A stretch of 39,220 nt of DNA, the filler included, from Cladosporium halotolerans (lineage: Eukaryota): assembly GCF_011745625.1 (NCBI RefSeq). It is 2 parts of 2 records of this genome, joined end to end, with 100 filler letters (N's around TTAATTAATTAA, not from the genome) between each part and the next. Parts side by side here need not be neighbours in the genome. Positions count along the whole stretch, not along the records: positions 19,735 to 39,220 come from NW_027191549.1; 1 more part is not named here. One strand, given 5' to 3'. The notes beneath the pieces are model-generated. The model made no database searches, was not told the DNA's origin, and saw only the letters and a program-made list of their open reading frames with translations. How positions within the stretch are numbered: the stretch's first letter is position 1; each line of letters starts with the position of its first letter. The position numbers were made by a program, and so were the translations under genes. Shown piece by piece: positions 1 to 39,220 of this stretch.

Positions 1-94
1 GAATCTGATTATTCAGGTCCGAGCTCAATCAGGGACCTGATTGATTGATTACCTGATTGATTATCTGATTGAGAAAATCAAGATTCAAGATCTA
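1..94. mobile_element. Probable DNA-transposon terminus (hAT-like) at the contig edge, with TGATT/AATCA subterminal repeats
   Basis: Dense TGATT/AATCA repeats (ctgattgattgattacctgattgattatctgattgag) stop abruptly at ...attcaagatcta. The reverse strand reads TAGATCTTGAATC. Ser/Thr-rich coding-like sequence begins immediately after. Confidence 0.4.
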
Positions 95-1235
95 TGGGTC
101 TCGACCACAACTACCAGAGTAACAGAAAGCTCCACAGCCCTCAGCAACAATTTTGACACCATCGGGTCGACAAATTCTAGCTGGGCCGCTTCACCAACGC
201 GGAGCGAGGCCGGGCAGACCACCGGCAGCTCTAACGTTTCCCATCCAAACAACGCCACGTCATCTGAGACCTCTTCGGGCGATCGCTCCTCATCATCATC
301 CATAGCATCGTCAGAAACTTCGTCTACAGCTACTAGCAGTGTGAAATCCGCACAAAAGCCTTCGGGGACCCCAATGTTTGGCGCTGATCCATCGTGTTGG
401 GACGAAGCGGAATTTCCAGGGCACGCGCCCATTGACCCAGCGTTCGTGGACGATGCCGCGACTTACTACTGCGGTACCTTCGACGAAAATGAGCTGAGCT
501 CAAATTCCCCATCGATCAGCAAAAATTACCGCGCGGACAACTCTGTCAACTATCTGCTCAAGGTCGAGCGGAGACCAGGCTGCTCTGAGCAGGAAGCGGA
601 AGGCGAGTCCAAACGAAGCTGCCAGAGCCTTCTTATTGACACGTACTCGAAGTGCAATAACGGTGGAGTTGGCGGCTCGGTTGATGCTGGCTGCTTGAGG
701 TACTCATTTACAGGCGGTCTAGGCGACGATCAAGTCCCAGATCCTGAGCAGATACCATCAAGCGATGACGGAGGGGAGTCGGACGAAGACTCCACGTCTC
801 CACCTCAGTCCGGATCCGAGCCCGAACCTGACCCCATTCCAGAGTCAACGCCAGTCCCGACGCCGGAGTCGATTGTTACCCCATTGACGATTGAGCCTGT
901 GGTCTGTAACGACGGCAACTTCGACCACGACGATGTCCATCCCGTTATAGTGAAGGAAGGGAGCACCTTGGCATGCGCTGATTGTAGTGGCAATTTGGCA
1001 CCCGGCGAGTCGTCTGCGTGCGGAGACGGCCTTCAGAATCTGTCGTTCGAGGTGTCGTGGATCGACGGGTGTAGGACGACGGAGTCCTCACAGTCTGCGA
1101 AAGACCCGATAGGAGATGGAGGGCAAACTTGTGCTTCGTTGCTGCGATCAACATACGACGGGTGCAATAACGGCGGCGCTGCCGGATATGTGGAATGCTG
1201 GGTGCCTGAGGTACAATGTTACGGTAATGTATTGA
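95..1235 (+). pseudogene. 5'-truncated, frameshifted gene for an extracellular-type protein with a Ser/Thr-rich stalk and two Cys-rich repeat domains
   Basis: Two homologous domains (C..LL..TY..CNNGG..G.V.AGCLRY) are separated by a Pro/Glu linker. The second copy regains AGCLRY only if one base is removed at about 1194 (stop 1233-1235). No real ATG or signal peptide is present; the ORF start lies inside the terminal repeat. Confidence 0.6.
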
Positions 1236-1974
1236 TTTGGCGAATCGAGGATCAGGGCCTTGAGATCAAGGTGGTGGTTCTGAAGGTGAACCAGTAATGA
1301 ATCACACGTATGGCGCGTAAGAATTGAGGAAGTCTCATTGTTTCTGTCTCCTATGGCGGAAATACCTTGGAAGTCATCCAAGACAGACGTACGCCGTTCT
1401 GTGTGCCGTGTCCCGCGAGGGGTTAGGCTCGCATGACGAATTCTACAGAGGCGACGTGGTCATGATAGAGCACTGTCGAAAATACTCATCGGCGCGTGTG
1501 CGCCGCAGCTGGCTAGGCTGAGCGCCCGCATGGACAGTGCTTTGGTCTGTCGCGTGTCTGTGGCCTGCAAAATGAAGTGATGTTCGTGATATTTTTAGGT
1601 TGGCGGCGCGCGGCAAAGCGCCCCTTGTCTGGCGCGGCCTTCCCGCCCTTCCCCCAGACGCCCGGCACGCCGCCGCGACCTGCTTGGGCCAAAGGCGCCG
1701 ATCAGACGCCGCCGCAGACCATCCTCCATCCCTTCCCGCCGCCGTCTCGTCCTCCCCGGTATTGCCTACACCACTTCTTCCGCGACGCGACACCCCACCG
1801 CCAGTTGTCACATCGCTCCCTTGCCATTGCACTTCATCGCCTCGCCCGGACACGCGTCTGACGAGTCCGCGCCAGCCCCTGTACGTCACACAGGCGGACG
1901 CCTAATTCGCACCCACAGCTGGCATCTCACGCAACTGCCTCCCACCGTCCCTCGACACCCTCACACATCCCGCA

Positions 1975-3673
1975 ATGCACGTCCGAAGGCCCATACCGCT
2001 TGTGCTACTCCTGGCTGCGCCCTGCCTCGTCGCTGCCAAGGACAACCTCTCCAACGATGAGATCCTCGCACTGAATCGAGCAAAACCCCACAATGCCGCC
2101 GGAGCCGACATACCGGCAGACCCCAAGACCACCCAATCAGCAAGGCGATACGTCGGCACTGAAGATGCGCCGGTGGACGGTTTGGATGGGAAACCACACG
2201 CTGGTCCATTCGTCGAAATCACACCAGAAGAAGTCGCCAGCCTGACGGGAACAGCGTCCGCCACGGCGAAGAAGGCCTTGCCCACTTCGTTGGAAAAGTT
2301 TGTGGACCCGAGCCTGGACAACGAGGGGTGGAAATTGAAGGATATTCCCGAAAAGAATGATGGCGTGATGAATGATGAATCCAGACCCAAGCCGAAGAAG
2401 GGAACCACCGGCACCGAGGGCGGTGTCAGCGAAAAGGACAAGGCGAAGCTTGCCAAGGGCGGGAATGTCGAGAACAAGCCACAATCGCCTGCGGAGGCGC
2501 CCCCACTTCCTCACAGTGAGCAGGAGGGGATGGAAGCCAAGGGAGAGCCGGTAGATGGCAAGGCGAAATCAGCAAAGGAAGAGAAGGATACCGACAAGGG
2601 AGAGACACAAAAGAAGGGTGGAGAATATGGCGCCGGCGGCTACGGGTTGGAGAAGCCTGCCGACCTCCCGGACAAGCCACACAACATCCCCCACCCAGAA
2701 CCCAAGGCTGGTGGGAGCAAGGAATCCTCTAATGAACCCTGGCTTCAGGAGACACTTCCCTACACCGAGGGCAGCACGAACCCGAAGAAGACGACTGCGC
2801 AACAACAGACCTCATCAGGAGCATCTTCGATTGAGGATCACGAAACCTGGCACGAGTGGTTCCATTCTTTCGTCGTGTCCTTCACAATGATCATTTTCAC
2901 AGAGATTGGCGACAAGACCTTCCTCGTTGCGGCCCTCATGGCTATGCGTCACGATCGCCTGGTCGTCTTTACCGCTGCTCTGTCCGCTCTTGCTGCCATG
3001 ACCGTGCTCTCCGCTGTCCTCGGCCACATCGCTCCCACGCTCCTCCCCAAGCGCCTCACGACGTTCGCTGCTGCCGTGCTGTTCCTCATCTTTGGTGCTA
3101 AGATGCTGCGCGAAGGCCTTGAAATGGAGCACGACGCCGGTGTCGGCGAGGAAATGCGTGAGGTCGAGGAAGAGCTGGAAGAGAAGGAACACCACCTTGC
3201 GCGCCGTTCTTCGCGCAAAGACTCCAACCCGCACATCCTCGAATCCGGTCGCCGTTCGCCCTCGCCCAGCCCCAGCCGATCAAAAGACCACGGCAACTCT
3301 CTTTCTGGGCTTTCCAATCTACTCTCTCTTGTTCTTTCCCCTGCCTGGGTGCAGACCTTCATTATGACTTTCCTCGGCGAATGGGGCGACCGCAGTCAGA
3401 TTGCGACTATTGCCATGGCCGCAGGCCAGGATTACTGGTGGGTGACGCTGGGCGCCATCTCCGGACATGCATGCTGCACAGGCCTTGCTGTCCTTGGCGG
3501 TAGAGCTCTAGCTGGCAAAGTGAGCATGAGAGTTGGTGAGTTTGGCCCGCTTCGTTTCTTGTCATTTCCCATGATAATAACTAACACAAATCTTTATAGT
3601 CACTATCGGCGGAGCCCTCGCTTTTCTCGTATTCGGCGTTCTTTATCTCTGGGAAGCTTACTTCGAGGCTTAA
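1975..3673 (+). CDS. GDT1: GDT1/TMEM165 (UPF0016) Ca2+/Mn2+ transporter with signal peptide and long N-terminal extension
   Basis: Both family motifs are present (EIGDKT, EWGDRSQ). Intron 3536-3599 (GTGAGT...CTAAC...TAG) gives the final helix VTIGGALAFLVFGVLYLWEAYFEA*. Confidence 0.93.
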
Positions 3674-4422
3674 GCGAACGCCTTACCGCCCCTAAACCGC
3701 ACCGGTAATACCTCCCGGGACGCCTACTTTCGATGTCGGGATCTTCTCTAAACGCTTATTGTGCTGTTTCTCAGCAAGCGAGCGATTGTCAAAATATTAC
3801 CTTCTCCGCTGTATCATAATTCTTACCTCATCGGCACCTTCATGTCTCTTCTCGCGATGTGTAATTTCTTGACAAGAAAACTCTATTAATACACGAACTT
3901 CATCAGCTACGACTGTTTGGTTGCGCTGTAAGGCTGTTCAATAAGAGCCACTGCTTCTTGTTCATCTCTTCTTTCTTTTTGGTTAGGTCCAAGGCCGACA
4001 GCCGGTCTGGATATTGAGAGGGGATCTAATCAGATGTGTGGCAGACATCTGTGTGAGAAGGGCTCGGAAAATTACGAAGATGGGGCCACTCTGCTGGTAT
4101 CGAGTATCCTGGAAGACTGCATATCAGAGACAAAAGCTTTCCGAAGCCCTCCCATGACCCAGTCAAGACGGATGTTTGGACTGGTTGTGAGCGTCCCATC
4201 AATATCCAAACACTACTGTATACCCGGTGGCCCAGAAACAGCAGCACAATCATGCTCATCTTGCAAAAAGTGTCCGCACCCAGTATCGATTGAATTTATT
4301 CGGCGTAAACACGTCTCGGACTACATTACCGGTCGCCAGCCCGGTTTCAAGCTTGATAACTCCGAAGTATGATCTCTCCATTTTAAGCTTACATGAAGGT
4401 ACAAGATGAACTCATGGAACGA

Positions 4423-4956
4423 TCAAAAGGTTACGGCATTCGCGTCAATCGGTAAAAGATTGCCCTTCCCCTTAAAGCTCTCAAGAATCTTAGCTTGCTC
4501 CGTAAGCATGAAGCGATCAGTCTGAGTGCCGATCTTGGCGAGATGTCTCCACCGCGTAAAGTCCTCTGCTTTGCGCTTGTCGCCATGCGCTTCCTCAGCA
4601 TGCTCCCAATGGCCCTGGGAGAACCCGAGCAGGGTCGATATCGTCTGGTTTGGGATATCGTATACCAGTGAGCAGATCGTGCCGGTCTCCTCGAGCCAGT
4701 TGCACTGCCAGATCTCGCCGGGCCGGATGCATTGGAAAGTGCATGTTTGGTAGTTGATGCGACCTGACATTGGGCCTCCGTGGATGGCGTAGACTATGCG
4801 GTTTTCAGAGAAGAACCACATCTCGTATCGCCATTTCTCGGGCTTGCCGTCGGCGTCCTCAGCGTCATAGTCGTATATGAGGTGAGTGTCTCGGATGTCC
4901 CTGTCGAAGGAAGGGTGCAAAGGAGTGTTGGTCTTGAAAGCGGGGAGCTTTGACAT
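4423..4956 (-). CDS. Cofactor-free phenolic acid decarboxylase (PadC-type, calycin fold)
   Basis: Intronless 177 aa from ATG 4956. Motifs HLIYDYD, WRYEMW, YAIHGGPMSGR and WLEETGT retain the Tyr-Tyr/Arg/Glu catalytic set. Confidence 0.85.
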   Translation of the reverse strand: MSKLPAFKTNTPLHPSFDRDIRDTHLIYDYDAEDADGKPEKWRYEMWFFSENRIVYAIHGGPMSGRINYQTCTFQCIRPGEIWQCNWLEETGTICSLVYDIPNQTISTLLGFSQGHWEHAEEAHGDKRKAEDFTRWRHLAKIGTQTDRFMLTEQAKILESFKGKGNLLPIDANAVTF

Positions 4957-5584
4957 TGTGAATGAGAAATGCGACAGAGTAGACAGAGGCTTGGATGGTG
5001 AGGTTGCGTGACAAGGAAGCATTCGATGAAAGATGGTTAATCGTGGCCTTATATGCTGAACTCTCATCTAGGTTCTACCTTTTCCGAGTACAATCTCCAC
5101 TCGTCGCGAGCGGGAGGTTAATCCGGGACGCAGCGGATGATGAAGTCTGTTTTCGTTCAGACATCTACCCAGATTTTGGAAGATCGAGTCAAGCCCATGT
5201 ATCATTTCTTGGGGACTTTGGTGATCTGCCGAGGCTTGTCAAGCTTTTCGGCCTGAATATGTTTCTGACATTGTGTCCCGTGTAGCCAATGGTGACATAT
5301 CTTGCTGACTTGCTGCGTCAATTGTAGTAGAACAGCGTGTAAGTCTTCCTACATACGTCATGCGCCGATAAGCAGGGTCTGGCCAAGGGCCGGTATAACA
5401 TGCTAGTATTATAGCCCCGGCAGTCATCCCGGCAAAATGTTGGCGCCTTCGTGCCCCAGACGATAGTTCGGAAGCATACGTCATCGCGAGACACACTCCC
5501 GAGATACGTACATACAGCAAGCTCCTCGCGACGTCGTCTCTCAAATGCTACTGTCGAAGCAATCTGTCCAGGTTTTCACTTGCA

Positions 5585-6216
5585 ATGGCTTCACAATCGA
5601 GCACAGCTGAGCCTCGAAGCCGGATAGCGTCCGACGTCAAGTTGCCAACCCCCAGCTTGGAATTGGACTTCCGGATTTGTGTCCAGCTGAATCCTATCTT
5701 GTCAGTGGGTGAAGGACCATGGGGTAGACGAAATTGGATCAGCTTCAAAGGGGGCCAGTGGAGCGCAAAATGGGGCCAGGGAACAGTTGAAGTAAACGGT
5801 CCAATTACCATCCGATGCGAGCGCGCCTGACTTTGTCTAGCCTGGTGGTCAGGATTCACAACTCGTGAACCCTGACTCGCTGCATACTTTTGTAACGACA
5901 AACTACCTACTGCGGACAGATGACGAGTCTCCGGCTTTCATCACCGTGCAAACCACAGGATGGCGGACTGGTCCGCGAGAGGTGATGCAGCGGCTTTTCG
6001 ATCCCAACCAAGCTAACAGTGTCGATCCGAGCGAATACTCATTTCGTTTGTCAATCAAGCTTGAGACAGGGGATGAGCGATACAAAGATAAGGTGAACAG
6101 TGCTTTGTGGATTGGTAGCGGCGCAAGGACGGGCTCTGAAGGTCAGTATGCCTCTTTGGATACCCGTGCGTGACTGACGTTGATCAGTGATATACGACGC
6201 CTACCGTGTGCTATAG
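5585..6216 (+). CDS. DUF3237 (UPF0311) beta-barrel protein
   Basis: Motifs GPWGRRNWISFKGG, PGGQD, YLLRTDD, GWRTG, LETGDERY, VIYDAYRV. Introns 5792-5840 and 6142-6187 join three exons in frame. Confidence 0.85.
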
Positions 6217-6401
6217 AACACGTAAAGGAGATTGGCATGGCATCGGCACTCTGTATTCTGCATCGTTGGAGTCATCCTTCCAGAAAGTCAAGTTTGGTGC
6301 GTAAGCTTGTATATACCTAGCAAATCAAGCAAACCAAGCAACTCCATCTCGAACATGATTAAAAGGGCGATAGGGACATCTGGTCATCTCTCCGTCCGTG
6401 G

Positions 6402-7355
6402 TCAATGTTGTAACTCTGGCGTCGTGTCTTTGGGTTGCTTTCTTTTCCTTCGTATCAAGAGCCAAGCGAGGCCTCCAATCAGTAAAGCCCCTCCGACTGC
6501 ACCACCTACGCCACCACCGATCGCAGCTGCGTTGTAACTTTCTGGGGCTGGACTGGGAGATGCTATATTCGTGGTTGTGATAGATTGAGAGGCTGTTGAA
6601 GAGATTGCAGATGATTGAGAAGGCGAAGTTGGCGGTGTAGTGGTCGACTCGGTGCTAAGAGATGACATTTCCCGGGAGGTAGCTGCGACCATGACACTGT
6701 CGCTAGACGCAGTTGATACTGTGCTTGTCGCTGCGGTATCGAGATTGGGAAAGGCCCAAACATCGTAGGATGAGCTTGCACAGAAGAATGAGCTGTAGGT
6801 CTCAAATGTTCCGCTAGATTGAGCAATTTGAATCGACATAGTTGCACACATTTTAGCGCTTCCTCCACTGTGACATGTTAGAATCTCAGCAATCAATGAA
6901 TTTAGAAACAATCACCAAAAGAGGGAACGGGCACTGTAAATAGGTACTGCGTAGGTGTAGCTGTGGTTATTCCAGGGAACACAAGTTGATTGCCATTGAC
7001 AAACGTCTTCGAAATCGTTTTGTGGGCAACACAAAGGACCGATATTGGAGGAACCATACTGTGTGTAAGCACAATTGGAGCCCGTCGGACACGTCCATGA
7101 AAGATTCGGGCCTCCGTTTCGGAAAGCGCAAGTCTCGGGACCTTCATCCTCTTGCCGTATTTTCAAGAAGCTTTTTGCTGTTACGGTAGGTGGGGATTCC
7201 GAAGGCTCCACGCTTTGCGGCGGAAGCACCGACGTGAGAGGAGCGGCGAGGCTGGGTAACAGCCCAGGCTCTTGCAAGGCGCTGGCCACCAATGTCATGA
7301 CGTGTAACACGACCACCACAAGAGGAATGAGCCTAGGCGAAATGTAGAAGATCAT
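6402..7355 (-). CDS. Type I single-pass membrane protein (signal peptide, Cys-rich domain, Ser/Thr stalk, TM helix); Mid2/Wsc-sensor-like layout
   Basis: Hydrophobic N-terminus. Intron 6868-6915 joins ...SLFC-GGSAKMC. TM segment AIGGGVGGAVGGALLIGGLAWLLI is followed by RRKRK. Confidence 0.75.
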
Positions 7356-8656
7356 CGGACGTGGTCTTTTGTGGTATGGAAACTGGGAATGGTTGCGGAT
7401 TTGACAAGACTGGGGCTCAAAATGACAATGTAGGCAGATGCTACTTATGAGCCCTCGTGAGCAAGCAAACCACGCGGCTGAAAGCGAGAGGCACATCCGA
7501 CCATTGAGAACCTAGAGGCGGGAGCAAAGTCATTCCGTTTCGATAATGCTCTTGCCCACGCCATAGGTCAAGCTGCAAGCCACTTGAGCAATCTCCAGAA
7601 TCAGACGAGGCTGCAGAGCGCAATATGTGGGCTCAATTCAGCCTTGCTTTACCTGGGATTAGTATTCGTCGGCGAGTCTTGGCTTGTAGTGAGCTTTATC
7701 AATGCTGCATGATTAGGCGAAACAGACAGAGTGATAGGCTTAGTTCTGATCATCTTACTCGCACGCCTCCGACGACTTTGTGGTGCGTGTGTCGGAGGGC
7801 TTGCAGCCTGCTGGTTTTCAATAGTCAGCTCAACACGAAGACATGTGACAATGAAGCCGCAGGAGCTATGTATAGCCTAATTCGTCGCCTTAACCATGGG
7901 ACTGGGCACTGCATTGACGTTTCAAGAGGTCGTAGGACAAGAATATCGCCATATCAGCCCTCAGCCGTCTCGGCAACTCAGCTCGAATGTTGCGTAATTC
8001 ACAGGACCGGTGAGGGCGACAAAGGCAACCTATGAGTGTCGGTAACAGCTTTCGCGATTGACGTTCGTGTGCAGGCCCCATGCACGTCTTTACGGATAGC
8101 CAGCCTTGAAGGGGCTGCAAGTTTGCATTGATGCTCCGCTTGGTAGCAGTCCAAGGTCCAGGTGCGGCTGCGAGGCTGCGGCGCGGGGGTTCCTTATTGA
8201 TTTTTCCTCTCAAGTCGATGCAGACCAGATCTGATGGAGTATGACATGCAAGTATTCGGAAATAAACTAGCGCAAATGTGGAACAGCTCGAACACCGAGT
8301 TCGCGGAGTGCATTGTCGCAACAAGACAATTTCAAGATGCAAGCGGGTCGAAGCAAGGCGTTTGAAGCTCACACGAGGACTGCAAAAGTCATCAGAGACC
8401 CTTTTCGCCAACGATAATAGTTGCACCAGGGGTTTTGGAGGTACCGCTGAGCCTTGTCGTTACTCAGAACGTGCTGAGTATGCACAGCCGGGTCAGTTAA
8501 GCAGGGTACGGTCGCATGCGATGGCAGCCGAAATTTCATTTTCGCCTTTGCTCTATCTATCACAAAAGCGCGCTCTATAGTTGCTTCCAACATGCACCTG
8601 GCGCCGTGGAAAGGTTCCAACAGCACATCACCTAATCTTCATGATTGTGCCGCTCT

Positions 8657-10947
8657 TTACATCGTTATCGCCCTCGCCAAATTTCGCCCGTCGGACGACT
8701 GCGCCGGTTTCTCGGTCTCATTATCTGCACCTCCGATCAATTCGTCCGACGGCAACATAACAGCATGATCCAGTGCGTAAGGTAGCCCACGATGTCTGCC
8801 GCGCCACATCATCGCACAGATGACCACCTTGCTGAAGACCGTGAAATCTCCGGAAAGACTCGTCAGCGTCGAATTTGTACCCAGACTCAACCCTACATTG
8901 CCGTATGCGCTCACGCACTCGAACATGACCGCGAAGACGTTGAAAGCCGCATTCTCAGGGTCCATAATGGGTTTCGACTCGGCGATGCAGATGCAGAAAG
9001 TACCGAGGAAAATGTACCACAGGTCGAAGCTGAGCTGGTTGCGTATGTGCTGCATCAGGTACGAAGTCATGGGTTGATCGTCGCCGGGGTCTGCGTTGTC
9101 GGCGTATTTGCCGAGCGCAGTGTCTTCGTATGTGTTGCTACCACGCACGCTCATGGCAATCGGGTAGACTGCGATGTACATCATTGTGAGCAGGCTGAAC
9201 TGTACAGCCGGGTTCACTTTGGCCAGGTTGAAGGTCGCTGTGCCGGTGTGACGGGCGCTGGCTGCTTGGAAGGCTGCTGCGTTGAGACGCGCGGCGATAG
9301 GCAATGAGGCGACCTCGGGGTTATCGAGGTCGAGTACTATTATCAGAAGCACGTCGACAAAGTTGAGGACGAAGAGGATCGCGAACAGAATCCAAGTGGT
9401 GTTGCTGGGGAAAAGGATCGTGTAGCAGCGTCGAGGGTGATCGAGGAGAAAGCGCAGCGATTCTTGGAGAGAGCTCTTCTTAGATGCCAACTTGTGGAAA
9501 CTCCAAATGATGAACCGCAGAATGATAGGGTGACACGTATTGCCAGCGAATGCGAGAAAAGTCAGAAGCACCATGGGCCAAGCCGCATCTCTGAAACTGA
9601 TCATGCTGTCCGCGGTCAAGGTGAAACCGCAGTTGCTGATCATGGTCTCTGCAGAGTAGAATGCCCACCAGACTGGGTTTGCGCCCTGAGTATCGAGATA
9701 CTCTCGATACTTTGGATCGGAATGTAGGATCCAGGGAGTAAGGCCAATGTAGCCGAGGATGTGCAAGCCAGCATACAACCCAATGATGATTTTCAGCAGC
9801 AGCTTCAGACTCCGGTATTCGATGCCACCAAGCTCTTCGCGATCTTGTGCATTCAAGCCAGTGAAGTTTGAATTCTTGCCGACAGTGACGGAGGCGGAAA
9901 GCTGAGGCAAGTTCCCCAGAGCCAACTCATTTTGAGATCGAGACACGGTTGACATGCGTCTGGCTCTTGGCTGGCTTCCGAAGACGAAGGCACCTTCTAG
10001 GAGGCCCACTGGGGAGACGCTGTGCTGGACTGCCTCTCGTGCTTTTTGAGATGTCGACCGCCGTCTCTTCGAGAATTCATTGCCTACTTGCTCGCTGCGA
10101 GTCCTCCGTGGAGGGTCTGGGATAATGTCGTCATCATCGATGGCTGTGTTATTGCTGACGGACCTGACCAGATCAAAATCGGCTCCTGCTTTCAAGTCAG
10201 AACTGGTGACTGAATCAAATATATCACGAGCGAGACTCACCTTGTTCCCGAGCTAAAGGCGGGGGTATGCGAAGTGCCTTACCCTGTCCCACATCCTTTG
10301 CCCAAGCGATGTGCCCACGCTTCTCAGTATCCTCAGCTACCGAGGCGTCGGGCGTTTTGTCGTGATCGTCGACCTTTCCGGTACTGGGAACACGCGAGTC
10401 GTGCTCAGCGAAAGAGCCGACAGGTCCGTCTTGCAGTTCCACATCCTTTGACGCATCTTCGGAATAGATTTTGGGCGTCCTGCGGTCCTTCAAAACACGT
10501 GGACCTAGCGAGGCATAAGTACGAAGGCACAGACACAACTGAGCAAGGGGAGGACCCACTTATTTCGCGAAACCGCTTCTCGAAATACCAGATGCGAATG
10601 ACAACAACCAGGATGTTGACAGTCGCGAGGTTCGTGAGGATGGGGAAAAAGTAGATGACCAACTGCTGCGCCAACTTGAGGTCCTTCACGTCCACAGTGT
10701 TCAGGCCAGACTCGGTGCTGCCGCTGACGGCAAAGAAGAAGGCATCGATGGCTGACAGGTTGCCGAAGCAGCCCAGGATCAAGAAGGCGATCAGCGAACA
10801 GCCGATGATGTAGGCATCTGCAAAAAGTGTTAGGACGCGGTAGGAGCAGTGGCGCACAGGACATTCCCGGCGCAAGGTGGTGACTTAACAATGGAGAGAG
10901 ATGAAGTCGAGGCGGATGCGACGTGGGAGGAAGCGAATGCGAGGCAT
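8657..10947 (-). CDS. TRK: Trk/HKT family potassium transporter
   Basis: Pore-loop motifs SGSTESGLNT, SNCGFTL, SARHTG and SAYGNVGLSLG, plus GGIEYRSL and RGRHRGLP. Introns 10818-10889, 10505-10559 and 10186-10240 give a continuous frame from ATG 10947. Confidence 0.92.
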
Positions 10948-11541
10948 GTCCAAAGGTGTGCGATGGGACGGACGCCAGACGAAGACGCTGAAAATTGTCG
11001 CAATAAGTGTAAGGTAAGGTATGTTCTGGAGGGGAGACGGTGGACGCGGCTGAAGTGCTTTCCCACGCGTTTGGTAACCTGGACCCTTGAAATGGCGCTG
11101 GCAGCAGGACAGCTGAGGCAGGTTTCAGGCCAGCTGAGCGATTATGAAGGGCTGGATAAATCGCGCACGCTAGCCGCCAGACACAAAAATCGCTCATGCT
11201 GCGCCGCCCTCTCAACCACCAACCACGCAGCTACACCGACCTCGGTACTGATCATCTGCTCGAAATCATCTTGTGCGTTCCACGTGGGATACATCACTAC
11301 CATAGCGTGGCGACCACGAGACAGTCTCGCATGTGATGAAGTGGGTCCTGTGGGCTTGCCGCTTGCACGAAGGCAGTGCATCGTCAATGATTGTGTCAAG
11401 ATCGCAAATTTCCCAACAAAGCTAGAAAGCCAATCCATCAGTCATTGCTCATGGTCCCTATACCGCAAAGCACTTCCGGTGCCCGGGTCGTGCCAGGTGC
11501 GGTGTATCTCGCGCTCCCTCTGGCCCACATCCCGCAATGCC

Positions 11542-12360
11542 TCAACGCATCTCCCTCCACGGTTCAAGCGCATCATGAATCCTCGCCCAAAGCCCACCGT
11601 GCCAGCTTCTCACCCTCGCCAGATCCTCCTTCGGCATACTCTCCGCCATGTGCCCTAGCCACGCGCCCACAATGAAATCCGCGTACGCCGGCCCATCGCC
11701 GTCCAGCCAAGGACCGACCTCCTCACGCCCTTGGTTCTGTGCCTGCTCCGCCGCCGTCCCCGACGGTCGCCACACGTAGTCTGTCGTGCCGCCAACGTGC
11801 CGGTAGGCTTTGGCGAACTCCCCAAGCGCGTGCTCGAATTCGACGAACATTGCTTCTCGCGCGGAGGCACTCATTTTCATGGAATCAAGATCCTTGAGGC
11901 CAAAACGCGCAGCGAAGATCTTGTTGATCCGGTCCTTGCTCTCCGGTGGAAAAGGCATGGAGTCGCTGAGCGCCACATACTTCGTGAACAGCCCGTCCAC
12001 GCGCGAGTTGAGGGCTGCCGTGAGGCCCACTGTCCCTGGACGGAAGAGTTGTGGGCCGTCCGGATACGTCTTGTCCAAGTAGAGGGCGATCTCGAAGGAG
12101 TCACCGATAACGGAGCCCGTGAACTGGTCGTGGATGAGGGGCAGGGTGTGGTATGCTGAGCCGTCAGGCAGCGTGCGGTTGGCGGGCGCGTTGAGTTTGA
12201 GGCGGGCTTCAGCAATGTCGGGCATGTCGATTGCATGCGTGCGATACGCGACTTTCTTGAAATTCAAAGCATAGCGGGTCTTGAATGGGTTGGGCGCGAA
12301 GGTCCGAAGTGGCGCGTTCGAGGCAATGTCGTAGAAGACGATTTGGCTGTCGGTAGACAT
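11542..12360 (-). CDS. Glutathione S-transferase-like protein (fungal UstS/LigE-like class)
   Basis: Motifs IVFYDI...FAPNPFKTRYALNFK, TLPLIHD, IGDSFEIALYLDKTYP, PAYADFIVGAWL. Confidence 0.85.
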   Translation of the reverse strand: MSTDSQIVFYDIASNAPLRTFAPNPFKTRYALNFKKVAYRTHAIDMPDIAEARLKLNAPANRTLPDGSAYHTLPLIHDQFTGSVIGDSFEIALYLDKTYPDGPQLFRPGTVGLTAALNSRVDGLFTKYVALSDSMPFPPESKDRINKIFAARFGLKDLDSMKMSASAREAMFVEFEHALGEFAKAYRHVGGTTDYVWRPSGTAAEQAQNQGREEVGPWLDGDGPAYADFIVGAWLGHMAESMPKEDLARVRSWHGGLWARIHDALEPWREMR

Positions 12361-12819
12361 TGTGGTAAGCTGGACCGGTGAGATAACAAATCAAGAAAGA
12401 TTCTCTTGTCTTAGGCGCAATTGCTCCGATTTTATAGCGTGTCTGGCATTATCGCAGCGTCGCAGTGTTATGAGCCATTCTCACGACAGCTTAGCTGTTT
12501 TGACAACTGACGCCAGGTGTTCGTTCATTCGTTCGTCCAACAACTGGGCCCCGCTTGGCTGCAGCGTGCCGAGGCGTGCGAGGGTCTTGCGCAAGACCCA
12601 TAAAACGTCTCGCGCCAAGTTTAGGTAGGTAGGATGCGGCCTCACAATACATCATGCACGTGTTTTCTTCACGGATCGGAAGGCGAAATGACAGGGCTTC
12701 AAATGCATCATGGTTTGATTGAGTTTCGCTTCTCTAGCTAGGTAGTACCCTACCTTCACGCTATTTCTTCAGGGCACTCAAGCGACAGCGCTTCCCATTC
12801 GTGTGTGGATGTTTCGTCT

Positions 12820-14327
12820 TCAGCCATTGCCTGCGTCGTCATATTCATCGCTGTCGTTGTCATTGTCTTCACTGTCGTCATCAAGTTCGCTCTCGATACT
12901 GCTTTCACTGTCGATCAAGTCGTCTTCCGTACTGTGACTCACGGAACTGTGCCGTCGATTCCTCGCGGGCGTGCATGCCCCCTCCGCCAGCGCCTCAAGC
13001 CATTCGCGCACATCGCTTCCGACCCGTTTCCGGTACGACACGACGTCTTGCTTGCCTTCGAATACCTTTTCTCCGTTCGCGTCGGTCTTGACGGTGCTAG
13101 CAAACTTGACCATTTGAACGATGGAGATGCGATCCAGGATTTCGGCAGCCCAACCAATCATGAGAAACTCTACATCCAGCGGCTTTTGGAACGCTTTCGC
13201 TAGCGCTTGCAGTAGAGGTGGCCATGCGTGCGCGGAGCCATCAGTGTCGGGTGTAGTATCCTCAAATAGGCACGTTTTCCATAGCGAGAGCGACTTGATG
13301 TTGACGAATTTGGATACCAGGGCGAGTATAGTCGGAGGCCGCAGGGTGACGAGGCCGAGGTCGAGAGTTGTGAGGCTGACCCACTGCATCGAAGGGACCG
13401 CCATCTGAGTGTCAGTGGCGCGAGATCCGAGCCACTTGAGGAGCTTCTCTCCATGTTGAGGCGATGTCGCGTTTTCGGACCCGAAGTTCAGGCGTAGGTG
13501 TTCCAGTCCAGGGATCTGGGACAAGAAAACCTTTAGATTGCAGAACGCGGAGTTTGATGAGTCGAGCGGGAGAGCATGATTTCGCTTCTCATTCAAGCTG
13601 AGCAACAGTTTCTTCAAGCCCGAAAGCATGGGAGTCACCTTCCCGCCCAAGTGAGTTTCCAAAGACGTGAAAGCGTAGTCCGGAAGTTGTTGCCGGCGGA
13701 GGAAGACTTCGATATTCTTCGGAGATGCAGATGCATGGCCAAGTGCTTGCAGTATCAGTGGAAGAAGCGCGTTCGGTGAATCATTAGGGGTGTCGCCGAA
13801 CGGCGCTAGCCTCCAGCCATAACTCCTCCACCTCGCATTACTTCCGTCACGTTCACGACCTCGACCATCATAATCGCGAAGACCAACGGTTCGCAGATTT
13901 GGGAGCTTCGAGAAAATTTGAACAAGCAGAGCATGGGCATGCCCCGTCGTCAACAAAATGTCGCGAGGGATGGTTGAAAAGCGCTGATGAGAACTGATGT
14001 CCGACCCAAGGGTGCTGGTGGAGATGATGACTTCTACGTTGGGTTAGTGGTCTGTTTGGTTCATTCTGAACCAACGGCTGTGTGGATACCTGTTAGGTAG
14101 GGGCCCAGTGTCTTGTGGCTGGCGATGCCGTGCAGCGCTTCGAGACTGTGATGTTCGACCATGAATTGGCGCTTCGTGAAGAATTCACGGGCGAAGCTTT
14201 CGAACAGATTTGTCTCGATCCGCTTGCATGTGAGGCGGAGGCTGCCTAAGTTGACGGTGTTGAGGTGATGCGAGACGCGGAGCATGAGTTCGGGCGGGAG
14301 GCGGAGGAGAGGCGCGGTGGCGGCCAT
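12820..14327 (-). CDS. F-box protein with LRR-like C-terminal region and acidic tail
   Basis: N-terminal LLRLPPELMLRVSHHL...LRLTCKRI. Intron 14034-14089 joins in frame to the 378-aa ORF. Confidence 0.85.
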
Positions 14328-14490
14328 GTTGGAGGTGAGCGGACGTGCCGATGAGGTGCTGGTGGCAGGATGGCGGATGGTGGGATTTGATAGGAGGTGA
14401 TGCCACCGCGATGGCGACTGCGCGTTCTTTCGTTATTTATCGCATCGCTTTTGTCGCTTGACCTTCGGCATGTCTGGTCGTCGGCGGCAC

Positions 14491-14604
14491 TGAGGCAGCA
14501 TCAAGCGCGCGACCCTTGGATGACTGCCTCAGACGCTGCCTGTGCTGCCTCACCAGAGCCGCACGGGGCCGCGGCTGCCTGTGAGCACAGACGTGGCTGC
14601 CTCA
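14491..14604. promoter_or_regulatory. Cluster of TGAGGCAG/CTGCCTCA motifs in the divergent F-box/PARP promoter
   Basis: Exact 8-mers at 14491, 14524, 14545 and 14597, plus CTGCCT at 14536 and 14575. Confidence 0.45.
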
Positions 14605-14749
14605 CCGGTCGGCGCGCGACTCGTCGCCCGTCGCGAAGGTCAAAATCCCACGACAACCCATTGAACCCAGAGCTGTCCCATCTTCACCTCTACCTCCTTC
14701 TCACGCCCCTCCAAACCCCCACGCCGCCGCGTGAGACACCACGCACATC

Positions 14750-16993
14750 ATGCCCGTCACCACCCGCCGCAAGCGCCCCGCGACCCCGACCGAAGCCGAC
14801 GCGGAGCCCGCTCCGCCCCGCAAGTCCAGGAGCAGGGCCAAAGTCAATGCGCAGCCGGACGCCGATCAGCAAAACGACGCCTCCGAGGAAGAGAAGAAGA
14901 AGCCTGCGCCCCGCAAAGGGAAAAGTAGAGCATCAGCCAAGGCCTCCACTGGCGACGATGTCGATGGGGATGATTCCACCTCGGCTCCTCCCGTGACACA
15001 AGCTGCGCCCAAGAAGAGCAGAAGCAAGGTCAAAGCCGAACAGCCAGATGACGACCAAAATGGAGATTCCCAGCCTACAGCGAAGAAAGCTGCACCCAGG
15101 AAGAGCAAAACAAAGTTGAAAGTCGAGCCGGTGGACGACGACGATGCTGCAGTCGCCGAGCCCGAGGTTGAGGAAGCCGAAAGCAAACCCAAGATCCAGC
15201 AGGCTCAGGTTGCGAAAGCAGGGACCAGTCAAATTCCCTTGGATGAGGGCTGCCACCTCTGCGGCTACCACGTGTACGTGGATCCGAGCGACGGCCTCAT
15301 CTTTGACGCTTCGTTGAATCAGACCAACGCGAGCGGCAACAACAACAAGTTTTACCGTCTTCAAGTGAGTATCGTCCCACGCTCCATGTTCCCTTCTTCA
15401 CTGACACATCTTTCCAAAGCTTCTCGAGAATGGCTCTGAATACAAGACTTGGACTCGTTGGGGCCGTGTTGGTGAATCTGGGCAACATGCATTGCTTGGT
15501 GCAGGAGGTTTCGATGACGCACTCAAGAACTTCGAGAAGAAGTTCAGAGACAAGTCGGGATTGAAGTGGGCTGATCGCGGAGAGAAACCCAAGCCGGGCA
15601 AGTACGTCTTCGTTGAGCGCAGCTACGAACCGGACAGTGACGAGGAAGGAGAAGACGGCAATGCTGCCACCAAAGCCGGAGCTTCACGCCAGGAGGACGA
15701 CGACTACAAGCCGCCCGAATGCACCCTTCCTCCTCCGGTCAAATCTCTCATGGAACTCATTTTCAACCAGCAATACTTCGAAGCGACAATGGCATCTCTG
15801 AACTACGATGCGAAAAAGCTGCCGCTCGGGAAGCTTAGCAAGGCCACAATCACTCGCGGATATCAGGCACTTAAGGATCTGTCTGACCTCCTCGAAGATT
15901 CAAGCCTGGCTGCCAGCTATAACCTTCCCTTCGGCGCGGCAACGGAGCATCTTTCCAATCTCTACTACTCCACCATTCCTCACGATTTCGGTCGCAATCG
16001 CCCTCCGATCATCCAAACGAACCAACAACTGAAGCGAGAGATTGAGCTTCTCTCCAGTTTGACCGACCTCAAAGACGCGGACTCGATCATGAAGAAGGGA
16101 AAGCAGGCAGAGGATGTGCATCAGCTCGACTCTCGCTTCAAAGGCTTGGGCTTGGAGGAGATGACGCCGCTCGAGCCCAAGAGCGACGAGTTCGCCGGCA
16201 TAAGCGAATACCTTCTGCAGACTTGTGGCAAGACCCACAATGTCAAGTACGAAGTACTCGATGTCTTCAGAATCAAGCGGGAGGGCGAAGATGACAGATT
16301 CATGAAGAGTGAAGATGATAAATCGGATCGCAGACTTTTATGGTATGCTTGTCGTCCTACCATTGACCCTGGAACACCTACTTACACGTATTTGTAGGCA
16401 CGGCAGCAGAGCCACGAACTATGGAGGTACGGCAAGGCGGATCAAGCAAATTCTATGGGATATGTTACACTAACACGTCATGCAGGTATTCTTGGCCAAG
16501 GCCTTCGCATTGCTCCCCCCGAAGCTCCCGTCAACGGCTACATGTTCGACAAAGGCATCTACCTTGCCGACATGTCGTCAAAGTCTGCCAACTATTGCTG
16601 TCCATATGATTCCGGGCGTCACGCACTTCTGCTTCTTTGCGAAGCTGAACTGGGTAACCCAATGCAAGTCTTGACAGGTGCACAGTACAACGCCGGTGCA
16701 ACCGCGAAGGAGCAAGGCTTGATCTCCACCTGGGGCCAGGGATCAACCGCACCGAAGGGATTGAAAGACGCAGGCGTGCTGCATCCCTCTCTAAAGGGTG
16801 TCAGGATGGTGAGTTGTGCTTGACACATGCGACATATCGAAGCTTGTTCGCTAATAACCCCAATTTCTAGCCCGACACCACCGTCTCGCCCGGCTCGACC
16901 AACGTTCCTGGCGCGTACTTGATGTACAACGAGTTCATCTGCTACGATGTATCGCAAGTCCGCTTGCGTTACCTGTTGCGTGTGAAGATGTAA
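14750..16993 (+). CDS. PARP: Poly(ADP-ribose) polymerase (WGR, regulatory and catalytic domains; PrpA/PARP1-like)
   Basis: Motifs NNNKFYRLQ, TRWGRVGE, LPLGKLS, TIPHDFGR, LLWHGSR, GLRIAPPEAP, GYMFDKGIYLAD, YNEFICYD (H-Y-E triad). Introns 15365-15419, 16343-16397, 16427-16485 and 16809-16870. Confidence 0.95.
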
Positions 16994-17846
16994 ACGGAGG
17001 GTAATTGGTTCTTTCGCATAATCATGGCGGGCGTTTGCCGCACGGCAGGAGTTCCGCATTGCTGGTGACAATCAAGGGGAGCTTTTGCTACGTCCGAGCG
17101 ATTCGGCAATTCTCTCTAGCGGAGACAGGGAATCTGTTTCTCTCAGCACAGATAGCTGTTCAGTGAAGTTCTCCAGACATGAAGCTCTTAGCTCTCCACT
17201 TGCGAAAATTGGTCGTACGCCTTGTAGACGAGAATTCTCAATCTTCGCCTGACTCTTTGCTACCGCCATGAAGTTGTTCAGTCTCGAGAGTGGAGTTTGC
17301 CTTCGCTTATCGATGTCTAAGCGCACTAGCGCGCGACATCTGCAGTCTAGACGCTGACGTGGAAAAAGAAGGGCGCGGAGTACCCAGCAGGCTGTAGAGT
17401 AGGAAAGATGGTAGCTATCATCATGAAACGCACGTTAGAAAATGATGTCAAAAGGGGACACAACACAGAACGTCTTTGCGCGCGTCTACTGGAAACGGAG
17501 CTTCTTCACCAAGCGCGCGTTTACGTGACGAAATATGCGCGTTTGCGGCCTATTGCGGCTGCTAAAACCTCCGTATGAAGATTACTCTGTTTCTTCGCTT
17601 AGAGGCTACTGTTCGTGCAGCCCGCGTCGATTGGTAGGAAGATCTCAGTCGAGATGATCTATTTGTAGCAACAGTCGTCGGGGATCTTCATGCTGAAGGT
17701 ACTTGTATTTATAGCCATGAAAGGTTTCCATGATGAATACGCTCCTGTCTGTAATCTATTGTCCTCCCACGGATCAACCATCGTTAGTGCAGCGTTTTCA
17801 GCCTATCCTTTGCAGTATCTTCCACCAGTTCGACTGCACATAGAAA

Positions 17847-18439
17847 ATGCCATCGAATAAAGACAGACTCTATCTCGCGCTCTATGCACGCGCAGGAAAG
17901 CCGAAAATGCCTGGAAAAGAAGATACGTGCGTGCGAAGCGCCATGATTTCCTCGGGCGCATGCGCTGACTTCGAACCAGATACCACTGGGCTTTGCTGGT
18001 AGGACCCAAGGACCCTTCCGGTGGAGCAAGAGGCGTCCGGTACCATGCAAAAGAGCGCCTCCAGGGAAATGGGAACACCCTGTGGGTCTTCGAAGAAATC
18101 ACCGCGTCTATGTTGGCGACTCAGATGATCCTGGTGCGTATTGCGATTGCAAAAGTGGAAAGCAGGCAAGATGTAGCCAGAAAGTTGCGTCTTGTGCCAG
18201 TCCAACAAGGACAAGAAGGTTGGAACTGCGTCTCATGGGTCAGGGACGCACTGCGAGAGCTTGCGGCTTCCGGAACTGGAATTGGCACCAGTGTCCTCGA
18301 CTGGGACACCGTATGCGCCGCAGCTATGTCGTACTGTCAACAGAAGCGAGACCAGAACCGGTTCAAGGAGGAAGGGGACTTCGACCAGACAGAAGTGGCG
18401 ACTTTCGACCTTATCGAGCAAAAGGAACTGATCCCTTGA
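17847..18439 (+). CDS. Conserved fungal hypothetical protein (DUF6914-like)
   Basis: MPSNKDRLYLALYAR exon, intron 17927-17979, then YHWALLVGPK...RYHAKE...WNCVSWVRDAL. Confidence 0.7.
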
Positions 18440-18460
18440 TCAGGCCTAGGCATTGGAGCA

Positions 18461-19273
18461 TCAGAAGTCGCCGAAATATCGCTGTCGAAGGCGCTCCATC
18501 TCAAGAGCCTTGGGGTCTGGGTGTATGAACTTGTCTATCTCGTCTCGCCAGAAGTAGTTCCTAGGATTTACTTGGCAGGCTGTCGTATACTCCCAGTAGG
18601 ATGGGTACCAGCCAGCAGTTTCCCAATCAACGATACCCACAATTTCGTCTCCCCGTGCAAGGATATTGATGCTACTTAGGTCGCCATGCGTGAAGGTGGG
18701 CCCCTCCCACTTCTCATTATGCAGTCGGATTAGCTTTCGCACGTCTGGAGTGTGATTGTCGTGATCCTGTATTCCATCTCGGAGGTAGTCATGGAAGTCG
18801 TGCACGTCATCGAACGGACCGTATCTGATAGTGGCCTTTGGCATGCGTGGATCGTACAAAGAGCCTCCATTAACGCTACAGATTGCCGGGCTCACTGCAC
18901 GCAATTCCTGCATCTCAGCAACGTGTGCCTTCAGACTTGCCAGAAGTTTCGCTCGCGATTCAGGTGTTCTTTGCTGCCAGCCCCGGCCGAGTGCATGCCC
19001 TTGGATCCTTTGCATTACAAGGTATGTGAGGCCTTTGTGCTTGAAAGACATGTACACCTTCGGCACAGGGATATTCGTGCGTTGTGCGATGAACATCATG
19101 GTCTGCGCTTCCATCGGGTCGTGTAGGCTGCCATACTTCACGCAGATATTCTTTGTAAGCATCAATACAGACCCTTTGTGGTCGCAAAAGCGTCTCAGGA
19201 GCGATATTGTTGTCAAAAGGAGATGTTTCTGGAGCCAATTGGGCTTGGGGGCCTCCGGGCATGGGTGTGACAT
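18461..19273 (-). CDS. Aminoglycoside phosphotransferase (APH)-family kinase-like protein
   Basis: Motifs CVKYG, EAQTM, IPVPKV, FTHGDLSSINIL, IVDWETAGWYPSYWEY. Confidence 0.9.
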   Translation of the reverse strand: MSHPCPEAPKPNWLQKHLLLTTISLLRRFCDHKGSVLMLTKNICVKYGSLHDPMEAQTMMFIAQRTNIPVPKVYMSFKHKGLTYLVMQRIQGHALGRGWQQRTPESRAKLLASLKAHVAEMQELRAVSPAICSVNGGSLYDPRMPKATIRYGPFDDVHDFHDYLRDGIQDHDNHTPDVRKLIRLHNEKWEGPTFTHGDLSSINILARGDEIVGIVDWETAGWYPSYWEYTTACQVNPRNYFWRDEIDKFIHPDPKALEMERLRQRYFGDF

Positions 19274-19634
19274 GATGCGATATTGTCTTTTGCGGAAGCC
19301 GTATCAGAGGGGACTCAAGACAATGGCCTGCGGCGAGATATCATCTCTCGAGAGGGTTTCTTCGCAATTCGTGCCTAGTGAGGTGTAGCGCAATATTCCT
19401 AGCTACCTCTCTCCGACGAAGGGGCGAGGTATCAATTGCAAAGAGATAGCGGGCCGGTCCGCGTTCCCTACCCTTTATCCGCAAATTCAGAGGTCGCGGG
19501 AGCTCCCGCTAGCCCTATGAAAATAACTACTTTACTACCTCGCCAAAAGGCAACGGAGGAGAACACTGATCTCCTACTAACCCTAAGGCGGCGCTAACCG
19601 TAAAAGGTTACAGAACTTCCGCTTACATCGACTT

Positions 19635-19734
19635 NNNNNNNNNNNNNNNNNNNNNNNNNNNNNNNNNNNNNNNNNNNNTTAATTAATTAANNNNNNNNNN
19701 NNNNNNNNNNNNNNNNNNNNNNNNNNNNNNNNNN
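19635..19734. other. Artificial 100-bp scaffold linker (N-run, TTAATTAATTAA, N-run)
   Basis: Symmetric N runs surround a palindromic 12-mer at 19679-19690 that places stops in all six frames. Confidence 0.97.
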
Positions 19735-19817
19735 TGCACATGACGCGACATGAATATGAACATAGATTTTTCCCACTGCACATGACATGAACATGGCAAA
19801 ATTATTGGACATGACTG
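19735..19817. mobile_element. Probable DNA-transposon terminus (hAT-like) with ACATGA subterminal repeats
   Basis: Repeated ACATGA/ACATG and a tgcacatgac direct repeat (19735, 19777) end at ttggacatgactg; the reverse strand reads CAGTCATGTCCAA. Lies at the contig edge. Confidence 0.45.
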
Positions 19818-20307
19818 TCGGTGTACTCTCTGATAGCTTCGGTCGTCCATCCGACGAAGATGAGTTAGTGCTTACACTCCTCGATTGCGGGGAAGCCTTG
19901 GAGACTGAACGCGTCCCTCGCCTTGTTACCTGTAGTTCAACAGTATGAGTCTCTTCAATTACCGATGAACGGCTGCGTCGGACAGCCCATAGTCTCCATT
20001 CCTAGCTTCGGAAATTGCAGTGCTTAGATGCACGAGTACATGGAACTCCTTGCCAATACATGCAGTGAGACGCATGATTAGCGCATTATTGCATCGACTT
20101 TATGCGCAGATTTGCAGGGGTTTTTCACATCCCCTAAGGCCGATCAATGAAATATAGCTCACCTGATTTATACATTCGGAAAACGTCGACTTGGAGTCGA
20201 GGCGTAGGATCGCAGCAGTTGTGTCAGTCATATACTACGGGCTTTGTCAGAATCAAGCCTGTTTTCGAGACTCATCTAATCACGAGGCGGCTGGGCTGTT
20301 ACCAATC

Positions 20308-20692
20308 ATGGACATCACGGCAGCAATTGACAGAGTGACACTTTACGTTCAAGAGAATCAGGCGACACTCGCAATAACAACGGCCTCACTTGCGACAATG
20401 GGTTTTCCTGCTATCATAACCACCGCTGTGTTTAGCGCGGCCGGATTGACAGCTAATGGTCCAGTAGCTGGTATGCCTTCTTGCTCTACTGTCGCCTGAT
20501 GACCTTCAGACTGACCACAGGTAAGGAGGCGCTTTTGCCCTGCTGCAGTCCACGGTTGGTGCAACACCAGCAGTGGCGGCAGTTTTGCAAAGTGCAGCGA
20601 TGGGTGGATACGGGATGGCTATTGTCAATGGGGCAGTGCAATCTGGCAGTGCTATCACTGGGGCAGCGGCATTCGTGTATGCAGCGCAGTGA
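20308..20692 (+). CDS. Small Gly/Ala-rich hydrophobic protein of the IFI6/IFI27 (ISG12, Ifi-6-16)-like family
   Basis: AAGLTANGPVAG joined through intron 20471-20525 (AAG acceptor) to GAFALLQS...AVLQSAAMGGYG, matching the G.T..G..AG...QS...A.LQS pattern. Confidence 0.65.
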
Positions 20693-21077
20693 GAGCATCA
20701 CAGACAAGAAAGACAGGTACCAAAGCAAACTCTGGGATAAAGACCGTTGCAAAACTGAACTTTTGGTTCACTGATGTTTGCTTGCTTGTGATTCAGCCTG
20801 AAACATGCCTTCTAATTCATCGACGATCTCATCGTGAAACAGGTCTTCGTCGCGGGAGTTGAAGAATAACTCGTCATTGACATCTTGAAATACCCTCACT
20901 TTCACCTATACTCATTGCAACAAGCTTTTGGAGAATGTCGAAGATGTGCTTTCTCGGCTGGTTGAGGAGAGTCACTGATCGATTTCAACCGTGTACCGTT
21001 TCATGACGTAAGAGACAGCGTGCCAATTTGGTACAATCTTCTGTTGAATCATGAGATATTCTGCTAACTCATTGAGC

Positions 21078-21971
21078 TCACTGCGATTCCAACCATTGAA
21101 TCACGTCTGCTTCCCTCATGACCTTCAAACCGTCAATGCTCAAGTGCTCCGATTCGTACCCCAGCTTGAAAACAACCATGCCATTGCCAAACGTCGCGAG
21201 ATACCGTTTTAGCTGCTTCTTGATCTTGCCATGTACATAAGGGTTGGACTTGAATCCGAACATGTTCTTGTATTCAACCCAATTCGTGCGGAAGCCACAC
21301 AGCCAAGTGGTTTCCAGGAACAACAAATCCGGCGTTGCTTTGACGACGTTGACGAATCCAGCTTCAATACCGAGCCGAATTCTTTGGTTTTGCTGCTCTT
21401 CAGTCATAGAGCCAGGCTGTAACCTTTGCAATTGCGCAATGAAAGCTGTTTCGGCTTCAAGGGCTTGCCGTGCTTTCATCGCCATCTCTACCTTTCGGAT
21501 GTCCTGTCCCTCTTGACTGTTGTCTGGTGGAAGAAGTCTTTTGGCGCCTTCTAGTATGGCGCTGACGATTTTTATATCCAACGTTGTCCCCGTCATTCGA
21601 ATGAGACCTTCGACTGTTGGATTTGCAAATCGAATTTTTCGTGCTTGCTGGAATAATGGCTTGATCACATTTGCTGGAATGCCATTGTATGGGGCCAATT
21701 TGCCTGGTGTATCGAGTGCGACAGGGTGGTCAACAACAAGATTCCGCTCATGTGGGCGTAACACTTGGTTGGTACGGACATGGGCATGCTGTGGGTTGTT
21801 GGCATTGTTTTCCACGTGATACGCAGCAGTGAGCATGTGCTGGTTGAAATGAGCTGGTTCCAGAAAGCCTTTACGACATTTGCGGCACCCCTTGTGGACT
21901 GGTTCTGAACGAATGTGACTCTGTAAAGAAAGCCAAGTAGCGAAATGTTGGTCGCAGCATCTGAGAACCAT
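21078..21971 (-). CDS. Zinc-finger plus TPD-motif (CDIN1/C15orf41-like) PD-(D/E)xK nuclease
   Basis: N-terminal CCDQHF...H..H and CRKCRKGF...H.....H fingers. C-terminal ATPDLLF...NWVEYKNMFG...QLKRYLATFGNGMVVFKLGY. Confidence 0.75.
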   Translation of the reverse strand: MVLRCCDQHFATWLSLQSHIRSEPVHKGCRKCRKGFLEPAHFNQHMLTAAYHVENNANNPQHAHVRTNQVLRPHERNLVVDHPVALDTPGKLAPYNGIPANVIKPLFQQARKIRFANPTVEGLIRMTGTTLDIKIVSAILEGAKRLLPPDNSQEGQDIRKVEMAMKARQALEAETAFIAQLQRLQPGSMTEEQQNQRIRLGIEAGFVNVVKATPDLLFLETTWLCGFRTNWVEYKNMFGFKSNPYVHGKIKKQLKRYLATFGNGMVVFKLGYESEHLSIDGLKVMREADVIQWLESQ

Positions 21972-22933
21972 CTCTGCACGAATCCAATCTTTGTTGCGAA
22001 GCTGAAGCAAGCGTAAGATGATGACGAACTCATTCACATTCAAAAACATGCGTCGCCGGCTGCGCATCTTGGTGTAGTTGACTAGCATGGCCAAGCTCTT
22101 CCCTAGCTTCACATGCGAGGATCACTCAAGAGGCACCATGCGGATGCACATTTCTTACTGATGCCAAGAATCTACCTGAAGGGTTTTCAATAAGTCATGC
22201 ATTGTCTTACGCAAGTATGCGTTGTTACACATTGCAGGACCTTGCCCGCAATTCTGTGTGTTGCGATGGAGCATTTCGGTGGAAGTAAGAGTGGTGGTCC
22301 TACAGCAAATCACATTTCTGACTCCAACCGGCTCTTGATACGAGTGCTGGTGATGTCTTCATCCATCTGAAAAAAACCCTGTGCTTCAGATAGGAGAATC
22401 AAAGCTCGAGGTAGGTAACTTTCGGGAATAGGAGCCGAGCTGAGATGCACTGACAAGCATCATAGCCTGATTGTGCGCGACCGTGAGTGAGAATCGTCTC
22501 ATTTGGTCAAAGTATTTCTTCGCGGATGCTCTGGCAACACCGCATCATTTCTATGCAATGCATGGCGTGAGGATCAAAGTCAGTGTCGTGAGTCATCTGC
22601 AATAACAGTAGGCATGGAATCCGATTGGTGGGGTTAGACTCATCGACCGTTCCCTTCCCATCCTAGCCAGTGGCAGCCTCACCCTGCATGATATGGAATG
22701 CATCTTTTTGATGATGGTTTGCTGGTCATGCGTCTTGACGCTTTGAGTGCGAGAGCTTGAATTGGGCAACGGCCGGAGACCCCTCACGCGAGGCTAGCTT
22801 TCAGCTCTTAGATGTCGTGTCCGGCCTCTCAACCGAACCCAGATTACCCTCTCCACGCAAGAGTGTCTACTAATCTCAAATCTACTCGTCAAAGCCTTGC
22901 GAGCGGTGGCAGACTACTCATGAACCTAAAATT

Positions 22934-23224
22934 TCACACATAGCACATTAATGACTCTACTGCAGGCGCAAGCTCTTGGACGGGCTCGGGCTCAGGCTCG
23001 GGCCCAGGGTCAGGCTTTGGGACAGGCTCAAGCTCAGGCACAATCTCCGACTCTGGTGGAGGATACCCATCGTCGGTGTCCTAAATAAACTCTGGTTTCT
23101 TCACCTTTAATCCAGAAACGTTGATCCGGGCGTAAATGTCTTTACTGATCGCACCCTCCAATAAAGCACCACCCAGGGCTCTTTTGACGTCGCTGATGAT
23201 CTTGGTTTGCTTGGATTTGGACAT
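22934..23224 (-). pseudogene. Small gene or gene fragment with a Pro/Glu repeat, interrupted by an in-frame TAG
   Basis: MSKSKQTKIISDVKRAL...PEFI*DTDDGYPPPESEIVPELEPVPKPDPGPEPEPEPVQE. The frame continues across the TAG at 23081-23083. Confidence 0.45.
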
Positions 23225-23599
23225 TGTACTGTTGTTGCGTCTTGCCAAGTGTATCCGGCTTAGGCAGCGGTGCGGGTTCGGATTGTTCAATAGTGATGAA
23301 TGCTATGCTTCCTTATCCAAAGAGAAGTCCAGCTCAGATATGAGTGGTAAGACAAGCCAAGAGGGTAGAGATGTCTTGACGAAAAATCACTTCCATTCAA
23401 TTTCTCTCATCTGGGTACTTATATAACTGGAGAATAAATTATGGGGTTGAACCAAATCTCTGAACTCGACTCAGAAGGAAAGAACAGTATTAGTCCAGCA
23501 ACGGGTGTTGAATCGTCGAGGCCTGCTATCTAGCACATGCTGGTCAGTGTTGATTTCGCGGAGCTTCGTGGAACGACCATACCCGTCCTTTGGAATCCA

Positions 23600-24079
23600 T
23601 TAAATCAACCTGAGGCTCGCTAGCTTGATGACCAAACTTTCGGTCAGGTTGATTGTTTCCTTGTCATTGTCACGGGCGACCTCGTAGAAGGTACAGTGAC
23701 CGGTGCTGCAAACGAAGTGAAGCTTTCGCCCTTTGTTCGAGCTGGCAACTTGAAGACGGCTCGGCATGTGACATTCGCATCTCGGGTTGACCAAATGGCT
23801 GCCTCGCTCGTCCAGGAAAGTGATGAATTTGTCACATGGCGAGCATTTCAGGTAAGGGCGATTGGCGTTCCCGTTTCTGTTACTCGTCCTCGTTGTGAGC
23901 CTAATGAGGCTTTTCCCACTTTGACAGCATATTGGGCAGCGAGGCTTCCTCGGCTCAGGCGGGTAAACCGGCTGCGAGGTATTTTCGTGCTTGACCCGGG
24001 TCATCTTGCTTGATAGGATGGTCGATCCGCAAATAGAAGTTGACTGATCTTTGCTTGATGTTTTCGAAAACGTCAGCAT
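23600..24079 (-). CDS. Tandem GRF-type zinc-finger protein
   Basis: CPIC...TRTSNRNGNANRPYLKCSPC..F..F.D followed by CEC...SRLQ...GRKLHFVCSTGHCTFY. The start may instead be the ATG at about 24004. Confidence 0.7.
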   Translation of the reverse strand: MLTFSKTSSKDQSTSICGSTILSSKMTRVKHENTSQPVYPPEPRKPRCPICCQSGKSLIRLTTRTSNRNGNANRPYLKCSPCDKFITFLDERGSHLVNPRCECHMPSRLQVASSNKGRKLHFVCSTGHCTFYEVARDNDKETINLTESLVIKLASLRLI

Positions 24080-24637
24080 ATCAAGTCGTGCCCATAACCT
24101 TGGAAAGGAGACGAGTGCATGCTAGCCATCATACCGTGGCCATCCTCATATACTACCAGTCGACAGGGTAAGATGGAGTTCAGGCAACACTGATTGCGCA
24201 GCAAGAGTACGCGTATTCAATCATGAATTTGGGTAGGTTTGAGCTTCTGGAAACTATGAATTCAGCGCCTAGCGCGAACCTCGGAGTTATGCTCAGTGGT
24301 CTACACTGAGAATGTTTTTCCAATTGCAGTAGAGAACTTCTAGTGTTTGATACGATCGTCGATAAGGTTAAGATTATATAACTTGGCTGGCTGGCGGCGA
24401 GTAAGCGCTAGATATTCCTATCTGATCAGATCCACGGTCTTCCTACATCGCCAAAAATAATCTATTGAAGCTTGTCGTAGCAACGGTACCCAGCATGTCC
24501 GGTCGAACTGACGTGAGTAGCATCCTTGATGCAAGACGCAGAGGCGCTTTCAGGTGACAAGCTCGCAATGAAGAGTGGTATTCTGAATACGACGACGATA
24601 TTCCCAGCCTAAGATGCGTGTTAGTCATCATTAAGCT

Positions 24638-25318
24638 TCAGTACCATTGTTGAGACTTGACAGGCTTCAGCCACAATCCCAATAGCAAGACACCCCTTTC
24701 AGAGTTTGTATTACTTTGTCGATCTGGACAGGAAAAGGCTTTGCGCTTCTCCTTCAATTGTACTATTCGCACCTTTAGCTCGCGAGCGTCACATCTCGTG
24801 AATGTTGACTTACGAATGATCTCCCATCCCAGACATTCCACGAAATCTAATACATCCCCAAGCAAATTGTAAGTACCTCTATGACCTAGTACAAGCGACG
24901 CCGATGTCTTACATAACGCTTCTGGTAGTCCGTACATAGAAGCAATAGCCAGAAGCAGCCCTAGATATCCAGCGTTGTGAGCAGAATTCGGCTCTATCAA
25001 GGCAGCAGCAGCCAACCCATTGCTGGGATACAAGGGTAGCAAGGTCTTACACATCAGTTGCTGTGGGGAGAGAAGAAGCTCAGTATCTGTGGTGAGTTGC
25101 GTTGACTTGTCGCCAGGTAGAAAGATCTCCCGTCTAGTGGATGCTTTGTCGATCTGCCCTTTTTTTTAAGTTTGAGCCTAACATCCTCGCAAATGGCTTC
25201 GAGGCATTACAGAGAAGACAGAATGATGCGAAGATCCGGACCTGGTCATCACCGAACACCAGCAAGATGTCTCCTCAGGGTCATTGTCCGCAGCGCTTGC
25301 TGGCATTGTTGACGTCAT
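24638..25318 (-). pseudogene. Frameshifted BTB/POZ-domain gene
   Basis: Across frameshifts it reads DP(E)GDILLVFGDDQVRIFASFCLLCNASKPFARMLGSN.K.GQ...REIFLPGD, then LLLAIASMYGLPEALCKTSASLVL. Shifts occur near 25275 and in the 8-T run at 25160-25167. Confidence 0.65.
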
Positions 25319-26881
25319 GATAGAGGTGGAGTGGCTAAAGCACGCTGATGGAATGCTGAGACCATGCGTTACTTGCTTCAGAGACGCTGATCGATGATGC
25401 AAGCAGGAATCTTCTTCCAAATAGCTCATCAATGTGAAAAGAGTCGGCGTGATCCAAGTGTGACATAGAACTACGCCTTACTCTGCAGGCATGTTATTGA
25501 AGTTTGGGATAATTTCGGTACTTTATTCCACTTCCGCGAGTGTGACATCGTTTCCAAATAATCTACCAGTATTCATAGCCAGCAAAATGGAGCTTGAAGT
25601 TGCAAAATATTAAGGATTGTTTTCCAAGGCACGTGTTTTACCCCGCAGCGATAGTTTCAACAACGCGATGCCCACCCCGCCTAGGAACCTTCAGCTTGGA
25701 TATGCAGGATGTTCATCCTATGTTTATTATCGAGGAAATTCTAAGACTGATAGTCGTAGGTAATGTCGTCACACGGCGGTATTGAGACATTAGATAGATG
25801 ACACTTGAACTCATCTGAACGGCTTAAGTCCCATGAACGGCAAACCCATAAGTCGTGTTCGACCAGACTTGGCTATATCTCTTCGAAGTGGTGGGTTGGA
25901 GACATTTCGTTGTATTTGGAGAAAATGACAAAATGTGCTCTGATTGCCAAGGCGTATATCTTCGAAGACCAGAGTACCCATCCCTGTACGTGTTGAGCGC
26001 AGTACTACGGCATTGTTGGGACGATCTTCAGTTGTGAATTTCATGAATTTTCCGTCACCATCCCGGGAGGTATGCGATTTGTCATTGAAAGACTTCGAAA
26101 GAAGAAACAAAGCTTTTATTGGTAGACCATTTACTATACTTTCTAAAACAATACCGAGTGTAATTCGAGAAAGGCTGTTGAAGGCAGCGATGGAGCTTCC
26201 CGGGAGACAGCGCAATCTGAATCTAACTAGCTAAACTTTATTCAACTCTGCTAACGAATCTAAATTGGAACCCAGCTTCGGCGGAGCGTAAAAAAAAAGC
26301 GGATGCAGAAATCCTTCGGTCCGACCAATGTGCGCACGCACCGCTTCGATAAATCAGACGACTCACTTTTGTGCACTTGGCAAGAAAGTCATTGAAGCAG
26401 CACTATGATACTGGGTTTCCATTGCTCATACTGTATTGACTGTGTAATGCGCATATGTGTTGGAGATTAATGCATCTATACATCTTCCCCCGAACACCCA
26501 AGCTTTCTCAAGATCGGACAAATGGATGGATTTGCTTTTCATAGATTAACGGTCTTTGTCGGACGTTAATCCAGTCTTTGAGAGCTCGTCCACGTTCCAG
26601 CTCCCCCGTACGCGGTAGTAGATGCTGGTGAGACCATCTGTGGTCCGCGGACCGAAGGATTCATGCTTTATCTCAAGCCAGAAAAGCTCTTTGATGATAC
26701 GATGGTACACAATGAAGAATTTCTGCACCTCCGTGTAGGATAGTCTGTTCGACCGTGACCTGCCTTGAGTTAACTCATGCGTTGCGGAATGGCTGTTCGA
26801 TACGTCTGCAGCGCTGACGATCGGTTTACAAGATTCTCATCGCCGCCGGCAGTCAAAATATCACGAGTCGATGTCATGATT

Positions 26882-28468
26882 TCATCCTCTTCCGCTCACA
26901 GCTGCGTTGCCGCAACTACTCTCTCTCTCATCCCCCATCGACGACACCAATTCTGATCCCCGAAATCTTTGAAGTGAGTCTGGATGGAGCAGATGAGACT
27001 CCAAAATGTCGCCTTTGTCGATAGGGTGAAGCGAGACACGCCGAATACCCTCTGAATCCGCCTCCCACATGTAAGGTTTCAAAGCGTATGCGCATACTGA
27101 CGTGCGGTTGAGGATTTCAAATACGTCATTGAGGTCTGGATCGCCGTTGTCATCTATCGGTACTGCAAGTGGTAGATCTGGCCGATTTTCCAGGGCCTCC
27201 AGACCCTCGTTGGATGCGATTGAGAGCACTTGGATGTCCCTATCCAACCGAACGCGTGTCTCTTCTCTCTTACACATGCTGGAAAGCCTCTTCACGCCAG
27301 CGAGGCACACTTGTCTAGCTGTGATAGCATCAGATTCATCCGGATGATGGCGGATGTAGTGCGTCGCTAGAGCCATGAGACACAGCTCTACCCCTGCGGA
27401 TTCGCCGATGCCAAACTCTTGCAGCACTTTGAGAGACGGTGTCAAGGTATCCGCTTCCGGTAGGACGAGAATATGAAACAACACGCAGGGACAGGAAGCG
27501 TAATCACACTGCGCTTCTTGTTCTTTGATCTTTTCTTGATCTTCCGTTTCCTCGGTGAAGATGTCGCGGAGTCGCTTGTAGCGTTGATGGTGATAGTGCG
27601 AAGTCCATGTTAGTATCAAGGAGCACAGAACTTGTGCGAGATGTCTATGTAGCTTCGAAAGGCTACTGCTAGAGCGCAGAGCAAGGACATGCCGCATAAC
27701 GTCGGCGCACATGACTTGCAGTGCAGATGTGTTGTCAAGGGCGTCCAGGATTCGACCATGTCGCAAGACCCGTCCCAGCCATGATCTCCGCAGAACGACA
27801 GCATCCAGTGGGGTGTAGGTATGCTGCAAGCACCAGACATGTTCGTCTCCCTCAAGCTGTCTGTCTTCCTTTGGTGTTTGACCTTTGACCCACAGCCACA
27901 GTTGTGTACTTTTCTGGTCCAGTAACGACAGCGCACGTAAAAGGTCTTCTTGGCCTGGCACTGAACCGTCGCCTTCGCTCCAGATATGACAGAAAACTGT
28001 CAGTAAAAGAGGCCTAGTTTCTCGGAAAGCGTACTGTTTCGATGCCAAGATGGCCAACCAGAAACTAAGAGCGTCTAGTGACACGACCGCGTTGGAGCTT
28101 CTGGTATCTTGGGACGCGGATCGGCCGTCTCTTGTTTGAGCACAGACACTGATGTCTGCCAGGAACACCCGCTTTTTGTCTTTCCGAGAGAGGTCATCGA
28201 GGCGGATTGCTGAGGTCGAAACCACGGGTATGAAACGCTCGGGTGACAGCTCTTCGCTCGCGGCAAAGTGAACCCGGACGAACTTTGCGGCTTTGAATAT
28301 CGGTCCGAGCCTATGGTGAAATGTTTTGTTGACTGCGCAAAGACTTGGCTGTATCTTGTAGCAGACGTGATCTTGTTCGACACTCAGCTCCGCCGCGGAA
28401 GTGGAGAGGAGAGAACCTAAGCATAGCAGAAGGATCTCTTCGGGCAATCTCACGAAAAAATCACACAT
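26882..28468 (-). CDS. Hypothetical 528-aa protein with N-terminal F-box-like motif
   Basis: Long ATG-initiated ORF. FFVRLPEEILLLCLGSLL...SLCAVNKTFH resembles an F-box with an insertion. The remainder is unrecognised and the 3' end may be spliced. Confidence 0.6.
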   Translation of the reverse strand: MCDFFVRLPEEILLLCLGSLLSTSAAELSVEQDHVCYKIQPSLCAVNKTFHHRLGPIFKAAKFVRVHFAASEELSPERFIPVVSTSAIRLDDLSRKDKKRVFLADISVCAQTRDGRSASQDTRSSNAVVSLDALSFWLAILASKQYAFRETRPLLLTVFCHIWSEGDGSVPGQEDLLRALSLLDQKSTQLWLWVKGQTPKEDRQLEGDEHVWCLQHTYTPLDAVVLRRSWLGRVLRHGRILDALDNTSALQVMCADVMRHVLALRSSSSLSKLHRHLAQVLCSLILTWTSHYHHQRYKRLRDIFTEETEDQEKIKEQEAQCDYASCPCVLFHILVLPEADTLTPSLKVLQEFGIGESAGVELCLMALATHYIRHHPDESDAITARQVCLAGVKRLSSMCKREETRVRLDRDIQVLSIASNEGLEALENRPDLPLAVPIDDNGDPDLNDVFEILNRTSVCAYALKPYMWEADSEGIRRVSLHPIDKGDILESHLLHPDSLQRFRGSELVSSMGDERESSCGNAAVSGRG

Positions 28469-29391
28469 CGTCTCTGATGCTTACCGCGAGCGGCGCTTGC
28501 AACTGGAGAGAATCGTTTGACCTCGTTCCTGGCTAGTTCAAGAGCATATTCCCGTCAATTCTGGTGAGACGTCATTTGCGCCCGCGCCACAACATGTGGA
28601 CTCCGCACAATGTGACATTGCTTGGAGAAAGTGGGTCTCGGCTGAAACGTACGCCGGCCCGCTTAAAGGGCCAAGAATTACTCGAGCCGTACGAAAGCAG
28701 CCGTTCAGTCCGAATCAAGGAACCACAGGCCGGGCTGTCGGTGGGCCTGAGCCGTCCCAATCGCTACGAGTGCTCGCGCTTGGAGCGACAAGGATGTTCG
28801 CTGAGTGGAGAGAGCCAAGCAAGGCTGCTTGCACACCAGTCCTTTCCATGTGATCGCGCCCTACAGTATCCGGTCGCTGCGCATGACACTTGAGTCTATG
28901 TAGTTGTGGCTGCAGGGAGGCTTGTCTCATCCGGCCGTCCGCCGCTGTAATCGATGAAGCGCAAGACCCTGCATGCGCCATGCAACACTTTCTGGTCGTC
29001 ACGCCCCGGGCTTTTGCAATTTCTTTGATTGGTATTCATGTCATTGTGCTTCAATGCCCTGATTTGTGTTCACGGGTATGGAACATAGAGAACACATTGC
29101 ACTCGAGAATCCTCGAGAGAGCGGCGTTGAACGGAGGATGGTATTCAAGCTGCGACCAATCAGCCATTTCCTCGGGAGCAGCTCGGTATGCAATATACAG
29201 CCGGTCTGTGAACGTGCGGATCACCCATATCGGCAAATTGTCGCATCTCGCTAGCTTTCTCGGCAACTTCACAAGTCATCACGCGTCACGTCTAGAGAGA
29301 GCAACACGGTCTACGGAGCAGAATATTACGCTACCTCTACCCATGAGCTGGGACTTCCACGCATTTAATGGCGCTTACGAAATACATAACA

Positions 29392-29766
29392 ATGTCGACA
29401 CCTGCGCAAGCTGCGCGTTCCGGTCGGATCCAACCTACGCCAAAGCCTGCTGGCCCCAACGCAAACAATGTGTTCAGCGCGTCGGACGGACAGAATAACG
29501 ATCAGCCACTTTCACAGCCCGCGCGACCCAAGGGGCTTCAAACGGCCGCCAAAATCACAACATGGACCGCTGCAATCGAGCTCGGCGCGTCGAACGGTCA
29601 GGCGGTGATAAAAAAAGCTAGGAGGCGAATGGGAATTGGTCAGATGGGCGCAAGGCGTGGGCGCAAGCAGTATAGGAGGAGCCGAGGCTTCAAATCCACA
29701 ATTTCATTCTGCCATATCTCAACCGCGTTGACCCACCCATGCCAGTGGGCAATCTCCACCATTTGA
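29392..29766 (+). CDS. Possible small basic low-complexity protein
   Basis: ATG in a good fungal context (ACAATGTC) and an open frame only; no recognisable domain. Confidence 0.2.
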   Translation: MSTPAQAARSGRIQPTPKPAGPNANNVFSASDGQNNDQPLSQPARPKGLQTAAKITTWTAAIELGASNGQAVIKKARRRMGIGQMGARRGRKQYRRSRGFKSTISFCHISTALTHPCQWAISTI

Positions 29767-29806
29767 ATCAAAACAGGACGTCAGATGTGCTTCTTCTTCC
29801 AAAGGC

Positions 29807-31165
29807 TCATGAGACACTTTCCATCCTCGCTGTCGTGATGCCGATCGTGGACTCGAACCTTCTCCGTGGACGTACACCGTGTCGTAATGATGCGTAAGAC
29901 ATCTCTCTAGTGGCATCTGCCATGCGCCTTAGTATCCCTATGTCTGCATCCGTCTTTGGCGTAAGCTCTTCCCAGCGCGGAACAGTCCATTTGACCCAAA
30001 TATTACCATGACAAGGCCGCATCTGCGTCTGCAAACAATGCTTGCGGAAATACAAGGCGCAACAGTAACACGATGGCTTGCTGCATGCGATGTATCTGTC
30101 ATCGTCGACAAATTTCAAATCTTTCAGGTAGAAGTACTCCAACATGATCACCTCAGCGTGTGGCCTTGTTTTCAGCTTCTTCCTTGTATTGGCTGAATGA
30201 AACCATTTGACCAAAGAGTCCGCTTTTTGCATTCTTTCAAGTAGTGCTTCACACATGGGGGATTCCTTGAAGTTGGGGAACACTCGCAAGATCAAGTTTC
30301 GCAGGTCTTGATCTAACTGCAAGCAGATTTTCTCGTATTTCGGAGGCTGTACCGATCGCACAACCGCATTACGTATGATGGAGAGAAACTGAGGTGCATA
30401 GACAACGAGAGATATCGAGACCTTCTCCCAGTGGCCCAAGCGAGCTACCAGGTGTCTTGCAGGGGGAAAGAGATCGCTTGCACCCCCCGCAATTGATCCC
30501 TTCAACAAGTCGTATGTCGCAGAGTGTCGGAATACGTGTGCAGCCTTGCAAAGATCATAGTGGCATTCCCTTTCGCCTAGTACAGCTTGTATGCCTGCCC
30601 AGATAATGGCTTCCCACTAGAGTCAGTTGCTATTGACGATCCGACATCTGATGGGAAGGAACTCACCGCTGGACTGAGTATCATCGTCTTGCGCCAAGCT
30701 CTTCTCGGCAATGAGACGATCAAGCCTATCCACGTATGCGGATATTCGATCCCAGCTACGTTGCACCGAACGAAGAGTGATCTCAGCCACGAAGGACTGT
30801 GTATCCGATCCTTCAAGAGAAAAATCGGTGAGAAGGTGCAAGATCTCTTCCAAGTGCCGTCGCGCGCTTTCTTGATGGATATCCGTGGTGGTGATCCAGA
30901 AAGTGACACCATCCGTTCCTTGTTCAACGCCAATAGACACAACGCTTTGCCCTGCATGTTCGGAGTCACAGAGGAAACAGAGGTCGTCCAGGAAGTGATG
31001 CCACATTGACCGGGTGTCAATACTGGTGCTCAAGCTCTGTGCATCCCTAGCATCCGAACCTGATCCATGCTGGAGGAGGCTTAGCAGGAAGAGACTGTCG
31101 TAAAGATCCGACGAAATTGCAGCAGGGTCTTGACTCAAGGTGTAAGACTGTTCGAGGCTTGCCAT
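29807..31165 (-). CDS. OTT_1508-like nucleic acid/nucleotide deaminase
   Basis: N-terminal FLDDLCFLCDSEHAGQSVVSIGVEQ...FWI and catalytic PHAEVIML...YIACSKPSCYCCALYF...CHGNIWVKW. The two exons join in frame via intron 30610-30666 (GTGAGT...CTGAC...AAG). Confidence 0.82.
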
Positions 31166-31465
31166 TCTTGCGTGGTAAGCGCCATCAAAGTACCTGGAGG
31201 TGAGAATACATGGTATATATATGTGTCTTGGGTCGTGGCCACCTTGGTGGAGCACTATGAACGTCCTGCAATATGGGATGCAGTGGCACGACTGGTCTAT
31301 GCAGTACGGCCCAAATACACAGCGAAAGCACTGTTCCCTCGATTGCCGCAATGAAATCATTGAGATGGCGGCGACGCTGGATCTACAGAGGCACATTTTG
31401 TACTTAAATACGGATCGTCAATCGCTCGGCGGATGTCCCTCGTCCCTTATGTGCTCATCAAACAT

Positions 31466-32269
31466 TCAGACCACGATCCCGATCGCCCGACAAGCTGCCC
31501 TATTTGCCAAGTGCTTTGCCTGTTTCTTCGTTCTACCCAATCCCTGATGCTGTGATCCATTGACATAGACACGAGCAGAGAAAAGAAGCGGATTGACAGG
31601 GGACCGCTCAATGTCACACCGCGCCTCCTTTCCAACCCTGTCCCCATACTCTTTGAGTGCCATGCTGTAATGTGCTATATTCGTTTCCAACGGAACCCCC
31701 GGATCTTCGAAATACACGTCTCCATCTTGACGAGCAGGCTGACCTCCACTTGCAGGTCGGTTGATCTCAGTCGGCTCGCGCTCGTCCGAGCTTCCTTCGC
31801 CTTCGACCAATCTCCTCAATTCCCTTTCACCATCTGAGATCGTCAACCTCCCTATAGCAACGCAATAAGTGCGGAAATCCGACGCTCGCGTCATGACACC
31901 AGCCTCTCCCGGTGGATGAGTTCTCGCGCTTCCAATTAGTGCAAGTCGGGCTGCATAAGGAATGCTGGCTTTAAGTCGAATCAACTCCATCTACAAGTTA
32001 CCACATGATTAGCTATCTATGATTGTTGCGTGGGATGATCTTGAGCTCACTTTTAGGTCATCTGGCGTAGCCGTGGCTGCAGAATGGATGACAACATGTC
32101 GTGCGAGTCGAGAATCTAGCACACGCTTGCCGAGCCAGTAAAGATTTTCCTGGTTAGCAGTGTTCGCCGTGCGCTCTGAGCTGAGGTGTTCAAAGTTCGA
32201 GTCATCTGACAAACCATCATCAGAAGGATGATGGGATCTTGTGACTTCGTATTCAAACGGTGAGGACAT
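31466..32269 (-). CDS. Protein with a C-terminal double-stranded RNA-binding domain (dsRBD)
   Basis: YSMALKEYGDRVG...FSARVYVNGSQHQGLGRTKKQAKHLANRAACRAI matches the dsRBD G.G.(S/T)KK.A...A consensus. Phase-0 intron 31991-32050. Confidence 0.8.
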
Positions 32270-33010
32270 GGCTCAACGACGGTGAGTTATTTGGGTTCTC
32301 GTCTGCCAGATGGCTAGTGAGTCTAATTTTTCCTGAGACGAGGCGACAGAGTTCTTTTATGTCTACCCATCGTAACGTGACTCATGGTGTAAGTACGTTC
32401 GATAATTAGGACGCAAGAACGGGTGAGCCTCTATCGAGGATCTGAGCTTGAAGGACCCAAACATTGAGCGGCTCGCGAAGTTGACTCATACAACGACAGC
32501 TCGCAGTGCTACACACTCCTTGGGCACGCCTGCAGACTCCCAAAGTAAAACTTCAATCGTGCGATATAGATGTGGGATGAGCATAGCAAACGATGGCTTG
32601 TTCTGCCTGTAGAGGCGTTGCAGGGGCCGTACGGCGTTTTAGCGCTATATTCGGTGAGCTTTATTGTCATGCATTGCATGCAGCATGCACGCGACATCTG
32701 ATGTCTTGAAGCTTGGGGCTTGTAAGAGCTGATCGAATGATCGCATTATTCCAAGCGATCAAAATAGCGGTGAGTAAAACCTCGATGACTCAAATGATCG
32801 TGAGGTCATACTCCCCGTCAAGGCTTTCGTATCCTCATTTACGGAATAGTAACTCCACCGACTCACCCTTACACCCCAAAATGACAACACGAGAACTCAT
32901 TTGTGCTCTTCAGAAGGTGATACCCACACAATAATGAAGAAAAGGGATTCTCACTCGGCCAATAGTATGACACGGCGGCACTTGACGAGATCCTTGGTCA
33001 TTTGTACACG

Positions 33011-33730
33011 ATGCAGAAGGACAAGAAGAGACGCTCCAAATCTTCGACCTATACAATTCAGAAGCGAGGCGCTCGCGATAATTCTCGCATTGAGAAGTTC
33101 TCCACCTATACTGGCCCTGACTCGACGACTCGTTGGATCTTAGCCAGTAATAGTGTGCAATGGACGAAGAAGCCTCTGTCCTTTTGGGTGCCACCTAATC
33201 ACCCTCTGGAGAGCAACGCAACCCCCGGCGAGCTGATCAAGTTCTACATCAACGCCAATTGCGAAGACCATTAGTCTCGCATGGCTCAGCGTATTGCTTG
33301 CATTGTGCTGCTAGAGCTCCACTCCGACTTTGGCAAGCCGACGGTGGCCGCGCTTGCGCATACGGTGACGATGGGTGCAGGCTCTGCACTTCCGCCCATG
33401 GACATTGAGAAGACAGTCAAAGATATGCTCGGCCACGGCAGCCGATACAAAAATATGGAATTGGCCCTTGGCCCCGGGATATGCCTTGTGTTGGGATGCG
33501 CTTTATCCGAATCGCAGTGAGACACTTCCTCCCGTATAGGAAAGCCATCTGCTGACAGCTTAAGCTGGAACAAGCTATTGACGAAGAGCGGACGTCTGTT
33601 CGATTCAGTGATCGCGCAGGTGAGAAAGACAGAAGCTCTGCAACTCGCTGGAATTTACGCGCCTCTTCAGGCCGAGATTGTGAGACAGAAGATATTGGAT
33701 CTCAAGCAAAGGAGCAGATTTCGAGGTTAG
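33011..33730 (+). pseudogene. Hypothetical gene with a single in-frame TAG (5' end uncertain)
   Basis: ORFs 33002-33274 and 33281-33520 are one frame split only by the TAG at 33272-33274. Intron 33517-33564 leads to HWNKLLTKSGRLFDSVIAQV...FRG*. Confidence 0.55.
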
Positions 33731-34179
33731 GCAAACGATCGTCATAGAACTGGTTGATCTGGGAGAATTCGTTTTTTCGCCACTGTCAGCAGGCTTTCAT
33801 GTATTGAAAAGCCGTGCATCCTGGATGCTATTACAAGAAAGCCCAATCACCCTCGCGACGTACATCCTCGAGCAAACCATTAAGATCATTGATCCTGGAG
33901 GTCATGCTACTCCAATGTGATATCAAATTTCTGCCATACGGGTGGCAGACTCAGTGAAGAAGTATGCCGTCAGTTGTCTGAAAGTTCACATTGACTCTGC
34001 CATGGAAGGTTCTTACTTGGTTTGTCCTGAACGCCTGCCCAACCACTATGATTGATTGCAGTGAACACAAAAGCGTAGGACTGGCGCAATGGAGGAATCA
34101 CTCGGATGTCCTGGTCGCTCAAGGACATCTGACCCAAGTACCGATTGTTCAGTTGTAATACGTCAACTACGCTCGTACC

Positions 34180-36717
34180 CTATTCTACTGCTTTTGCTTT
34201 CTTCTTCTTCTTCGTCGGAAGGCTCTGTACGTCATTCGATATCTGCAGCGTCCGGGTATTGCCGCCATCGACGGTGATGGATTCCTTCTCAATATCAAAT
34301 GCAAGTGTATCGGTAGTCATCTGTTCTCCGCTTGATGATGGCGGCCATTCTGTCTTTACTTCCTCCGGACTCGACTGCTGATCCCCGACCATGTCTCTCA
34401 CCCTGTTGCGTAACTTGGCATCTCCAACGTCAGTTAGATGAAACGACGCTTCTTCTTCGTCCCGATCGAAAGCTGCAGCGCAGGGCTGACTTTTCCCTGC
34501 TTTGTTGGCAAAAGAGCGTAAATGACAGTGTGACATTATGCAGTAAGTCACTTACTCAGAGACCGAAAGCTCACGTGTTTCCTGCATGTCTCCAGCCCCA
34601 ATTCGAGTATTTGTATGGTTCTTGTCAGGGAATTGCGTTGGTCGGTGTTGATCGCCGGCTCTTTGGCGATCCTGTCGATCTCGAAGGCTTCCATCTCGAG
34701 AATTTTGGCAGGAGTCAAGATATCAGGAAGTGGTTTGATCAAAAGGTCTTCCCAGCACTGAGTGGCGACGTTATCAACGACGTTCTTCATTGCAACCTAT
34801 AATCAGATAAGTAATTGAAGGAGATATCAAACGAGAAGTAGAGCCTACTCTGTAGAATGCAAGCATGCAATCGACCGCTTCTCCACAAGCGTAACGGTCC
34901 ATGTCAACCTCGTTCTTTGCTGAAAGTGCGGATATCAAACTCGACTTCTTCAGCTTTGTGAAGTTGAGTTCCTCTAAAGCTTCGCCATCACGAAGGTGGA
35001 GGAAATTACGTAGCTTTTGTGTCAGATCGTCTTCCATCCTCTTGGTTCTCACATTCTGAATGGTCTCTGTAAAATAGTGATTGTAAGTTATGGGGTGTCC
35101 TGATTTGTACTGGTCGAGAATTGAGTCGACTTTGGCACACATGTTGACAAGTCGCTGTTGCAAGTCCGGATCGACGAGCTCGCGCATGATAAGTTCAGCC
35201 GTTTGCTCTTGCGTAAGATGGTTAAATGCTGATTCTAGAAAATCTCTTGCAGCACTCCATATGTTTTCGACAAATTGAAGGGCGATGGATCTCCATGGTG
35301 TACACTGCTCATGGAACAGGTCGGCAATGAGCATAGGATTGAAAGTCCCCGGTATCTCTCTACCTCTGCTTCTAATCAGAAGAGATTTGGCGTGCTCGAG
35401 GTATTGATTGCGACTCATGTGTGTGGGCCCCGACGCCCGTGGCAGGGCGTTGGCGTCGTGTTGCGAGGCAATCTGATAGCGGTGACCGCGGGTACGCATC
35501 GTTTCCGCGAATTCTAGTCCCAAATTCTGCACAGATGCCCTGACCCTGCGGCCGTACCCATCCCCTGAAAGAGGGTCGCCGAAGAAGGAGTCTCCGTATA
35601 CACCATCGATCGCTGCGCGTGCAAGATGCTGATAGCTTTGAGCTAGGTGCAGAAGAAAGCTTCGTTGTTCACTTGTAGTCTGACGCTTTTGGCCTAGCTT
35701 CCGAACTTCTGTGCGGCAATTGGACAATTTTAGTTCGATATCCATGATAAGATCTGGTAATTCGTGCTTGATCTGGCCCAGTAGGACTTTGCTGAGACGC
35801 GACCTAAGACTCGCCACTCCCACAACTGCTCTCGGCAGCTGACTCCACGCCCCTTGGCTGAGGAAGGCGGTCTCGCTTTGGTCTCGATGCTCCGAAGAGA
35901 CATGCCGAGAATCGTAATCTCGGTTCTTCAAAACATGCCACCCAAGATCAAACGAAACGTCCTCATTTCTCGCAAGACTGACGAACTCCGATTCACTGTC
36001 AGAGCCCGCAGAGAGTGTGTCCGGTTTTGTGACGATCCCCAGCGTGCGTAGGCCGTGCGGGTCAGCCTGCCGTGCCATCTTGAGCACGATTTGGTTGGCG
36101 TAGTCATTTTTAGCAGAGACGATGGCCAGTATGATTGACCTGCGACTTGTCATGTATCGCTGTACTAGCGACCGTACGAGCTCGATGTCTTCGGCGGACT
36201 GGAACTTGTTGTGCGAATGTATGAGCCCTGGCAGATCAACGATAGTCAAATGCGGTCGGTCAGGTCCGGAGATGTCGATGCGTAAGACGTCGTCTGTAAA
36301 TGCACTGCCGCCGTCCACGACACCCATAGTCGTCTTTGCCTCCTCGAGGACCTCCGCAAAAGCTGTGAGATCGGTCAACATCATGTTGAACTGTTGCAAC
36401 TTCTGTGTTTCAGTCGGTTTTCTCCCGGGACCGGGCGTGATGGTGACCGAGACTTGATCGGCCGATGTTCGTCTGAGGACAACCTCTGTGGCAAACCGAG
36501 TACATAAGTTGTCTTTTGTCGGGAACGGGATCCCGGAGATGGCTTCCAAAACCGAGCTCTTACCGGAGGATTGGTCGCCGCAAACAACCAGCTGAGGTAG
36601 TGCAACTAAGTGACTAACACCGTGGGACCGTAGTTTGTCAATGTCATCGAGTAATCGGACGTCAGAAGGATGGTGGATCGGTTGTAGAATCGTCTTTGTC
36701 TCTGTTGTCCTCTCCAT
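34180..36717 (-). CDS. Mx-like dynamin-family GTPase with GED and a spliced C-terminal tail
   Basis: Motifs LPQLVVCGDQSSGKSSVLEA, CTRFAT, IVDLPGL, IVTKPD, LGWHVLKNR, RGREIPGTFNP, TYNHYF. Intron 34797-34848 leads to the GED (VAMKNVVDNVATQ). Intron about 34497-34555 (GTAAGT) joins in frame to a tail ending KKKKKAKAVE*. Confidence 0.92.
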
Positions 36718-38506
36718 TGCGAGACTTGGTGTGGGAGGTGATGGATGAAGAGTTATCGAAGACTTTTGACAGAAGACGACTGGAGTCTCGTACTTGTATC
36801 GTCCGTTTCGAATTTCGCTGATAGTGTCAGTGCGTGGAAGTTTTGACCGATCAGAAGTGCTCTAGCGGCATCTGCGAGAGGACCAATCGACATCGACAGC
36901 CTGTTCCAGAACTTACGATGAGGCATATAAAGTACTTAGATGCGATCATAGGGTTCTCGACCAAAGTCACCAATGAGTCATCAAATCTGCTGCCCGTTGA
37001 CTAGGAGCTCACCAAGCCAATCACTCTGATGCGAAGCTTCAGTGCCCGCGAAATCCTGAATACGACCTCTAATCCCAGGGCTGTCCTGAACACTGTAAGC
37101 TCGTGGTGTGAACAATGTTGGTTCAGATTGTCAACTACATGCTGCAATGTTCAGAGTCGCACGCCCCAATTGCGGGGCGTACGGTCCTCTCGCAGAGCCA
37201 TCAGCAATCTGATCGTAAAATCTCTTCGGCCAGCCATGGAAGCGCTCCGATTTGGGTTCGTGAAGCTATCCCGTGGCTGAGTGTGACTTCCCTGGAGACC
37301 CGTGTTGGATTGGGCGTGAAGGCATGGCCAATGCATCACCTTATCATTCCACCATATATATCTAGGGGCGTTCTAGTGCAATGAAGCAGGTTGTTTTAAT
37401 TGGGGTGCTCAAAGCACTATACCGTACGGCATTTTAGCGCGCGGAGATCGTGGAAGACTTTCTGCATCAGATGGGAGGCAAGATGTGAATGCCAAGGATT
37501 CAAGCGGCTCGGTATTATATGTGTCTTAGCAGGGATTAGAACGGCAAGGGACGGGTACACGCGGGCCGTGTAAGCGAAATTGGGAGACGCCGACACGCTG
37601 GCCGCTGACTTGCTAAGCAAAGAAATCAAAGTCGATGCGTATGAGCATAGGTGATCGAGGCGCAAGCCTCCGCCACGGCTTCCGCTTGCTTCTGGATCGT
37701 CTTGGATCGAGCGCATCATGACTTGGGTGCTCGGCGGACTGACTTGCTCGAGATGCTTGTGCCTTCTTCGTCTCTCTGTGACGGGCTTTGTCTGTTAGTC
37801 GAAAGCTCCAGGTCAGTTCCGCAATGAGGCCAAGTCAATGTTCTTGCCGCTGATGGATTAGTCGATTGAACTACACTCTCTCTGCGCTGACGCGCTGTGC
37901 ATCTGCGACTTACGGCTTGCAGTTTGGTACGACAAGCAAGCTGACCCTGTACGCTAAGTCTATCACAGCATCAGAACATCAGCAGTGCTGTAGCACTTTT
38001 CAGCAAGGCGAGCTGCAGTCGTACTTAAGTCACGCAGTGCTCTTATTGACATGACGATGTAAATAAGCAAAGGGAAGCAATATTCGGCCGAAAATGTCAG
38101 TAGACTGAGCTTTCGGGGTCGCGTCGTGGCGGTAGGAAGTCGTGGCAAGGATGGCCGCGGAGCCAATCTCTATTGACAGCCATTCAATCATGCAGCGTGT
38201 CATCCCCGTTATCGCTCGGTTCGGTCCTTGTTGCGGACCGATCCGTCAACTCCCCTCAAGAGCTCAGTACACGATCGTGACACGTTACGCCGGATGCAAG
38301 ACACGGCCAAACGTGACGCACGTATCGATCATGTCATCAGGACAAAGAAGCTTCATGTTACTTGTGTTGTCCAGTGGCAATCCCAAGCTTTCTCGTAGTG
38401 ACACTTCCAGGACGCACTCGATCGCCTCAACAGCCTTCAAAGGCTTTGGCAGTAAGAGACGGGCGAGTCTCCGTCTGGCCCTCAATGTGGCTTCTCTTTT
38501 GCTACA

Positions 38507-39121
38507 TCATTGGTCTGGTTTCGCGGGCACCTTCTTGCATACTTTGGCAGATGCGGTCAGATTTCCTTGAGCCAGTGGGCCACTTTCTGTAAAACCCTCC
38601 ATTAGAACCTCCCATGTGGAGGGGTTTCCATTCTTCTTGATGGGAACTTTTTCCTGCCCGGTGTTGCAAATCTGTCCGCCATTCTCTCGTGTGATATCAA
38701 TAGCGGTGACGGCGTGTCCTTCCTCTAGCTCGTCTTGGTACTCTTGTTTGATGGCTTCAAAAAGGCTTTCGTGTGTTCTAATTCCGCTCAAGGGTATGAG
38801 ACCGATCATCCGCTTTGATTCTCCAATGTACAATTTTAGCCATCTAGTCAGCCCAGACGCGGTCGGTGCGTTGTTTGCAAAAGGTGACAAAGTCGCTAGG
38901 TGATTTGCGACATCGTTCCTCTGTTGAAGTAGGACATCCTCAACACGTCTCTCATCTGTACCGAAAGGTTGCTGAACGTGTGTGCCCGACTTTGGTGATC
39001 CCGGACAACTGCCGCAATCTACGTTCGGTGAGCCTGCGGAATTTTGAGACGCCTTAGATGACCCGGATTGCTTTCCGAATAGTTCCAAATCCCCAAGCAT
39101 TGCGATTTGAAAGGTCTGCGG
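38507..39121 (-). pseudogene. 3' portion of a hypothetical gene cut off by the terminal repeat element
   Basis: About 200 open codons with a globular-looking C-terminus (WLKLYIGESKRMIGLIPL...ESLFEAIKQEY). The upstream frame runs into the (GCTT)n element. Confidence 0.45.
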
Positions 39122-39220
39122 CAGTGGTGTCCACAAGCAAGCAAGCGCCGTGCTTGAGGTCCGTCCGCTTGCTTGCTTGATATGCGGTATTGTGCTTGCT
39201 TGCTTGCTTGAATAGACCGA
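39122..39220. mobile_element. Probable DNA-transposon terminus (hAT-like) with (GCTT)n subterminal repeats
   Basis: Starts CAGTGGTGTCCAC. Perfect 14-bp inverted repeat at 39134-39147 and 39166-39179, with a further GCTT array near the window edge. Confidence 0.5.

Follow-up and report, generated by a model that had tools for sequence, protein, structure and literature searches.

The closest described counterpart of the locus analysed here is OLD-ZAO, an RNA-editing system with which Neurospora crassa counters viruses (Honda, Yokoyama and Suzuki 2025, as presented in PMC12754623 and the accessible part of PMC13327615). With this system an antiviral role has been published for OTT_1508-like deaminases: the OLD enzymes convert UAG to UIG in the zao genes beside them, favour hairpin loops and a U at position -1, are induced by viruses, require unidentified cofactors, and are reported from Eurotiomycetes and Sordariomycetes and from a single basidiomycete (PMC12754623). 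CHE1 of Fusarium graminearum, a ZAO homolog of 310 residues with three C2H2 fingers past the stop codon, carries a conserved premature TAG in mid-gene, located in a predicted hairpin loop, which makes gene callers truncate the gene, split it, or add a false intron, according to the accessible part of PMC11169179. For eukaryotic OTT_1508-like deaminases, Iyer et al. proposed defensive, fast-evolving roles, cytosine deamination having originally been predicted for the clade (accessible part of PMC3239186).

Two further fungal systems bear on the locus. The Tad2-Tad3-Ame1 system of Sordariomycetes resembles what we propose below in editing A to I where a UAG lies in a hairpin loop and has U at -1, and in correcting premature stops, but it acts genome-wide and specifically in the sexual stage, and uses a tRNA deaminase whose gene is unlinked to the substrate genes (PMC12754623). 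The MxF dynamins of fungi, at 0–5 genes per genome, form an uncharacterised sister group to the antiviral Mx proteins (accessible part of PMC11789081). The original prediction for this locus, which knew of no description of its gene combination, overlooked both OLD-ZAO and the MxF dynamins as set out in these accounts.

Organisation of the locus

We analysed a stretch of 39,220 nucleotides from Cladosporium halotolerans (the window). Everything that had been proposed to form a defence island lies on a 19,486-base contig of its own (19735–39220), bounded from the rest of the window by runs of N (19635–19678 and 19691–19734), with a G+C content below that of the window's left half. The conserved part is a module at 29807–36717, consisting of a deaminase gene, a dsRBD gene, a gene that we call X, and a dynamin gene:

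29807..31165, minus strand: OTT_1508-like (OLD-type) deaminase gene (Pfam, alignment, splice model)
31466..32269, minus strand: dsRBD partner gene (Pfam dsrm, annotated protein, linkage)
32270..32880, no strand: intergenic region of ~610 bases separating the dsRBD gene from gene X (divergent starts, 32269 on minus and 32881 on plus)
32881..33730, plus strand: gene X, between the dsRBD and dynamin genes (tblastn and HMM homologs)
34190..36717, minus strand: Mx-like (MxF-type) dynamin gene (Pfam, structure matches, synteny)

As in OLD-ZAO, an OTT_1508-like deaminase with HxE...CxxC adjoins a gene broken by a conserved UAG, the A of which lies in a predicted hairpin loop with U at -1, such that UIG would give Trp and a full-length protein. 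The two arrangements differ in that searches of the neighbour X found neither C2H2 zinc fingers, which also sets it apart from CHE1 as described in the accessible part of PMC11169179, nor a Pfam family; in that a dedicated dsRBD gene lies between the putative editor and substrate, here and in many related loci; and in that an MxF dynamin is often close by. In addition, the fungi concerned here are of Dothideomycete type.

A deaminase with intact catalytic motifs and its dsRBD neighbour

The deaminase gene matches Pfam OTT_1508_deam (E 1.4e-18, minus strand, 29807–30616), and a splice model from the sequence alone predicts two exons (31165–30667 and 30609–29807) separated by a 57-nt intron (30666–30610), encoding 433 aa, the first (N-terminal) exon being homologous to full-length relatives. 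The window copy retains both of its catalytic motifs (HAE and CSKPSCYCC) in intact form, and in an alignment of deaminase relatives (A1) the H-A-E and C..C-x-C-C columns are invariant, with the catalytic C-x2-C kept.

On the same strand, ~300 bases separate the deaminase ATG from the end of the upstream dsRBD gene. The 247-aa dsRBD protein, encoded by exons 32269–32051 and 31990–31466 around a 60-nt intron, is 100% identical to the annotated C. halotolerans protein WHR41_09405 and matches Pfam dsrm (E 2.1e-5, minus strand, 31466–31990); the spliced form is represented by a contig from run X1 that joins 31990 to 32054. The dsRBD and X genes stand head to head, as they also do in the related loci L002, L006/L007, L012, L016 and L018, and the region between them (32270–32880) is presumed to be a shared promoter region.

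Among solved structures, the partner's dsRBD best matches the one in ADAR2 (E 8.1e-9), and the pair recalls animal ADARs in bringing together a dsRBD and an adenosine-deaminase-type zinc centre directed toward structured RNA. Here, in contrast, the two are separate, closely spaced genes, the deaminase is a member of the OTT_1508 clade rather than of the ADAR/ADAT clade, and the proposed target is a single loop adenosine, not long duplex RNA. One might nevertheless suppose that the two proteins act as a two-protein ADAR that hyper-edits viral or transposon dsRNA, with X unrelated and its TAG a real stop or a mark of decay. This would be in keeping with the canonical dsRBD, with the defensive roles proposed by Iyer et al. 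(accessible part of PMC3239186) and with the Dicer gene that adjoins the deaminase in locus L013, but OLD enzymes are reported to make few edits, chiefly in neighbouring genes (PMC12754623), and the properties of gene X, described below, count against it; we consider this explanation very unlikely.

Gene X carries a conserved in-frame TAG within a predicted hairpin

Gene X was overlooked in the original prediction and is unannotated; it is the most telling element of the locus. Its exons (32881–32916, 32966–33516 and 33565–33730) are separated by introns at 32917–32965 and 33517–33564, the second of which holds an in-frame TGA; the splice of this intron is fixed by locus L032, which lacks it and reads ..AETHWTKLL... 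The product would be ~247 aa long if codon 115 is read, the codon in question being a stop:

33272..33274, plus strand: conserved in-frame TAG, codon 115 of X (same codon in all homologs)
33254..33285, plus strand: predicted RNA hairpin around the TAG (folding, covariation)

Homologs of X were found by tblastn and HMM in 14 of 39 deaminase loci, and the TAG sits at the identical codon in all 14 as well as in the window copy, preceded by ..D[A/E/P/T] and followed by SR[M/I]..R..C..L. Coding sequence is conserved on both sides of it. Past the TAG, the frame remains open and conserved in 14/14 loci, which are 27–70% identical to the window copy, and changes fall preferentially at third codon positions (1058, vs 724 and 588 at the other two), showing that X is not in decay. 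Ile follows 'SR' in 5 of 12 distinct sequences, and therefore there is no conserved restart ATG past the TAG. An invariant one-codon TAG in a conserved hairpin would be unexpected if X were an unrelated neighbour of a hyper-editing enzyme.

A profile of X retrieved 499 cluster representatives at E <= 1e-3. Among the best 150 database relatives, 74 gene models stop at the TAG site and 25 begin right behind it, so that 99 are cut exactly there, while 9 skip the site; the three annotation artefacts described for CHE1 in the accessible part of PMC11169179 thus recur. One database gene model (P0267) fuses X to an OTT_1508 domain.

In the predicted hairpin, the A of the UAG is the 3'-terminal base of a 5-nt loop and the G closes the stem. 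Minimum-energy folding places this A in a hairpin loop in 13/13 distinct sequences, vs 16% of flank shuffles. The tested structure was taken from the window sequence, which favours it; 80.1% of cells are paired, vs 21–47% with slid partners, and the covariation score of 0.346, vs 0.06–0.08 with slid partners, was matched by 0 of 500 shuffles. RNAalifold returned no consensus structure because three sequences have a shifted register.

A UAG can be turned into a sense codon by A-to-I editing only, not by C-to-U editing, and the A at 33273 is a candidate A-to-I site (UAG to UGG, Trp). None of the sequencing runs is recorded as RNA; a contig from one that may be RNA spans 33080–33389 with one difference. 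In 39 X paralogs with a sense residue at the TAG site, the commonest is His (25/39) and not Trp (6/39), the rest being Arg (3), Tyr (2), Gln (2) and Leu (1); the predominance of His counts against the UGG reading, the six relatives with Trp for it.

The TAG may also be decoded independently of the neighbouring deaminase, through Tad2/Tad3 editing or structure-stimulated read-through, leaving the deaminase with another job. RNA structures that stimulate read-through are as a rule found downstream of a stop codon and not around it, whereas the predicted hairpin of X surrounds the TAG. Fungal Tad2/3 likewise favours a U at -1 and a hairpin-loop setting, and UAG is often its target (PMC12754623; accessible part of PMC11156358), which would suit this site; however, Tad2/3 does not require X to adjoin an OTT_1508 deaminase, as it does in 12/27 clusters and on deep branches of the deaminase tree, and Ame1, which activates the mRNA editing, has been described in Sordariomycetes (PMC12754623), whereas C. 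halotolerans is a Dothideomycete. We regard decoding by either route as unlikely.

An Mx-like dynamin completes the module

The dynamin gene matches Pfam Dynamin_N (E 7e-35) and Dynamin_M (E 8.3e-21; minus strand, 34774–36861), and its ATG at 36717 agrees with the end coordinate originally predicted. The main exon extends to ~34800 and further C-terminal exon(s), colinear with those of locus L002, to ~34490–34190, the 3' end being approximate. This Dynamin_N plus Dynamin_M architecture is shared with MxF and animal Mx proteins, and among solved structures Mx1 and Mx2 are matched best (E 4.5e-33), above Vps1 and Drp1. More than 5000 relatives, mostly at 50–60% identity, occur across Pezizomycotina, and the dynamin here is as patchy and multi-copy as described for MxF; linkage to an editing module, as seen here, is not mentioned for MxF in the accessible part of PMC11789081.

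The four genes recur together in divergent loci

Using a deaminase profile, we collected 39 metagenome loci, which group at 90% identity into 27 clusters once L031, with a match of only 67 residues, is left out; given the metagenome origin and the presence of several loci from one sample, these counts do not equal independent taxa. X adjoins the deaminase in 14/39 loci, corresponding to 12/27 clusters, and is present in 9 and absent in 5 of the 14 clusters that are informative, that is, with no less than 3.4 kb visible upstream and 1.6 kb downstream. The deaminase is immediately preceded by a dsRBD gene in 8/17 informative clusters (at least 1.5 kb upstream visible), with 9/17 lacking it. An Mx-like dynamin occurs within 10 kb of the deaminase in 5/27 clusters, while 22/27 show none, and in 4 of the 15 clusters with at least 8 kb of flank visible. 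Since a genome holds 0–5 MxF genes (accessible part of PMC11789081), we estimate that a dynamin would lie within 10 kb of any given gene by chance in well under 1% of loci.

Deaminases beside X are scattered over almost all clades of the deaminase tree, including deep branches. The deaminase-X, dsRBD-deaminase and dynamin associations recur where the deaminases are only 27–45% identical to that of the window, and loci that share module genes differ in their wider surroundings. dsRBD and deaminase proteins whose accessions and locus tags are consecutive were also found in several strains of Friedmanniomyces endolithicus (KAK0906835/KAK0906836, LTR57_017558/017559 and LTR29_017714/017715), and locus L022 contains two dsRBD-deaminase pairs.

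The left-hand genes lie outside the conserved module

Five further genes share the contig with the module:

20308..20692, plus strand: IFI6/IFI27-like small Gly/Ala-rich protein (splice model from sequence; Atlas lead)
21078..22121, minus strand: TPD-domain (PD-(D/E)XK-type) protein (Pfam TPD PF14811, E 3.4e-12)
23600..24121, minus strand: GRF-like zinc-ribbon protein (Pfam Zn_ribbon_GRF_2, E 6.9e-17)
24638..25274, minus strand: BTB remnant (homology to the BTB gene of L001 and L002)
26882..28480, minus strand: 532-codon open frame, originally called F-box-like (no family assigned)

The eight genes originally listed were correctly described as having seven members on the minus strand. Counting Pfam matches above the gathering score as confirmed, five of their eight domain calls stand (TPD, GRF-like ribbon, OTT_1508 deaminase, dsrm and dynamin), the IFI6-like and BTB calls are tentative, and the F-box-like frame has no Pfam match even at E 10. 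The IFI6-like gene has two exons around a 55-nt intron (20471–20525) and a predicted product of 109 aa; neither exon, searched alone, matched Pfam, and the IFI6-like call comes from a single ESM-Atlas lead (rank 4, score 0.85, PF06140 in 60% of cluster members). C2H2-like motifs in the TPD protein fall below the cut-off (zf-C2H2_4 E 0.0014, zf-C2H2 E 0.025). The BTB open reading frame is intact in L001 and L002 (Pfam BTB E 1.3e-4), the two closest loci and the only ones among the 39 with tblastn relatives; the window piece at 25134–25274 reaches E 0.12, and because a frame change is needed between it and 24638–25165, the remnant is plausibly a pseudogene.

By tblastn, relatives of the IFI6-like, TPD, GRF and F-box-like genes were found in 0/39 deaminase loci, and the closest syntenic locus, L002, carries a Zn_ribbon_3CxxC gene in place of the F-box-like gene, which was not found there. 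The five left-hand genes are thus neighbours on the same contig, outside the conserved module and with no demonstrated link to it. The proposal that the whole 16-kb stretch is a single innate-immunity island of eight interferon-stimulated-gene-like families draws on the five real domains, on the co-occurrence elsewhere of the deaminase, dsRBD and dynamin genes, and on nucleic-acid-related genes beside the deaminase in L013, L016 (PDDEXK_12 and HNH_2) and L018 (an AAA_11/AAA_12 helicase with a CCCH finger), which give the surroundings a hint of a variable defence region. Against it stand the four families missing from all 39 loci, the replaced gene in L002, the unconfirmed F-box, an IFI6 call that is a weak lead, and the ordinary housekeeping genes that surround the deaminase in L034, L037 and L039, so that we judge such an eight-family unit quite unlikely. 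The idea of a clustered defence-type locus survives for the right-hand third, where the deaminase, dsRBD and dynamin genes recur in divergent fungal loci. Across the 39 loci, clustering above chance is borne out for these three genes together with X, but for none of the other five families.

At the opposite extreme, the locus could be a small accessory contig that changes fast and where genes specific to the lineage sit together by chance, a notion consistent with the separate 19.5-kb contig and its lower G+C, with several open reading frames without family and with the broken appearance of the BTB remnant. For the four-gene core this is already contradicted by its recurrence in loci with differing surroundings and with deaminases of low identity to that of the window, and by the chance estimate for dynamin proximity; as an account of the locus it is highly improbable, although for the five left-hand genes absence of a functional link is the best reading.

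A possible second neighbour-editing switch

For the core, we lean towards RNA editing of X by its neighbour. With TAG as codon 115 in the genome, an unedited X mRNA would give only a 114-residue N-terminal piece. The neighbouring OLD-type deaminase would act on the A of the UAG in its hairpin loop, with U at -1, and the edited codon would be read as UGG (Trp), yielding full-length X, whose role, like a viral trigger of the switch, we infer from the likeness to OLD-ZAO. The dsRBD protein may bind the deaminase and serve as the RNA-binding cofactor of the editor or as a dsRNA-sensing licence, and the Mx-like dynamin may be a co-regulated effector. On balance, the module thus seems to represent a second version of the neighbour-editing switch of fungi, one that would act on another substrate family and to which a dsRBD partner has been added.

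Gene content of the contig

This is fungal DNA with a G+C content of about 50% and spliceosomal introns, and the candidate island fills one small contig of 19,486 bases (19735–39220). Two 44-base runs of N (19635–19678 and 19691–19734), with 12 bases between them, lie where the two contigs of the window are joined. The left half holds ordinary genes (GDT1, TrkH, GST, an F-box protein, PARP and an APH-type kinase). Outside the finding itself, its PARP gene (14735–16823, + strand) combines WGR, PARP_reg and PARP catalytic domains, and its F-box protein (14061–14432, − strand) is a true one (Pfam F-box, E 5.6e-6).

The original prediction had described an antiviral innate-immunity island of eight gene families at 20308–36717, with seven of the eight listed genes on the minus strand, a share that our analysis confirmed. 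Five of the eight domain calls scored above the Pfam gathering scores, whereas the F-box-like call did not hold and the IFI6-like and BTB calls are less well backed.

Domains above Pfam gathering scores in the island contig
21078–22121: TPD
23600–24121: GRF-like zinc ribbon
29807–30616: OTT_1508 deaminase
31466–31990: dsrm
34774–36861: Dynamin_N and Dynamin_M

In the IFI6-like gene, an intron splits the domain and neither exon alone matches Pfam (Ifi-6-16, PF06140), its one line of support being an ESM Atlas lead (score 0.85) to a cluster with PF06140 in 60% of its members. The BTB remnant can be read only with a change of frame and scores just E 0.12 within the window; two of the metagenome loci described below (L001 and L002) carry an intact BTB gene homologous to it. 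The F-box-like frame (26882–28480) matched no family, and its N-terminal 67 residues gave no F-box match even at E 10. Over the GRF-like gene (23694–24096), two contigs of X1, a sequencing run matched to the window, carry 19 and 15 differences over about 260 and 170 bases, which points to a related strain or to a second copy that has diverged.

Recurrent neighbours of the deaminase

A search with a deaminase profile (A1) brought up 39 fungal loci on metagenome contigs, each with as much as 10 kb of sequence to either side, and these loci were in turn searched with the window proteins and local HMMs. Clustering the deaminases at 90% identity yielded 27 clusters, with one locus (L031) left out as a short match.

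Neighbours of the deaminase in the metagenome loci
dsRBD partner, directly upstream, same strand: 8/17 clusters (at least 1.5 kb visible upstream)
Dynamin in visible flanks: 5/27 clusters (all clusters)
Dynamin in visible flanks: 4/15 clusters (at least 8 kb of flank)
IFI6-like, TPD, GRF, F-box-like: 0/39 loci (all loci)
BTB: L001 and L002 only (all loci)

The eight-gene island is only partly supported: in these loci co-location recurs for the deaminase, the dsRBD gene, the dynamin and a further gene, X, but not for the IFI6-like, TPD, GRF and F-box-like families, which turned up in none of the 39. Gene order in L002, the closest locus, follows that of the window from the C-terminal end of the dynamin gene, across the deaminase, as far as the BTB gene, and the F-box-like gene is missing there. 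Where the window has an unassigned 532-codon frame, L002 (7854–8408) and L005 (2909–3418), both on the + strand, have a Zn_ribbon_3CxxC gene (PF13695), and two or three BTB genes also follow the deaminase in these closest related loci.

L022 contains two convergent dsRBD-deaminase pairs, at 8567–10780 (+) and 14951–12933 (−). A short-chain dehydrogenase gene lies between these pairs, and X (6914–7651) accompanies only the first. In L013, a Dicer gene (834–5083, −) with DEAD, Helicase_C, Dicer_dimer and two Ribonuclease_3 domains lies divergently upstream of a deaminase (6625–8044) and X (9359–10003), placing an RNAi gene and an editing-type module in one 10-kb stretch; this deaminase-X pair has no dsRBD partner. 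Downstream of the deaminase module, L018 carries an AAA_11/AAA_12 helicase with a CCCH zinc finger (13831–18413, −), and L016 a PDDEXK_12 nuclease and an HNH_2 protein (9856–10767 and 15777–17174, −); these genes hint at variable, nucleic-acid-related surroundings. Housekeeping genes surround the deaminase in L034, L037 and L039.

An unannotated gene between the dsRBD and dynamin genes

Gene X, which the original prediction did not list, was found by searching all frames of 32270–34800 against the loci, and lies between the dsRBD and dynamin genes.

Exons of gene X
32881–32916, + strand: exon 1
32966–33516, + strand: exon 2
33565–33730, + strand: exon 3

A TGA at 33518 was considered as a second premature stop and rejected, because it falls inside a 48-nt intron that the homolog in L032 lacks. 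This intron 2 (33517–33564) occupies the same place in most homologs, usually with an in-frame stop codon; it is gone from L032 (471–1367), and at this place L036 retains an in-frame insert that is open.

Relatives of X adjoin the deaminase in 14 of the 39 loci (12 of 27 clusters); counting only the 14 clusters in which both sides are sufficiently visible, the figure is 9. X faces the dsRBD gene head-to-head or the deaminase tail-to-tail. The X-linked deaminases are spread across nearly all clades of the deaminase tree (FastTree). With its TAG read as tryptophan, the X profile found 499 cluster representatives (E ≤ 1e-3) among 1.84 billion proteins. One database gene model, P0267 (726 aa), which bears the name of a Carpinus fangiana protein, has the N-terminus of the X family fused to an OTT_1508 deaminase domain; it is probably a fungal contig in a plant assembly with two neighbouring genes merged, a true fusion being the other possibility.

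X matched no Pfam family, zf-C2H2 gave no Pfam match in X or its relatives, and the C2H2 pattern occurred in none of the 150 best X relatives. A ZAO-like gene adjoining the deaminase, of the kind known from Neurospora, was likewise rejected because no tandem C2H2 pattern was found in the window or the 39 loci. An AlphaFold2 model of the L032 homolog is all-helical and of moderate quality (mean pLDDT 68.9); for this model, Foldseek returned nothing from the PDB at E ≤ 1e-3 and a wide VIA-align search gave a best Z of 4.5, with no solved fold matched, and an ESM Atlas search with a natural full-length relative (P0239) gave no usable match.

A conserved in-frame TAG in X

In the window, X is interrupted at codon 115 by an in-frame TAG (33272–33274), and the same codon is TAG in 14 of 14 homologous loci. 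Its flanks are conserved as coding sequence, with ..D[A/E/P/T] before the stop and SR[M/I]..R..C..L after it. The region 3' of the TAG looks like the same protein continued, not like a pseudogene tail or a second gene, because the frame stays open, changes between loci are biased to the third codon position (1058 versus 724 and 588) and no ATG downstream of the stop is conserved among the homologous loci. The open, conserved frame and the third-position bias also led us to reject X as a pseudogene.

Of the best 150 among the 499 representatives, 74 end exactly at this site, 25 begin immediately beyond it, 9 leave it out and 40 run through it without a break, with 2 outside these classes. The 39 run-through relatives that could be scored carry histidine (25), tryptophan (6), arginine (3), tyrosine (2), glutamine (2) or leucine (1). 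In clusters at 90% identity, the relatives with tryptophan at the site form single-member clusters only, with no truncated and full-length pair of one gene among them.

Conversion of UAG to a sense codon is possible by A-to-I editing only. Contigs of four sequencing runs, none recorded as RNA, were compared with the stretch, and one contig of X1, a run presumed to be RNA, spans the TAG (33080–33389) with a single difference somewhere along its length.

Predicted hairpin around the TAG

In minimum-energy folds of the 13 distinct 63-nt contexts, a hairpin loop holds the A of the UAG every time (13 of 13), compared to 16% with shuffled flanks. A U occupies position −1 relative to this A in the window and in all 14 TAG loci. 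When the hairpin derived from the window sequence was applied to the alignment, in which the region is coding and three sequences have a shifted register, 80.1% of alignment cells were paired, compared to 21–47% with slid partners. The covariation score was 0.346, compared to 0.06–0.08 with slid partners, and was reached by 0 of 500 shuffles; three hairpin pairs show changes on both sides. RNAalifold returned no consensus structure for the TAG context.

Deaminase, dsRBD and dynamin genes

The deaminase matches the OTT_1508 profile (PF14441) with 67.1 bits (cut-off 27, E 1.4e-18) and keeps the HxE...CxxC centre, with H153-A154-E155 and C183, C185 and C186 invariant in the A1 alignment. The neighbouring dsRBD gene scores 25.5 bits against dsrm (PF00035, cut-off 23) in the window and up to 35.1 bits in its homologs, with profile matches to the dsRBDs of ADAR2, PACT and TARBP2. 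Its protein is 100% identical to WHR41_09405 of Cladosporium halotolerans, and its intron is spliced out in an X1 contig joining 31990 to 32054.

A single fused, ADAR-like dsRBD-deaminase gene was rejected: the dsRBD frame ends in a stop codon at about 31466, a spacer of about 300 bases follows, and the deaminase starts at its own ATG (31165), making two separate genes. The fusion is further contradicted by Friedmanniomyces endolithicus, in several strains of which the two are also annotated as separate proteins, with consecutive accessions and locus tags.

The dynamin contains both the GTPase and the middle (stalk) domains (Dynamin_N, 121 bits; Dynamin_M, 74.9 bits). Its best solved-structure matches are Mx1 and Mx2 (118 bits, versus 102 for Vps1 and 99 for Drp1), a ranking that would fit placement with Mx, and its relatives number in the thousands, typically 50–60% identical. 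In PMC11789081, fungal Mx-like dynamins (MxF) form a sister group to animal Mx that is still uncharacterised, at 0–5 copies per genome.

Relation to the OLD-ZAO system

Fungi have only two recognised systems of A-to-I mRNA editing. The Tad2/3-Ame1 route of Sordariomycetes would not be expected here, the fungus being a Dothideomycete. In Neurospora, OTT_1508-like OLD deaminases act on two zinc-finger genes next to them, zao-1 and zao-2, where they edit a premature UAG to UIG; these enzymes favour hairpin loops and a U at −1, depend on cofactors yet to be identified, and are switched on by mycoviruses (PMC12754623). Control by RNAi (QDE-2) is a further mark of the OLD-ZAO system. In Fusarium, the ZAO homolog CHE1 carries three C2H2 fingers 3' of a conserved TAG (PMC11169179). 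The locus studied here has in common with OLD-ZAO a conserved in-frame UAG in a neighbour gene, a U at −1 and a predicted hairpin loop; unlike the ZAO genes, X is not a C2H2 zinc-finger transcription factor. Since X has no C2H2 pattern and no match to a Pfam family or a solved fold, it is without the defining ZAO feature, and what is shared is the stop-gate logic.

The best-supported reading, towards which we lean by a little, is a variant of the OLD-ZAO switch, in which the neighbouring deaminase would recode UAG-115 of the X mRNA to tryptophan, with the dsRBD and dynamin genes linked to it. The dsRBD protein may serve as a cofactor of the deaminase or as a dsRNA sensor, and the Mx-like dynamin would be a frequent companion of the module. 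In the literature searched, OTT_1508 deaminases are nowhere described with a dsRBD partner, with an X-like substrate or in linkage to MxF genes, and we therefore count this OLD-ZAO-like module as a new variant, noting that Honda et al. 2025 and its supplements may list other neighbours.

A wider and rather doubtful extension of this switch reading is that many Pezizomycotina carry a linked antiviral circuit. Here, the dsRBD protein would sense viral double-stranded RNA and license the OLD-type deaminase, which would rewrite the genomic UAG to UGG in the mRNA of neighbouring X, and full-length X would launch a response, maybe growth arrest or altruistic suicide as with ZAO. The Mx-like dynamin, and in some loci Dicer or nucleases, would be co-regulated effectors. 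If true, fungi would have in this circuit an equivalent of the animal ADAR/PKR/Mx set that works through stop-codon recoding, and the dsRBD protein would fill the place of the 'unidentified cofactor' on which the OLD enzymes depend.

At the level of the module itself, the locus suggests that OLD-type editors have a second family of substrates, and one that is widespread, as its 499 cluster representatives indicate. Models of this family are mostly mis-annotated as fragments cut at the TAG, and annotators gain a repair rule for such split models. The dsRBD partner is a concrete candidate for the missing OLD cofactor, and the locus is a first indication, at the genomic level, of possible working partners of the uncharacterised fungal Mx-like dynamins.

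Follow-up and report, generated by a model that had tools for sequence, protein, structure and literature searches.

The window analysed here, a stretch of 39,220 nucleotides (filler included) from Cladosporium halotolerans, contains three neighbouring genes whose coordinates are collected in Table 1. Two of them, gene A, encoding a double-stranded RNA-binding domain (dsRBD), and gene B, encoding a deaminase, lie on the minus strand with gene A upstream. A preliminary description had placed the stop codon of the dsRBD gene at 31466 and the deaminase ATG at 31165 on the same strand, which was confirmed by the gene structures and leaves a spacing of 300 nt. The third gene, gene C (32881-33730, plus strand), is transcribed divergently from the A-B pair and contains an in-frame TAG codon.

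Table 1. Positions of the three genes and associated features along the window.
Feature	Position	Strand	Remarks
Gene A exon 1	32051..32269	-	73 codons, ATG at 32269
Gene A intron	31991..32050	-	60 nt, GT..AG; spliced out in X6 and X11 contigs (31990 joined to 32051)
Gene A exon 2	31466..31990	-	174 codons plus stop TGA (31468-31466)
Gene B exon 1	30667..31165	-	ATG at 31165; N-terminal region conserved in 27 loci
Gene B intron	30610..30666	-	57 nt, GTGAGT .. CTGAC .. AAG; enumeration of in-frame GT..AG introns
Gene B exon 2 (deaminase domain)	29807..30609	-	Stop at 29809-29807; Pfam PF14441
Gene C exon 1	32881..32916	+	12 codons from ATG; donor GTGATA at 32917
Gene C exon 2	32966..33516	+	Coding on both sides of the in-frame TAG; tblastn, 14 loci
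In-frame TAG, gene C codon 115	33272..33274	+	Candidate A-to-I site, A at 33273
UAG hairpin	33260..33281	+	Loop ends in U and A; the 3' arm begins with G
Gene C intron 2	33517..33564	+	48 nt, GTGAGA .. CTGAC .. AAG; contains a second in-frame stop (TGA)
Gene C exon 3 and stop	33565..33730	+	Sequence and relatives

Gene A Combines an RNase III-like Fold with a dsRBD

Gene A is transcribed and spliced. RNA contigs from runs X6 and X11 attest its expression; in them, the ends of the intron appear as CT..AC when read on the plus strand, and the gene A contig terminates at 31377, short of the deaminase ATG. The product has 247 aa, and the exon 2 query was 100% identical to P0042, a protein of the same length from C. 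halotolerans. While exon 1 encodes an acidic N-terminal motif and a degenerate RNase III signature (NLYWLGK), exon 2 completes the RNase III-like domain and adds a disordered linker and a C-terminal dsRBD with a TKKQAKH motif. The family is small and lineage-restricted, with 13 homologues found.

The dsRBD was recognised by Pfam (dsrm, PF00035) at residues 187-241, with an E-value of 3.6e-5 and 24.7-25.5 bits against a cut-off of 23. Its profile matched the dsRBDs of ADAR2, PACT, PKR and TRBP, that of ADAR2 being the best match among solved structures (E 2.1e-9). The lysine-rich helix motif of the KKxAK type, which makes contact with RNA in dsRBDs, was near-invariant among the relatives. In line with these results, VIA comparison with solved dsRBDs, which like all fold comparisons of gene A rests on the structure model mf9a603615b02, gave Z scores of about 10 and rmsd values of 1.6-2.6 over 64-73 residues.

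With regard to the N-terminal part, Foldseek searches with the gene A model retrieved whole bacterial RNase III, the Dicer RNase IIIb domain plus dsRBD, and mL44 (E 6e-5, probability 1.0), the matches to the RNase III of A. aeolicus, E. coli and T. maritima (E 6e-5) extending over 217-235 columns. Gene A thus shares domain order and fold with class 1 RNase III, with the RNase IIIb-dsRBD part of Dicer and with the mitoribosomal protein mL44. Taken separately, the N-terminal domain (residues 35-141) was matched by VIA to mini-RNase III with Z 8.9 and rmsd 3.3 over 98 residues, which for a helical domain, at a Z below 13, is moderate evidence only. No Pfam family was recognised in this domain, and the gene A family, when aligned by hhalign with the Dicer-like protein of a related locus (L013), gave no significant match. 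Further, in 9/9 lineages with exon 1 relatives, the two acid positions of the RNase III signature were occupied by Y/S and K/R/Q when paired with RNase III by reading rather than by residue-level structural alignment; for comparison, the Dicer-like gene of L013 keeps the canonical RLEFLGD. What sets gene A apart from other RNase III-like proteins is this family-wide replacement of both signature acids, together with an N-terminal domain unseen by Pfam and the link to a deaminase. As modelled, gene A is a catalytically dead RNase III-like domain joined to a canonical dsRBD; its protein probably binds long dsRNA, as predicted from these domains, and may dimerise through the RNase III-like domain.

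Gene B Is a Member of the OTT_1508-like Deaminase Family

The spliced product of gene B has 433 aa. Its intron (30666..30610), which was missing from the preliminary description, removes an in-frame TGA and TAG between two long open reading frames. This intron is deduced from the sequence. RNA contigs of four runs leave 29836-31338 uncovered, run X16 yielded nothing, and neither result is informative on expression. Introns occur at the same position in three related loci (L002, where the length is also the same, L003 and L006), and the annotation of Cladosporium fusiforme splices a gene B relative at the same place. Recoding of the TGA..TAG interval in the deaminase was considered and rejected on the grounds of the good signals of the 57-nt intron and of these same-position introns.

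Pfam assigned gene B to OTT_1508_deam (PF14441; E 1.4e-18, 67.1 bits, cut-off 27), a family that was also found in 41/41 near-length homologues. HAE occupies 30160-30152, while SKPSCYCC, the zinc motif, occupies 30082-30059. Earlier reading of the zinc and catalytic residues as intact was borne out, as H153, E155, C183 and C186 were invariant in 25 aligned gene B sequences. Ahead of CxxC, gene B of the window has ACSK and its relatives GCSK, with an invariant K. According to Table 1 of PMC3239186, the marks of the clade are GxxK before CxxC and, in fungal members, a helical insert after strand 2; in the model of the gene B relative P0011, two strands precede a long helical stretch (residues 97-249). 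A Foldseek search of the PDB with the whole 438-residue deaminase model returned nothing at E ≤ 0.001, and VIA-wide comparison of the deaminase model returned only helical-bundle matches to the insert (Z ≤ 7.5) and no solved deaminase.

By its sequence, gene B belongs to the OTT_1508-like family of the Neurospora editors OLD-1 and OLD-2, and deaminase activity is predicted for it. The previous statement that the substrate of OTT_1508-type deaminases is largely unknown is outdated, as OLD-1 and OLD-2 are reported to be A-to-I mRNA editors that correct a UAG codon in the adjacent gene (Honda et al. 2025, as described in PMC12754623).

A Conserved In-Frame TAG Interrupts Gene C

Depending on how the TAG is decoded, gene C encodes a protein of 114 aa (TAG as stop) or 250 aa (TAG as sense codon). 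The boundary of exon 1 was inferred, low-depth RNA contigs retaining intron 1, and the 12-residue start is shared by the close relative P0063. Intron 2, which lies outside the RNA contig cover, is predicted from sequence, and its junction agrees with the relatives P0070, P0072 and P0074.

The TAG was present at the same codon in 14/14 related loci holding gene C, at overall protein identities of 26-70%. A single stop was found in 13 of the 14 alignments, the remaining one (L018) having a second. In tblastn comparisons of the 14 loci, conservation ran to the codon before the TAG and resumed at the codon after it, and identity downstream (32-71%) was no lower than upstream (23-70%). A conserved restart after the TAG is lacking, as the first downstream Met lies 11 to 51 codons away in 6/14 loci. 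Among 111 library representatives, 18 end at the TAG position and 25 begin just past it; splitting or truncation by gene callers would follow from a stop-gated reading frame. Truncating at, restarting after or splicing around the stop, as gene callers do here, are the three ways given by Zou et al. 2024. Stop-free homologues spanning the site (n = 29) carry His (16), Trp (6), Gln (3), Arg (2), Tyr (1) or Ile (1). As His predominates, Trp is not required at this site; the occurrence of Gln and Tyr means that translational readthrough of UAG would also fit. RNA editing at 33273 was not seen in the sole contig over the TAG (run X6, 33145-33344), which shows the genomic A at a depth of about 4, where contigs drop minority variants and an unedited A is to be read within that limit.

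No Pfam family was detected in gene C and seven relatives, and a zinc-finger domain was absent from 19/19 long homologues. Likewise, neither the window nor any of 11 loci showed a consistent C2H2 pattern beyond the TAG, and no strict C2H2 pattern occurred across the whole window. The gene C profile matched nothing below E 0.018 among solved structures, and its natural homologue P0074 had no usable match in the protein atlas. Lacking zinc fingers, gene C is not a ZAO; an effector role for it is our guess.

The TAG Lies in a Predicted, Covarying Hairpin

The UAG codon sits in a predicted hairpin with a minimum free energy of -8.8 kcal/mol in the window (z -3.83), and none of 200 shuffled sequences was as good. 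The same predicted geometry, in which UA ends the loop on its 3' side, was obtained in 13/13 sequences (12 distinct), with z-scores ranging from -0.14 to -3.83 and equal to or below -1.86 in 10 of the 13. Covariation was observed at two synonymous third positions: the third base of the Ser codon that follows the UAG, which is one of them, was paired in 12/12 sequences through four Watson-Crick pair types. The stem comprises 6-10 predicted bp across the sequences and 8 in the window; a stem of 6-10 bp is short for dsRBD binding. When a covariance model of the site was run over 252,826 bases, it matched 15 places only, plus one weak match (38304-38331) that has no TAG, and hence detected no further UAG hairpins.

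A conserved in-frame TAG in a hairpin loop argues for site-specific stop-codon correction and against hypermutation of viral dsRNA. The role on viral dsRNA put forward in the preliminary description therefore fared unevenly: an antiviral or dsRNA context is plausible, but the TAG-in-hairpin gene points away from hypermutation.

The Three Genes Remain Linked across Related Loci

Linkage was assessed in 36 related metagenome loci, 14 of which were evaluable, i.e., had an upstream flank of 3 kb or more and a downstream flank of 1.2 kb or more. Gene C was found in 14 of the 36 loci, gene A in 10 and both in 8. Within the evaluable set, 11 loci had gene C and 9 had gene A, while 2 (L026 and L033) had neither. 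Where present, gene A lies on the same strand about 300 bp upstream of the deaminase, down to roughly 30% deaminase identity, so that the proposed conserved adjacency was upheld in 9/14 evaluable loci (10/36 overall). On the basis of this conserved, co-oriented pair, a functional link between genes A and B is likely. Gene A was absent at 5/14 evaluable loci (L013, L026, L029, L033 and L035) and no gene A partner accompanies any of the 11 rows that make up a well-supported deaminase clade, which indicates that gene A is not essential to the enzyme generally. In L013, the Dicer-like gene adjoins the deaminase in place of gene A.

The order of the genes varies, yet they stay together: gene C may be divergent upstream of A-B, convergent downstream of B, or in a C-A-B tandem. 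Two database gene models are mergers of neighbours, P0055 of A and B, and P0095 of a C-like protein and an OTT_1508 deaminase. The former (C. fusiforme, 659 aa) was considered as a natural dsRBD-deaminase fusion and set aside, as the conserved last dsRBD helix is cut off in what looks like a merged model; none of 7 longer homologues proved to be a genuine fusion of the kind that had been looked for.

A dynamin-family GTPase is also linked to the deaminase in the window and in two related loci (L002 and L023).

Comparison with Known Editing Systems

In the OLD-ZAO pairs of Neurospora crassa (old-1 with zao-1, old-2 with zao-2; Honda, Yokoyama and Suzuki 2025) and in CHE1 of Fusarium graminearum (Zou et al. 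2024), as in the locus described here, an OTT_1508-like deaminase lies beside a UAG-broken gene; the comparison rests on descriptions of those loci and not on sequence alignment. OLD deaminases prefer hairpin loops and U at -1 (PMC12754623; PMC11169179), and for OLD-ZAO/CHE1, as for gene C, the target A is predicted to occupy a hairpin loop and to have U at -1. OLD deaminases also require cofactors of as yet unnamed identity (PMC12754623).

The locus departs from these systems in several respects. Whereas ZAO and CHE1 are C2H2 zinc-finger transcription factors, gene C has neither zinc fingers nor a Pfam domain. In most loci, an RNase III-like dsRBD gene lies between or beside the two genes, and the host is a Dothideomycete, whereas the OLD-type system has been reported from Eurotiomycetes, from Sordariomycetes and from a single basidiomycete (PMC12754623). 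Moreover, virus-induced editing is reported for OLD-ZAO, while the present module is known from its genes and a few RNA contigs. Literature searches on OTT_1508 and OLD-ZAO found neither a dsRBD or RNase III-like partner nor a UAG target other than zinc-finger genes, though Honda et al. 2025 and its supplements may describe one. In Zymoseptoria tritici, the "lncRNA" MSTRG.63441 is situated some 700 bp from Zt09_03_00977, an OTT_1508 deaminase gene with which it is co-expressed (r = 0.91; PMC10711317), and is a candidate for a stop-gated relative of gene C or gene A.

Animal ADAR resembles the A-B pair in having canonical dsRBDs followed by a zinc-dependent HxE/CxxC deaminase. However, ADAR is one polypeptide, while A and B are separate genes with, to judge by the RNA contig, separate transcripts; gene B falls in PF14441, and gene A has an additional RNase III domain that is dead. 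The substrates probably differ too, a single hairpin loop here and long dsRNA for ADAR.

A Proposed Stop-Gated Module and Its Alternatives

We consider the chances slightly better than even that genes A, B and C form a conserved three-gene module and represent a variant of the OLD switch, of the "edit your neighbour" type. At rest, gene C would yield no more than the 114-aa product. Once induced, by a signal that may be related to stress or infection, the deaminase would turn the A of the UAG (33273) into inosine, and the UIG, read as UGG (Trp), would allow synthesis of the 250-aa protein, which may execute or control a stress or antiviral response. On this model, the gene B deaminase probably edits the gene C UAG away, and 33273 is the candidate editing site. 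Gene A would be accessory, either as a dsRNA sensor or cofactor coupling dsRNA to the editor, possibly through contact between the A and B proteins, or as a co-induced dsRNA-binding effector. A more ambitious version is tentative and, to our mind, somewhat doubtful: gene A would be the missing OLD cofactor, dimerising on viral dsRNA and licensing UAG correction, and the locus a complete sensor-editor-effector immune switch, that is, a convergent "split ADAR" with a stop-codon gate.

The preliminary description had proposed a split ADAR-like editor, in which the dsRBD protein recruits or activates the deaminase on viral dsRNA and causes promiscuous A>I or C>U hyper-editing or nucleotide depletion. 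The part of this proposal that stood is the conserved, co-oriented A-B pair with its spacing of about 300 bp, to which may be added the canonical dsRBD closest to that of ADAR2 among solved profiles, the Dicer-like gene adjoining the deaminase in L013 and the defensive roles proposed for eukaryotic members of the clade (Iyer et al. 2011, PMC3239186). Nevertheless, the deaminase is of PF14441 and not of the ADAR family, gene A is missing from more than a third of the evaluable loci, the sole dsRBD-deaminase model looks merged, and characterised fungal members edit a few specific hairpin-loop mRNA sites rather than long dsRNA (PMC12754623). As this mechanism would also leave the conserved UAG-in-hairpin gene of the same module unexplained, we regard it as quite improbable.

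An explanation without direct coupling is unlikely, though less so: the genes would form a co-regulated stress or antiviral island with shared promoters, the UAG being subject to programmed readthrough, or a true stop whose downstream frame serves another purpose, and the dsRBD protein acting independently. Gln and Tyr are typical insertions at UAG readthrough, and one or the other occupies the site in 4/29 homologues; the expression of gene A in both X6 and X11, the unedited contig over the TAG and the linked dynamin-family GTPase are also consistent with such an island. Co-regulation alone, however, would not require the C-deaminase linkage to outlast rearrangements of order and orientation at about 30% identity. 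Translational readthrough elements lie downstream of the stop, whereas the UAG here sits inside the hairpin loop, and the OLD enzymes provide a direct precedent for editing of a neighbour's UAG (PMC12754623). Very improbable, in our estimate, is correction of the UAG by another editor, such as the tRNA deaminase Tad2/Tad3, aided by a stage-specific cofactor in sexual development. In Fusarium and Neurospora, Tad2/Tad3-Ame1 does edit many hairpin-loop UAG codons with U at -1 (PMC12754623; PMC11169179), but that system is described for Sordariomycetes (PMC12754623) and the host here is a Dothideomycete; moreover, it would leave unexplained why, in 14 loci, an OTT_1508-like deaminase has retained a UAG gene as its neighbour.

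OLD-ZAO, described only in 2025, is the third A-to-I mRNA-editing system known from eukaryotes. For the module with gene B as editor of gene C, our results suggest that the design, a deaminase acting on the stop codon of its neighbour, is not confined to zinc-finger targets and extends to Dothideomycetes. They also suggest that it is paired, in most of the lineages sampled (9 of 14 evaluable loci), with a dedicated dsRNA-binding pseudo-RNase III, which offers a concrete candidate for a sensor or cofactor. Finally, some "non-coding" transcripts adjoining OTT_1508 deaminases may be stop-gated genes.

Gene models of the dsRBD protein and the deaminase

Gene models bore out the arrangement given in the preliminary description, in which a dsRBD gene (gene A) lies about 300 nt upstream of a co-oriented deaminase gene (gene B). 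The database protein P0042 (247 aa, named from Cladosporium halotolerans, a Dothideomycete of the order Cladosporiales) was 100% identical to the window dsRBD protein over the query (exon 2), and the window DNA is fungal. RNA contigs of the public runs X6 and X11, both of which share an organism code with the run containing the whole stretch, jumped exactly from 31990 to 32051, the skipped segment having GT..AG borders on the minus strand. This establishes both the gene A intron and transcription of the gene.

The C-terminal ORF of gene B matched OTT_1508_deam (Pfam, E 1.4e-18), and the zinc and catalytic residues were intact, as first described, with HAE and CxxC invariant in 25 relatives. 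Both long ORFs share a single frame, with TGA-CTC-TAG between them, which is removed by splicing out a 57-nt intron to give a 433-aa protein. Introns at this position were also found in the metagenome loci L002 (of equal length), L003 and L006, and the gene model annotated in Cladosporium fusiforme is spliced at this site. Just 3' of the deaminase stop, X6 and X11 showed transcription of the stretch 29090-29688, at a depth of 15-150 and in short, loose-ended pieces; no convincing coding frame could be assigned to it.

Features in the models of genes A, B and C
Feature	Position	Strand	Remarks
Gene A	ATG 32269 to stop 31466	-	one 60-nt intron
Gene B	start 31165	-	300 nt past gene A stop; C-terminal ORF, Pfam OTT_1508_deam
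Gene B intron	GTGAGT at 30666, acceptor at 30610	-	57 nt; branch CTGAC
Gene C exon 1	32881-32916	+	close relative P0063 (database protein) begins with identical 12 residues
Gene C exon 2	32966-33516	+	holds in-frame TAG
In-frame TAG of gene C	33272-33274	+	within exon 2
Gene C intron 2	between 33516 and exon 3	+	48 nt
Gene C exon 3	ends at stop 33728-33730	+

A third gene with a conserved in-frame TAG

Gene C, conserved across many loci, came to light on the plus strand as a row of three ORFs in one frame, running divergently from gene A. Conserved coding sequence lies flush on either side of its TAG, where an intron would not fit. This codon was TAG in all 14 loci holding gene C, within the motif D-[A/P]-stop-S-R-[M/I], at an overall protein identity of 26 to 70%, and was the sole stop in 13 of the 14 alignments. 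Conservation after the TAG was at least equal to that before it, and the next Met lies 11-51 codons downstream in six loci; therefore, a separate start is not conserved. The copy in locus L018 (2320-2868, minus strand) has a second in-frame stop beyond the conserved one, absent from its near-twin L016; this copy may be decaying, or its sequence may contain an error.

Among 1.84 billion representatives searched, 111 gene C relatives were detected. By our count, 18 terminate no more than two residues from the TAG position, 25 start at the first Met past it and others span it, the residue at the site in 29 aligned spanning proteins being His (16), Trp (6), Gln (3), Arg (2), Tyr (1) or Ile (1).

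Pfam returned no domain in gene C or its relatives, a zinc-finger pattern was not found in gene C, its relatives or the window, and none of 19 long homologues contained a zinc-finger domain. Lacking these, gene C was rejected as a ZAO (the gene edited at UAG in the Neurospora OLD-ZAO module), at least by its defining feature. Low-depth X6 and X11 contigs (32913-33144, plus strand) read across the first intron proposed for gene C (32917-32965), pointing to frequent retention, to a transcription start within it or to an exon 1 model needing RNA confirmation.

A predicted hairpin around the UAG

In the predicted fold of 13 of 13 sequences (12 distinct), the U and A of the UAG close the 3' side of a loop of 5 or 8 bases and the G opens the 3' arm. 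The window hairpin has a predicted stem of 8 base pairs and -8.8 kcal/mol (z -3.83); z was -1.86 or lower in 10 of the 13, with L016 and L018 at -0.14. The third base of the Ser codon following the UAG was paired in 12 of 12 cases, as U-A (6), A-U (4), G-C (1) or C-G (1), and that of the next Arg codon likewise covaries. Because these are synonymous sites, selection acts on the RNA structure itself. A covariance model run on the window and 36 loci gave no places beyond the 15 known, apart from a weak hit at 38304-38331 that lacks a TAG.

Linkage of the three genes across loci

These 36 loci are metagenome contigs with a deaminase alignment. By tblastn and family HMM, 10 of them have a gene A relative upstream of, and co-oriented with, the deaminase (L002, L006, L007, L012, L015, L016, L018, L022, L034 and L036). 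Most loci without gene A were too short to judge. Flanks of 3 kb or more upstream and 1.2 kb or more downstream made 14 loci evaluable, and in nine of these the adjacency that the preliminary description had proposed to look for was present; independent lineages are fewer than such counts, L006/L007, L014/L015 and L016/L018 being near-duplicates. Deaminases of these loci were just 30-60% identical to that of the window, and the spacing was about 300 nt wherever the deaminase N-terminus could be placed. In the deaminase tree, which is unrooted and gives no direction, gene A-linked loci were spread over several clades and one well-supported clade of 11 rows had none, so the pair is a conserved unit, not a universal one.

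Of the 14 evaluable loci, 11 contain gene C, and three of these 11 lack gene A (L013, L029 and L035). Gene C is divergent and on the upstream side of A-B in the window and in L002, L006/7, L012 and L016/18, convergent and downstream of B in L013, L015, L029 and L035, and in tandem in L022. Linkage kept despite rearrangement argues for function; the core looks like deaminase plus gene C, with gene A as a frequent accessory.

Natural fusions of the dsRBD and deaminase families had also been suggested as a check. P0055 (Cladosporium fusiforme, 659 aa), a public model merging gene A and deaminase, drops the last dsRBD helix, and P0095 (726 aa), in which an OTT_1508 deaminase is joined with a gene C-like protein, omits the stop-codon motif, a pattern typical of merged or mis-spliced models. 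Both are probably annotation artefacts arising from the tight spacing and the in-frame stop.

L022 carries a second, inverted gene A and deaminase pair (9718-10951, minus strand) about 4 kb from the first, with no gene C detectable in the available 1.8 kb; L034 resembles this second pair.

Gene A as a putative RNase III-like pseudoenzyme

Pfam identified only a C-terminal dsRBD in the gene A protein, and the family profile matched the dsRBDs of ADAR2, PACT, PKR and TRBP among solved structures. An AlphaFold model (21 sequences) had a mean pLDDT of 72.9, around 90 in the folded parts, with a disordered linker. Over both domains, Foldseek matched whole bacterial RNase III, Dicer RNase IIIb plus dsRBD, Rnt1 and mitoribosomal mL44 (best E 5.9e-5). 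VIA-align of residues 35-141 with mini-RNase III gave Z 8.9 (rmsd 3.3 over 98 residues), moderate evidence of an RNase III-like fold given that the domain is helical.

At the RNase III signature, gene A reads NLYWLGK versus RLEFLGD in a Dicer-like gene of L013; in 9 of 9 lineages with a readable exon 1, two signature acids are replaced by Tyr/Ser and Lys/Arg/Gln, the positions being matched by eye, not by residue-level superposition. We read gene A as an RNase III-like pseudoenzyme carrying a working dsRBD. The Dicer-like gene itself (L013 2-3819, minus strand; DEAD, Helicase_C, Dicer_dimer and two RNase III domains) lies next to the deaminase, upstream and divergently oriented, in a locus with gene C and without gene A.

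A candidate stop-codon gate and its alternatives

The OTT_1508 clade was defined, and fungal members noted, by Iyer et al. 2011. According to a commentary (PMC12754623) on Honda, Yokoyama and Suzuki 2025, the OTT_1508-like deaminases of Neurospora include OLD-1 and OLD-2, which are reported to edit A to I in the mRNA of an adjacent gene and so correct its UAG; they prefer U at -1 and hairpin loops, are induced by mycoviruses and apparently require unidentified cofactors. This work makes outdated the earlier statement that substrates of such deaminases are largely unknown. A homologous stop codon in Fusarium CHE1, and annotation errors caused by it, were described by Zou et al. 2024 (PMC11169179).

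By analogy with OLD-ZAO, the induced deaminase would edit A33273 of gene C, which would lengthen the open frame of 114 codons to 250. The sole RNA contig spanning this site reads the genomic A, at a depth of about 4. The gene A protein would bind long dsRNA. Since a dsRBD would find little room on a stem of 8 base pairs, gene A seems more likely to act in sensing or licensing than in recruitment to the predicted hairpin. Compared with OLD-ZAO, of a kind described in 2025, the window target has no zinc finger and the module has an RNase III-like dsRBD partner. In the literature searched, we found no report of either feature; the Honda 2025 paper itself may contain one.

The split ADAR-like editor first proposed holds insofar as the genes form a functional unit of an RNA-editing character; the mechanism is likely a stop-codon gate in the third gene, and a split-ADAR hyper-editor seems quite improbable. 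Alternatively, the genes might be co-regulated yet uncoupled neighbours, with the UAG passed by translational readthrough, which we regard as unlikely. Editing of the UAG by Tad2/Tad3 is considered highly improbable.

A dynamin-family GTPase gene (Dynamin_N, Dynamin_M; window 34548-36861, minus strand) lies about 2.3 kb past the gene A start, beyond gene C. It adjoins the module in L002 (3-550), is divergent beside the deaminase in L023 (25-604, minus strand), and could belong with the module to a stress or antiviral island. In Zymoseptoria tritici, a "lncRNA" divergent from an OTT_1508-like deaminase gene about 700 bp away, reported as co-expressed with it in infection (r = 0.91; PMC10711317), may be a stop-gated coding gene resembling gene C.
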